From contig CAZMEZ010000002.1 of NCBI GenBank assembly GCA_964565425.1, forward strand, positions 13,953 to 77,952: 64,000 bases of DNA. Direction: 5' to 3'. Source of the stretch: an uncultured Planctomycetia bacterium (GTDB lineage: Bacteria; Omnitrophota; Gorgyraeia; Tantalellales; Tantalellaceae). A program made the position numbers and the translations under genes. Shown here piece by piece: positions 1 through 64,000 of the stretch; positions within the stretch are counted from its first letter, which is position 1; each line of letters begins with the position of its first letter. The notes beneath the pieces were generated by a model. That model searched no databases. It was not told the DNA's origin and worked only from the letters and a program-made list of their open reading frames with translations.

Positions 1-3000
1 AAACTACAGCTCGCCAGGCCGCCGGAAGAGATGAAGCAGGCGATCGAGGATGGCCTCGAGTTCATACATAATCATATCAACGAGAGATCGAAAGAAGAAG
101 TGCTTAGAAGGGCAAAAGAGAGGGAACGGGTTGAGCGGAGAGGTAACGAAATAGTGATGCCCGAAGCTTTTGAAGCGGAGGTGCAGAGGCTTACAGCCGA
201 TTCGATGGAGGTGCTTGTCGGGCCGATCGTGCGGAATCTCAAGGCGGAAGCGGACTACGCCGCCAAGATGAAGGACGTGGGAAAAGATACCGGAGTGGTC
301 CCGGGACCGGAAGCCCCGGACACCGGATTGGCCGGCGTGGACGGGATGATGAAGGCATCGGAGTTGATCGCTCACCTCAGGCATATCAAGACACTCAAGG
401 ATGAAGGGAAAATAACCCCCGCCGGGATCAAGATAGAGACAATGAAGGCGGAGTCCGTTATCGCGGAGCACGGCCTGGGCGAAGAGAGCCTGAAGGGTTT
501 CGAAGACCATGGCTTGAAGAGATCGCTTTGGGGCGTTTTACAGGAACTTTTGTCCGAGTTCAAGGGCGAAGGGGTTCCGGCTGAGGCTGCCGCTCCGGCA
601 ATAGTTCCGGCGAAGGAAGAAGGCAAACTCGGCATACTTACCGAAGCTTTTAAGGAAGCGGACCGGGAGCCCGAAGGCGCGGAGGCCGAAGGGAAAAAAG
701 TCGAGTTCGAGATAGTAAGCGCGAGAGGAACCGGCGCGGAAGAAACGCCGGAAGCTGCCGAAGAGACCCCGGCCGAAGAAACGCCGGAAGCTGCCGAAGA
801 GACCCCGGCGGAAGAAGTCCCGGAAGAGGCCGAAGGGGCCCCCGAAGAAGCCCCCGCACCCGTAGGATCGCTTTCTCCCCAAACGAAGAGATTCATGGAT
901 ATTCTCGATATAGACGATTCGCTCGATATATACGCTGTTATAGCCGGTGAATGCGAAGAGGCGGTAAAGTCGGGCAAGAACCCGGCTTACGATGTGGACA
1001 TGACCAGATGCCGGGAAGCGGCCCTGAAGGTCAAGAAAGAATCCGAAATGATAAGCATGAGCGTCAGTTCCTTTGCCGCGGAGATCCGGGTGCTGGAGAC
1101 GTCGAAGTACAAGGGCCTCAGGAAGGCCATCGGCGAGAAGATAAAAATAGCGCTCGGCCGGATAAATAAGAGATCGAGAGAAGAAGTGTCGGAAAAGCTG
1201 AACGCGAGACTTGAAAAAATGAAAACGGAGGATGAGCTCCCCTCCGATCTGGCGGGTCTTATCGAAGTGCTAATAACCATGCTCAACGATTCGGCCGGGA
1301 TCCTTGCCCGGCCGATAATAGCGGCGATCAGGGGAGAAGTGCCGGCCGTGGAAACCCCGGCCCAGAAAGTGTTCGGACTTTTGATTACCGCCCAGCAGGA
1401 TATCGAAGCCGGTAATTTCGCGCGCGCCCGGCAGAAGGCGCAGGAAGCGGGGAACATCGACCCCTCCAACAAAAGCGCGAAGGATCTCCTGAAACGCGTT
1501 GATGAAGCCGAGGCGGCCATTGCCGCCGAAGCCGCTGCCGCCGCGCAACCCGAAGCCGGAGAAGGGCCGGAAGCGGAGGAGGCGGAAGACGCTGAAGCGG
1601 CGCGTGCCGAGAAGTTGACCGCCCGGGAGATCATGAGAAAAACCGCGGAACTTATCATCAGGCTTGAACATATACAGCGGACCGCGCCTATTAAGAGGGA
1701 AGATGTCGCTGAAGTGGAAAGAGAGATAGAAGCGTCATGTATCAGCGCTGAGGCCCTCAAGAACGCGCGCGACCATACCGGCAAACCCCTGTGGGAAAAG
1801 CTGCAGGAAGCGCTTGCCGGGGTCAAGGCCCTGATGGAAAGGGAAAAGGCGGCTCCGGGAACGGAATCGATCATTCCCGTTATCAGGATCAAGAACACCA
1901 AGATACGCATGATGGTCGAAAGGGAAATGCTGAGCATGCAGGGATGGCTCATAGACTGGCGCAAGCAGATACAGGACGCCGAGGGCGTGCCCGACGTTGA
2001 AAGGCTCGAAAAGATAATCGCCGTCAAGAAAAAGGAACTCGATTTCAGGGCGAAGGAAATAGAGGCCAAAAAGAAGGGAATGGAAAAGGAGCTCGATGAG
2101 GCTCCACAGCCGGAAAAAGACGAGATAAACAGGGTCCTGTACGTCCTTTTCACGGAAGCCGTCGACGGCGACAGTGAAAAAGGCATACAGGGCGTCAGAC
2201 AGATAGTGGCCGGTAAGGGGGCCGGGATAATCGGCGATTACCTGCAGGATTGGGGTACGTTCGTGCAGGGGTCCGACGATTTCCTGAAGTTCAGCCTCGA
2301 GGAAGTGGAGGGTTACATAAGCGCCAGGCAAAAGGAGCTGAAAAGCCTGATGGCGAGATACGGTATCCCCGCCGCGCTGCCGGAACAAAAAGCGGAACTC
2401 GAGAACATGTTGAGCCTTCTGGCGGTTCAGGCCAGGGTAAGGGCTTCCCAGAAAAAAAGGCCGGAGCTCGAGGATACCCAGATCCTTATCAACCTGGACG
2501 CGCTGAGAGAAAAAGAGACCCAGGAGCTCAGCAGGAAAAGCTGGGTGAAGATACAGGCGGTCTCGCCCATACATCACGCGGAAACGCAGGCGCTTATCAG
2601 TTTGGCGAATAAAGGCGCTTCGATGAACGATATAGCCGATAAAGCGTTCGGCGTCATAGAGACGGCCATCAGGGATACGCAACAGAACGATCCTTACAGG
2701 CTCAAGCACAAATTCAGCAACCTGGTCGAAAAATCCTACGAGTCCGGCCTGCAGCTGAACATGGTGGGCCCCATGGAGGTCGCCGTGGCCAAGATATTGC
2801 CTACCATGGATGGCCAGGAAAAAGTGGAAACAGCGGAAGAAGCGCATAACCTCGCGCAGGAAACGCTCGACCAGATAAAAGCGGTTTACGACCAAAAGCC
2901 CGATCTTACCATGGACGATAGCGGCAGAAAACTCAGGGCGGAAGTGCTGTACATGGCGGAAAGCCTGCTTTCCAAGGCCATAGAAGCGAAGTTCCATCCG

Positions 3001-6000
3001 TTCCACAGGCTTTATGATTCGCAGAAAAAGGTCGTTAAAAAGGCCATAATAAACGAAACGACGGACAGGAAAGGCCGGACTAAGAGCAGGATAGGGCTAT
3101 TGCCCACCTCGGCCGGTAAGACCAAGGCCCTGTACACCGGCGCTTTCATCATGGCGATCCACGCGCTCAGCAACAGGGGTAAATCGGCCAGGGAGGGCAT
3201 ACTCATAACATCGACCGAAGAATCCAAGGCCAGGGAAGATGCCGAAGAGGCCGCCCAGGTCCTTTCCAAGCTCGGCGTGCAAGTGGGATTCATAGGCAGT
3301 ACTCCCGAGGGACAGCCCCAGGGATACCTGTACAGCGCCGATATAGACGATTTCAAGAAGGTCCCCGACAGCAGGGTATATGACGAAGCCGTGGTGGTTT
3401 ACGGTACCCTGGACAAGTTCGTCCACCGTTCGCAGCACGAGCAGGAATCCATAGTCCCGGCGGACCGGAAATTCATGCACCGCAGCTGGAGGCTGCGCCT
3501 TGACGAAGCGGATGTTCCGCTTATCTATGATGTCGCCAATCCGTTCATAATATCAAGCACACAGCACGATCCCTTCGTGATCCGTCTGGTGGACGGGATA
3601 GTCCGTGAATTCATACTTACAAAACCCGACAGTTATTCGGAGAACGTCAGGAAGAAAGAGGTGGAGCTGACCCCGCTCGGTATAGAGATACTCAAGGATA
3701 GGCTCATCATCGATGCCAACTTGAGCAATGACGAGATCAAAAGGGGCCTCGCCAGGTTCATGCGCATGGCGGAACTCGCCATAACCGCGCATATATACTA
3801 CGTTATCGATAAGAACTACACGGACGTGACCGTCCAGGGCAGGCGCGAAATAGTGTTCCTGGACGAAGGCACGAAAAGGCCGGTTTTCGGCAGGCTGCCT
3901 TACGATATGCAGGCCGCCATAGAGGCGAAAGAGGGCCTTTCGGTCCGGCCGGAGGAGAATTCGGAACTTATCCTGCAGATAGACAGCGTAATCCGCGAGA
4001 CCATAAAGGAGGACCCGTATCTTTACGAGCAGAAACCCGACGAAAGGTTCGTCAGGCTGAACAGGAAGGGCATAGAAGCGCTTAAAAAAGCCCTTACCGG
4101 CAAAGGCAGGAACGCCGAGGAAGTGGCCCGCGATATTTCGACCACCGAGGAACTTGCCGAAATGTCCCTCACGGCGCATCTTTACTACAAGCCCGGCGAG
4201 GATTACAGCATAATGAGAGTGGGCGATCACAGGGAAATAGTCCTTCTTGACGAGGGGACGGGCAAACCCATGTACGGAAGAAGGCTTTCCTACGGTCTTC
4301 ACGCGGCCATAGAAGCCAAGCATCACGCGGAAGGCATAAACGTGAAGCCGGAAGGGGTAATAACCTCGTGGACGACGCTCACGGGTTTCCTCAGACAGCC
4401 TTTTATCGTGTCGTTCGGCGGCGTGACCGCGACATGCGACGAGGACGCCATGCGGCAGCTTCACGGCGTCAAGACCGTCAACGTCCTGGAGGAATTGCGT
4501 GAGGAATTGGCGATAAGGGAATACAAGAAGGCTTACACGGAACTCGAAGTCGAGGAAAAGGCCAGGGTCGATAAACTGGTCCACGAGAGCCACAGGAAGG
4601 AATTGCCGCCCCGCATATATGAGACCCAGACCGAGAAGCTGAAAGCCGTATTCTGGGTAACGCGCAGGCAGAAAGAAAAGAACCCCGCAAGGCCGATATT
4701 GATCAAAGTGGCCAGTGATCTCGAGGCCGGCGAGATGGCGACCCTCCTGAAAAGGGCTCTCGGCGACGAGGCGAAGATCAATCTCATGACGGCGGCTACC
4801 TATGAGGATATAGACCAGATCAAACACGAGGCGGGCCAGGAAGGGTGCATAACCATAGTCACCAACCTCGGCGGCAGGGGTATAGACATAAAACTCAATG
4901 AGATGACCGATATGGTCGGCGGGCTTCTCGGTATATCGACGTATTTCGACGAACTTGCCGCTTCCGATATACAGTTCAGGGGACGCGTGGGAAGGAACAG
5001 GCATCCCGGCACGTGGATGGGATTCTGGTCCCTGGAGGACAGGGCCTTCAGGAAATACGCCGAAGCCCATCCCGAAGGCATACGCATATTAAGGGACATG
5101 ATCGCGCAAGTCAAGGCCGACGATACCAGGCCGGATAAATATATAGGCTGCGAAGAAAAAGTCGAAAGGGTAATAGACGAAATAAGGCTGAGCATCAGGA
5201 AAAGGCATATCTACGCGAGCCGACAGCACCAGGAGCTCTCGGAATACATAGAACGGCGCAGGGACGGTTTCTTCGCGCAGAGGGAAAACCTGATAGAGAA
5301 CCTGGTCACTGTCGTCGCGGCGATCAGCGAGGAAAAGAGAGATCTGAACGAAATAGACAGGCAGATACTCGATCACGGCGACGAATTCATGCAGCTTTTC
5401 GGAAAGGATATAAGGACCGAGGGCTGGACGCCGGATAACATAATCGGAAAGATCGAGGATATGTGCGATAACGATCCCGACATGGCCCAGAACCTGGTGG
5501 AACTGGCCAAGGTGGACGAAATAGCGGACCTCCTCGTTAAGGTGATCGGCCGGAGGGAGGTCCATCTCGAGAAGATAAAAGAGCTCGAGCGCGACAGGCA
5601 GAACATGATGATGCCCATAGTCAGGGCGAACGTATCCTGGCAAAGGTTCCTCGAGAGGGCCAATAACATACAGAAGGGCCTCGACCGTTTTCTCAGGCAT
5701 TACGGCTGGAGGCAATCGCTTCTCCAGATAGATCCCGTGGTCAACAGGGAACGCATGATAAAAGCGGCTTATGAATCGGAATTCGGCAGGAAAAAAATAA
5801 CCCCGGAAAAGATCCCCATGATCGTTCTCAGGGGTATCCTGACCGGTCTCGTTGTCGTTTCCATATTCATATATGCTCCGGCAGTGCTTGCCGGATTTTT
5901 CGGGATCCTGGGGATACCCTCGATACTGGGTTATGCGGGTTTGGCCGCGCTGGCAGCGCTTATAACCTTTAAACCCAGGGCCGGCGCGGCCGTCCTGGCC

Positions 6001-9000
6001 ATGACGGGTTTCTGGACGGCGTTCAAGTATATCACCGGTCTGATGAAAATATCCACCCTCTGGGGATCGATACCGAAGGACGCGTTCTCGGTCCTCTCCA
6101 CCGATATTAACCTTATTTTTGCCGTCGGGCTTATCGGTATAACAATGCTTGCAGCGGTGATCATACTGCAAAGGGGATTTCTCAGGCAGATGCAGACGGT
6201 GGACAAGTCCATAAGGGGTTTTGCCCGCGTTCGCTACGGCATAGAAATAGAAGGGGTAAATCCCGCGGCGGCTGTAGTGAAATACCTGGCGCAGCAACTG
6301 CTGGGTATTATAAATTACCTGGCGCCGTTCCTCGCGGGACTCTGCTTTGTAGTGGTGGCGGCGATACCCCCGTTCCTGGGAAGCAGCATAATTACGCTGC
6401 CCGCGGCGCTGGGGATAGGGACCGCGCTTGCCGCGACAGGGCTCGTTTCCACCGTGATCACGATCTTCGCCAACCGCAAGGAGATAAAGGGATTCGGCAT
6501 TATACGCCCGAGCCTGGGAAAAAGGTATATGAATACCGTAGTGGACGGCGTGCTCGCCGTGTCGGCCGGAGCGTTCTTCCTTTTCATGGCCCAGTGCGCG
6601 GGTTTGACGTACATGATCGCGGGTCTTCTCTTGTCCCTGTTGGCCATCCAGCTGGCCCGCAGTGTCGTGACGAGGAACATGGGCACGCATACCATACACA
6701 TGAGGACCTATCGGCTCGGAGCTCTTTCGAGCATTCCCGCCGCCGCGCTGGTCCTGGGATTGACGCGGATCCTGGGCATGACATTGGTGCCTTTCTGGAC
6801 AGTCTTTATACTCGCGTCCGTGCCTTTCATGATAACCGGTATCGGTTATGTCGCCGCGCAGTGGTATTCGGCCAAAAGGCTCTCCGAAATAAGCTCGAAA
6901 GTGACCGACATATCCAGGACAAGAAGTTTTATAGGCATAATCCTGGAGCAGAACCTCTTTAACGTAAGGCAATGGGCGCCTGCCGCGGGAACCGTGACGG
7001 GGCTTGTGGTCTTCATGGCGGGTCTTGTCGCCAAGAGCCCGGTCCTCAGCACGCTGTCAATATCCGCAGGGTTCGTGGCGGCGGTATTCCTGACAGCGGT
7101 CATCGCCGTGAAACTGCATAAGCTTTTTTCCGGGATAAAGTTGAGAAGAAAAGGGGATATTGCGGTCTCCGAAACCCGCTTGAAGGACATAAGGCTGGCC
7201 AGGAACGTGGTTTCAAAAGAAGAGCTGGGCAATATAATCAAAGCCGTTGAGGCGTTCAAGGCGGAGCGGCCCGGGACGGATAATCCGTATTCACTGGCCG
7301 TTAGTAAATTAAGGAAACGGGTTGTCGGCGGGTCGGTGCTGGAAAAGATACTCCACCAGATAACGATCCATGGCCCCCCGCCGGGCGGAAAATGGAACGA
7401 AAAAGAGCTCGAAAGCAGCATAAGACAGATACTGTTCAGGGAAACCGTCGATCTTTCCGGAGAACCCGTCAAAAAGGGAAGCGAAGACGGCGAGATCGCC
7501 GTAAAAGCCTTCAAATCGCTCTTCAAGGAATTCGGCCTTGTAAAGACCCCCATCGACAGGATGCTGGATACGGTAAGCAAACCGGAAAACTGGATGAAGG
7601 CCCTGGGAGAGTCTTTCCGTGTAGCCATAGGCCTTCCGCTTCTTGTGGACGGCGCCCAGAAAGCTTACACGAACAGGATGGAGGAAAAAAGACTCCATGA
7701 CGCCAGCGTACGGGCCCAAAAACATACCGAGGAAACGCGCCAGAGCCACATAACTTTTCTGCAGAGCAAGGAAGAGGATATAACACGGCTTCTTGATATC
7801 ATGAGGCAGGAGGCGCTTCAAGGCGATAGAAAAGCCTTCGATCCGCACATGGAGCTTTTCAAAAGGCTCATAACGGAATACGGCACTTATAAAACCGGGT
7901 ATTTCGTTCCCGCGGAAACGGAAATTTACGCGCGCAAGCGGGATATCTTCCTGAAAAAAGCCGAGGAAGCGGAGGCGTTGCTGGAGAAAGTGCTGGCGGA
8001 AAGAAAGGCGATGGAGAGATCGCAGCGCGCCGAGACCCTGAGGGGACTTACCGCGAAGATCGATGAGGCGCTTGAAAACATGAAAAAGGCGGCCGAAAAG
8101 GGAGACAGGGACGCCTTCGGCAGGGCCAAGATCGAGATGGACATCAAGCTCAAGCACCTTGAATCCTTCAAGGAAGATGCCGTCGAAGAAGCCGAGAAAA
8201 GGGCGATAGACGAACTTATCGCCAGGTACAGGGAACTTGCCGCCAAGATGGGAGAAAGGCTCAAGGCCCAGATGGAGGCTCGCGACTCACAGCTCGCCAG
8301 GTTGAGAGACCTTTTGGCCGACCTTAATACCGCCGCGATGTCAGGGCACGAGAACATTTTCAACGAGAAGCTGAATGAATTCGAAAAGGCGCTCCGCGAT
8401 TCCGACCTGGTCGCCGAAATAGAGAAGAAGAAATTCAAGAAGAGCGCCGAGAAGGCGAAGGATACGCTTGCCAGGAGGATCGAGGAACTCAGCAAGGAGA
8501 AGGACAAGAGAAGGGCCGCCCAGATCTCGGAGATAGAAACGCTGCTTGGTAAAATGGAAGGATCCGCGAAAAAAGCGGACGCGGCGGGATTCGCCAGGCT
8601 CAAGGAAGCTTTCGAGGGAGCGATCGAGACGGCGGACCTGGTCAGCGACGCGGACAAAACCGGCTTCGGGACGAGAGCCGGCCGGGCCGGGATCGTCCTC
8701 ATGGAGACCATGAAGAAGATGTTCGAATATCACGACAAGATAAGCAAATTTGTCATGGCCGCCCCGTCATACGCTTCGCCGGAAAAAGCGGCGAGCGCGA
8801 AAGAAGCCCGGGAAAATTTCAAAAAAGCGATGGAAGCGCTTAAAGCCGAAGCCCCGGAGGTTTACAGCCGGGAGCACGCGGATTCGGATCTCCGCCTGGC
8901 GGAGATACTTTTCGAAAAGGCCGTGAGCGAAAGGGTGGACTCGAGCGACGTAACGAAACTCCGGGTCCTGCTCAGGCGCGCCATGACCAGCGACCGCGAG

Positions 9001-12000
9001 GCCAGGTTCATAATAGATATCAGCGAAAAATTCGCCAAGCAGGAAGCCGTGGACACCAGGACGTTCGCCCAGATAGTTTTCGGTTACTATCTCGGAGGGA
9101 AGCTCCCGAGGAACTATTTCGGCAACGAAGCGGCAAGAGGCCAGGTGGTAACGCTTGACCTGAATGCGGTTCCCGCTTCGACACCGCTTTCCGTGGTGGA
9201 CCGGATAAGGCTTTCGAGCGCTTACGATACAAGGATGAACAACGGGCGCATGGAGCTCAGGATAAACGATAACGGGACGAGCACCCCCGCTGACGATATA
9301 TGGATACCGGCGGATCTTTATAACGAACACCTGCAGCAGATGTACCCGCTCATCCAGCAGCTCGCGCAACTGATGGGTTACAGCGGGATGGATTCCGCGT
9401 GGCAGTCAACCAATTTCGTGGTGGAAGCCGGGCAACCCGGGGCCGATTCGGAGCTTGTCCTCCTGAGGGACATGATGAACTGGCTCATCATAAGCCAGTA
9501 CACGGGCGATTACGGCGCTTCAGCGTCCGATATGCTGGGCGAGGTCCTCAAGAATTACGATGAGGTCAGGAAATACATGAACGAATACAACGGCAGTTTT
9601 TCGTTCAGCGACCCCGATGACGTCGCTTTTCTCCTGTGGCTTTCCTCCGAGACGGCGGACGGCAAGGACCTGGACGACCTTTTATATTATCCCAGGCAGT
9701 TCGCCAGGCTGATGGTGAGCTTCAACTGGTTCAACTCGGACAGGGCGTCCAGGCAGGAAGAAGTGAGAGCCGCGCAGATAAAAGGCATGGCCTGGTGGAA
9801 AACGGCCAGAAGCGAGAACATGCTTGATATCGTCCAGCAGTTCGTGCAGCTCAAGACGGCGCTGGGAGAGATCGCAAGGCTGGGGTCAGAGATATCAAAT
9901 ATAGAATCCCGAATGGCCGGTCTCGCGGCCGATATGATCATCCTCGAGGAAAGCATGGCCGTTGCCGGTGAAAAGGAAAAAAGCGATATCGCCGGGGAAA
10001 TAGAGGCCCTCAAGGTCGAGAAAACCCTCCTGGAATACAGGAAACTTTCTCTTATGAGGGAAAGGATCGCGGCCCGGGAACGTTCCAGGAAGCTCCGGAT
10101 ACGCATAAAGAGGGCGCTCGAGATGCCCAGGACGACGGATCTTCTCAAGGAACTGAACCTCGAGGAAATAAGCGAAATAGAATTGATCACGGCGCTCAAG
10201 GACCTCTGCGGCGAGTATTACGGGACAAGGCTTGAAGCGGCCCGGCAGTGGGTAGTGGAAGAGGCCAGGCGCATGCCCGGCCACGTCACGGCCACGCTGG
10301 ATTCGGGACTCGATCTGGATTTTGTCAGGATGTTCGAGATAACGGAAGTCGGCGATATAAGCACGGTGTCGCTTCTTAATTTCAACCTTGTGTGGAACCC
10401 GGCGACCACGCCGAAGGAGCGGGAAATAGCGCGTAAAAGGATAGAGGAAGCGGTCGCCAATTTCCGGGATGTGAGGAACGAGCTTGACGGCGAGATCTCA
10501 AGGTTGCATGCCGGCATAGAGACGATGGACTCGATCATAAAGAGCGACAGGGGCGTCCTTCTGGAAGCCAGGACCGCTTACGATCGCCTAATGGCCCTTA
10601 TGAAGAGATATCCCAACATGGTCGCCGCCGACGATATGCGCCGCGCGGTGGATGACCTTCGCCAGGCCGAGGATTCCCTGAGGGGCCACATGCAGGAACT
10701 CAGGATGCTCCAGGCCAGGCTGGATATGTACGGCGGGCCTTCTTCCGTGAAGCCGGCTTCGAAGAAAAAGACCGTGAGCCATCCCGGCGAACTTTTCTCG
10801 ATGGCCGTGGAGAACGGAAGGCTCGGGCGCGCCTGGGCAAAGGTAGCCATGGCAGAGGCCGTGAGGGACAGGATCGATGCGGACAAATGGTACCTGCCGA
10901 GCGTGGTTTTCAACATAAGCCTTTTCAAGGGATTCGAGGGGTGGGGGTGGAGGGAAGAGAACGCCCCGGACGACGATATATTCAAGGATTTCATAGATTG
11001 GTCGCGAACGGGCCTCAGCGCCGGCCTTTACCTGAGATGGCAGTTATTCGATCTCGGGAAAGAGAACCGCAGGCAGGCCGCGGAGTATTATCTCCAGTCG
11101 GCGATACTGGGATCCCGCGAGAGCGCGTCCAGGCTTACCGTCGACATAGCCAACGCCCTTTCGCGCATGAAACTCGCGCAGGACGAAGTGGATATCAAGA
11201 CCCGCCTGGTAAGGCAGAAGGCGGAGCTTCTTGAGGGGATGGAGCAGTCGCGCGACAGGGAACGTCAGATGTTCTATCTCAAACAGCTTCGCAGGGACCT
11301 GGCAAAAGCGAAGCAGGACCTTCGCCTGGCCGCCGAAACGTTGAGGACCACCATAGGCGCGACCAGCACGGAGGTCGAGATCGACGACGCCATGCTGGCT
11401 GATATCCATTCCGAACTCGAAAAATTCATGGCTAACCATCCGGAAAGATTCGTGCGCGGCGACGACGGGAAATGGCGCGTGACGCCTCAGGGGCAGCGCG
11501 AAATGGGCGCGCTTAAAAGGGAACTCGCGCGCATACATGACGAGCTCGAGGCGATGGAACGCGAAATGAGCCTTACGGTGGCCCAGAGATTCGAAATGCG
11601 CAGGCTTATAGGCAGCATAAAGGAAGCGCGCGGGATCCTGGACGAAACCTTCGAAGCGGGTAAAACGGTCCCGGCAAAAGTTTACAGGACGCTTCATCTC
11701 GCCCAATTGTCCCTTATCGAGCGCCAGATAAAAGAGGTTTCGGGCGACCACGTGCGCCTGGAACGATTCAGGATGGCTCTGAGAAGGATAAGCTCCGAAA
11801 CCGGGGAGGACGACATAAGGACCCGCGCCGAAAAGCTTATAGCCGAGGTCAATGCGGCGCTGGTAAAGGCATACAAGCGCGAGATAAGCAGGATATCCAA
11901 CAATGCGCACAGGTACGACGCCAGGACAGAGACGGAAAAGATGCAGCTGGTCCTTATCTACGGCCGGCAGATACTCGAAGTAGACCTCGCCGACAGTTAC

Positions 12001-15000
12001 GCCCAGGGAAAGATAAAGGAGGCGCGGGCGAGGCTTGAAGCGTTGAAGAAAAGATCCGAAGAGGACAGGGTGAAGGAGAATCTCGGGAATATGACGGATA
12101 AGCTGAATTCCACTCCCGGGGTTTTCACTTCTTACCGCGAGTACCTGGGGTATTGCGCCGAGGGGCTCGGCGTTTCGCTTGAGACCCGCGCTCTCGCGCA
12201 AAAAGGGACCATAGATCTCGGCAAAACGGATATAGACCGGACCGAATCGCGTCTTCTGGACGCCATATGGAACATGGTGGCCAGGACAGGCATCCCCGAA
12301 GCCTATTACAAGGATCACGCGCCGGAAAGACATTACGGCGCGGGCCGCATACCCACCCTCAAGCTGGAAGATTTCTACTGCGGGGTATTCAGGGGCAAAG
12401 CGACCGCCTTGAACGAGATATTCACCGGGAGGGCGCATAACGAGCTTGATGAACTTATCGAATACAGGCGCTTTCTGATCGACCTGAGGAACAGGCTCGA
12501 GCAGGTAAAAGGCGCGAACAGGGGCAAGGCCGCGGAACTCATAGTGCACATAGACGCGTATATCGCCCTGGTGGACCTCAAGATGAAACAGCTGGAAGAT
12601 AAGGGCGAAAAAACGCGGACCGAAACGGACAGGGAGAACGCGATAAACCGCGAGATATCCGGGATGGAGAGCGACCTCGGCCAGAGCTGGTTCCTCTTCA
12701 TACCGGTGGAGTTCCATACCACAAGGGGTTGGATGGAGGATTATATCAAGGTATTCAACCGCGTTTACAAGGCCAAGATGCTCGGCCCGGACGTGGAACA
12801 ACAGGAAAAGATAGACAAACTGGAAGCCCAGGCGCGCGATAAACTCGCCGAATCATACGGTGAGATCGAAGTGCGCGATGATACGGAAGACCTGATCTAC
12901 GACATCGAGCTCGCCCGGGCGCTCAGGCATTACGGTATCAACAGGTCCGGCTTCGAAAGCTCTTCGGAACTCGCGCTTCTCCGCCTGGCGAAGAAGAAGC
13001 TCGATGAAACGATAAAGAAGAACGAACCTAAACACTTCGACAGGGTGATCGGGGAAACGGCGGATGTGCTCAGGGTATGCCCCGCGGTCTACGCCGCGAG
13101 GCCGGATGGATACAGGACCTTCAGGGAAGAAATAGTGAAACGCCAGCAGGCTCTTTACAGGCTGGCCCTGAAGGACAGGATGCGCAAGACAGCCCTGCTG
13201 CAGGCGGAGATCGTTAAAGCCGACAATGACGACGCGGAAGATTATCTCGATGAACTGCAGGATGCCGAGAAAGCCCTGCGTTCCATATACCAGTCGCTCA
13301 TGGCCCATAACGAGGCCGAAGGCCTGGAAGCCGGTGAGGACGAGAAAACGGCGAGAGAAAAGCTCGACAGGATAAGCGATACCCGTTCGCTTATATATCT
13401 CAAGAAAGCGGTGTACGCGCTGGGCAGGATCGCGGATTTCGAGGATCACAAGGACGGTATATCGACAGATGACCTTGTGAAGCCCGCCGGCGCCGAAGAT
13501 AACGATGAACTTTACAGGGTCCCTCTCGTGACGAGATACACGAGCGACGACGCCGCGGCGATGGAAGGATATTTCCCCAACGTGCAGATAAGGATACTCC
13601 GCAGGTTGGCCGTCGGGGACGTGAGCAAAAGCAGGCTGGAAGCCGTGCTCGAGGCCACGGCCGAAGCGCTGAGGCACGACAGGAACAACAGGGAAGCGCA
13701 GGTGATACGCGGGGCGGTCCAGGACAAGTACACCCAGGTCCTCATAGACGAACTCGACAGGCTCTGGGACGGCGTTGACAGGAAGATAAAGAAGGGCGGG
13801 ACCGCGAGCGAAAGGGATATACGCAGGATAAAAGGGACGGCGGACAGGATACTCGACGTTAATTCGGACCGCCTGATAGAAGGGATAAAAGACGGCTCCA
13901 GCATCAACGAGATCCAGAGGATCAATGACAGGATAGCGGCCGTGGGGCTCAATCTCGACAGGATGCTGTCGGAAGATTGGGTCATAAGCGGCGACGGCAT
14001 GAGAATAGCGGAGATGATAATGAAGAGTTCCGAAAGGGCCGGCGGTAAGCATAATCCTTACCGGGAAGAGATCATAGCCCTCCTGAAACGCAGGTATCAC
14101 CTGCATTCGAGGGATGCCGTGCTCAAAGGCGGCCCGCTCGTTTACGTGCAGATCGGTATAAGCACCGACGGCGCCGGGCAACTGTTCGGGAAGACCATAA
14201 CAGCGCCGTGGACGAACCTGGTAAGCGCCGGGGTAACGCAGAACGGACTTTTCTGGCTGTCGTGGCCGATACGTAAAATACCGATAATAGGCAGGATATT
14301 CACCGCGATAACCGGCCTGGACGGTTATATCAAGTACCGCAAGGACGAGATGAGGCGGCAGGGCATAGGGGCCGAGGAAGAGCTCCGCAAGGCCGAAATG
14401 GCCGCCATACAGGAGTGGATAACCTTCTGGGGAACGGTGAAGGAATACCAGATCACCATGGCCGCCAGGAGTTCTTTAGAGAAGGAACTCCTGGCGTTAA
14501 GGGCGTCGCTTAAGGAAGACGAAGCGAGGACCACTTTTGCCAGGACATATACCGACAGGGTCTACCTCAGGACCCGCGTCGCCGACAAGGAGCTTGAACT
14601 GGCCCGCGTGGACGCGAAGGCGCGCATGCTGGAAACCAGGCTCGTGTCGATGGGAGTGAACGATCCGAAGGATTTCGTAACGGATGGATCGAAATTCGCC
14701 GCCGCGGGCTACGCCGATGAAAGACTGGATGAGGTCAGGAAGGTCTTCGGGGAACAGTTCGAGGAACTGGCCGGGAAAGGCGGCCTCGAGCTCAGGATCA
14801 AGGTAATGGAAGACCGGAGGTCTTCGGTGCAGCCTTCCATTACGGAGGGGTCGACCTCGATGGACCTGACCGTCAGGTACGGCAAGGGATATTTCGGGCG
14901 GAACGAGGAAAGGTGGAAGACTTCCGTGGAATTTACCAGGGAAGAGACGATAGCCGGGATAACCGACGCCATCGGCGGCTACAGCAGGGATTCACGCGCG

Positions 15001-18000
15001 TATCATGCCGCGGGCAGAGAACATGAATACCGCGCCGAAGAAAAGAAGAGGCTCGGCGATCTCGCGGACCTCAGCGTCCGGTACTGGGAAAGCGCCGCCA
15101 GGCATGAACAGCTCAGGCTCAAGCATGAGCTCGCGGTCAAGGCCTATAATGACGGGCTGGAGGAAAGAAAGGCCGGTCTTATGACCGAGAGCCAGATACG
15201 CGACCTGAGGAACTACCGGGACCAGATAAAAGGCGAGATGGACGCGGAAGCCGTCGAGATGGAAAAGATGGAAAAGCAGTTCAGGGTGCGTTTCGGCCTT
15301 GCCGCTCCCGACAGGAATTTCCTGAGGAACTTCGGTTCCACGCTCGCGCCGCTCGCGATCGATAAGATACTGGAGATGGTATCGAACGCCGGAAGTGACC
15401 TGGAATTCTCGCAGAATGACGAACTTCGCGCTCTCGAGGAATATATCAAGAGCAGCAGGGAAAAACAGAGCACCGCGCTTCACGCGCTTTCGAACATAAA
15501 GCTCGGCGTGCGTTTTCTCGACAGCGAGCTTACGACCGAGCCCGTGGACGCCTACATGCCGACGCTTACGTTCGTGTTGTACGGTTCGAACTGGACGTAT
15601 TCCCTGGAGAGAGCGCGCAGCGAGCACGTCCAGAATATTTACAACCTGGACCGGCGCCGGAAAGACCTCTTGGTGAGGTACGATACGAGGATAGCCGAAC
15701 TGGAATCGACGGCCGAGATGCTTAAGCTCGAGATGAAGAACCTCACGGACGTGAGCGGGAGCATGCAGCGGGAATACGAAGAGATAATGTCGGATTACAG
15801 GGCCCGGAGGATAAGCTTCCAGACGATGAAAACGCGTCTCCAGAACATAGACAGGAGCCGTTACGCGGCGAGCCTGGCGGCTTTTACGGGCGCTTATAAC
15901 AGGTTTATAACGATTGCGGGACAGCTCGGCGCGAAGATGCCCGAACTCGCGGCGGGAGCCGTAGCCGGTCCGGCGGAAGAGAAAAAAGAAGCCCCCAGGG
16001 CGGCAGAAAAGGCCGGTGAGCCCGTCTTTACGGCGGACAATATTCCGGCCAGATCCGAGTTCGAAAAGGGCATGAAGAGACGGACCGGATGGAGATGGGG
16101 CGATTACTGGGACAGCTACTGCGCCAGGCATAGCGAGGAGGAGATCAAGGTGTTCCTCAAGCGGCACGAACTTGAGCCTTCCCAGACCAACAAGGCGGGA
16201 TTCCGGGCCTTCCAGGAGGCGCTCGAGGAACTGTCCTCGAGGAGAGGGCATATCTTCGGTCCGGGCGGAGTTATCGAGCGGCTTTATGAACCGGGCCGCA
16301 TAGGAGACCTTTCGCTGATCGAACTGCCGCAGCTGCGCAAGGTCTACTGGGAAAGATTCTGGATAGTGCAGGAGAAGGCCGTGATACCGTTCCTGGAAAA
16401 GAAACTGAAATACAAGCCGGATACGGATAACGATTTTGCCCTGCTGATGGCCTGGACCGATCATGTAATGGGCAACGGCAGGGACGCGACGGAAATGAGG
16501 GTGTTCCTAAAGTCATCCATCGCCGAAGGCGATCTTGTCAACGCGGCTACCGCCAAATTGACGTCATTGAGCGAAGAGGATTACGGAAAGGTCGCGGCCA
16601 GGATGGCCGAAGAGGCGTTCCTGGTGACGGCCGACGAGCTTCAGGGCAGGGTCGAAACGATGGACACCGGCGTGGACAGTTTCAGGGAGCTCATGGCCTC
16701 GTTCCAGGAATGGACGGGCAGGTTCCTCGCCGAAGACATAAGATACGGCAACGAGGCCGACAGGTGGACGCTTTACCGCGTCGCGATACTCTCCCTCAGG
16801 GCCGGGGGCAGGGAGGAATTCCATCCGGACATGGCCCTAATGGAGCTTATAAAGAGCGTTTCCGGCGAGTTCTTCAACATAGAGCGGATGAAGGCGGAGG
16901 ACGCCATGAGGATGCCGGGCGCCGCAACGCTGAGGAAACTGTCGGACCTTATACACGAGCGCAAGGCCAGGGGAGAGGATACTACGGCCCTGGAAGTCGT
17001 CTTTAACGTGCACATGAGGGCCTTCAAGAGAGGGAAGAAGATAAACACGTGCTACGATTTCGCGAGATGGATAAGACGTGAGATCGACAATACCCAGAGG
17101 TGGCTGGACGAACATTACTCGGAATTGCCTAAGGAAAAGCGCCTCGAGCAGGCCATAAAGGACAGGGCCGCCAAAAAGGACTTTTATGTCCCGATGCTTA
17201 TCGTGTATCTTGCCGAAGCCAGGGCGGAAATACCCGGAATGGACGACCTGCTGAAGCCCGAGAACAGCAAGGTCCTGGAGAGCATGATGAAGTCCTATTT
17301 CGAGGACATGAAATACATACTGGACAACTACAGGGACTATTTCGCCGCCGGGGGGCATATAAGCGTTTATGATACGAATAACCCGGTCCTCCTGGAGGCG
17401 GCGAAGAAATGGGTGAGGTTCTACCGCGAGAACTTCGGCGCGAGGGACGAGTTCAAGGCGTTCATGGAAGGGCCGTACAGGGACCTGGTGACCAACGAGG
17501 ACGTCAAGGAATTCCTGCAGGAGGCCGCGGGCGTGGAGAACGTCGAAAGCCTCATGAGCGAGGACATGATGGTCCACGGCGGTTACCTGGCCAGGATACT
17601 CCAGAAGTACCATATCGACCCCAGGGACAAGAAAGCGGTCAGGAATTTCTGCGACCTGGCGCGCTACGTTTTCAAGGAGAACGAGTCGCTGGTCAAGTTC
17701 GAGGTGAGCGAGGGCAAGGAGACGATCAAGTATTTCATAGGCCTCGGCGAGATCATGGGGACGCTGGACTCGGTCGCCAGAAGGTCGTCCAGGACGCTCA
17801 CCGATGTCGTGAAGGACGACGCGCTGATGCCGGATATAAAGAAGCTTCTCAAGAAATACGGGTTCGAATACGTGGAGATATCGCGGCTGGTGAGACAGAC
17901 CGAAGGCCTGTTCAAAGGCAAACTGCCGTCGGGTGAAGTGGTGATGATAACGGCGCCTATAGTGGACGCGAAATTCAACGAAATAGGGACGTCGATATCG

Positions 18001-21000
18001 ATAAAGGACAGGGATAACAGGAACCTGGTCACGTTCACCAGGGTGCATGTCCAGGACAGGATACCCGAGGGTTACGCGAGAGATCTCCAGAAGAGGGAGA
18101 TCCTGGTTTACAGGATGGATTCGGCGTATCCGCAGGAGATCTTCCGCCTGCCCCGCGAGATCAAGGACGGCGACGCATTCACGCTGGACAGCCTGGTGGG
18201 CGCCTTCAAGATCGGTAACGTCACGTTCGAGGACGACGGAAAAGGCGGCAGGCTGATGGTCAAGACCTACCTGGAGGGTTACAGGGACGGCCAGAACAAT
18301 GTCGTGGTCAAGATAGGCCGGTCGGGTTACGGTAACACGGTATACGAAGAGAAGATAATCGGCGAGAAGAGGCAGAAAATATATTACGAGTATTATCCGA
18401 ACGGCAGCCTCAAAAGCGTGAGGTACGAGGGTATAGCTTACAGGCCGGATTCGTTCGCGGACAGGAAGGCTTATCTTTTCGCCGAGCAGCACGGTTTTAT
18501 AGTGTACACGGAATACGAGCCTTCGGGCGATCCGCTGGTGAACGGGGCGCCCGGAATGATAAGGTTCGGGGACGGGACGGTCTCCCTGTACGAGAACGGG
18601 CACGTAAAACGGATAGTTTTCGGCAGGCCCCACAGGCCGATCGATGATCCCGTTGATCACGCGTTCGCCGAGCAGCACGGTTTCATCACCGAAAAGGTCT
18701 ATGACGGTTCGGCGGAGGAAAAGGATGTCCTGACCAGGTACAAGGACGGTTCCGAGCGAAGATACGCCACGGCCGATAACCTGGCCGCGGTCAGGGATGA
18801 ACGGCGCGGGATAATGACGGCCAGGGCCGTTGATCCAATAGCGCCCGGCAACCTCGTGGAAGCGGTTTTCGGCGAGAACCCGCACGCTTTTACGAGGCGC
18901 GACGACGTCCTGAAGGCGATGGAACCGCTGCGTTCGGAGGAGAAAGGCGAACAGTTCTTCAGGATAAGGGGCGAGCAGGGCAGAAGGTACTGGACGCGCA
19001 TCAGGGAACTTCTCGCGAAAATAGAACTTACCCTCCGGGAGAAAGAATATACGGATGAAAGCCGCGAGACGGTAAAGGCCTTTATAGACGAACTCGAGGA
19101 CCTCCAGTCCGTGCTTAACGATGATCACCTGGAAAAGTTGCTCCTGCTGCTTAAGGATTATCATTTCGCGAAGGCCCACGGGTTCATCAAACGTGTAGTG
19201 TACGAAGGCACCCGCCTGGACGAAAGATCCAACGGCGGACGGCCCCTGAGGATAGAATACGCGGACGGGACCTGGATAAGGTTCGATTACAGCGCCCGCC
19301 CCGGAGACCTTAACGCGATAGAGAAGGATATATACGCGAATAACGCGAACTGTTACCTCAAGGTCGTCAGGGAAAAGGGCAAGGAAGAGATCAGGTATAT
19401 ATACATAAGCAAGGACCCGCGTCATCTCAGGGACGACCATCTTATTTATGTGGGATACGTCGACCCGTTCATCGATAGCCGCTTCGCCAAAGTGCACGGC
19501 GGAGTGACGGCCATCATTTATGACGGCTCCTCCAAGAACGGCGGGAATATACTGAAGAAATACTATAAGGACGGGTCGCGCGAGGAGTTCGAGTACAAGC
19601 CGCTCGGGATGTACACTAAGACCCTTTACGAGATGACCTACGTCAAGGGGATAAAGAGGGAAGTGAAGAAGGTTTTCGAATATGACGCCAAAGACCGCCT
19701 GGTCAGGATAATCTATTACAGTAAGGACGAACAGAATATCGAGGATTACAGGGACGAGTTCTATTATGACAAGGGTTACATTTTCGCCCACAGGGGGATA
19801 GGAAGACCGATACCCGGCAACATTATAGTGATCGAGACCGGTGATACCGGCGTGCCGGCGGAGAACGGCAGGATAAGCGTTTATACGGACAGCCGCGTCA
19901 GCATAAAGAACGCGGAAGCGTTCAAGGAGGCAGGCCGTCCGCAGTTCGTGTTCGATTTCAACCAGGCGATAGAGGATCTCGCGGCGCGGGGCGGGCTTAA
20001 CGGGATATTGACGGACCGGGACAAAGCCCATGACGGGGCCATATGGGGCCGGGATCCTTCCGGATCGCGCATGCTGGAAAAAGCGGTATGGCACGAGGAC
20101 GTCCTCGGGACACTGTCCACGATACTTTCCGAAGAAAGGTTTGACAGCGTGTTCGGCCGGATATCCGGCGTATGGGAAGCCGCTGTTTTAAGGGACGGCA
20201 GGTGGGCGCTTGAATACAAGAATGACAAGCAGAAGATAGCTTCGCACAAGCTTGTCGCCGACGGCATATACGCCGAGATGGCGAAGTTCCAGTCCGTCCT
20301 GGAGGATCTCGAGGGTAAAGGCGAACGGATGGACCATTTCAGGTTCGAGTGCTGGCAGAGGATACTGGTCCTCAAGATAAAAGCGTGGGAACGCCTTGCT
20401 TACAGGGAACTCGTGCTCGAGGCCGAAAAGCCGGGAACATGGATGGACGAAAGGACCGGGGTCAGGTGGTTCAGGAACGTAGTGCTTTCCTTCAGCCGGA
20501 GGAACGGCTGGGATATAGTGTACGAAGCGGTATCCGGGGTAAAGGACGCTGAGGTGACACGGGTCCGGACGGTGAACGTGGACGGCGAAGAAAGACCGGC
20601 GGAGAACGAGATAGAAAATATGAGGATAGGAGGAGAGGAACACACCATAACCGTGGACATGGAAAGAGCCGGCACGCTGGATATGAGCCGCGCTTCTCTC
20701 AGGTTCCTCGTGAACACGAATAAAGGCGCGTGGCCCGAGATCTCCATAACGGCGGTCGACGGGGAAGGGCGCGAAAGGACAATGAACGTTCCGGCCGATA
20801 TAGTGAAGCCGGAAGACCACAGGGATTACCAGATCGTGGAATTCACGCCCGCGCCCGGCAACATGAGCGATTACACGGGCGATGAGGATTTTGACGCCTC
20901 CGGCGTGAGGTCCATCAGTATAGTTTTCAAGAAGACCAGCGCGAAGGGAGAGATCGGCATCCGCGATATAACGATAGAAAGACAGGGGCCGGCCGTAGAC

Positions 21001-24000
21001 GCCAAAAAGGCGGCGGGATCCGTGGATGTCAAGGTAAGCAGGGACGAATGGACAGCCGCCTATGACATGGACGGTTACATGTATTACGACCTGAGCGAGC
21101 GGGGAGAGTCGATAAACAGAGAGGGCGCCGCTATAAGGATCGAAGCCGCCCTGCCGAAGAAACTCGCGCGTCCCGGCACGATAGCGCGCGTCGAACTTAT
21201 CGATAGCCAGGGCAGGCCCAGGAGCGTCAATGTAAAGGTCGGCGCGGACAACGTCATAAGGGCCGAGATCGAAGCGGTATCCAGGAGCGATTTTGATCCG
21301 GGAAAAATACTCATGCTCAGGGTGAAGACCGATCTCGCCCAACAGGCGGCCAGGCCTTCGATCCTGGGCAAGCTGCTGGTGGGTCTGGCACTCCTTCTGC
21401 TGCCGGCGTATATATTCCGCAAGAAACTCGATGAATGGCTCAGGAAAAAAGTGTATCCGCGCTTTTCGAAAGACAAGAAGGACCCGGGCGAAAAGGTCAT
21501 AACGCACGCGAAAGTAAATAAATATATACGCGAACACCTGCCGGCGGTCCTCAAGGAGGCGAAGACCCCCGAAGAAACGCTCAGGGTCCTGGAGGAGCAT
21601 TATGAAGTATTGGCCAGTCAGAAGTACAGCCATGGCCGAAAGCACATAAGCGCGCGTTTCATACCGATAAAGGGACTTTTCAGGGAGACCGGCATCCAGG
21701 CCCATATAGGGCTGGGACGCGTCTATGGCGAACCGATAGTTTATATCGACGATTCCGGGATAAGCTACGAAAATATTCGCGAACATGAGTTCTACGAGAT
21801 CATGAAATGGGAAGAGAAGCGTCGGGAGCTCGGTCTTTCGCGCGCCCAGATGAGGATATGGATACTCGATAATATCGCGGAAGCCCGCGAATTCGGGCTT
21901 AAGATACACAATGAGAGCCAAGAACAGAACGCCGTGGCGCAAAAGGTGTCGGATGTCATATCTTACGGGAAGGACGTAGATTTTATCATAGCGGCCGGGC
22001 CGGACGGTGACGAGAGCGCGGACAAGGGCGCATCGCCGAAAAAGGAAAGGGCGCCGGCGAAAGGCGAAGCGCTCTCCAAGCGGGACGCGGTCCTGAACGC
22101 GGGATCCAAGGAGGCGGCGCTCAAAGCCATAGGCGTTCCCGAGAATCACTTCCATAAGAGGGATATTTCCCGCTTGCTCCGGGACAAGCAGGAGGTTGGC
22201 AAGAAAGGACGCGAGCACGGCATAACGCTCCGCGAGCTGCAGGAAAGGATAATCTTTATAAACGACGAGCTCGGCATAGATATACTTAACGGCACAGGTC
22301 TTACGCTTCTTAACAGGCCCATAAGCACCCTCAAGCAGAAGGCCGAGATCATAAGGGCCAATGACGATCTTCCGTCGGAATATCAACTGAAGATGACGAT
22401 CAAAAGAATGACGACCAGCCCCGAGAAACTGAGGGCCGAAATACAGGCCCTGCGCGACAAATACGGCATGGAACATCCTGCCGCGGAAAAAGAAGAAGTT
22501 GCGCCGGCGGATGACGAGGAAAAACCGTTGGTCTGGGCTTCGGAGTTCGAGAAACAGATGGCCGAAGGCGAAGAGGCCCGCGGCTCGGAAGAACCCGCGG
22601 AAGAGCCTGCCGAAGAACCGGCGGAACCCGCTGAAAAGATGACCAGGGAAGAGGCCCTGGAGACACTCGCCGGCGCGGTGGAGACCGTGAACCGCGCTAT
22701 CGGTAAGATGAAGGCCGTCCTGGACGCGGTGGAATGGAGAGAGGCAGAGGTTCATAAGGGATCGGACGAGACCGCGGAGGAAATAGAGGACGACAAGGCC
22801 GAGACGCTCAGGTATCTATGCGACAGCGTGGAAAAGGAGGTCCGTGAACTTCTGGAGCCGCGCAATAATAAGGAAGTGGCAGGCGAGCTCGAAGAATCCG
22901 AAAAGAAGATAAAGGCCGCGGCCGCCGTCCTGGGCGAAGAGGACCCCCGAGTGATAAAAGCCGTCGAACGGCTGGACCTGGCGCTCGGGAAGAATGATTC
23001 GCTGAAGAACCTTATCGAAAACCTTCTTGAATCCATCAGCCGGGTCAGGGCGCTCAGGGGCCTTGACGATACGGAAAAACGCAGGGCGGAAGAAGAGTTC
23101 TCCGGAAAGGCCAACGAGGCGATAGGCGCCCTCGACGGCCTGATCGACGAGCTCCAGGCGATAATAAGGTCCGCCGGTGACGAAGACGGGAATGTGGACG
23201 AGGTGATGGCGGGTCTGCCGGAAGAGGCCACTGATCAGGATATCCTGAACGCTCTTTCGGGCAGGCTCAATGATATAGAAAAGAGGGTAAATGGCCTTTC
23301 GGACGGGAACGGCGCCTGCAGGGCCGATATAGACGGGATAGGCGCCCTGCTTGACGGGATGAAAGCGGACTGGGAAGGGCATGACCTTTTCAGGGAGGCC
23401 GTGGAGAAGCTCGGCAAGGCGCGTGAACACGACCGGTCGGCCGGCGAGAACATACAAAATGTCCTCGAGAAAATAGAAGCCGGCCGCCTGCGCATAGCGG
23501 AAGAGATACTGCGCGCCGCCGAAAGGCGCGAAAATGCCCGGAAGAGGGACGCGTTCCGCGAAGACATGGAAGGCAGGATCGGCAGGCTGGACGAGATGAT
23601 CGAAGAGATAAGGGGTATTGCCGAAACGGCTATAGAGAAGGAATCCGCGGTCAAGGACATGGTGGACGGGCTTGAAGAGAAAGAGCTTACGGAAAGCGGG
23701 ATCCACGCCATCATAAAGCGGGTCGCGACAGCGGATGCCGATGTGAAACGCCTCAAAGAAAGGAACGGCGCGCTCGCCGGCGAACTTAAAGGCATAGAGG
23801 GCGGGCTAAAGGCGCTCGAAGCTTCCGAATTCGCGGATGACGATACGTTCAAACTCGCGAAGGATAGACTCGAGGACGCCCGCAGTTACAGCCGCACCGC
23901 CGAAGAGGAAGCGCGGCAGGCGCTGGAGACCATCGAAGCGGCCCTAAAACGCCTTACCGACGAGCTTCTCAGGGCGACGGGCAGACGCGAAAAAGCCGAG

Positions 24001-27000
24001 AGAGAGGTTGCCGAAGAGAACGAACGGACGTTCCTGGAGAGGATCAACGCCGATATCGGCAATCTTGACGGGATACTGGATGAGATTGAAAGCATCATCT
24101 CGGAAGCGGAAGGGAGAAAGTCCGATGTGGAAAATATCATGGCAGGTATCCCCGAAGAAGGCCTGGACAGGGACGGGGTAAGGGAAGTGTCAAGCCGCCT
24201 GACGGCCGTGGAAAGGAACGTGAACACCATCAGCCGCAGGAACGATATCCTCGGCCGGGACATAAACGGGATAGGCGAAAGATTGAAAGGGATGGAGGAT
24301 ACCGAATGGGCGGAACATGGTTCCTTCAAAGAGGCGACAGGGAAGCTTGCCGCCGCAAGAGAAAAGAACGCCATTGCCGTTGAACGCATCGAAGAGGTCC
24401 TCGGCATGATAAGGGATGCCAGGGTGACGCGCCTGGCGGATGAACTGCGCAGGGCGGTCGAGAGGGAAGAGGCGGACAAAGAGGACGAAGGCCTGCTGCC
24501 CGAGATGGCCCCGGAGATCGAAGATATACTTGCCGTGGGCGAAGAGCCCGAAAAGGTGGAGCCTGAGATAATCGGTCCGGAGGAGACGGAAGAAACGGAA
24601 GAAGCGCCCGAAGAACCCGCGGAACCGGCGTCGGAAGGACCCGGAGAACCCGGAGAACCGGGCGATGTTGAATTGGCCGGGGAGCCGGAAGAGCCCGAAA
24701 CGCCCGAAACGCCCGCGGAGAGATTCGAAAGAGAGATCAGGGAAGCGGAAGATATAATGAAGAAACTCCGCGCGATGGCGGGGCCGATCAACGGGTGGCT
24801 TAAGGGTCTTGGCGTGGACTTCATGACCAAGGAAGCGGAAGAGACCCTTGAGAAGGATAAGGAGATCTTCATGCCGAGACTGAGGTTCCTCGAGGCATGG
24901 GTCTTCTTCGACACCAAGAAGGCTACGAAGTATCCTTTGACCAATCTGGTGAGGTCCGTCGTGCTCGTCGCTCTTATGGGGGCGTCGCTTATGGCTCCCA
25001 ACGTCGCGGGCCTTATAAATGTTTTTCCTTACGTAGCCATGGCGGTGATCATGTTTTTAAGCCTGAAGACCGCGAGGGAAAAAGCGGGGTATGGGTTCCT
25101 TTCCGGCGGTATTATTTTCCTCGCGCAGCAGTTATTGTCTCTTGTGGTACCCATGGGAGCCGTGAGCCTGGGTCTTCTTGCCGTTATACTATTCTTTTAC
25201 AGCGCGTTTCCGGTTGGCAAGTATCTATTGGCCATATCCGGCACGGATAAGCACGGTAACGGGCAGCCGTATAACTACCTGAGGAACCAGGTGGGGCAGA
25301 TCAAGAAAGCGGACATGATACTCAGGGATATCCAGGAAAAGATACAGGACAGGCCGGAACTCAGGGACTGGGTCTGGGATGACGAAAGGCCTATCCGTTC
25401 GAGAGATATACGCCCCAAAGACGAGGTTTTGCAGCAAACAGTAGACGGCAGGTATTTCGAAGGAGGCATCACCGGGAAGACCGAAACATTCGGCAATGTC
25501 ATCTACGCGGCAAGAGAAGAGCTCAGGGAATTAATAGAAAAGGGAGAAGAAGAGCTCGAAACAAGACGACCGGTCAACGTGGTCAGCAAGGTGCTGATGA
25601 TCACATCCGTATTGGGACTGGCCGTAACGGGTCTTGTCATGTGGTCGCTGGGCCTTTTTGCCTTTACCCCGGCCGCTATTTTCGCTGCCCTGTCCGGCAT
25701 AATGGCCGTTCTCATAACAAGCGCCTTTATCTCAAGGAGCGTACTGGGCGGTAAATTGCTCATTGACATACCGGCTAACATGAAATGTCTCAACAGGAGC
25801 AGTTCGACGGCGATGCTGCGCCAGGTCTTCAGGGCGCGCCCGGACGCCGAGGGTAAGCTGGGCAAGCAGCTCAAGATATGGGATATCTGGAGGCACCTGA
25901 CCCAGTTGGCCGCCAACAAGAGCGTTTCCGTGCTTGAAGGAAAGACAAGGGAAGAGGTCAACGCCAAGTTCGCCAGGGGCATGGAAGACCTGGTGGATTC
26001 GGCCATAGCGCGCGGCGATAAGGACAGCATGGGCCTTACCAAAGCGGAAGGCATATTGCCCAAGATCAAAATGATCGGGGGAACGGTCCTTTTCCTCACC
26101 ATAGTGATGGGATTAGCGTACGCGGCAAGCGTAGCGCTTTTTGCCGGGTCCGCCTGGATATATAACCTGCTTGCCTTCGGTAAAGACCTTACGTGGGGAG
26201 AACTTTTCAGGCATCCTTTTGCCGTGGTAAAAATGGCGCAGAACCTCCCGTGGCTGACCGTGCTTCTCAAGACGGCGCTCTTTGCCGGTCCGGGCGCCGT
26301 GCTGATGTACATGGGCGGACACCTCAGAGGCGATGCCGTCGGCAGGATATTAAAGAATATCGGGCTTATCGGCGTTATCGCCGGGGCTGTAGCGGGCGTA
26401 TCGCAGGTAATGGCGGTCATACCTTTCGCGACGGTGGGCATGGCGGTGGCGCAGTTCGTGGTCGGCAGCGTTATATTCGGGAGTCTCTGGATATTCGCCC
26501 TGAAATTCATGGCCTATTACATAGGTGTTTACACGAAACTGCATCCCGACGAAAAGAAGGTAAGCGTGTGGGACGTCGTCAAGAACGCCGGCGCCGCCGC
26601 GGTCTCCATGGGGCTGTTGGTGATAGTTCCCAGGGTGGCCGGCGTAGGCATCGGTTCATTGCTGGCCCAGGTCCTGAACACCGCTTTCTGGGGCACCAGC
26701 CTGGGGATGGCGCTGAACGTGGCTCTTGTGTTCGCGGCCGCGTATTTCGCCGTAAAAACAGCGGCGATGCTGATCGCGAGGAACAGGTTCAAGAGCATAA
26801 GCGTCGAGAATAAGCTCAAGAAGGAAAGATCCGCGGCCGCGATCCCGGAGACGTTCATCTGCGGCCACAGGTATACCCATGAAGAACTTGACGTTATAGT
26901 GAAGGCCAACCGTGTCGGGAAAGAGGGCCTCGAGCAGCATGAAAGGATGATGTACGAGGGCATGATGGGGCAGGGGGATACGCCTTCGGGAACGGAATAT

Positions 27001-30000
27001 TTCAGCGCCGCCATAAACGAGCGGTACGAACAATTAGAGGAAGGCGAGATAATCCGGCTCATGTCCGAGAAGGCGCTTAAAAAACTGGGGTCCGAGGATA
27101 TGATACCGGGCGCCATGACGGCGGACCAGCTCAGGGAATTCCTTGGCCGCGAAGGCAATTACCGCGAACAACTGCTGGTCAGGGTCAAACTTGTTTATGA
27201 TATCCTTGCGGTGGAGCAGATCCTGGACAGGATGAGCGGGGCCGGTTTCGGCAAAATAAAAGATGCGTTGTCTCTTCCGGATGACCTTAAACTTTGGGAC
27301 GCGCAGGCGGATGTCAGGTCTTTCAAATCCGGCGTGATAAGCAAACTCGGGGACGAAAGATTCAACGAACTGAAGGCGGAGTACGGCCTGCCCGATGACC
27401 TTGACAGGAAAGAACTTCTCGAGAACCCGGACCTTCTCGACGGGCGGTCCATCGACAGGATGGTCGCGGACCTCGTGAGGGAGGTCATCGACAGGGACCC
27501 CATCGAAAAGGGTATAATCAGGGCATATGATTTCATGCCGAGGCAGCAGGAATGGCTGGTCATAATAGGCGCCGACTGGGAAGACCATATCCGGCCGCTT
27601 GTCAAGGCGCTCCTGAGCATGCAATACCCGCTCAATAAGTACAAGTTCATATTTGCCGGTGAGACCTGGGACGACAGGACGGAAAAATCGGTAAGGGACG
27701 CGCGGATAAACGCCAGGAAAAAACTCATGGGCCTGGTGACTGAAGAGATAAAAGGAAGCCTTCCGGAACAATTCACGTTCGAAGGCGCTCCTGTCAGGGA
27801 AGAGAACGCGCTTTCCGCACGGGGCAGGGGGCTGCTCCCGAGGAGATTACGCGGTTTTATTACGCGCATTTTCGGCGCCAGGAGGGAGCCGTCGCAGGCA
27901 TACACCAAGCCCTTCGCGAACACGTTCGTCCTGAAAGATTCGGATGCCGCGGCCGGGGACATAAAAGATACGGAGGACCTGCCCGAGTCGCTCCAGACGC
28001 TGAAATTTGTCATGGGGTCCGCGGACGGTATCTCGGAGACAAGGCGTCTCAAACGTTCCTTTAGGAACAAATACATGGCGGAAGAGCCGGTCCGCAGCCA
28101 CAAACCGGACGAAGAAACGGCCACGAACGGCAAGATCTCCTATTACAGGAGGACGGTAGAGAACGCCGTCGAGACATACAATTACGGGTCATCCCCCGCG
28201 TGGATGAGGCTGCCCGACAGGACGCCCGCGCTGATCAGGCCGCTTTTAAGGATGCTGACCAGGCCTGTCATTTTCATGCTTCACGCGTTCGGTTACAGCG
28301 GCGAGATCCGGGGGCTCTCCTTCGAGGACAAGATAGCGTGTAACAGGTACAATCTTAAACGAGGAGACGTTTTAAAGAGACACATGAACTGGTTCGCCGC
28401 CGATACATTGCCCACGCTTATAAATATCATTGACAGCGGACGGCTTGACCTGCTTTCTCTGGGCATGTTATGGAAAAGGATAAAGAGCGAACGTGACGCG
28501 AAAGAAAGGAAGAAGCTGGTCAATCTTTACATAAGTCTTTCCAATATAAGCGGTTACGGACGCTTGGCTACGGATTTCCTTAACAGTGACGGTAAAAAAG
28601 AAGCCGAGGCCGCCTTTATCGAAGGCGTTATCTTCGGCGAGTTCGAAAGGATAAACGCGCCCAAGAACGGACAGGGGCGCCTGTCGCAGTCGAGGTCGGG
28701 CGCGCTGGCGCTTCCCTGGAGGAACGGCGCGTTCTTCGAAGGGGAATACGGCGCCTGGTACAACATGGGATGGGACGCTTTCCATGCCCTTCCTGACACC
28801 TTCAAGCCGCTGGGCGGAACGACAGGATGGTTCTGTACCGAGCCGGTCGAAGAGATCTACTGGGACGAGGTCGACTGGGCCTGCGTAAAGAACAAGCTCC
28901 CCGAAGGCTTCGAGTTCGACCCGGAAAACGCCAGGGGCGTTATGAAAGAGGAATACGGGGCCAAGAAAAAACTCACTACGATAGGCGCGTGGGACGAGAT
29001 GCAGGTCGCCGAAGACTACATGCTCGGGTTCCTGAGCTGGCTGTACGGCTTCAATATCGCCAGTTTCTATACCCTGACGCCGGAAGACGCGACCTCGACG
29101 ACCGGCATCACGATGAACACGAGGGCGCTCCAGACATCGCGCTGGAACAAGGGTTATATAATAGGCCTGGTGGTGCTCGCGACCAACCTGAGTGTTTTAA
29201 GAGAGGTCTTGAAGCGTAAGGGTTTTCTGGGGATGCTGACGTTTCTCGTTTCTACGCTTTCGAGCGCCATACACCCGCTTCTTTTCAGGATGGCCAGGGC
29301 GCTCACCGTATTGTGGTGCGCCTACTTCCTGCCGGTCGCGGGCGCGATATGGCTGTTTTTGAAATTCGCGCCCGGGGCGTTCCTGTCCGTCGAGAACGAG
29401 ACGAACCTCATGAGCGCGCTCAGCGCCTTCAAGGAATGGATAGGGGACGTGGTCCCGCAGGTATTCAACTCCATACCCATGGGATGGGGCTGGCTGGTAG
29501 GTCCGGCCATAGTCATAATACCGATATTGCTCCACAAGTTCTTCACGATGCTGTCGATGTTCATGAGGATAAACAGGCCGCTGAACCTGAAGAGGCAGGA
29601 GCAGGAGATATCCGAGGAATACATAAAGGGAACGCAGAAAAAAGGCGTAAGAGAGCTAATGAGGATCGTCAACGCGGGCCTGCTCGGCAAGCACGCCATG
29701 AACGGTTTTGTCGCGGCGTGCCTGATGGACGCGCAGATGAAAATGTCGCAACTTTCGGATGAAGAACGCGTTATGCTGGAGCTCTGGAAGAGGGTCAGGA
29801 TGATACTTGCCAGGCTTCCGGAGGAACTGAGCAGGGAAGACGCGAAAAGGTCCGTCCTGGCCAGAATGAAGGGGATGGATGCCTCTAACTTCAAGTTGCT
29901 GTGGAATTACATCGAGAAAAAGGAAGACGGCACTTATTCCATAGCTGAGGACGCGGCGCTGGGCTCCGTCACGTTGAATGCCATGCTCGATGTCTGGAAC

Positions 30001-32976: not shown

Positions 32977-33120
32977 TGCGGGAGAGCGTCATATATTCAG
33001 GGAAAGGCGTACAGTTAAAGGAGGGTGGTGTGTTAGGAACAAAAGTTATCGACTGATAGGAAGCGTCCCTGCCCCGGGCTCTGCCAAGCGGCCCGCGGGT
33101 GGGGGCGTTTTCTCCGAGCG

Positions 33121-33158
33121 AGGCCCGGAAGTCATGACTCCGGGCCTCGGTCTTTTTA
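33121..33158 (+). terminator. Rho-independent terminator after ORF1
   Basis: Perfect 10-bp stem gaggcccgga (33,121-33,130) pairing with tccgggcctc (33,140-33,149), 9-nt loop, followed by ggtcttttt. Confidence 0.75.
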
Positions 33159-33209
33159 GCCCCCCGTAAGGCCGGGTGGTGAGAAGGCGGGGGTAGCTGT
33201 GTTAAATAT

Positions 33210-33224
33210 TAAAAAGTAAGTTTT
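33210..33224 (+). promoter_or_regulatory. Conserved 15-nt element TAAAAAGTAAGTTTT, copy 1, 29 nt upstream of the -10 box
   Basis: Identical 15-mer recurs at 51,138-51,152 upstream of ORF3, with 29 and 30 nt spacing to a TATAAT hexamer. Confidence 0.5.
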
Positions 33225-33230
33225 GATGAA

Positions 33231-33259
33231 TTGACGAGGATGGTCACAAATAGTATAAT
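33231..33259 (+). promoter_or_regulatory. Sigma-70-type promoter for ORF2: TTGACG, 17-bp spacer, TATAAT
   Basis: TTGACG at 33,231-33,236 and TATAAT at 33,254-33,259, about 64 nt upstream of the ATG at 33,324. Confidence 0.6.
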
Positions 33260-33323
33260 ATATCAACAGCGACAAGTAAGACCATAAAAAAGCCAGAATA
33301 AGCTATTATCCGGGGGGATAAGG

Positions 33324-36300
33324 ATGCTGAGAGGCAGCAAACTTTTTAAGATAATATCCATAATAGTACTTGTCATTTTCGTCCATGAACAGGTCGGCTG
33401 GACTCAGGACGGACGGCCTGTATGGACTGCTTTTCGTGCTTCAAGTGAAATAACCCCCAGAGATCTGCCGCGAGGCATAAATATCCCTCATGATATCGGC
33501 GACGTCAGCGAAACCGTGATGAACGGTTCAGGCGAAGTCGTGATAAATATCCAGGACGCGCACGCGTCCTTATCTTCCCAGTATTCCATAGTTAACATCC
33601 TCGACAACCTCGTATCCAATTATGACGTTAGGCTCATAGCTCTCGAGGGAGCCGAAGGGGTAGTCGACACTTCGCTCCTCAGGACCTTCCCCGATAAAAG
33701 GGTAAGGAAAGAGACGGCGGAGTTCCTTATGAAAGAGGGCAGGATGAGCGCCGGCGAGTTCTTTGACGCGACGCGCGACGAGAACGATGTGGTCCTCTGC
33801 GGCGTGGAAGATGACGCGCTATATAACAGGAACGTCGAGAGCTTCCGCGGGATAATGGACCGGAGGGCGGCGTATTCCGAAGAGGTCGATAAACTCCTGG
33901 CGCAACTTGACGCCTTGTCCGCGAAGGTTTTTTCTCCCGGACTCAAGACCCTGGAAGAGAAGTCCAGGCTGCACAGGGAAGGCCGAATGAGTTTTTCGGA
34001 TTACTGGGAGAACGTGCGCCCGGTCGCCGAGAAAGAAGGTGTTTCCTTCGAAGGCCTCGCGAATACCGGTAAGTTGCTTCGCGCCATAGCGCTGGAAAAG
34101 GACATAAACTTCGCGCGCGCGAACCTCGAAAGAAAACAGCTTATCGACGCTCTCAGCGAGGATATGGACCGCACGGATATAGAGGACCTGGTCCTCAAGT
34201 CGCTCCTTTTCAAGGAGAACAGGATATCACAGGCCGATTATCACGCCCATTTGAGCCGGCTTGCCGCCTCTTACGGCGTCGGCATGGAAGGCTACGGGAA
34301 CCTGATGGCCTTCACGGAATACGTCACATTGTACGAAAGCATAGACATAATGGCTCTTTTCAGTGAGTTCTCCGCTCTGGAAGAGAGGATCCGCGAGGCG
34401 CTTTACCGTAACGGTGACGAGCGTGAACTTCACGGCTGGATAAGGCTCGTCCGGATGGTCGGGAACCTTTATAACGTGGAACTCTCGAACGACGACTGCG
34501 CGTACATAATGAGCCGCAGGAAAGATTGCGACGGCGCCGGGTGCGCCGGTTTCATAAAAAGGGCATGCCTTAAATACGGCGTTCCCATAGAAGGGGGGTA
34601 TGACGCCGGGCATGTATTCTCCGGCGTGGATGAGGCCCTGGGATTCTACGAGGTCGCCGAATCCAGGAATAACGCTCTCCTCGCGAACACGCTGAAGCGC
34701 ATGAAGGCGGAAGGAAAACACGTGGCCGCGCTAATAACGGGCGGGTACCACACGCGGGGCCTCACCGAGCTCATGCGCAAGAACAAGCTTTCTTACCTCG
34801 TTGTCGTTCCCAGGTTCGAAAAGGACAAAGAAAGGCCGTATATCGCCATACTCACCAACAAGAAAAAACCTTACCAGGAACTTCTTGAATCCGGTAAATA
34901 CCAGCTGGCCGTGAGGGCATATTTCGACGGTATGGACGAGGATAAATTCATCGAAACGGCCATATACGCGCTTTCGAACGTGGTCACGGGCGGCGGCGAC
35001 TGGCGTTACGAAGCGGAAAGATGGTTCCGCGAGTATTCGCGCGAATACGAACGAAGGAAAGGCATTTCGGAAAAAAGGATAGAAGGAAGTCTCTCACCGG
35101 GCGAATTCGCCAGGATACTCGGAGTGGGAGACTACGCGGGTCAAGGGCAGCTAAGGATCGAAACCTGGGAAAACACCGTTGTGGTGGCCAGGATCAAGGA
35201 TGACCAGGTCTCTTATTTCCGTTTGGACCGTGGCGAAGGCGGCGTACTGGAATCCCCCCGGGTACTGTCGCCTAGCCAGGGTCGCAAGATCCTCGCTGCC
35301 CTTGACCGTGCTAAAGCGGAGATAGAAGAGGAGCGGACGGCAGGGCGCGCCGTTGACCTCGAAAAAAAGATGGAAGGCCTGGCAAGGGCGATCAGGGAAG
35401 CGTCGGAAAAGAAAGACGTCACGCTTGCCGAAAAGCTCATGGAAGATAACGGCCTCCTCTACAGGGTCGTGGACAGGTTCGTTCACGCGGACGAGGTGAA
35501 GCCGGAAGATGTGGTCAAAAAACTGAAGGCCGACCCCGGCGTGTCGCTCGCGAAAAACTGGCGCGCCGACGAAGAGAACAGGCAGGCCGTGGCCGTGTTC
35601 GTGAACAGGGTCATCGCGGCCAGAGAAGGCGTCCGGGCGATAATCGACAAACTCACGTCGGACAGGGATTTAGCCGAAACCATAGCATTGTATTTTGTGG
35701 CGCTGAAGAAGGAGATAACCCCGGAAGGCGTCGCGACAGCCTTGCAATACAAGTTAAATGACCACCTGATGCGTGAGAGAGAAAGAATACCGTCGCTGGA
35801 GGATGCCATCGCAAGGTTCACGGAAACCGTTAAGAAGGTTTACGGGCCCGTAGAAGAAGCCAGGGACCGGTTCAGCCGCTGGCGGATCGCCGACAAGGGC
35901 AGGTATTCCGGCACGGTCTCCAACCTGGAGCTTGCGCTGGGCGATATCGCTTGTGCCGGAGGAAAGGATCTCGAGGAGTATGTTGAAAGGTTCAACGGAA
36001 CGGAGGAAAGACCCGTTCGCGCCCTGGAACTTGGTTCGGGACTCTTCTGCCCGATCTCCGGTTATCTTACAGGGAGCATCGAACAGGACATGTTCGTAAA
36101 ACATGAAGGCGGGTTCAGGAACATGGAGGTCGCGGCTCTCGATCCGCGGCAGGATACGGACGAGGAGCTGGGATTGTACCGCGGCAACGCCCTCAAGATG
36201 GATATGTTCGCCGACGGGGAATTCGACTATATATTCGCGTTCCAGGTCTTTAATGTCGAATGTTTTACGCAGTATTTTCCCGTGAACGTGAAGTTCTGGG

Positions 36301-39300
36301 AAGAGAATTTTCCGAAGGAGATGCTGAGCGAGGGGAAGTATTACAGGAAGATAGCGAAAGAACTATTCAGGGTCATGAAGCCCGGCGGCGAGATATACAT
36401 GAACGTGGGGCTGGCGGAACCCAACCTCCTTCTCAACCGTGTCCTGAGGGAAGAGGGTTTCGAGTGCGAATACTCTGACAATAGAGGGACGAACTGGGTC
36501 TTCACGAAACCGTCCGGTAAGGAGACGCCGCTCGAAAGGCGCAGGGAGCTGACGAGGAGGGCGATAACACGCGTGGCGGGGTTTCTGGGGCGGAAGATAG
36601 CCGTTCTGGAAAAATATTTCGCGGAACTGCCGAGAGAAGGAGATCTCGATGAAGAACAAGCCGAAGCGGCGGAGATGCTGCTTGATGCGTGCTGGGATAT
36701 CGTTAAGGGTGTAAGGCAAGATGATCTGTACGTTCCTTATTCCCCGGGACTGCAGCGTCTTCTCGGATGGGGGTCCCCCGGACACATATACGATATACCC
36801 GGGAACATGATATCCCTTACGGCTTATCTCCAGAACATAGTTCATGGCAAAACCGGGGAGATAGCTCCTAATGTTTACGCAGCCATGGCCGGGGAGATAT
36901 CAAATTTGAAATATGCGTTGAACGCTTTGAAGGGGACCCGTTCGGAAGATATTTATTTCTTCAAGCCCGCAGGTTATGACAAGGAATTCGTTAACATCAG
37001 GAACTGGGAAAAATCCCCGCCGCTCCATTCGAAAGAATGGGTGGCGTATCTTTTCGCGACCGGGCGGGAGGACTTGCTCAAGCGGGTCGAATTCAACGAG
37101 GAAGCCAAGAAAGCGTTCGACAAGTATGTGCTTTCGGCTAACGTTTTCAGCGACATGGTCCGCTCCGGCGGACTTGAGCCCGCCGAGGGCGAAGAAGAGA
37201 TGTTCGAGAGGGTGAAGGGATTCCTGGCGGAGACGGACCCGCGAAGGATTGAAGAGACGGGTAACTTCGCGAGGGTCAGGATAGCCCGGCGTCTTTCGGA
37301 GGAACGGGGAACGGGTATAATGCCTTTCGCCGGACCCTCATGGAAAAAAACGCCGCTTTACGCGGCCGCCGCCGGCGCGGTCCTCTCACTTGTTTCCGTT
37401 CTCGCGTTCGACGCCAACGTAGCGGGGGCGATAGCGGCGGGTTTCGCCGCGCTCACGGGTCTTTACGCCCTGGGTTTCTGGATATGGAAGGACCTCATAC
37501 TCGGCCGGGTGAAAAGCGGTAAACTTCAGTCGGCCTTCTACGGGCGCGGCGGGAACGAGACCATTTACGCTCCAGATAAGGTCGTCCGGGAGAGAGTAGC
37601 CGTCCTTTTCAACGAGCTTTCCAGGTCGCTCGCGGGAGGACGCGCGAGCAAAGGGTCACGCGCCCTTGCCGGCACGCGGATCGACGTCGAAAAAGGCCCG
37701 GCCGAGGCCGTCCTGGTGGACGAAAATTCCCCTAAAGAGGTCAAAGAAGCGATCGGGGACGATTACGCGGCTTTCGACAAGGGCAAGAACACGCTTTATG
37801 TCCTGGGGACGCTCGCGCGCGCTCCGGACTGGGTGCTCGCGACAGTACTCGCCCACGAAGCCGCGCATCATTTCACTAAGAGCGAGTTACGGGCAAACCT
37901 CTTTACCGCCCTTAATTTCAGGAAGGCCGTAAGGACCGCGCGCGGCCTGAGCTATACCCCGGAAGATTACCGGATGTACTCCTTATCAAGGGTCCCGGAC
38001 GTCAAGGCGGACGCCCTCCGGAAGAGCCGGCTCGCTGTCCTCCTGGCGGAAAGGATGAAGAAAGAGGGATATCCCGTAACGGATGACGATATAGCGCTTG
38101 TCGGCCGGGTTTTCCTGGTCCATGCCGTGGGCGGAGAGCGATATCCCGGGATAACACTGAAGATACTTGGGGACGCGAATGCCGATATCACGGACGAAGC
38201 AAAACAACTTGTAAGGTTCCGTCATTCCTATGCCGCTTTTACCGATCATCTTGCGCGTGCCGGCGAGGAAGAAATTTCCGTGGATGTCCTGGGTCGCGTT
38301 AATGAGCTTTTGCCCATGATCAGGCTGGTGGACGTTTTTGATGACGGGCAGAACAAATTAAAACGCGAAAAGCCCGGCAAGCAGCCGGAAAATTTCATCG
38401 AGGCGCTGAACTCGCTGGAGGAGACCTTTGCCGAAGAGGGGATAACCGCCAGGGGCGCCCTGAACGTTTTCAGGAATATGATGGGCGAAGAGGACCGGCG
38501 CATCCTGAACATAGCCGCGGAAGCCCGGAGGTCCAACGATATCCTTGTCTCGGACCACGTGCTCATGGATACCATGACGGGAGGAGAGAGGCTGCTCAAG
38601 ATGCGGGGAGGGCTCGATAGGGACCGGGGCGAGGGTGAATATGCCGTCATGACCTTCAGGATGGGGCTCCCGGAAGACCTGCGCAGGCAGATCAAACATT
38701 ATCTCGAGAACAACGGGTTTGACGTGGTGAGCGCCGGCATGACGAGCCGTCATATAGGAATGGACGAGGTGCTCAGGCGGTGGGGAACTGCCGGAGAGAT
38801 CAGAGAGACGCTCGACCGGATCGAAGCGGACGGAGTAAATATTCTCGAGGGTATGATAAACCTTGTCGCGGGGGATGGGGCGGGATTCGAAAAATGGGTC
38901 CGCAAGATCGAACAGGAACATCCCGAGACCGGATCCGTAAAGATGCTCAGGTTCTACATGAACGCGTTTGACCGCGGCATAGAAACGGTAATAATAAGGG
39001 CCCGCGTTCCGAGGGAAAGGCTTATCGAGGAATTCAACGCCCCCGCGAAGGCCGCCGGCATGAAGTTCCAGGATTTCTTCAGGCAGTTCGTCGCAGGGCA
39101 TGAAGACGCTTTTAAGGCCAAAGCGGGGACCCTGAGGGCGGAATTCATGGAACCGGAGCTTCGCCCGAGCGGCAAGCTGGCCGGCATATACAGGATGGGG
39201 GAAAAGCTTATCCCGCGCGAAAAGACAGGCCTTGCCAACGGTATAGACTGCCCGGCGTACTCCGAACTTCCCGGGAACCTTAAAGAGTATATTGAAGTCC

Positions 39301-42300
39301 CTTTCAGGGCCCCGATCATTTCGTCGGTTCTTGCCAACGGTATCAGCGGCGGCCTTCTTTTGGCGGCATACGTGTTCTTCAAGGGGCCGGTGTTGAAAGG
39401 GATATCCTTCATATCTAAGGCATTCTTTGCCGCGGTCATCATAACACTTTTCGCGGTATATTCACCGTCGAGGCTCCGGGCCCAGGAGACGACAGCGGAT
39501 AAAGGCAAGGACAGGACATCCGCTACGGATAAAGGCGACAAGCCCGGCAAAAAAGAGACCGATGGCGGAGAAGGCGACGGGAAAAAGACCGATGAGAAGA
39601 TCAAAAAAGCCGCGGCCGAGGAACTGCCGCTCAGGGACAGGAAAAAGCAAAGAGAGGTCCCGGCCGGAACACTGGTAAAAGCCGGTGATCTTATAGACGT
39701 TATCCTGGACTTTACCGACGCGGAGAGGGCTCCGGAATACCGCGGGAACGTCAAGTTTCTCCTGCTCATGACGATGATGGTCGAGAGCGACCAGTTCGCG
39801 GCGCGCCGGCAGTACAACGGGGGCCCCGCGCGGGGCCTGGCCCAGTTCGAACCGCCGACGGCGGCGGACGTCCGCGATTATATCAAGAGAAAGTCCGCGA
39901 ACAAGAAGTTCATTGAGGCCGTAAAAGGGGTTTTGGAGATCGGCTGGGAAGACAATATCGCGGCGATGTCCGGTGGAGATATCCTGGCAGCGATAAATGA
40001 AAGGATGACGGGCTTGGATGAGAGGATAAAAGCGGCCCAAAAGGAGAACGACGGGAAGAAGGCCGTCGGGATATCAAGGGAAAAAATAGACCTGGAAAAA
40101 GCCGTTGAGGGCGCGCTCGGCAGGGACTGGCAGGAAGAGCTTGCCGCTCTGGCGGGTGAAACAGCGCTGGAGAGGATACGCGCCCGGCTGGCGCAGCTGG
40201 AGAGGGAGATCGAAGCCGCCAAAGAAAAGGACGACAGAAAGACCGCGTCCGAGAAGGCGGAAGAAAAAACGGTTCTTGAAAGGGAAATGGAAAGGATCTT
40301 CCGGATAAGCTGGGAGGACAATCTTCTGGCGATGTCCCTGGAGGATATACGGAAAAAGATAGACGCGAGGGTCGCCGCTCTCACCGAAGAGATAACCGCC
40401 GCCGAGAAAGCGGGCGACAGGAAAAAGGCGGGAGAGAAGAAAAAGGAAAGAGCGGCCCTGCAAAGCATACCCGCCACAAGAGGGTTCAAGACCTTTATCA
40501 GAAATTACAGGTTCAGGATAATGATGGTGAAAACGCTCGGTGCCGACTGGAGCGCCGTATGCACTATGAGCGGCGACGAACTCGGCCGGCGCCTTGTCGC
40601 GAGCGACTTCTTTACGGCCCTCATGAGCCGGATCAATTACGCGAGGAGGCCCCAGCTCGTTCCTTCAAGAAAGGACCGGAAGGCCGTCTGGCGGTATTAC
40701 CTGGACACGTGGAGGCCGGGTAAGCCGGTTTCGCTTGAAAAGTTCCTGCAGCTTGCCGCGATCGTAGATAAAAGCGGCGTAATAGCGGGGAAAAAGGAAG
40801 AAGCCAAACCCGCCGCCGGAGTGCCCGGGGAAAAGAAAGAAGCCGGAAAAGAAGCCGTTACGGAAGCCGGACACGTTCCCGGGAAGAAGCCGGCGGCCGA
40901 GGAGATAAAGATAGCCGAACCGACTGCGCCTGTCGCTCCTCCGGAAGAAGCCCTGGAGGCGGCAGAAAAGCCGGCAAAAGAAGTCCCGGTGCCGGAGGTG
41001 GGAGCGAACATATTCATCCGCCTGTTGGCCGTTTTCGGAGGCGTTTTGGCTGTGATCGCCGGATTTTTCCTTGGAAGGTGGGCCGGCAGGCCGCCCCTCG
41101 CCAAACTCAAGAGATTCGCAAAACGGGCGAAACCCCGAAAAGTGCTGGAGATAGATCTCGGTAAGGACCTCCTGCAGGATAAGGAAATGATGAAGGTGCT
41201 GGCCCGTTCCGGCCACGAGATATCTATCGGCAGGATACCGAACACTTACCGGTATATCTTCCAGAAATGGGAAGAAGACGTCGCCTCCGGTGTTTTTGTG
41301 AAGTCCCTGGGACGGGAATATCCCGATTACAGGTTCGAGGGTCATACCCATTCGCCGGCCAGGACCCAGCTGGAATGGAACAGGATAAATATCCCCAGCT
41401 ACACGGATCTCATGTTCGGGATCTCCGGCCAATGGAGTTACATAATATCCGAAAAGGGCCTGACCTGGTTCAGGGCCGACAGGGGCCTTCTCGAAGTGTT
41501 CCGTGAACAATACGACGCTTTTATCCGGAAAGTTGAAACCGGGGATATGACGCCCGGGGAGGTCGTGACCGCGATGCGCGAGCGGTTCGAGGTGGACGTG
41601 GAGTTCGAGGAAATGGACCTTTCCTCCGGAGTAGCCCGCGGCCCCGCCGCGGCTATGCCTCTGAAAGAACTTATCGCGCCGGATGTGCCGTTCGATGATT
41701 ATGCCGTCAAGCTCGCTCCGGTCGCGGAGGAGATCCTTTTCTTCGCCGTGCCCATGGCCCTGGCGTATCTCGCCCTCGGGATCACCAGCATCTGGACGCT
41801 CGCGTTCATGGCCGCCATGCGCGGCGCGTTCTTCATGCTGCACCCCGAAAAGCGCGACATCATGACGATGAGCGTGACGGATATGGTATCGCTCATCGAT
41901 CCTTCGTACGGCGAACTCAGGAAACACGTTTATGCCGACTGGAAGTTCGTCCGGGCCCTGGCGAAGGGCATGGGGATAAGGGAGGACAGCGAGGAGATGA
42001 AGATGCTTCGCGTGATATCGATGGTCCACGATATGGGAGGCGTTCTGGGGCTCAAGCACGATGAGGATATCGAAAAAGAACTTATCGTGAAAGCGGCGCT
42101 CCACGGTATCGATCACCGGGGAATGGACCCGAACGACGTGGAAGCGGAACTTCTGAGAAAAGGCGTGAAACTCACAAAAGAGGAAAAACGGTTCCTCCCC
42201 AATATTGATCATCCCGCCAATTCATTAAGGATGCTCGATAAGATGGGGATCGCCGTACCGCCTATCGTAAGAGGAATAGTATTAAGACACATGGATGCCC

Positions 42301-45300
42301 CGTCGGAGGAAGAGCTCAGGACCTGGACGGAACAGGAAAGGCGTCTCTTTGCGTGTTTCGTGATAGCCGATGTCTTCGAAACGGGTAACAATTACTACAA
42401 ACAGGCGGGAGGATACTATAAGCACGAAGGCAAATTCGAGTCTATCGAAGATACGTTGGCTTTCATAAAAAGCAAGCGGTTCGATAACAGGCCGTCGATA
42501 AGCCGGTATATCGAAGCGGCGGAGAACGTGCTTTCTTCGGAAGCCATGGCGGAAGCGATACGCTTCAGCCGGACGCCGCTAAGCGGAACGGAATTCGCGA
42601 AAAAGATCATGCCGCGAGGCCCGCCCGCGAGCCGGATAGTGCCTTTCAGCGTAGCCGCGATGGGGGCAGTCATACCGGCTATCCCGGTCATGTTCCCCGC
42701 GATCGCCGCCGCGCCCGGGCTGTTCATACTGGCGGGTTCGATCTGCGTGGTGATGTTCCATTCCTTCGGCAACATCATCGCCGTCATAAAAGGCGTCATG
42801 CCGGCGGCGATAAAAAAGAAAAAGAGATCCGAAGACCTTGAGTGGATAGACCTATACGCTGCCAAATTACAGGCCGAGGGATCTCCCGGTTTCGTTCATG
42901 GGGCGGTCAACAGCGAAGAGGATATAAGGACGATAACGACTATAAGCGGAACGCCGGTCGATGAAGTCAACCGCCGAGCGCAGCCCGGGAATTACTCTAT
43001 GAGCGGGTTCGCGGAGGATTTTATCGAACAACTGGTATCCGACAACGGGCTCGTCCGCGGTTTGGGCACTAACCATAAGAAATTGGCGGATCTGTTGAAA
43101 AGAGCCGCAGGAAAAATAAAAGACGGCGGTGAAGCGACCTTCAAGCATAAAGGCATGCGGTTCGGGATCAGACGGATACCAACAAAGGGAAGCCAGAATT
43201 CCATTTTTGCAGATTATGGTTGGAGCTGCAGTTATCGTCTTAGAAACTTGGACCAGGGGACCAGTATACTGTTCGCCCCTAATTCCGTCGCCGAAATAGA
43301 ACGACTGGGTTTTTACGAGGCCGGGACGATAAACGGCAAGGAGAACAAGTATGCCGTTGATCCCGAGCTTCTCTGGAGGATGTTCAACGATGTCGGCTAT
43401 CGAGTTTCGGAAAAAACGGAGGAAGAAGCGCTGCGGGACCAGGCGGAAGCCATAAAAGAAAAGGAGGGATGGGATTCCATAGAGGTCTACGAAGTTGACG
43501 AACTCAGGGCCGAATACCCGTATATAGTAAGGGAAGCGCCAGCCGTGTCCCGCGGGAAAGTTCCCTTCTATGCCGAGATGGAAGAAGGTTATTACGGAGA
43601 GCCGCCCGTACGTTTCGCGTATGAGGTCAGAAAGAAAGGGCCCTGGACGGCCGTAGTAAGGGTGGAGATATATGAAAGGGACGCGGTCGAAGAAGATACG
43701 GGAATGCGGGCGAGTTTCTACAGGCACAGCCTGCATCTTTTTAGGGGCAGAGAAGATCTGTTTTTGGACGAGTCGTATTCCCTGGACAGTCTCGGGGAGA
43801 AATACGGGACCAATATAGCCGAGATCCTGCAAAAGTCGGGTTTTCCCTTCCGAATCGATATCGGTCCCGGAGAAAAATGGTTCTACGACGAGATGATGAA
43901 AAAGGATGTCGGAACGTTGATGCGTCTCGGTGTCCTGTGTTCGCTTCGGTCGGGCCTTTATACGGATACGCTTCGGGACAGTATGAAGATAAAGCTGACC
44001 AGGGATATGTCGGACTCGAGAGGCTTATTGTTCCGGTATTATATCGTCCCCGTTGAAAATGACGGGACCATGGAATTCGTGGCTTTGGAGCGGCAGAGAG
44101 ACCTGATCTTTCGGGCTCTGTCTGAAAAGACGGGTGGAATGCCGACAGCCCCAGGCACAATATTTCTCTTAAAGGAACTTATCGCTCAGCGCATGTCCTT
44201 CGCCGAATATGCCGCCAAAGTCGCCCCGTGGGTGGAAGAAGCGGTCTTCCTGGCCCTGCCGATGATCATATCGCATTTCGCGTTCGGCCTGGCAAGTTTC
44301 TGGACGGTAGTATTCATGGCCTTATCGCGCGCCGTATTTTTCTTCCTGCACGAAGGCGCGAGGCCCCATGCGCCACCGGCGCTTTGGGAGACGCCTTTAA
44401 AAGTGGCGATAACGGGTTTTCTCGTATCTTTGATGCCCGTGGCCATATTCTCGGCATTAACTTCATCCTTTAACCTTTATCCTTTAACCTTTATCCTGGC
44501 GGCCACATTCCTCTCCGGCCTGATACACCTCCGCGAGAACATCGCCGCGCTCAAGAAAGGCGTCATGCCGGCGGCGATACCGGCGGGCGAAGAAGCGCCT
44601 GACCCCTGGCGGGATCTGACCCCGGACGCGCGCGAGATGTTTACCAATATCGCAAGCAAGGAGTTCTTCCTTAAAGACGCCGAAAGAGGGGAGCTGACGG
44701 CGGAGAGATACCAGCGGGATCACGATGAGGAAGACCCCGAAAGGATACTGGCGCTCTTCGAAGAGCTCGCCGGTAAAGGATATTTCGGTATCACGAAGAG
44801 CGACGACGGCAAGACCAGGTACGGTCTGTCGGAAAAGGGCGGCTCCATGGTCCCGTTGGCCGTCGAAGACATGATAAAGGTATGGATCACGGGTATGAAG
44901 GAGAACGACCTGGCCTGGAGACGCGATCACATAAGGGACCCGGGTTTCGGTTCCATGTTCAGGACGGCGCCGGCATACAAACAGCCCGATCCCGGGAGAA
45001 TGACCCTGTTCGGAAAATACTCCGATGAGGTGCTCGACGTGATCATGGAGCAGGTCAAGGAAGAGGTTAAGCTGTACGAGACGGGCAGGGGGAATGACAC
45101 GGCGTTAAGCGCTCCGCTCGGCGTCATGGAGGGTCTTCTCGAAAAGTGCGGCGATATGCGCCGGACCGATCTGGTCGAGAAGATCGTGGAATACCTGATG
45201 ATGGCGCCTTACTCCGAGAACGGGAGGGTCAGGGCGGCTTTCCAGACGTTCTACATGCATATAGTGGCGATAGATCCCGAACGGGCAAGGACTTTTCTTT

Positions 45301-48300
45301 TCTATCTCATGACGCATTTCGCCGAATTCGGGGACGCCATAAGGGAAACGGACAATCCGGTATTCGGTGTAATGGATTTCCTGCACAGCGCGGGAGACGA
45401 GAACTTCTATTATTTCCTGAGGAGGATATCCGCGTACACTTTCCGGGACCATTCCGGACAGGTCAATGTCGGGCCGAACCATCCGCTGAGATGCCGCACG
45501 AGGTGCGGCACCTACGGTCCGGACCTAGAGGGGGTCATAAGGGATTCCATACACAATAACCTCGGCGTTTACGTGCTGGGCCTCCTGGAAAGGTACCTGG
45601 AATTCTGCGAGACGGGCGATCACGGGATACTCGCCGACGAGAACTACCCGGTGGATGTCTTCAAGAACGACGAATTCCCGTCCCGGGACGCGGTCTTCCC
45701 GGAAGACACCGTTAAACTGTACGCGGTCCCCGAACCGGAGGATACGTATCCATCGAACAACAGGGGCATTATCAGAGAGATATTCGCCCAGCTGGAAGGC
45801 GACCTCGGGCGCCGAATAGGAGCCAGAGGGGAAACAAAGTGGGAAAAACTGAGGAACATTACCGACGAGCAGCTGCAGCTTGTATACGATGCCGTTAACG
45901 CGAAACTGGGGACCAGCATGCAGGCGCAATATTCGGGTTATTCCTTTTCAGGATACATATACGCTTATCGCGAGCTTTCCAGAAGGTACAAGAGAGTGGC
46001 CAGCATAGATACTCTCACCGGCAATCTCTTCGGCGTGGCCGCAAGACACAGGATCGCCAATGAAGCCATAGCCGGCCAGCGCTGGGCCGAAGACGACCAC
46101 CCGGTTTACGAGGCGATAAGAGGCAGCGATCCGATCGCGGCCCTGAAAACGATAACGGGATCGAAAAAGAAGATACGCGACAAGGTTTTCAGCGGGACAC
46201 TGGCGTACGACCGGTACGAGGTCATGGAACAGTTCGAACAGGAATGGGGCAGGGATGACGTGGGCAACGCTTACGGGGGCGCCTGGGTAAGGGACGATCT
46301 CGTAGGTTTATACATGGCTGATAATGTCCTCACCATGGTGCAGAACATGCACATAGAGAACATATCGAAGGAATTCATGGAAATAGACGGGTCGAATGTC
46401 GTAAAGGCCCTGGAATATCTCAGTGTGCTGGCCGAATTGAGTTACACGGAGGGCCTTATCTCCAGGTCCTTCAAGGACCATATCGTCACGCTGCTGGACC
46501 AGAAGGGCCTCGATGTTTCGGTGGCCAGGGACGTCATAAATTTCATGCAGCAGGAATTCGTCGAGATAAGGAATTATATCGTCCAGAACGCCGAGAACTA
46601 TATACACGCCATGCTCGATGCCGAGGGAATATACGGTAAAAAGAGAGAGGAAGAATTCGATAGGAGGCTAAACGGCATTTTGAACAGCGACAGGGTGTTC
46701 CGTTCCGCCAGGGCGCTTATAACCAGGCTCGGCAAGTACGCCGAAACGCGGGAAGGAACGTTCATGGAAGCGGCTACCGCCGAACCGTTCGAAGAAGAGC
46801 CCAAACTCTTCGGGGGTACGGTCCCGGCGGAGACCGTAGAAAAAACCGTTTCGGCCGGAAGGTATAAACTTTCGGCTAAAGGGCTTGAGCTGGCCAGGAC
46901 GTCTCTGGAAGGCATCCCCATACCCGAAGGTGTGATAATCCCGGCGACGGTATCCGATAAAGATACGGGCGGACTTGCCGAAAAAGGCCTGAAGACGCTG
47001 CAGGATCACCTGGACGGGGTCGAAGGCCTGAGGGGCATGAAGTTCGGTTCCGCCGAAAACCCCCTTGTGGTTTCGGTGAGGTCGGGAGCCTACATAGTGA
47101 TGCCCGGACAGATGCCCACGATAGCGAATGTCGGACTTTGCCGTGACACCATGGACGGGTTCACCGCCCGGCTGGTAAAACGCGGCGTGGATCCCCGTGA
47201 CGCGCGGTGGACGGCATGGGATTCGTATTCAAGGTTCCTGCAGAGTTACGCCGTTTCCGTTCTCGGCATAAGCGAGCAGCATTTTGACGCCCGCAGGGAA
47301 AAAATGCTGGAGGACGGGGGTGTGACCGATGTGCGTGAACTTCCGCTTGATAAGATGAAGAGCATGGCCGGCGGGTTCGAAAGGATCATTACCGACATAG
47401 CCGGTGAAGATAAACTGCCGGTGACCGCCGGGGAGCAGTTCAAGTATTGCGTGGAAGCCGTCAAAAAATCGTGGGCCGAATCGATCGATTACCGCGATAA
47501 CGTGGGGATAAAAGGCAAATGGCCGGGAACGGCAGTGATAATACAGCGCATGGTCTTCGGCAACATAAACAAGGATTCGGGCGCGGGCGTCATAAACTCG
47601 CGCATGGTGAACGTGCGAAAACTGGGCCTGGAGGGCGATTTCCTGTGGTTCGGACAGGGGGACGATATCGCGCAGCACAGGGCCGAGGACCTGGTCCAGA
47701 TACAGGATGTCCCGGATGATACGCCATGGAAGAAAGACCTTGAGAAATACGCCGAACTTATCGAAACGTCCCTGGGGACACTGGCCGAGATAGAATTCAC
47801 CGTGGAGCTGGGCAAGGTATACATACTCCAGGTCAGGGACGCTTATGTCGATATAAGGGCTTCGGATTACCTGTTCATTCCTTCAGAAGGAGATCTCCTG
47901 GCCCGCCGGCAGCGGGTCATACCGGCTTCCGGCGGAGCTTACAGGGGTATGGTATATATTCTCCACGGACGCGCGCCCGATATGAGAGAGATAGACCGCA
48001 TGTATAAAAGATCCAGGAAAGCCGGCGGCGACGGCGTGATAATAGTGGCGGACGACCTCGGCCCGGAACAGCTCGGTAAGCTTATAGTCAGGGACGAGGA
48101 AGGGCGCCTTAAGATAGGCGGTCTGATAACGAGGCGCGGAGGGAAACTTTCGCACGCCGGCGATATAGCCAGGAACCATCGCATGGCCGCGATAGCCAAC
48201 GTCAAGGATATAAAGTTCCCGAAGCATGTCAGGAAGAAAAGGAGTTTTATTATAAACGACAGGCGTGTCCAGGAAGGCGAAATGCTTTCCATTTCCGGGA

Positions 48301-51002
48301 CCACGGGGATCGTATACCAGGGGCTTTTGCCGCTTACGGTCCATGAATTCATCGAAGGAGATATACAGCCGACGGTCTCTTACAGCTATTTCGTCGAACA
48401 TCTCAAGCGCCGCGGGCAGGTGCTTACCGTGATAAACCAGGTGCTGGATGCCATCCAGGAGAGGAAGGATGCCAACCTGCTGGTGTATCTTAGGACGATC
48501 GCCGACGTGCACAGGGAGATGCTCGAGAAAAAGGCGCCGTATGTATTCGCCGTTATCAACGCGGTGCTTGAAAGCGGTTCCATACGCGTCGAACATCTAA
48601 GGGAAAAGGTCAAAGCCGCCCTTGAGCAGAAAGGCGGCGAAACGGCCGCCGGCGCCGTTACCAGGGAGATGGAAGATACCATAAGCCGGGCCTTGACCGG
48701 CAAAGAATTCCTGGAAGAGTTCGGCCTTTCACCGGGGGATATCACGGATGTTGCTTTCATGGGGGAAAGCGCGGAAAGTTTAAAGGGAAGGATGGCCGTT
48801 AACCTTGATATAACGGTGAGGAAAGACACGGGCAAGACGGAGATCGTGCCGCTGCGTGTAGCGCTTTACAAGGTGGGATATGACCTGGATCCGGACCTTT
48901 TGGCCACGAACGAGACGATCGCCTCACGCCTTATCGATTACCTGGAGGAAGGGATCATAGGCGGACACGAAGAAATGCTTTATGAGGCGGGCATGCCGCC
49001 CTATATCATACAGGACGCTTATAACGAAGCCGGGGGCGACAGGGAGGAAGCCGTTGCGGTATTATCGGCAAAGCTTGCCGGACTCGGCCTGAAATACGAC
49101 GATATGGAACGCGTCGTCGCCAGGATCGCGGCGTTCAACATGGCGGATATGTACCGTCTCCACAAGGCGCTGGACAACGGGTTTACCAGGGACAGGATGG
49201 TGTTCATGGTCCTGCCCGCGGAAGGCCGGTACGAGGCGATCAAGATACGCGCCAGGAAGGCTATGCCGACGGTCAACGACGTGCTGGTGCGCAAGTATTT
49301 AGCCGGACGCAAGGTCCAGGCCGGGCAGCTGGTCGATGTCAGAAAACAGGTCGTAAAGATCCTCCTGCGGGTATACGACAGCAGGCTGGATGTATACGAT
49401 ACGCTGGCAAGAGCGTTCGATCTGAAGGATCGCCACGCGCACATGACGTTCAATGAGATGCGCGATCAGCTGGCAAGGATAAACGCCAGCGACCTGGACG
49501 CGGAGAAAGAAGAGCTTTTACGAGGTCTTCTCGGTATCGAAGGCCGTTCGCGTCTTCCGGAGAGGGTGCGGGAACAATTTACGAAACTGGGGCTTTTGAA
49601 AAGGTTCCCGATGGATATCAAGGATTACGATCTCGTGGCGCGTCCGATGAAGGACGGCAAGATCAAAGTCGAGGTCGTAAGCTGGGGCTCTTTCATACGC
49701 AAGGCGGACGAGAACGAGGTGATAAGGTACCTGCACGAGGAGATGCAGATACCTTACGCCACTGTCTTTAAAGGGATGACCGAGCTTTACGGGTACGACA
49801 AGACGCTGGATTTTGTCAGGATGGCGCATCTCCACGAGCCGGCCGGGACGCACCTGGCCAGGGTATTCATGCTGAAGATGACCGAAATGACATCCGTCTC
49901 GAGTATAACGGTCGGCATTCCCCGCGACCAGTTCGACAGGCTGGACGCGGAAGAAATCGAGAAACTCGACAGGTCTTCCATCCTGCGTGTCGCGATACTT
50001 GAGGCCGGCGACAGGGAAGGAATGCTCGAAGAGCTTGAAGGCGTCCGCAAAAGATACGGTTCGGCGGCGTCGATACTGGTCGACGCGGATTCGGGTATAG
50101 AACCCGGGCATATGGCATCGATGATATTGTCCTTTGCCAGGGACATAAAGAACAAGGTGTTCATGCTCGCGCATCCCGAGATAGCAGCACTTACGCCGGA
50201 AACCGTTTCCAGGATAGACGATCTGGCGGCGTTGCTGAGGGAAATAACCGACAAATACCTTGATGTCCTGGAACCGCTTGAGCTGTCCTCGATGAGCATA
50301 TACAGGATGAGGGTGGAGAATTCCTACTGGGGAATGAAAAGCGCCCAGAGGATGGATTACGGGATCGCCGCGCTTGACGACGAAAAACGGCACTATCTCG
50401 TGCATTATGCCGACGGAAGCGGGTTGCTGGATGCGGAGAGGGCCATAGTTCCGGCGGGGCTCGAGATCGCCAGGAGGCGCAAGAGCATGAAAGTCAACGC
50501 GGAAACCGATAACCAGAGAGATATGTTCATGATAATGGCGCCCGGGAACGTAACCACCGACGCGGAGAAAGAGGAGTTCAGGAAGAAGGTCATGGAGCTC
50601 TGGATGCTCGGGGGTGTGGTCGCCGAGGAGAATATCGTGATACTCGACAGGAAAGACGAGGGATATTCCAACAGTGAGATCTTTGGCCGCGTAAAAGCCG
50701 CGGTTTCGGGGGCGGATACGGCTAACACCGGTATCAGGGTGATAGCGGGGGACCTGAAATATGAGGACGAACAGCTTCTGCAGGTGAACCTGGCGCCCGA
50801 AGCGAAGAGCAATTTCAACCAGTATGAGGTGTTCGTGAACCTGCTCCTTACGGGCAAGTCCGGTAAGCTGGACGGCATTGCCGAAATCAAAGTTGTGGAG
50901 GGCAGGCTCTATATCTACCTGCCGCAGGCAAGGCCTGTGGACTTCGAGGAAGAGGTCCGGAACTACTACGAGAAATACAGGGAAGTGCTTATAAGAGCGT
51001 AA
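33324..51002 (+). CDS. Giant multidomain membrane protein, 5,892 aa
   Basis: Uninterrupted frame-3 ORF. The ATG at 33,324 is preceded by the G-rich ggggggataagg. The N-terminal hydrophobic anchor is LFKIISIIVLVIFV. Promoter lies upstream, shared C-terminal motif at the end. Domains are listed separately. Confidence 0.9.
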   Translation: MLRGSKLFKIISIIVLVIFVHEQVGWTQDGRPVWTAFRASSEITPRDLPRGINIPHDIGDVSETVMNGSGEVVINIQDAHASLSSQYSIVNILDNLVSNYDVRLIALEGAEGVVDTSLLRTFPDKRVRKETAEFLMKEGRMSAGEFFDATRDENDVVLCGVEDDALYNRNVESFRGIMDRRAAYSEEVDKLLAQLDALSAKVFSPGLKTLEEKSRLHREGRMSFSDYWENVRPVAEKEGVSFEGLANTGKLLRAIALEKDINFARANLERKQLIDALSEDMDRTDIEDLVLKSLLFKENRISQADYHAHLSRLAASYGVGMEGYGNLMAFTEYVTLYESIDIMALFSEFSALEERIREALYRNGDERELHGWIRLVRMVGNLYNVELSNDDCAYIMSRRKDCDGAGCAGFIKRACLKYGVPIEGGYDAGHVFSGVDEALGFYEVAESRNNALLANTLKRMKAEGKHVAALITGGYHTRGLTELMRKNKLSYLVVVPRFEKDKERPYIAILTNKKKPYQELLESGKYQLAVRAYFDGMDEDKFIETAIYALSNVVTGGGDWRYEAERWFREYSREYERRKGISEKRIEGSLSPGEFARILGVGDYAGQGQLRIETWENTVVVARIKDDQVSYFRLDRGEGGVLESPRVLSPSQGRKILAALDRAKAEIEEERTAGRAVDLEKKMEGLARAIREASEKKDVTLAEKLMEDNGLLYRVVDRFVHADEVKPEDVVKKLKADPGVSLAKNWRADEENRQAVAVFVNRVIAAREGVRAIIDKLTSDRDLAETIALYFVALKKEITPEGVATALQYKLNDHLMRERERIPSLEDAIARFTETVKKVYGPVEEARDRFSRWRIADKGRYSGTVSNLELALGDIACAGGKDLEEYVERFNGTEERPVRALELGSGLFCPISGYLTGSIEQDMFVKHEGGFRNMEVAALDPRQDTDEELGLYRGNALKMDMFADGEFDYIFAFQVFNVECFTQYFPVNVKFWEENFPKEMLSEGKYYRKIAKELFRVMKPGGEIYMNVGLAEPNLLLNRVLREEGFECEYSDNRGTNWVFTKPSGKETPLERRRELTRRAITRVAGFLGRKIAVLEKYFAELPREGDLDEEQAEAAEMLLDACWDIVKGVRQDDLYVPYSPGLQRLLGWGSPGHIYDIPGNMISLTAYLQNIVHGKTGEIAPNVYAAMAGEISNLKYALNALKGTRSEDIYFFKPAGYDKEFVNIRNWEKSPPLHSKEWVAYLFATGREDLLKRVEFNEEAKKAFDKYVLSANVFSDMVRSGGLEPAEGEEEMFERVKGFLAETDPRRIEETGNFARVRIARRLSEERGTGIMPFAGPSWKKTPLYAAAAGAVLSLVSVLAFDANVAGAIAAGFAALTGLYALGFWIWKDLILGRVKSGKLQSAFYGRGGNETIYAPDKVVRERVAVLFNELSRSLAGGRASKGSRALAGTRIDVEKGPAEAVLVDENSPKEVKEAIGDDYAAFDKGKNTLYVLGTLARAPDWVLATVLAHEAAHHFTKSELRANLFTALNFRKAVRTARGLSYTPEDYRMYSLSRVPDVKADALRKSRLAVLLAERMKKEGYPVTDDDIALVGRVFLVHAVGGERYPGITLKILGDANADITDEAKQLVRFRHSYAAFTDHLARAGEEEISVDVLGRVNELLPMIRLVDVFDDGQNKLKREKPGKQPENFIEALNSLEETFAEEGITARGALNVFRNMMGEEDRRILNIAAEARRSNDILVSDHVLMDTMTGGERLLKMRGGLDRDRGEGEYAVMTFRMGLPEDLRRQIKHYLENNGFDVVSAGMTSRHIGMDEVLRRWGTAGEIRETLDRIEADGVNILEGMINLVAGDGAGFEKWVRKIEQEHPETGSVKMLRFYMNAFDRGIETVIIRARVPRERLIEEFNAPAKAAGMKFQDFFRQFVAGHEDAFKAKAGTLRAEFMEPELRPSGKLAGIYRMGEKLIPREKTGLANGIDCPAYSELPGNLKEYIEVPFRAPIISSVLANGISGGLLLAAYVFFKGPVLKGISFISKAFFAAVIITLFAVYSPSRLRAQETTADKGKDRTSATDKGDKPGKKETDGGEGDGKKTDEKIKKAAAEELPLRDRKKQREVPAGTLVKAGDLIDVILDFTDAERAPEYRGNVKFLLLMTMMVESDQFAARRQYNGGPARGLAQFEPPTAADVRDYIKRKSANKKFIEAVKGVLEIGWEDNIAAMSGGDILAAINERMTGLDERIKAAQKENDGKKAVGISREKIDLEKAVEGALGRDWQEELAALAGETALERIRARLAQLEREIEAAKEKDDRKTASEKAEEKTVLEREMERIFRISWEDNLLAMSLEDIRKKIDARVAALTEEITAAEKAGDRKKAGEKKKERAALQSIPATRGFKTFIRNYRFRIMMVKTLGADWSAVCTMSGDELGRRLVASDFFTALMSRINYARRPQLVPSRKDRKAVWRYYLDTWRPGKPVSLEKFLQLAAIVDKSGVIAGKKEEAKPAAGVPGEKKEAGKEAVTEAGHVPGKKPAAEEIKIAEPTAPVAPPEEALEAAEKPAKEVPVPEVGANIFIRLLAVFGGVLAVIAGFFLGRWAGRPPLAKLKRFAKRAKPRKVLEIDLGKDLLQDKEMMKVLARSGHEISIGRIPNTYRYIFQKWEEDVASGVFVKSLGREYPDYRFEGHTHSPARTQLEWNRINIPSYTDLMFGISGQWSYIISEKGLTWFRADRGLLEVFREQYDAFIRKVETGDMTPGEVVTAMRERFEVDVEFEEMDLSSGVARGPAAAMPLKELIAPDVPFDDYAVKLAPVAEEILFFAVPMALAYLALGITSIWTLAFMAAMRGAFFMLHPEKRDIMTMSVTDMVSLIDPSYGELRKHVYADWKFVRALAKGMGIREDSEEMKMLRVISMVHDMGGVLGLKHDEDIEKELIVKAALHGIDHRGMDPNDVEAELLRKGVKLTKEEKRFLPNIDHPANSLRMLDKMGIAVPPIVRGIVLRHMDAPSEEELRTWTEQERRLFACFVIADVFETGNNYYKQAGGYYKHEGKFESIEDTLAFIKSKRFDNRPSISRYIEAAENVLSSEAMAEAIRFSRTPLSGTEFAKKIMPRGPPASRIVPFSVAAMGAVIPAIPVMFPAIAAAPGLFILAGSICVVMFHSFGNIIAVIKGVMPAAIKKKKRSEDLEWIDLYAAKLQAEGSPGFVHGAVNSEEDIRTITTISGTPVDEVNRRAQPGNYSMSGFAEDFIEQLVSDNGLVRGLGTNHKKLADLLKRAAGKIKDGGEATFKHKGMRFGIRRIPTKGSQNSIFADYGWSCSYRLRNLDQGTSILFAPNSVAEIERLGFYEAGTINGKENKYAVDPELLWRMFNDVGYRVSEKTEEEALRDQAEAIKEKEGWDSIEVYEVDELRAEYPYIVREAPAVSRGKVPFYAEMEEGYYGEPPVRFAYEVRKKGPWTAVVRVEIYERDAVEEDTGMRASFYRHSLHLFRGREDLFLDESYSLDSLGEKYGTNIAEILQKSGFPFRIDIGPGEKWFYDEMMKKDVGTLMRLGVLCSLRSGLYTDTLRDSMKIKLTRDMSDSRGLLFRYYIVPVENDGTMEFVALERQRDLIFRALSEKTGGMPTAPGTIFLLKELIAQRMSFAEYAAKVAPWVEEAVFLALPMIISHFAFGLASFWTVVFMALSRAVFFFLHEGARPHAPPALWETPLKVAITGFLVSLMPVAIFSALTSSFNLYPLTFILAATFLSGLIHLRENIAALKKGVMPAAIPAGEEAPDPWRDLTPDAREMFTNIASKEFFLKDAERGELTAERYQRDHDEEDPERILALFEELAGKGYFGITKSDDGKTRYGLSEKGGSMVPLAVEDMIKVWITGMKENDLAWRRDHIRDPGFGSMFRTAPAYKQPDPGRMTLFGKYSDEVLDVIMEQVKEEVKLYETGRGNDTALSAPLGVMEGLLEKCGDMRRTDLVEKIVEYLMMAPYSENGRVRAAFQTFYMHIVAIDPERARTFLFYLMTHFAEFGDAIRETDNPVFGVMDFLHSAGDENFYYFLRRISAYTFRDHSGQVNVGPNHPLRCRTRCGTYGPDLEGVIRDSIHNNLGVYVLGLLERYLEFCETGDHGILADENYPVDVFKNDEFPSRDAVFPEDTVKLYAVPEPEDTYPSNNRGIIREIFAQLEGDLGRRIGARGETKWEKLRNITDEQLQLVYDAVNAKLGTSMQAQYSGYSFSGYIYAYRELSRRYKRVASIDTLTGNLFGVAARHRIANEAIAGQRWAEDDHPVYEAIRGSDPIAALKTITGSKKKIRDKVFSGTLAYDRYEVMEQFEQEWGRDDVGNAYGGAWVRDDLVGLYMADNVLTMVQNMHIENISKEFMEIDGSNVVKALEYLSVLAELSYTEGLISRSFKDHIVTLLDQKGLDVSVARDVINFMQQEFVEIRNYIVQNAENYIHAMLDAEGIYGKKREEEFDRRLNGILNSDRVFRSARALITRLGKYAETREGTFMEAATAEPFEEEPKLFGGTVPAETVEKTVSAGRYKLSAKGLELARTSLEGIPIPEGVIIPATVSDKDTGGLAEKGLKTLQDHLDGVEGLRGMKFGSAENPLVVSVRSGAYIVMPGQMPTIANVGLCRDTMDGFTARLVKRGVDPRDARWTAWDSYSRFLQSYAVSVLGISEQHFDARREKMLEDGGVTDVRELPLDKMKSMAGGFERIITDIAGEDKLPVTAGEQFKYCVEAVKKSWAESIDYRDNVGIKGKWPGTAVIIQRMVFGNINKDSGAGVINSRMVNVRKLGLEGDFLWFGQGDDIAQHRAEDLVQIQDVPDDTPWKKDLEKYAELIETSLGTLAEIEFTVELGKVYILQVRDAYVDIRASDYLFIPSEGDLLARRQRVIPASGGAYRGMVYILHGRAPDMREIDRMYKRSRKAGGDGVIIVADDLGPEQLGKLIVRDEEGRLKIGGLITRRGGKLSHAGDIARNHRMAAIANVKDIKFPKHVRKKRSFIINDRRVQEGEMLSISGTTGIVYQGLLPLTVHEFIEGDIQPTVSYSYFVEHLKRRGQVLTVINQVLDAIQERKDANLLVYLRTIADVHREMLEKKAPYVFAVINAVLESGSIRVEHLREKVKAALEQKGGETAAGAVTREMEDTISRALTGKEFLEEFGLSPGDITDVAFMGESAESLKGRMAVNLDITVRKDTGKTEIVPLRVALYKVGYDLDPDLLATNETIASRLIDYLEEGIIGGHEEMLYEAGMPPYIIQDAYNEAGGDREEAVAVLSAKLAGLGLKYDDMERVVARIAAFNMADMYRLHKALDNGFTRDRMVFMVLPAEGRYEAIKIRARKAMPTVNDVLVRKYLAGRKVQAGQLVDVRKQVVKILLRVYDSRLDVYDTLARAFDLKDRHAHMTFNEMRDQLARINASDLDAEKEELLRGLLGIEGRSRLPERVREQFTKLGLLKRFPMDIKDYDLVARPMKDGKIKVEVVSWGSFIRKADENEVIRYLHEEMQIPYATVFKGMTELYGYDKTLDFVRMAHLHEPAGTHLARVFMLKMTEMTSVSSITVGIPRDQFDRLDAEEIEKLDRSSILRVAILEAGDREGMLEELEGVRKRYGSAASILVDADSGIEPGHMASMILSFARDIKNKVFMLAHPEIAALTPETVSRIDDLAALLREITDKYLDVLEPLELSSMSIYRMRVENSYWGMKSAQRMDYGIAALDDEKRHYLVHYADGSGLLDAERAIVPAGLEIARRRKSMKVNAETDNQRDMFMIMAPGNVTTDAEKEEFRKKVMELWMLGGVVAEENIVILDRKDEGYSNSEIFGRVKAAVSGADTANTGIRVIAGDLKYEDEQLLQVNLAPEAKSNFNQYEVFVNLLLTGKSGKLDGIAEIKVVEGRLYIYLPQARPVDFEEEVRNYYEKYREVLIRA
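33520..34900 (+). other. N-terminal domain of about 520 aa paralogous between ORF2 and ORF3; TraB/GumN/ChaN-like (ETTG superfamily)?
   Basis: ORF2 VVINIQDAHASL...LEGAEGVVDT...FPDKRVRKETAEFLMKEGRMSAGEFF...ESRNNALLANTLKRMKAEGKHVAALITGGYHTRGLTELMRKNKLSYLVVVPRFEKDKERPYIAILTN. ORF3 VIVHIQDAHCNY...VEGAEGIVDT...FPDAEIRKEVATYFMKKGEITGAEFF...IKRDNALIDNTLDQMKKEKQDRCVLIAGGFHTRGIKDILEKKGVSYVVVTPKITKNVDTPYIKVLTN. The C-terminal GG[YF]HTRG...L...G.SYVVV resembles the TraB/GumN GAGHLxGxxG...L...GY.V signature. Confidence 0.4.
35900..36480 (+). other. Class I SAM-dependent methyltransferase-like fold
   Basis: Motif I VRALELGSGLFCP, motif II DGEFDYIFAFQVF, motif III LFRVMKPGGEIYMNV. Confidence 0.4.
39650..39900 (+). 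other. SLT-type lytic transglycosylase motif
   Basis: LLLMTMMVESDQFAARRQYNGGPARGLAQFEPPTAADV against the SLT consensus ...ES.F.p.a.S.aGA.GLMQi.p.TA. The catalytic-Glu-Ser pair and the GLxQ...P.TA are present. Confidence 0.45.
41990..42300 (+). other. HD-domain-like segment
   Basis: MLRVISMVHDMGGVLG...ALHGIDHRG...HPANSLRML...LRHMD resembles the H...HD...H...H...D spacing of HD phosphohydrolases. Weak. Confidence 0.25.
44467..44497 (+). repeat. Heptanucleotide microsatellite (CCTTTAW) x4.4 inside ORF2
   Basis: cctttaa cctttat cctttaa cctttat cct read directly. Encodes SFNLYPLTFIL. Confidence 0.85.
46850..48330 (+). other. Pyruvate-phosphate-dikinase / PEP-synthase-like module: ATP-grasp nucleotide-binding plus phospho-histidine swivel domain
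   Basis: SAKGLELARTSLEGIPIPEGVIIPATV compared with PPDK GGKGANLAEM...GLPVPPGFTITT. NPLVVSVRSGAYIVMPGQMPTIANVGL compared with the PPDK SVRSGA.vSMPGMMDTvLNLGL block. FGNINKDSGAGVINSR compared with fGNMgdtSGTGVaFTRnP. EIEFTVELGKVYILQVRDA compared with dIEFTi..gkLwlLQtR. GGKLSHAGDIARNHRMAAIANV compared with the PEP-utilising enzyme signature GG..SHAAIiAREl.iP.VvG. Confidence 0.7.
50886..50999 (+). other. Conserved C-terminal motif shared with ORF1
   Basis: See feature 32,860-32,973. Confidence 0.7.
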
Positions 51003-51087
51003 GTTAGAGAAACAGCATGCAGCGTGCAGCGTGCAGCGGACGGCGGACAGGGTTTGTTAAGGTATAAAATAGTTGGAAAGGGGCATG

Positions 51088-51116
51088 TTGACATATAGCC
51101 CTATTTGCGATATACT
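51088..51116 (+). promoter_or_regulatory. Sigma-70-type promoter upstream of ORF3: TTGACA, 17-bp spacer, TATACT
   Basis: TTGACA at 51,088-51,093 and TATACT at 51,111-51,116. A second TATAAT at 51,183-51,188 lies 30 nt downstream of the conserved 15-mer. Confidence 0.5.
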
Positions 51117-51137
51117 TAAGTATGAATTGTTAGCGTG

Positions 51138-51152
51138 TAAAAAGTAAGTTTT
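51138..51152 (+). promoter_or_regulatory. Conserved 15-nt element TAAAAAGTAAGTTTT, copy 2, 30 nt upstream of TATAAT at 51,183
   Basis: Identical to 33,210-33,224. Confidence 0.5.
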
Positions 51153-51224
51153 ACGCAGGGCACGTGGAGTGTGTCTTGTGTATATAATAATAAGAACAAA
51201 TTTGGAGAGAGAAGGAGAAAAATC

Positions 51225-54200
51225 ATGAATAAGCCCAAAAGATCCCCAATCTTTAAGGCAGTAAGCCTTTTTCTGGTGCTGGCGTTCTCATTATACAATG
51301 TGAGCTTCGCCGTCACGCAGGACAATATCGGCAAACCGGATACGGTCGATGTGACCGGGCCTCTTTCGGTAGAGGACATCGGCATAGCGATCGATTGCGG
51401 GACGATAAAGTCCAGGTTCAACGGTGACGCGGACAAGGTCATCGTTCACATCCAGGACGCGCACTGTAACTACGAAGCGCAGTCCAACATAAACAGGATG
51501 CTGGACCAGATCACTAAGGAATGCGGGATAGGCATCATATCGGTCGAGGGCGCGGAGGGGATCGTCGACACGACATGGTTCAGGGCATTTCCGGACGCCG
51601 AGATACGCAAGGAAGTGGCGACTTACTTCATGAAAAAAGGCGAGATAACGGGCGCCGAATTTTTCTCCATAACCTCCGATTTCCGTGGAACCATCTTCGG
51701 GGCGGAGACCAGGGACTACTACGTGAGGAACCTCAGGGCCTTCACGGACGTCTACCCCTACAAGGAGACCATCGAGAACTACTTCACCAACGTGCGGACG
51801 GTAGCCAACCGGCTGAAATCCGTGGTATATCCCGCTCAGCTCAGGGAACTGGACCAGAAGATAAGGGCTTTCGACGATAAGGATATAGAGCTCAGCGACT
51901 ACGCGGAATACCTGAACAAGATGACGCGGAAATACCGCGTGGACCTCAAGGATTGCGGGAACTTCGATAAGCTCACGCAAACGCTGGAATACGAGAACAA
52001 GATAGACTTCGATACCGTCGACCAGGAAAGGAGCGAATACATAGACGTTATCAGCAAGAAGCTGTCCAAGGAGGACATGACGGAACTGGTGACGCAGAGT
52101 ATCAGGTTCAAGAAGGGTCACATAAAAGCCGTTGACTTTTATTCCTATCTCAGGGACCTCGCGAAGGATAACAGCGTCGATATGGTCCATGAATACCCGA
52201 ACCTCTTCTATTACTATATTTACACCAAGCTTTACGACGGGATCGACAACGAGGGACTTTTCAGGGAGATAGACCTTGCGGAGATCCGCTTAAAGGACAA
52301 ACTCTTCAAGGACGAGACGCAGAGGAAACTGGATAAGTATTCCCGCATGGTCGACATGTTCGTCGACCTCACTAACATAGAGCTTACGAACGAGGATTAC
52401 GACACTTTCAAGGGTTATTCCAAGGAATTCTCTCTCGAGGACACGCTGGAGTTCTTCAAGGGGCTGGTCGACAAGTATAACCTGAACTACGCTATCGACG
52501 GACTTCCTGTCCAGATCGGCGAGAACATCCCCAAAATGGTGGATTTTTACGAGATCGCCATAAAGAGGGACAATGCCCTGATAGACAACACGCTGGATCA
52601 GATGAAGAAAGAGAAACAGGACAGGTGCGTCCTTATAGCCGGCGGTTTTCACACCAGGGGCATAAAGGACATACTCGAGAAGAAAGGCGTTTCTTACGTG
52701 GTCGTCACGCCGAAGATAACGAAGAACGTGGACACCCCGTATATCAAGGTGTTGACCAACCAGAGGACGTCGCTCGAGGACATAATCACCGAAAGCGCGG
52801 TCGTCCCCGGTATAGGGATAACCGCTTCGCGCGAGGAGATAGTCCGGCCGAAAGGCGACATGCTGAGCCCGCTCGCGAGGGTGGCGTACACGATACCCAT
52901 GTATCTCAACAAGCCCGGGGACCTGAAGGAACTTTCCGACGCGGTGGGCGCGGTTCAGGGGAGATCCCTCGAGGACGCCGCGGTGGAGTCTTACAAGGAA
53001 ATGATAGCCGCTCTCGTAAGGGGCTGGCTCATGAAGGTAAGAGAGAACGCCGCCCCGGAGGTATGGGCGACGGCCATAGAGAACTGGCATCTCCTTCTGG
53101 GCGCGTATCTCAAGAAATACGAGGAAGAAGCCGCGAAACAGGGCGTCCAGGTCATAGAAGGGCTCCGCGTGCCGGCGGCGATGCTTACGGCGGAACAGGC
53201 GGCGGCGGTAAGCCAGGAGTTCAGGGCTATATTCGAGGAGGAGGTCAAGAGAAGCAAGACCCCCGGCGCCGAAGCCATAAGGCTGGACGACAAGAACGAT
53301 CTTTATGAATCGCTTACGCCCGAGGAGGCCGCGGCGCTCGATGAGGTAATAGCGGGGATAATGTCGAAGATAGATACTACCCGCGAAAGCCGTTTGGCCC
53401 ACACGACGGAGATAATGGTCGAAAACGTCGACGCAAATACGGGCAAGACCGTTAAAAAAGCCATGGAAGTCTGGAAACTCCCGGGCTTCAGGGAAGCCAT
53501 AGAGAAATATAATGCCGCGCACGAAGCGCGGATACCGCTTGATGTGCGAGTGCACCCGGGCACCGGCAGGGGGACCTGGACGCGCATGTACATCGACGAG
53601 AGGGATTTCGCGGCGCTGGACGAAACGCAGGCGCAACGCTTGGCAAATCACGAATATTATCATATACTAAACCCTGATAAGAGCGAGAAGGACGCGATCG
53701 ATGTCCAAAAGGACGACCTCATGGACGTGCGTCTCGCTTTCATAGAAGCGGAAAAAGAAAGACTGAGACTCAAGGCCGAAGAGGAGAAGAGAGTGAAGGA
53801 AGCGCTTCTCACCAATTCGAAAGCTATGGCGGAAGCCGCCGACAAGGGCGTAGGTCCCGACATCGTCATGATCGTAAGCTCCACCGACGAGCAGGCCGAT
53901 TTCTGGCAGAAACGCCTTACCGGCAAGGATGCCGTTCACGGCTCGGGCGAGATCGTGAAGACCGGCGCCGTCGTTCTTTCCGTGCCGGAATCCAACTGGA
54001 AGGGCGGGGCCGGGAACGGTCTGGGGACGCTGAACGGTTTTGTCCAGGCCGCGAGAAAAGCGCGCGACCTGAAACTTATAGATGTCCCGGACGACGCCCC
54101 GATAGAGGAACTTATAAGGGTTTTCATGTTTTATATCAGGGGCAAGAGCTCCTTCATGTTCCACACGGCGGGTAAAGGCACGCGCACCGCGCCGCTTCCC

Positions 54201-57200
54201 GGGGCGGAAGTTAACTCAAAACCCAACATCAAACTTCCCAAGATGGTCGAGGTGGAAGGGAAACGGCAACCGGTCACCATCCTTGAATCGGTCCTAATGG
54301 AGACGAGCATATACGCTCCTTCAAGGAAGAACCGCCTGAGCGTTTTCTGGGGCGACCAGGTGATAGTAAACGAGGAGAACATAGATTTCGGGAAAAGGCA
54401 TCACGTGGAGATATTCGGGCAGAAGGTGCCGCTGGACAGGGAGATCGAGGCGTACGGTGTCCTTATCCCCGGCGAAGAAGGCGATTGCAAACAGAGGGAG
54501 AAACTCGCGCTTGACGACGTGAAGAAGGTGCTTCCCGCCGGCAGCGATGAAGTATACAAGAGCATAGGTTCTTTCACCGTTTCACTCGGTTTCCTGAACG
54601 CTTTGATGAGCATGAAAGAGCACATGGAAGCGCTCAAGAAAGCCGAAGGCAGCCTCAATACCGACCCGGACTGGTGGCAGCCGCTTACCTCTGCGCGTAA
54701 CGAATATATCGAGATGCAGGGCAAGAAAGGCGTCGACGCGAAAAAGGCCGGGGCCCAGTGGGACAGGATGAACAAGTTCTGGGAAGATTTCGAAGGCAGC
54801 GGCGAATACCTGGGAGAGGCCCTGGACCGCAAGATAGGGTTCAACGACGTAGGCCCCAATTCCTACTGGTGGGATTACGGCCAGAATAAATTCTACCTCA
54901 GGAACATGCAGATACTGACCGAGGATTCCATGGAAGGCGAGGCCGCCAGGAACTTCTTCGGCGTCGAGGAAGGCAAGTGGGTGGACGCCTCTTCCGATAC
55001 CGGTGAAGCCGTCATCGAGAACTCGATAGTCCAGAACTCCGCCATAAAGAAGGGGAGCCTCAAGAACTGCGTCGTTATAGACTGCACGCTGGACGAGGTC
55101 TACGCGGAGAACGCCGTTATCATAGGTAGTACTATATTAAAACTTAACGCGGACGGGGCTTTGTGCTACAATGTCGTGGACCATGACGTAAGCCTCCGCG
55201 AAGGTCAGCTTCTTGCGAACATATTCCATCCCGAGCTCGGTCGCTTCGCCATGCGCACCGACACGACCAGGGACGGCCAGACCGATTGGAACGGTAAGGT
55301 ATACGTGTATGATAACCAGTACACCTATCCCCAGGTTTCCGATCTGATGAAGGGCGTCAAGATGGAGGATGTCGAGCAGGCCAGGCAAAACGCGGTAGCG
55401 AATCTCAGGACGACCGACCGCATGAGCGGCGCGGAACTCGCGCAGAGATTAAGCGATGCCAGGGGCATCAGCATCGAGTCGGCGCGCGAGCTTGTGGCCC
55501 GCAGGATGCTTGTATTCGGGGACATCCAGTATTTTTACGACACCACTTATATGGATACATTCGGCGTATCAAAAGACAAGGCAGAACAGGAAGTCGACGA
55601 GGTCGGAATGGCCGGGAAGGGCGTGACGCAGGTTGAGTATAACACTTCGCTTAACGCGGACAACATGGCCGGCCTGGTTGCCAGGCTGGAATCCGCCGGC
55701 GTCCTTAATGCCGTGCGGAAAAAGCAGCTTATCGCGGCTTTGACCTACCGGAAGGTGGAAGACGTGACCGACGAAGACCTCCAGAAATACGTTCGCGCGT
55801 CGGATCTCACCGATCTTAATTTCCTTTTTGACGTTCTTAAGGAGACCGACGCCCTGTACGGGATAGATCTCGCTGAGCTCGGTATAGCCGAAAAGACTCA
55901 AATGGTGGACGTGAGCTTGCCGGAACAAGCCAGGGAAGAAGTCCTGAAGAAGTCTCTTAAAGAAGGCCTCAGGTTCGGTACAAGCGGCCTCAGAGATTTC
56001 GTAGAGAACATGCCCGACGTCGAAGTTTATATCAACACGCGCGGTTTTGTTAAATTCCTCAAGGAAAGAGGCGAGATCGACGGGAAGAACAACGTGATCG
56101 GCCTTGCCGGCGACCTCAGGGCGAGTACGCCCAGGATAATAGCGGCCGTCGCGAAGGCCATAGAGGACGAGGGTTGCAGGGTGGATTTCCAGGGGCTTGT
56201 CCCCAGCCCGACGATCGCGTACTATGCGATGCAGAAAGACATGCCCAGCATCATGGTCACCGGCAGCCACATACCCGAGGTCATGAACGGCATAAAGTTC
56301 ACCAGGAAAAGCGGTGAGGTGCTTAAGAGCGACGAGGACCCGATAAACGAACATGTTAAGGAAGCAAGGGCCGAAGAGTACGCCAAAAACTGGGATAAAT
56401 CCCTTTTCAACGGGCGCGGCATGTTCAACGTCAAACGTCCGGCTCCGGGAGCGAAGGCGGACGCGGAAACGGTTTACGTGCAAAGATATCTCGATGTTTT
56501 TCCGAAAGACGCCCTTAAGGGCAAGAAGGTGGTTTTCTACCAGCACAAGGCTGTAGGAAGAGATATAACCGCGGGAGTGTTCGCCGCGCTCGGCGCGACG
56601 GTCATTATAGAAGGAAGAAGCGAAAAGTTCGTCCCGATAGATACGGAAAAGGTCCCGGATTCCACGAGGGCCCTTTTCAGGGAATGGGCGAAAAAGCACG
56701 ATCCCGATCTTATCATATTCACCGACGGCGATTCGGACAGGCCGGGGCTGGTGGACGAGACCGGTGAATACCTTACCGGCGACTGTCTCGGCGCTCTTGT
56801 ATCGATGTACCTGAAGCCGCAGGCCGTGGGCCTTCCGGTGAGCGCCAATGATGCGGTGGTCGAAGCCCTTAAGGCGTCGGGGATAAAGGTTACTCCTACA
56901 AGGATAGGTTCACCGTATGTTATCGCGGCGATGAACGGTTATCTTGCCGCCGATCCGGACATGAAGGTCGCGGGCTGGGAATCGAACGGAGGGTATCTCC
57001 TGGGGAGCGACTGGACTATAAACGGAAAAACGCTCAAGGCGTTACCGACGAGAGACGCCATCCTGCCGCTGCTGGTAACGGCTATCTTCGCCAAGGAGCA
57101 GGGCGTGAAGATGTCGGAGCTCATAGCGTCCAGATTGCCGGCAAGATACGTCGTTTCGGACGCGGTCAACAACAAGATGGAAGGATGCGAGGCCTATACT

Positions 57201-59897
57201 CCCGATATGGGAAAGAGAATAGTCAAGGCCTATACGCCCGAAGGGACGAACGTGGTCCAGGTCGAGTACAGGATGGGGCCGGACGAGCGCACGCCGCTCT
57301 ATTATGTGTTGCGCGAAGACGGGACCGAAGGCGTAGCGTCACCGGATATGGCCGTAAAACTTGAGAATATAAGACAGCAGCTCGCGGCATATTTTCCGCC
57401 CGACAGAGGGCTTGGAGAGATAACCTACATAAATTTCATGGACGGTATAAAGATGCGTTTCGCGAGCGAAGACGGCATACATATAAGGCCGTCGGGCAAC
57501 GAGCCGATCATGAGGTTCTATGTCCAGTCTCCCAGACCGGAACGCGCCAAGAGTATAGTGGACGCCAAACTCGATTATATGCGTCCCTTGATCAGAGATT
57601 TCTCCGCTCCGGCGACGCCGGGCATGCAGGCGGTAAGGGTGGATACCGAGATGGGCAAGGCCATAGCCGCGCTCGATCAGGCGATAAAGGAAGGGAAACC
57701 CGTCCATTTCGTCCCGTCTTTCAGGACCGGAAAGGACGGCTACACGTGGGGGCAGGACGTGAGGGACAATTTCATCCTTGGGCTCATGGGCGCCAAGACC
57801 GCCGAAGAGAGGATAGCGCTTGCCGAGAAATACGGTATACCCGCGAACGAGGTCATCGGCGAAAGATGGATAACCTCGGGGCTCGTCGAGGCCGAAGGCA
57901 AACAACTGCCTAACCGGATCCTGGCCCTCTGGCCGGAACAGGTGCCGGGAAGCAAGATAACGGCTAAGGCCCTTACGTCGGGCAGGCCGCTGTCGCTCCA
58001 GTACCACAGGTTTCCAGAGATGATCGTCCCGCTCGAGGACGGCTATGCTTACCTGGGACTTAACAAGGACGTCACGCCCCAGCAGTTCATGGATAATCTC
58101 CGAAAAGGGGACGTCAGCATGTTCAACAGGGTGGAGCTCAGGAAGGGCCGGCCCGTTATCGTCCCGCCTTACATGATACACGCCTACGGCATCGTGAGGG
58201 TATACGAGGTAAAAGCCGTGACGGCTGCCGAAGACAAGGCCGGGACCATATCTTTTTACGACAGGTTGCGCCTTGATCCCGCGCAGCAGGCGGAAGTTGC
58301 TAAGATAGTCGAGGATAATACACCGGATGAAGCTGCCCGGATATTGGTAGCAAAAGGCATCGTACGGCCCAAAAAGGACGTACTTACGCTGCCTGCCGAG
58401 ACCACCCAGGCGATAGCGGCCGAACTCGAGAGGGCCGGGGCGCTTAACAGGTCCGATCTTTCGGTGGCGTATTTCACGCCGGTTGTCGTGACGGAACAGC
58501 CCGGCGTTAAATACGAAATAATGGGCCAGGCGCCGGGTTTTGTTACCGGAAGATATACCCTTGATGAGGCGAAGACCATGCGGGTGGCCCCGGCGATACA
58601 GGGCAAACAGCATTCCGTGTTCGTTACCGAGGGCACGGTAAGGATACTTAACGATAAGGGAGAAGAGATCGACGTCCTCACGCAGGGCGAAGAAAGGATG
58701 TTCCCTACCAGCGTGGGTACATACAGCATAACGGCCGTTGAGGGTTCGGCGGCGGTCTATACGCAGTATACCCCGGAGACCCCGACAAGGGCCACGCCGA
58801 TCCAGATGGAGACCGGCGAACGCACGATAGCAGATCTGGCGGAAAGCGTGCCTTCTTACGTGGCCACGGGCGTGGTAACGCCCGAGGATGCCATGACGGA
58901 CGTGGTAGAGGTGAATACCGCCGTCAGGTTCGACGTCCTGCCCGTCCAGGACGGGCGCGATTTCGTCGTGGATGTCGTAGCCGGGAGCATATCACTCATA
59001 GCGGACGGAGAAAGGCTTGCCGTTTACGAAAAAGGCGATACGCTGCTGGTAAGCGAGGATAATATCATCGACAATAAGGGGCGGATAATCGACCGTCTCG
59101 AGCTCGGTAAATACGAACTGGTAAAAGAGGGGACGGTGCCGGCAACGGTCGAGGTGAGATACCCCAAGACCGAGGCGGAAAAGATAGTATATACCGTCTA
59201 TGACATGCTCAAGAAACACATCGACGAGATAAAAGCCGGGCAGGTCGATCTTATACTGCCGGACGAGATGTTCGTCCCCGGCGGAAAGAACAGCGTAGGG
59301 TCCGCGCTCTGGGAACAGGAACAGCTTAGAAGGTACGTAAGCGACAAGATAAGGATAAGCACTTACAGCTCGCATATGGGCCTCAAGGAAGCCGCCAAGA
59401 AGAGCCTGAATAAAGGCGCGGTAGGCATTCTCGTGGCCACGGAGTCCAACATCAAGGATGCCGACAGGGATGATCCCGAGCTCAGGGACTTCCTGCAGGG
59501 CAGGAAAGGGACCCTGAGGACCCTTGCCATACCGGACCTGGACGATCTCGGGGAAAAAGGGTGGTATTTCAACCGCGAAGTCGAAGGTACGGCACTGCTC
59601 CTCGCGAGCGTTACGCCGGAGCAGATAAAGGTCGAAGGCGAGGACAACGCCGCCGATGACCTGCAGCGCCTCATGTCGCAGCTTGTGGGTAAGCCGGTCC
59701 CGAGGCAGTATCTTTATTACATGCTGTCGTACGACGAGATAGGCGACATGTTGACCAAGCTTCCCGCGGAACTCCAGGAAGATCCGTACGGCTGGCTGCG
59801 TTTTGTGGTGCAGAATCTGCTCCTCAAGATGCCGATCAAGCCGTTCGACGCCACAGAACAGCTCCACCAGAGAAGGAAGATCATGTGGTCGGTATAA
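51225..59897 (+). CDS. Giant multidomain membrane-anchored protein, 2,891 aa, with fused sugar-nucleotide biosynthesis domains
   Basis: The ATG at 51,225 is preceded by a strong SD, gagaaggagaaaaatc, with AAGGAG 8 nt upstream. The ORF track's GTG start at 51,171 has no SD. N-terminal anchor IFKAVSLFLVLAFSLYNVSFA. Terminator lies downstream. Confidence 0.9.
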   Translation: MNKPKRSPIFKAVSLFLVLAFSLYNVSFAVTQDNIGKPDTVDVTGPLSVEDIGIAIDCGTIKSRFNGDADKVIVHIQDAHCNYEAQSNINRMLDQITKECGIGIISVEGAEGIVDTTWFRAFPDAEIRKEVATYFMKKGEITGAEFFSITSDFRGTIFGAETRDYYVRNLRAFTDVYPYKETIENYFTNVRTVANRLKSVVYPAQLRELDQKIRAFDDKDIELSDYAEYLNKMTRKYRVDLKDCGNFDKLTQTLEYENKIDFDTVDQERSEYIDVISKKLSKEDMTELVTQSIRFKKGHIKAVDFYSYLRDLAKDNSVDMVHEYPNLFYYYIYTKLYDGIDNEGLFREIDLAEIRLKDKLFKDETQRKLDKYSRMVDMFVDLTNIELTNEDYDTFKGYSKEFSLEDTLEFFKGLVDKYNLNYAIDGLPVQIGENIPKMVDFYEIAIKRDNALIDNTLDQMKKEKQDRCVLIAGGFHTRGIKDILEKKGVSYVVVTPKITKNVDTPYIKVLTNQRTSLEDIITESAVVPGIGITASREEIVRPKGDMLSPLARVAYTIPMYLNKPGDLKELSDAVGAVQGRSLEDAAVESYKEMIAALVRGWLMKVRENAAPEVWATAIENWHLLLGAYLKKYEEEAAKQGVQVIEGLRVPAAMLTAEQAAAVSQEFRAIFEEEVKRSKTPGAEAIRLDDKNDLYESLTPEEAAALDEVIAGIMSKIDTTRESRLAHTTEIMVENVDANTGKTVKKAMEVWKLPGFREAIEKYNAAHEARIPLDVRVHPGTGRGTWTRMYIDERDFAALDETQAQRLANHEYYHILNPDKSEKDAIDVQKDDLMDVRLAFIEAEKERLRLKAEEEKRVKEALLTNSKAMAEAADKGVGPDIVMIVSSTDEQADFWQKRLTGKDAVHGSGEIVKTGAVVLSVPESNWKGGAGNGLGTLNGFVQAARKARDLKLIDVPDDAPIEELIRVFMFYIRGKSSFMFHTAGKGTRTAPLPGAEVNSKPNIKLPKMVEVEGKRQPVTILESVLMETSIYAPSRKNRLSVFWGDQVIVNEENIDFGKRHHVEIFGQKVPLDREIEAYGVLIPGEEGDCKQREKLALDDVKKVLPAGSDEVYKSIGSFTVSLGFLNALMSMKEHMEALKKAEGSLNTDPDWWQPLTSARNEYIEMQGKKGVDAKKAGAQWDRMNKFWEDFEGSGEYLGEALDRKIGFNDVGPNSYWWDYGQNKFYLRNMQILTEDSMEGEAARNFFGVEEGKWVDASSDTGEAVIENSIVQNSAIKKGSLKNCVVIDCTLDEVYAENAVIIGSTILKLNADGALCYNVVDHDVSLREGQLLANIFHPELGRFAMRTDTTRDGQTDWNGKVYVYDNQYTYPQVSDLMKGVKMEDVEQARQNAVANLRTTDRMSGAELAQRLSDARGISIESARELVARRMLVFGDIQYFYDTTYMDTFGVSKDKAEQEVDEVGMAGKGVTQVEYNTSLNADNMAGLVARLESAGVLNAVRKKQLIAALTYRKVEDVTDEDLQKYVRASDLTDLNFLFDVLKETDALYGIDLAELGIAEKTQMVDVSLPEQAREEVLKKSLKEGLRFGTSGLRDFVENMPDVEVYINTRGFVKFLKERGEIDGKNNVIGLAGDLRASTPRIIAAVAKAIEDEGCRVDFQGLVPSPTIAYYAMQKDMPSIMVTGSHIPEVMNGIKFTRKSGEVLKSDEDPINEHVKEARAEEYAKNWDKSLFNGRGMFNVKRPAPGAKADAETVYVQRYLDVFPKDALKGKKVVFYQHKAVGRDITAGVFAALGATVIIEGRSEKFVPIDTEKVPDSTRALFREWAKKHDPDLIIFTDGDSDRPGLVDETGEYLTGDCLGALVSMYLKPQAVGLPVSANDAVVEALKASGIKVTPTRIGSPYVIAAMNGYLAADPDMKVAGWESNGGYLLGSDWTINGKTLKALPTRDAILPLLVTAIFAKEQGVKMSELIASRLPARYVVSDAVNNKMEGCEAYTPDMGKRIVKAYTPEGTNVVQVEYRMGPDERTPLYYVLREDGTEGVASPDMAVKLENIRQQLAAYFPPDRGLGEITYINFMDGIKMRFASEDGIHIRPSGNEPIMRFYVQSPRPERAKSIVDAKLDYMRPLIRDFSAPATPGMQAVRVDTEMGKAIAALDQAIKEGKPVHFVPSFRTGKDGYTWGQDVRDNFILGLMGAKTAEERIALAEKYGIPANEVIGERWITSGLVEAEGKQLPNRILALWPEQVPGSKITAKALTSGRPLSLQYHRFPEMIVPLEDGYAYLGLNKDVTPQQFMDNLRKGDVSMFNRVELRKGRPVIVPPYMIHAYGIVRVYEVKAVTAAEDKAGTISFYDRLRLDPAQQAEVAKIVEDNTPDEAARILVAKGIVRPKKDVLTLPAETTQAIAAELERAGALNRSDLSVAYFTPVVVTEQPGVKYEIMGQAPGFVTGRYTLDEAKTMRVAPAIQGKQHSVFVTEGTVRILNDKGEEIDVLTQGEERMFPTSVGTYSITAVEGSAAVYTQYTPETPTRATPIQMETGERTIADLAESVPSYVATGVVTPEDAMTDVVEVNTAVRFDVLPVQDGRDFVVDVVAGSISLIADGERLAVYEKGDTLLVSEDNIIDNKGRIIDRLELGKYELVKEGTVPATVEVRYPKTEAEKIVYTVYDMLKKHIDEIKAGQVDLILPDEMFVPGGKNSVGSALWEQEQLRRYVSDKIRISTYSSHMGLKEAAKKSLNKGAVGILVATESNIKDADRDDPELRDFLQGRKGTLRTLAIPDLDDLGEKGWYFNREVEGTALLLASVTPEQIKVEGEDNAADDLQRLMSQLVGKPVPRQYLYYMLSYDEIGDMLTKLPAELQEDPYGWLRFVVQNLLLKMPIKPFDATEQLHQRRKIMWSV
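51430..52770 (+). other. Shared N-terminal domain, paralogue of ORF2 33,520-34,900
   Basis: See alignment in feature 33,520-34,900. Confidence 0.4.
53850..55200 (+). other. NDP-sugar pyrophosphorylase (nucleotidyltransferase) domain followed by a left-handed beta-helix hexapeptide repeat
   Basis: HTAGKGTRTAPLPGAE at about 54,160-54,210, compared with the GGxGTRLxPLT signature. LSVFWGDQVIV. Hexapeptide-like VIENSIVQNSAIKKGSLKNCVVIDCTLDEVYAENAVIIGSTILKLNADGALCYNVV at 55,005-55,180. Confidence 0.5.
55960..57560 (+). other. Alpha-D-phosphohexomutase (phosphoglucomutase/phosphomannomutase) domain, complete
   Basis: LRFGTSGLRDF compared with FGTDGIRG. Active-site loop MVTGSHIPEVMNGIKF compared with TASHNPxxDNGIK. 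Metal-binding loop IFTDGDSDRPGLVDETGEYLTGD compared with FDGDGDR. Sugar-phosphate loop GIHIRPSGNEPIMRFYVQS compared with RPSGTEP. Confidence 0.7.
57900..58760 (+). other. Type-I phosphomannose-isomerase-like cupin domain(s)
   Basis: GRPLSLQYHRFPEM matches the type-I PMI zinc-site motif LS[IV]Q.H (Gln/His ligands). Downstream MIHAYG. A second beta-rich cupin-like stretch VAPAIQGKQHSVFVTEGTVRILNDKGEEIDVLTQGEERMFP. Confidence 0.4.
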
Positions 59898-59933
59898 TCC
59901 GCGGTACAGGCAAGAAGCAGATATTCAAAGAGA

Positions 59934-59968
59934 AGGCAGGCCACTTAAAAAAGCCTGCCTTTTCCTTT
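59934..59968 (+). terminator. Rho-independent terminator after ORF3
   Basis: Stem aggcaggc (59,934-59,941) pairing with gcctgcct (59,953-59,960), 11-nt loop, followed by tttcctttat. Confidence 0.7.
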
Positions 59969-60048
59969 ATATCAGGGCTATATAAAACTTTTATATAATG
60001 GTATTTACGTTAATATAAAAGTTCGTTAAAACGTTATATTACATATAG

Positions 60049-60077
60049 TTGACAGAACAGTTGAATTTTTGTAAAAT
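60049..60077 (+). promoter_or_regulatory. Promoter for the ABC permease operon: TTGACA, 17-bp spacer, TAAAAT
   Basis: TTGACA at 60,049-60,054 and TAAAAT at 60,072-60,077 in an AT-rich spacer, about 55 nt upstream of the ATG at 60,132 (SD taaggtgg). Confidence 0.55.
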
Positions 60078-60131
60078 AAGTTCTCCTGCCTAAGGGATTT
60101 CAGGCTTTCGGTTGAATCATTAAGGTGGTTA

Positions 60132-61040
60132 ATGGAACAGGAATCGTTTTTACAGAAACTTAATAAACAGAAGATCTCCTATCTTTTTATAGCATTACCG
60201 GCGATACTCTTCTTTACATTCCAGCTCGCCCCTGTTTTCATATCCTTTTTATGGTCCTTTACCGAATACGACGTCGTGCACGCGCCCCGGTTCGTAGGGC
60301 TTGCCAATTACAGGAACATACTGACGGGCGACCCGCTTTTCTGGAAGGCCATGAGGAACACGGTATTGTATGTGCTGGGAGTGGTCCCGGTGAGCGTATG
60401 CCTTTCGCTCCTGCTGGCCGTCGCCATAGACCAGAAGATAAAGTTCAGGAATTTCTTTAAATCCATATTTTTCCTGCCCACGGTAACCGCCATAGTGGCC
60501 GTATCGGTCATATGGAAGTGGTTATACGCGGGAGAAAAGTACGGCCTTTTGAACTATTTTCTCCTAAAACTGGGGTTTCGGCCCGTAGACTGGCTTGCGA
60601 GCCCTACATGGACATTGCCTTCAATAATGATAATGTCCATATGGGCCGGGATCGGCTATAACATGATACTTTTTTTAGCGGGATTACAGACCATCCCGCA
60701 TGTCATGTATGAGGTGGCCGAGATAGACGGGGCAGGGTTCTGGACCAAATTTTTCAAAGTGACACTGCCGCTCCTCAAACCCATTATAGTATTCGTCAGT
60801 TTGATGAGCTTCATATTCAGTTTTCAGGTATTCGAACAGGTGTACATAATGACGGGCGATCAGGGCTCAATAGGCGGCGTCTTGAGTTGCGCCCTCACTA
60901 TAGTAGCTTACCTTTACGATAAAGGTTTCCAGAAGTTCCAGATGGGATACGCCTCGGCGCTGGCTTATATCATCTTCTCGCTCATATTCATACTTACGAT
61001 GATAAATAAGCGTCTTATGAGAGCTAACGTGGAGTATTGA
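60132..61040 (+). CDS. Carbohydrate ABC transporter permease, MalF/UgpA family
   Basis: 302 aa with six TM helices. N-terminal FIALPAILFFTFQLAPVFISFLWSFTEYD. Conserved loop IPHVMYEVAEIDGAGFWTKFFKVTLPLLKPIIVFVSLMSF is the EAA motif of BPD_transp_1. Confidence 0.85.
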   Translation: MEQESFLQKLNKQKISYLFIALPAILFFTFQLAPVFISFLWSFTEYDVVHAPRFVGLANYRNILTGDPLFWKAMRNTVLYVLGVVPVSVCLSLLLAVAIDQKIKFRNFFKSIFFLPTVTAIVAVSVIWKWLYAGEKYGLLNYFLLKLGFRPVDWLASPTWTLPSIMIMSIWAGIGYNMILFLAGLQTIPHVMYEVAEIDGAGFWTKFFKVTLPLLKPIIVFVSLMSFIFSFQVFEQVYIMTGDQGSIGGVLSCALTIVAYLYDKGFQKFQMGYASALAYIIFSLIFILTMINKRLMRANVEY

Positions 61041-61068
61041 TACAGCTGTAAGCTTTAAGCTGTAAGCT

Positions 61069-61953
61069 TTGAGATGTAAGTCAAATATCATGGAAAAAGG
61101 GATAATGACACAGGGAATAGGTATCAGGAAGGATCTGTTCACGATAAAGACCTTCATATATATCTTTCTCGTGGCCGGAGCGGTTACGATGGTGATCCCG
61201 TATCTCTGGATGTTCGTAACGTCAATAAAGCCGCTGGAAGAGATACAATCTTATCCGCCCGGTTTTATAGTAAAGAATCCCACGCTGGAGCCGTACAGGG
61301 ACCTTTTCAGGATGATACCCATGATGCGGTATCTTTTTAACAGTCTTTTCGTGGCCGGGTCCGTAACGCTTTTCAACGTCTTCGCTACGTCATTGGCGGG
61401 TTACGCCTTCGCGAAACACGAGTTCTGGGGCAGGGATAAGCTGTTCTTTATATTTCTGGGATCCCTCATGATACCGTGGCAGGTCAACATAATTCCGGGG
61501 TTCGTTATAGTGAAGAAGCTCGGATGGCTGAACACCTACAGGGGGCTCATAATACCATCCATGGCGTGGTGCGCTTTCGGTATATTCCTTAGCCGGCAAT
61601 ATATATACAGTATTCCCGATGATCTTATCGACGCGGCCAGGATAGACGGATGCAGCGAGTTCATGATATACCGCAAAGTGATATTGCCGATCATAAAACC
61701 CGTTCTCGCGACGCTCGCGATCTTTACTTTTTTGCAGCAATGGAACAACTTTGTATGGCCGTTGGTGATCATCCATACCAGCGAGATGAGGACGATCCCG
61801 CTGGCGCTCGCGGTCCTGAGCGGACAGTTCGGCGTCAAGTTCAACATGATCATGGCGGGAGCGGTGATAGCGACATTGCCGATGATCGTGGTTTATATCT
61901 TATTTCAGAAATATATTATAAAGGGTGTCGCGTTAACGTGGCTTAAGGGGTGA
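61069..61953 (+). CDS. Carbohydrate ABC transporter permease, MalG/UgpE family. Start ambiguous: ATGs at 61,069, 61,090 and 61,105
   Basis: EAA loop DDLIDAARIDGCSEFMIYRKVILPIIKPVLATLAIFTF and typical MalG topology. Follows permease 1 after 28 bp. Confidence 0.85.
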   Translation: MRCKSNIMEKGIMTQGIGIRKDLFTIKTFIYIFLVAGAVTMVIPYLWMFVTSIKPLEEIQSYPPGFIVKNPTLEPYRDLFRMIPMMRYLFNSLFVAGSVTLFNVFATSLAGYAFAKHEFWGRDKLFFIFLGSLMIPWQVNIIPGFVIVKKLGWLNTYRGLIIPSMAWCAFGIFLSRQYIYSIPDDLIDAARIDGCSEFMIYRKVILPIIKPVLATLAIFTFLQQWNNFVWPLVIIHTSEMRTIPLALAVLSGQFGVKFNMIMAGAVIATLPMIVVYILFQKYIIKGVALTWLKG

Positions 61954-62002
61954 CGAGTGACGGGTGGCGCGTGACGGGTTACTGTAAAATAGAAAGGGTA
62001 AA

Positions 62003-63601
62003 ATGAAAAAAGCGATCGCGATATATTTGGCATGTATTTTAGGTGTTTTTACGATCTCCGGATGCGGCATGAAGGTAGAAGAGAAGGCCGAGGTAGAGGA
62101 GATAGGGCCGGTCGGGGTGGCGGAAGGCGAACCCATGGTATATCTCAAGGCTGTCGCGGCCGAGGTTTCGAGTTTTGACAAGACACCTGACTGGGCGCCC
62201 GAACCGAACCCGATGGCGCCCGCGGACGGGGACATGCTTACACGCTGGTCCAGCGATTACACCGAAGGTGACCAGTGGATATATTTTGACCTGGGCAAGC
62301 GGCGTACGGTAAGTGACGTTATAATAAGATGGGAGAGGGCCTACGCGACCAAATACCAGATCCTCGCGTCCGACGATGCCGAGAACTGGACCGTGGTCTA
62401 TGACGAGGAGAACAGCCAGGGCGGGGCGGTCGAATCGGTCTTCCCCCCCGTTAAATGCCGTTACGTGATGATCCTGGGCAAGGAGAGGGTCAACGAGGAT
62501 TGGGGCATATCCATATGGGAGGTCGAGCTATACGGGCCGCGGGCCAATAACCCGGATGTCGTGATGACCAAAGAAACATACCTCAGCAAGGGGGATGACG
62601 CCGGCAAAAAAGAAGAAGTGAAGCAACTCCTCGCGAAGCTTGCGGCAAAGCCCGTCCCGATAAAGAATAAGGAATTCCAGAAAGGCGTGGTTTATACCTC
62701 CTGGATGGCGGACGAACTTTCGATGCCGTCGTCCGACCTTACGCTCGCGTATCTGAAAGAGATCGGGTTCGACACCGTAGCCATAATGGTCCCCGCTTAC
62801 CAGGATGACCTCGATTCCAAGGAGGTCTTTACGAACGACAGGCCCGGCGGAGATACTCCGACCGACGAGGCGCTTATCCACTCTATAAAAACGTGCCATA
62901 GCATCGGCCTGAGGGTCGTTTTAAAGCCGCATGTCGACCCGAGAACGGACGAGGCGAGGATAAACATAATGCCTTCCGATGAGTGGTTCGATAGCTACGA
63001 GAAATTTGCCGTGAGGTACGCTCGCATGGCCGGGGAGCACGATGTGGAGATATATTCTATAGGGACGGAGCTTGAAGCGACCACCTTTTCAGCATGGGCG
63101 CATAGATGGGATCAGGTCATCGAAAAGGTAAAAGAGGTCTATGGAGGATTATTGACGTATTCCGCCAACTGGACGGAGTACAAGGAAGTCCCGTTCTGGG
63201 ACAAAATGGATTTCATAGGCCTGGATGCTTATTTTCCGCTCGCGGAAGTGAATGAACCTGCGCCGGAGGACCTGGTGCTTGCGTGGGAGGCGTTAGCTGA
63301 TGAGATAGAGAAGTGGCTGGGTGAAAGGGGTCTGGCCGGCAAGGGGGTCCTTCTCACGGAAATAGGTTATCCCTCGGCGGACGGCGCCGCCCGTCAGCCC
63401 TGGGTGGCCATATCGGACGCGGAAGACCAGGAGGAGCAGGCCGACTGTCTCAGGGCCACTTTCGAGGTGCTTTCAAAGCGCCCGTGGTTCAAGGGATATT
63501 ACATATGGCAGTATTTCCCGCAGGACAGGTGGAGTCCTCTCGGGTTCACCGTGAAGGGGAAGAAAGCGGAAGAAGTAATAAAGGAATGGCTGAAGAAGTA
63601 G
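62003..63601 (+). CDS. Lipoprotein: F5/8-type-C (discoidin/CBM32-like) domain fused to a clan GH-A (GH5/26/113-like) TIM-barrel glycoside hydrolase
   Basis: Lipobox MKKAIAIYLACILGVFTISGC. Discoidin-like MLTRWSSDYTEGDQWIYFDLGKRRTVSDVIIRWERAYATKYQILASDDAENWTVVY. Glycosidase-like IGTELEAT (acid/base Glu) and LLTEIGYPS (nucleophile Glu). Confidence 0.75.
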   Translation: MKKAIAIYLACILGVFTISGCGMKVEEKAEVEEIGPVGVAEGEPMVYLKAVAAEVSSFDKTPDWAPEPNPMAPADGDMLTRWSSDYTEGDQWIYFDLGKRRTVSDVIIRWERAYATKYQILASDDAENWTVVYDEENSQGGAVESVFPPVKCRYVMILGKERVNEDWGISIWEVELYGPRANNPDVVMTKETYLSKGDDAGKKEEVKQLLAKLAAKPVPIKNKEFQKGVVYTSWMADELSMPSSDLTLAYLKEIGFDTVAIMVPAYQDDLDSKEVFTNDRPGGDTPTDEALIHSIKTCHSIGLRVVLKPHVDPRTDEARINIMPSDEWFDSYEKFAVRYARMAGEHDVEIYSIGTELEATTFSAWAHRWDQVIEKVKEVYGGLLTYSANWTEYKEVPFWDKMDFIGLDAYFPLAEVNEPAPEDLVLAWEALADEIEKWLGERGLAGKGVLLTEIGYPSADGAARQPWVAISDAEDQEEQADCLRATFEVLSKRPWFKGYYIWQYFPQDRWSPLGFTVKGKKAEEVIKEWLKK

Positions 63602-63608
63602 GAGTGCA

Positions 63609-63645
63609 CCCCCGCTGTTTTGCGGGACAAAACATAGCGCGGGGG
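63609..63645 (+). terminator. Putative terminator hairpin after the lipoprotein gene
   Basis: cccccgc/gcggggg outer stem and tgttttg/caaaaca inner stem with a small bulge, 8 nt after the stop, followed by ttaatt. No clean U-run. Confidence 0.35.
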
Positions 63646-63657
63646 TTAATTCGCACA

Positions 63658-63689
63658 GATCACTTAGCTTGCTTCGCCGCGCTAAGTGA
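63658..63689. repeat. Perfect 10-bp inverted repeat atcacttagc ...12 nt... gctaagtgat
   Basis: Read directly. Located between the terminator-like hairpin and the SD aaaggagg of the next gene, so either a second terminator or an operator. Confidence 0.6.
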
Positions 63690-63717
63690 TGTGCTCATTA
63701 AAAGGAGGATGGTAGAT

Positions 63718-64000
63718 ATGAAGAGAGTAGTATTAGTGTTGGCGGTATTGGGTCTTGTGTTAGCGGGGACTGTTGCAGGCGCCGAAGATTCGACCGTTCT
63801 TTTTGATTTTGAGAACGGGCTCCAGGGATGGGAGATCCCGGACTGGGCGTACGAGAAGCCGGATCACGTCCAGAAAGAGATCGCTCCTTCCAGTAATTTC
63901 GCCTCGGAAGGCAACCAGAGCCTCGAGATCGATGCCGAGTTCCCGGGAGGAAGATGGACCGGCGCCATAATCGAGATCATGCAGTATTTCGACTGGACCG
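63718..64000 (+). CDS. Secreted protein, 5' portion only (runs off the window); possible carbohydrate-binding beta-sandwich
   Basis: Strong SD aaaggagg 8 nt upstream of the ATG at 63,718. Signal peptide MKRVVLVLAVLGLVLAGTVAGA, then EDSTVLFDFENGLQGWEIPDWAYEK...SLEIDAEFPGGRWTGAI. Confidence 0.65.
   Translation, partial: MKRVVLVLAVLGLVLAGTVAGAEDSTVLFDFENGLQGWEIPDWAYEKPDHVQKEIAPSSNFASEGNQSLEIDAEFPGGRWTGAIIEIMQYFDWT

Follow-up and report, generated by a model that had tools for sequence, protein, structure and literature searches.

Three enzymes of mannose metabolism lie one after another on a single bacterial protein that begins as exported proteins do, which raises the question of what pathway they form and where they would act. 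The protein, ORF3, is encoded in the window, a 64,000-nucleotide stretch of DNA from an uncultured Omnitrophota bacterium (contig CAZMEZ010000002.1); all features located below are on its forward (+) strand. A sequence-only reading of this DNA had described ORF3 as a membrane-anchored fusion of a nucleotidyltransferase (NT), a phosphomannomutase (PMM) and a phosphomannose isomerase (PMI). The explanation that we favour, with a probability of roughly 0.55, is that ORF3 is a three-enzyme mannose-phosphate hub, the metabolic end of a conserved locus for the assimilation of beta-mannan or mannosides.

Architecture of ORF3 and its family

ORF3 occupies a single unbroken frame of 2908 codons (51171-59897) with a mechanical start at GTG 51171. 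The likely start is the ATG at 51225 (M19), which has an AGGAG box 7 nt to its 5' side and gives a coding sequence of 51225..59897. A promoter-like site, TTGACA-17-TATACT (51088..51116), lies upstream and is recognized purely by agreement with the consensus, at 11 of 12 positions. An orthologue from an independent assembly, P0122, is collinear with ORF3 and 66% identical to it across aa 20-2908. Because separate assemblies repeat this collinear layout, ORF3 is not the product of an assembly error or a frameshift.

The N-terminal domain (aa ~50-545; 51318..52805), which the sequence-only reading had called shared, matches ORF2 in BLASTP at 30% identity across 529 aa; it has no counterpart in ORF1 and is present in most long relatives. 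Its Pfam matches are sub-threshold, and a single-sequence phmmer search of PDB sequences gave no match. Between this domain and the NT lies an HEYYH motif (aa 827-831; 53649..53663), with a weak PhageMetallopep match (E 0.022) and with HELAH at the corresponding position of the relative P0030; its sequence suggests that it is possibly a metallopeptidase-like site. The NT and the mutase are separated by 55266..55970, which begins with the C-terminal cap that completes the NT (reaching ~aa 1415) and continues as a ~180-aa linker. The cap is delimited by stand-alone NT homologues (~530 aa), which terminate at about ORF3 aa 1406-1415, and by helices that follow the beta-helix in the model; the stretch has no family match. 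After the PMI comes a small extra domain (aa 2553-2666; 58827..59168), beta-sandwich or cupin-like, which is kept in many relatives and is all-beta in the AlphaFold2 (AF2) model with pLDDT about 65-87. The protein closes with an alpha/beta domain (aa 2667-2908; 59169..59894), defined from relatives and AF2 secondary structure and ending in ...QRRKIMWSV. Single-sequence phmmer found no match to it among PDB sequences, and a Foldseek list obtained with aa 2155-2908 as one model was filled by bicupins, with no fold match for this domain.

An exhaustive search of representative sequences found 123 clusters of ORF3-type long proteins at 50% identity, most of which match the C-terminal domain and among which there are named Omnitrophota records. 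ORF3 thus belongs to a family of conserved Omnitrophota proteins about 2.4-5 kaa long, with a common plan in which a signal-peptide-like N-terminus and the N-terminal domain are followed by sugar-phosphate enzymes in a string that varies between members, and then by the C-terminal domain. ORF3 has both end domains, the signal-peptide-like N-terminus and the ending ...RRKxMWSV. Some relatives string the same enzymes together with transaldolase and further mutase domains.

This family resembles the giant Omnitrophota proteins, or “Archaeovorins”, and related proteins described in two preprints. The likeness extends to the N-terminal signal sequence, the strings of sugar-phosphate enzymes and, apparently, the phylum. 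The preprints report PGM/PMM domains on the giant proteins (10.1101/2023.11.21.568195; 10.64898/2026.06.07.730766), along with PPDK_N domains, and the same puzzle of a predicted extracellular location. The architecture of ORF3, which had been called unusual, is so when set against characterized enzymes; within Omnitrophota it is a recurrent modular one, with PGM/PMM domains on giant proteins already described in the preprints. ORF3 differs in being smaller (2.9 kaa) and in that its NT and PMI are invisible to Pfam-based surveys of the kind found there. Since two of the three ORF3 enzymes escape both Pfam and NCBIfam, domain surveys of the giant proteins, which so far register only PGM/PMM here, miss whole pathways written along them.

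Three enzymes on one polypeptide

The sequence-only reading had placed the three enzymes at 53850-58760, close to the limits found here, from the NT start (GPDIVMIV, 53853) to the PMI end (VYTQYTPE, 58778), and their three folds occur in the order that it gave. It had expected Pfam models to recognize all three, and had counted missing matches for two of the three families against itself. That is what hmmscan returned: PGM_PMM I-III matched, while at E<=10 the isolated NT segment matched neither NTP_transferase (PF00483) nor Hexapep (PF00132) and the PMI did not match PMI_typeI_cat (PF20511 / PF01238). Single-sequence phmmer against PDB also gave no match for either domain. By that rule the reading falls; the deeper comparisons described below overturn the refutation.

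The mutase (aa 1601-2132; 55971..57566) is the enzyme that standard models recognize. Its four-domain PGM_PMM_I-IV architecture is present, with domains I, II and III above the Pfam cut-off (1.9e-16, 3.3e-12 and 1.2e-8). Domain IV is below it (E 0.009; 16.5 bits, cut-off 23.1) and still aligns to the C-terminal domain of 4hjh. This structure, deposited as a phosphomannomutase from Brucella melitensis, is the best PDB match (5.1e-79). The phosphoserine loop TGSHIPE (Ser1699; 56259-56279), which had been noticed in the sequence-only reading, corresponds to TGSHIP(D/E) shared with 4hjh. The metal-binding (DxDxDR) loop TDGDSDRPG, the sugar-binding (E-x-x-G-G) loop GWESNGG and the phosphate-binding (R-x-S-G-x-x-P) loop RPSGNEP likewise align to their 4hjh counterparts. 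Unlike 4hjh, ORF3 has an insertion before domain IV. The domain would thus be a complete and apparently intact phosphomannomutase/phosphoglucomutase, as judged from its sequence.

The PMI (aa 2155-2536; 57633..58778) consists of a catalytic cupin, a helical insert and a C-terminal cupin, the two-cupin and helical layout of type I enzymes. The stand-alone PMM-PMI of L001 also stays below the cut-off of the Pfam PMI model (19.4 bits, cut-off 22). A word-indexed homologue search with the PMI segment returned a single fragment, too poor a yield, so an exhaustive representative search was needed. A 30-sequence family alignment matched the Pfam-positive PMI domain of P0074 in hhalign with 99.0% probability (E 2.3e-17), and the family profile (hmmsearch) found 1zx5 (2e-8), 1qwr (1.1e-6) and 1pmi (6.5e-5) among PDB sequences. 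In the AF2 model, where aa 2155-2908 were folded as one, pLDDT exceeds 90 over the PMI. Foldseek matched this model to the Bacillus subtilis type I PMI 1qwr (1.4e-14; target TM-score 0.74), and also to 1zx5, Salmonella 2wfp/3h1m and Candida 1pmi, all ranked above generic bicupins. The putative zinc ligands Q2277, H2279, E2283 and H2337 are conserved in the family consensus; this Q-x-H...E...H pattern, which includes the LSLQYH motif noted earlier (57990-58007), aligns with Candida Q111/H113/E138/H285 (“SIQAH...KPEM...PHAY”). Compared with 1qwr, the loop from QxH to the Glu ligand is shortened and the helical insert is longer. A lysine two residues before the zinc-binding Glu (K132 in Salmonella, K136 in Candida) is Phe in ORF3, so that activity could be altered. 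From sequence and model together, the domain is predicted to be a zinc-dependent type I phosphomannose isomerase.

The NT (aa 896-1365; 53856..55265) was identified from its model, fold matches and invariant residues. It has the Rossmann-like GT-A type catalytic fold (53856-55007) and the C-terminal left-handed beta-helix (55005-55265) of a superfamily that includes AGPase, GMPP, GlmU and FKP. It also has the G-x-G-T-R...K triphosphate loop and two metal/phosphate-binding acidic residues. The motifs are HTAGKGTR...K (54162-54239), GDQ (within 54345-54362) and WWDYG (54867-54884). Every residue that is invariant in 41 homologues is present in ORF3, among them R1005 and K1017 of the loop, D1062 of GDQ, K1111 and D1235 of WWDYG. 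A fragment of the family profile aligns with AGPase GGAGTRLFPL and yWeDiGT, and the AGPase matches of this profile among PDB sequences are marginal (E 0.15-0.25). None of the listed homologues has PF00483 or PF00132 among its precomputed Pfam domains. The NT had been taken for a PF00483/PF00132 enzyme; by sequence it is instead a member of an unannotated FKP-like family. Its two closest solved structures are the GTP-dependent GFPP and GMPPB, and by analogy with these and with the PMI fusions described below it is probably a GTP-dependent mannose-1-phosphate nucleotidyltransferase.

Together the three enzymes cover the route that had been claimed for them, F6P <-> Man-6-P <-> Man-1-P <-> NDP-mannose, and would interconvert fructose-6-P, mannose-6-P, mannose-1-P and, given the NT specificity suggested here, GDP-mannose. 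Could the domains instead be catalytically dead, modules that a large surface protein uses for binding or as a scaffold? Some relatives do carry truncated or degenerate copies, such as the giant of L001, whose NT is reduced to its first ~210 residues (28% identity), and the missing PMI lysine would fit such decay. This is very improbable in ORF3, where, beside the NT invariants, none of the four mutase loops and none of the four PMI zinc ligands is lost, and where stand-alone enzymes share 59-61% identity with the NT.

Conserved linkage to mannan utilization genes

ORF3 is followed in the window by two ABC sugar-transporter permease genes, permease 1 (60132..61040; Pfam BPD_transp_1, 9e-14) and permease 2 (61069..61953; BPD_transp_1, 7e-20). 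Next comes a gene for a lipoprotein (62003..63601) with F5/8 type C (F5_F8_type_C, 3e-21) and GH113 (1e-47) domains and the lipobox ...TISGC. GH113 is the beta-mannanase/mannosidase family. All three genes are syntenic in relatives: permease 1 is 75-88% identical in L001, L008, L010, L013, L014 and L018-L021, and the lipoprotein gene is followed by CBM27 proteins and a second GH113. In L001, L010, L013, L014 and L018-L021 the order is NT (45-60% identity), PMM-PMI, permease 1, permease 2 and GH113. CBM27 proteins usually accompany these genes, some of the loci add the second GH113, and L008 has the fused enzyme form followed by the same genes. In at least ten Omnitrophota genomes the three enzymes, fused or encoded by adjacent genes, thus precede ABC permeases, GH113 and CBM27 mannan-binding proteins, and ORF3 is therefore read as the hub of a beta-mannan assimilation locus. 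The passages searched in the two preprints (10.1101/2023.11.21.568195; 10.64898/2026.06.07.730766) make no mention of this synteny.

In such a locus, CBM27 proteins and GH113 lipoproteins would bind and cleave mannan outside the cell, and the two permeases would take up the products. After phosphorylation, PMI would direct mannose phosphates to fructose-6-P and glycolysis, while PMM and NT would direct them to GDP-mannose. A parallel exists in the mannan loci of the gut Firmicute Roseburia intestinalis (MULL), where PMM/PGM and PMI are encoded beside GH113 and an ABC importer and mannose passes into glycolysis (PMC6385246). The ORF3 locus differs from it in that no GH130 phosphorylase, epimerase, GH26 or regulator was seen there, and in that the enzymes are fused within a long signal-peptide-bearing protein with an added nucleotidyltransferase.

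Several observations count against the hub. No hexokinase, ROK kinase or GH130 phosphorylase was found in ORF1-3 or their flanks, so the step of entry into the phosphate pool, by kinase or phosphorylase, is missing there. ORF3 and the permease gene have promoter-like sites of their own, and their co-transcription therefore stays a supposition. The Phe in place of the PMI lysine is a further point against it. Moreover, the PMI of ORF3 is of the type seen on long proteins, unlike the stand-alone type, and the idea that ORF3 arose simply by joining the stand-alone genes next to it is therefore rejected.

The sequence-only reading had proposed a membrane-tethered factory that channels F6P to GDP-mannose for glycosylation or polysaccharide export by the neighbouring giant proteins. 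The same three activities would serve it, given that the reactions are reversible. ORF1, which combines SecA-like and TolC/OEP-like domains with numerous hydrophobic segments, could be an export apparatus, and ORF2 shares the N-terminal domain of ORF3. We regard this as unlikely because no glycosyltransferase was found in ORF1-3 or their flanks, nor any flippase or polysaccharide-export domain in ORF1-3, and the partners conserved across genomes are the downstream import and mannan-degrading genes (ABC permeases, GH113, CBM27), not ORF1- or ORF2-type proteins. The transaldolase and extra mutase domains of relatives also point to central sugar-phosphate metabolism, and the N-terminus looks cleavable rather than anchoring.

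A second alternative changes the substrates: the mutase would be a phosphoglucomutase, the NT would make ADP-, UDP- or GDP-glucose or a different NDP-hexose, the PMI-like part would serve some unrelated cupin function, and the enzymes would feed glucan metabolism. ADP-glucose pyrophosphorylases are indeed strong structural matches of the NT, and the best NCBIfam equivalog models on the mutase are GlmM/PGM-type, though all are far below cut-off. Giant Omnitrophota proteins, moreover, often pair PGM with starch-synthase domains, according to one preprint (10.64898/2026.06.07.730766). The recurrence of NT-PMI fusions across many phyla, the deposition of 4hjh as a phosphomannomutase and the mannan-specific neighbour genes make this reading highly unlikely.

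The N-terminus and the site of action

The sole hydrophobic stretch of ORF3 in hydropathy scans is aa 30-48. It lies at a predicted Sec signal peptide, MNKPKRSPIFKAVSLFLVLAFSLYNVSFA / VTQ (aa 19-47; 51225..51311), which has a K/R-rich n-region, an h-region of 13-15 residues and the c-region “YNVSFA|V”. This n/h/c pattern, with “N(V/I)SFA”, is kept in most of the 31 N-termini of relatives examined, and the CBM27 and GH113 proteins of the locus begin with comparable, evident signal peptides, the GH113 one carrying a lipobox. As a conserved pattern of the cleavable Sec type, it predicts export, not the membrane anchoring that had been claimed. The idea that another transmembrane segment brings the enzymes back into the cytoplasm was rejected, as no 19-residue Kyte-Doolittle window exceeds 1.54 and the best candidates fall within enzyme domains. 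By topology rules, a Sec-type signal peptide without a second hydrophobic segment places all three enzymes outside the cytoplasm, which counts against the hub. GTP and sugar phosphates are not expected there.

These data bear on a third alternative, in which ORF3 is secreted by Sec, loses its signal peptide and acts in the periplasm, inside a host or prey cell or on its surface. It would draw on the nucleotide sugars and sugar phosphates of a host cell, attached or lysed, or of a periplasm that holds phosphosugars. The route GDP-Man -> Man-1-P -> Man-6-P -> F6P would follow the N-to-C order of the domains, beside mannan-harvesting genes. The “SFA|” site kept across the family and the lack of any other hydrophobic segment are consistent with this proposal, as are the SecA- and TolC-like parts of neighbouring ORF1. 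One preprint predicts that metabolic domains on giant Omnitrophota proteins are extracellular and proposes a predatory lifestyle (10.1101/2023.11.21.568195). While these points favour export, the enzymes depend on Mg2+/Zn2+, on activation by a hexose bisphosphate and on NTP or PPi, the extracellular space is not expected to supply any of these, and the delivery mechanism is supposed. Furthermore, the closest NT and PMM relatives, the stand-alone orthologue P0002 and a 948-aa PMM-PMI, come from the same type of locus and have no signal peptide. On balance we consider export quite unlikely. For the hub we infer a cytoplasmic site of action of the ORF3 enzymes, as well as the physiological direction, anabolic or catabolic, of their pathway. 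That the same enzymes are neighbours without signal peptides in some genomes and parts of a signal-peptide-bearing protein in others sharpens the question of where giant Omnitrophota proteins act.

Known counterparts and a candidate second GDP-mannose pyrophosphorylase

ORF3 resembles the type II PMI-GMP enzymes (ManC / AlgA / XanB), which carry a mannose-1-phosphate guanylyltransferase and a cupin PMI on one polypeptide, in function and not in family. Neither PF00483 nor PF01050 matches ORF3; its isomerase is of type I (1qwr-like), not a type II cupin, and a phosphomannomutase lies between NT and PMI within the 2.9-kaa protein. The NT-PMI fusions of P0074 and 15 further loci are predicted functional analogues of ManC / AlgA / XanB. 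An uninterrupted NT-PMI frame was found in 15 of 20 examined prokaryotic loci, with the two genes adjacent in the 5 others; these loci come from Dehalococcoidia, Desulfobacterales, Halobacteriota and others. In L006, L039, L044, L052 and L071 the gene immediately upstream of the NT encodes a mutase.

The NT itself is most like the GDP-fucose pyrophosphorylase domain of Bacteroides fragilis FKP (9iis, 9iit)/FPGT, with which it has in common the Rossmann-like domain, the short left-handed beta-helix after it and the helical cap. The two also agree in the H-x-G-G-x-x-x-R loop and in the Asp/Lys spacing, the residues corresponding, as judged by eye, to FKP H73/R80/D136/K187 (PMC11982464). Identity is only 11%, however, the Pfam fucose-pyrophosphorylase model does not match, and the NT is here never fused to a GHMP fucokinase, being fused instead to PMI and PMM.

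Searches found 595 family matches with the ORF3 domain and 1194 at E<=1e-20 with a family member from Triparma; GTDB species genomes contain 128 loci. The family extends through the PVC group, Chloroflexota, CPR bacteria, some archaea and stramenopile eukaryotes, including Thalassiosira pseudonana, Ectocarpus and Undaria. Canonical GDP-mannose pyrophosphorylase has been reported absent from brown algae and diatoms (PMC5778160, PMC4396506). Its repeated fusion to PMI and its position beside PMM make the NT family a concrete candidate for this activity, as an enzyme of a second type. We give about even odds that it is a non-canonical GDP-mannose pyrophosphorylase, the one long reported missing from diatoms and brown algae, a proposal that does not depend on the compartment and that we hold to be more probable than exported “metabolic strings”. 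The long-standing gap in making precursors for alginate, fucoidan and N-glycans in these organisms thereby becomes directly testable through the NT family. That the NT is the FKP/GFPP of diatoms or brown algae is ruled out, as FKP/GFPP is encoded there by separate genes, which diatoms possess in addition (PMC12732313).

Three enzyme domains on one chain

ORF3 (window 51171-59897, + strand) spans 2908 codons as a mechanical ORF. Its start is most likely the ATG at 51225 (M19), which has an AGGAG box 7 nt 5' of it, and a promoter-like consensus match (TTGACA-17-TATACT) lies upstream on the + strand at 51088-51116. GC content is even throughout ORF3 (0.53-0.56). The sequence-only reading placed a fused nucleotidyltransferase, phosphomannomutase (PMM) and phosphomannose isomerase (PMI)-like cupin at 53850-58760, corresponding to ORF3 aa ~893-2530, and three enzymes are indeed found there in one ORF: a sugar-1-phosphate nucleotidyltransferase (NT) recognised by fold and homologues, a 4hjh-like mutase and a 1qwr-like PMI. 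The mutase (aa 1601-2132, + strand) was identified from Pfam PGM_PMM and PDB 4hjh. In a direct profile scan, PGM_PMM_I, II and III scored above cut-offs at aa 1601-1988, with domain IV sub-threshold; the NCBIfam matches to ORF3 are to GlmM/PMM models only, all under cut-off. The closest solved relative, 4hjh (5.1e-79), was deposited as a phosphomannomutase, and all four functional mutase loops align: TGS(1699)HIPE, TDGDSDRPG, GWESNGG and RPSGNEP. In contrast, NTP_transferase, Hexapep and PMI models gave no match to ORF3 at E<=10, isolated segments included, and single-sequence PDB searches with the NT and the PMI were empty. Under the refuting condition set in the sequence-only reading (no profile match for two of the three families), the fusion would have been rejected, and wrongly, since deeper family and structure tests were positive.

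The NT domain (aa 896-1365, + strand) was recognised from its homologue family, an AF2 model and Foldseek. A search with ORF3 aa 880-1400 (window 53808-55370) matched 595 proteins; homologues include P0087, P0105, P0269, P0290, P0352 and P0355. Among the matches listed, nearly all NT homologues are ~530 aa long and a nucleotidyltransferase Pfam domain is absent from every one; the family itself is without a Pfam model. Identity to the ORF3 NT is 43-61% for Omnitrophota homologues and ~34%, over 96% of the length, for many stramenopile eukaryote homologues. In an alignment of 41 sequences, 40 columns are invariant, including A-G-x-G-x-R...K, G-D-Q and W-D-x-G. The top Foldseek match of the AF2 model (pLDDT 94.6, pTM 0.93) is the GDP-fucose pyrophosphorylase half of B. 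fragilis FKP (9iis, 9e-11), with ADP-glucose pyrophosphorylases next. Handling of the triphosphate, Mg2+ and the sugar phosphate has been ascribed to FKP residues H73/R80, D136 and K187 (PMC11982464), whose spacing is mirrored by ORF3 H998/R1005, D1062 and K1111, as matched by eye without superposition. The NT therefore belongs to an FKP-like family of its own, unannotated and separate from PF00483/PF00132.

The PMI (aa 2155-2536, + strand) was recognised from a family profile, an AF2 model and Foldseek. When 1.84 billion representatives were searched exhaustively with ORF3 aa 2140-2908, 123 clusters matched; those that are complete are ~2-5 kaa long and have the same end domains as ORF3. An alignment of 30 sequences over the cupin region matched the Pfam-positive PMI domain of P0074, an NT-PMI fusion, at 99.0% probability (E 2.3e-17), and the family profile retrieved 1zx5 (2e-8), 1qwr (1.1e-6) and 1pmi (6.5e-5) from PDB sequences. 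The AF2 model has pLDDT >90 across the PMI part, and Foldseek matched it to B. subtilis PMI 1qwr (1.4e-14, target TM-score 0.74), followed by 1zx5 and the Salmonella and Candida PMIs, with generic bicupins ranking lower. Residue alignment gives Q2277, H2279, E2283 and H2337 as putative zinc ligands; Phe replaces Lys two residues before the zinc-ligand Glu, and the QxH-to-Glu loop is shortened. Across the cassette, the catalytic residues examined (NT family motifs, the four mutase loops and the Q/H/E/H zinc ligands) are kept, with this one Lys-to-Phe change in the PMI. What had been described as PMI-like cupins is a whole type I PMI.

Gene neighbourhood and relatives

Two ABC sugar permease genes and a gene for an F5/8C-GH113 lipoprotein lie 3' of ORF3. 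Both permease genes are 75-88% identical and syntenic in relatives. Across them (window 60001-62000), GC falls to 0.46, versus about 0.55 elsewhere, and AT skew flips sign, which is probably the composition of hydrophobic membrane proteins and not foreign DNA. In GTDB species genomes, a scan turned up 128 relatives. P0002, a stand-alone NT, is 60% identical to the ORF3 NT. Its locus, L001, begins with a long protein (N-terminal domain, degenerate NT, PGM, C-terminal domain) and a CBM27/Mann_GBD protein, and continues with the NT, a 948-aa PMM-PMI fusion, two permeases, GH113 and CBM27 proteins. Mapping by tblastn found this gene order in L001, L010, L013, L014 and L018-L021, with a second GH113 further along in L010 and L019. 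The fused ORF3-type arrangement occurs in L008, L009, L012 and L022, and also in L011 without the mutase. After the fused form in L008 come the permeases (88% and 83%), GH113 (77%) and a CBM27 protein.

Two versions occur next to each other in some Omnitrophota. In L001/L002, intact, signal-peptide-less NT and PMM-PMI genes (8001-12482) accompany a long protein of the signal-peptide type that has a degenerate half-NT and a PGM domain (1-7208). At this locus, the fused intact version is the only one in the window organism and L008. At L001 13631-16171, gene calling gives a single 846-aa product that combines the second permease with the GH113 lipoprotein. Because this product contains an internal MKKV...LSGC lipoprotein start, it probably represents two genes joined by in-frame read-through.

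Representative clusters show NT-PMM-PMI, NT-PMM, PMM-PMI and NT-PMI between the end domains, and the ORF3 family seems to serve as a general scaffold for enzymes acting on sugar phosphates. A transaldolase/F6P-aldolase or CofD-like domain also lies between ORF3-family end domains in P0126 (aa 2550-2922) and P0149 (aa 3263-3439). NT-PMI forms one uninterrupted ORF in 15 of 20 prokaryotic loci examined (L024, L026-L028, L035, L040, L045-L049, L051, L054, L062 and L066), and the genes are adjacent in the other 5; P0074 (L004 8001-10508) is a further fusion. These proteins, ~800-835 aa of unannotated NT plus type I PMI, come from Dehalococcoidia, Desulfobacterales, Halobacteriota archaea, Ca. Tritonobacter and one Omnitrophota MAG. 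A mutase gene lies directly 5' of the NT in five other loci.

A proposed role in mannan assimilation

Fusion to PMI and PMM, together with gene neighbourhood, ties the NT to mannose metabolism, and its nearest solved structures use GTP. The NT is best read as an enzyme that would make GDP-mannose from Man-1-P, and the three domains would form a hub around mannose phosphates. In characterised mannan utilisation loci, PMM and PMI convert mannan-derived Man-1-P to F6P (PMC6385246), and the ORF3 locus resembles these in being consistently accompanied by GH113, CBM27 and an ABC importer. This resemblance favours a role in mannan/mannose assimilation, with a branch to GDP-mannose, over the purely anabolic factory for the neighbouring giants that had been proposed; that proposal is partly supported, its three enzymes being confirmed. 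We infer the flux direction, the phosphorylating entry step and the substrate specificity of the cassette.

Bifunctional PMI-GMP enzymes are well known, as are mannan loci that contain PMM and PMI. The NT-PMI fusions are analogous to the classical bifunctional enzymes but use different families as building blocks, and the ORF3 cassette is a variant of PMI-GMP-type fusions and Omnitrophota multi-enzyme proteins. Two preprints already describe PGM/PMM domains on giant Omnitrophota proteins (10.1101/2023.11.21.568195; 10.64898/2026.06.07.730766). The novel elements are two cryptic enzymes whose recognition completes a three-step pathway on a single chain, the conserved synteny of the mannan locus, and the NT family itself.

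Signal peptide and compartment

The sole hydrophobic stretch of ORF3 is aa 30-48, and the N-terminus reads MNKPKRSPIFK-AVSLFLVLAFSLY-NVSFA|VTQ. A basic n-region, a 13-15 residue h-region and "N(V/I)SFA" are kept in most of the 31 relatives' N-termini examined, and comparable signals occur in the locus's extracytoplasmic proteins (GH113 lipobox TISGC; CBM27 ...VVHA|ED). The N-terminus thus looks like a predicted cleavable Sec signal peptide rather than the membrane anchor first suggested. The ~500-aa domain that follows had also been described as shared; it is common to ORF2, whose N-terminus is likewise signal-peptide-like (30% identity over 529 aa), but not to ORF1. Profile and PDB sequence searches matched nothing known to this domain or to the C-terminal ~240-aa domain. 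The latter, an alpha/beta domain (window 59169-59894, aa 2667-2908, + strand), ends in a nearly invariant ...QRRKxMWSV and is a possible signal for sorting or assembly. A match to it, always at the very C-terminus, is present in most of the 123 related clusters. An HEYYH motif (window 53649-53663, aa 827-831, + strand) between the N-terminal domain and the NT may be a zinc-peptidase-like site with a possible role in processing the long protein. ORF3 has a weak PhageMetallopep match (E 0.022), and the counterpart of the motif in the relative P0030 is HELAH.

Standard topology rules put all that follows a signal peptide outside the cytoplasm, a location in which NTP and phosphosugars would not be expected. 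Yet the nearest NT and mutase relatives, in the same locus type, have no signal peptide, and the two observations conflict over the site of action. The same compartment puzzle is raised in two preprints for metabolic domains of giant Omnitrophota proteins (10.1101/2023.11.21.568195; 10.64898/2026.06.07.730766).

The NT family in algae

The NT family spans diatoms, bolidophytes, brown algae, oomycetes, many bacterial phyla and some archaea, appearing as "uncharacterized protein" in Thalassiosira pseudonana, Chaetoceros, Skeletonema, Seminavis, Triparma, Ectocarpus, Undaria and oomycetes. Canonical mannose-1-phosphate guanylyltransferase has been reported absent from brown algae and diatoms (PMC5778160, PMC4396506), which makes the NT family a candidate for the missing enzyme. 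A role as the diatom fucose-salvage enzyme, the other possibility considered, is ruled out by the separate FKP genes of diatoms (PMC12732313). As a candidate second family of GDP-mannose pyrophosphorylases, the NT family is a testable by-product of wider interest.

Neighbouring giant proteins

ORF1 (31-32976, + strand, 10981 aa) has SecA_DEAD, SecA_PP_bind and P-loop_SecA matches at aa ~1025-1627, an OEP/TolC-like outer-membrane efflux match at aa ~3610-3776 and about 25 hydrophobic segments. It looks like secretion-apparatus parts in one giant protein, beside the signal-peptide-bearing ORF2 and ORF3. ORF2 (33324-51002, + strand, 5892 aa) has PPDK_N and PEP-utilizers domains at aa ~4570-4995, possibly a phosphotransfer module, and about 9 hydrophobic segments. 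Its last ~390 residues are common to ORF1 (26% identity, end ...LYIYLP...).
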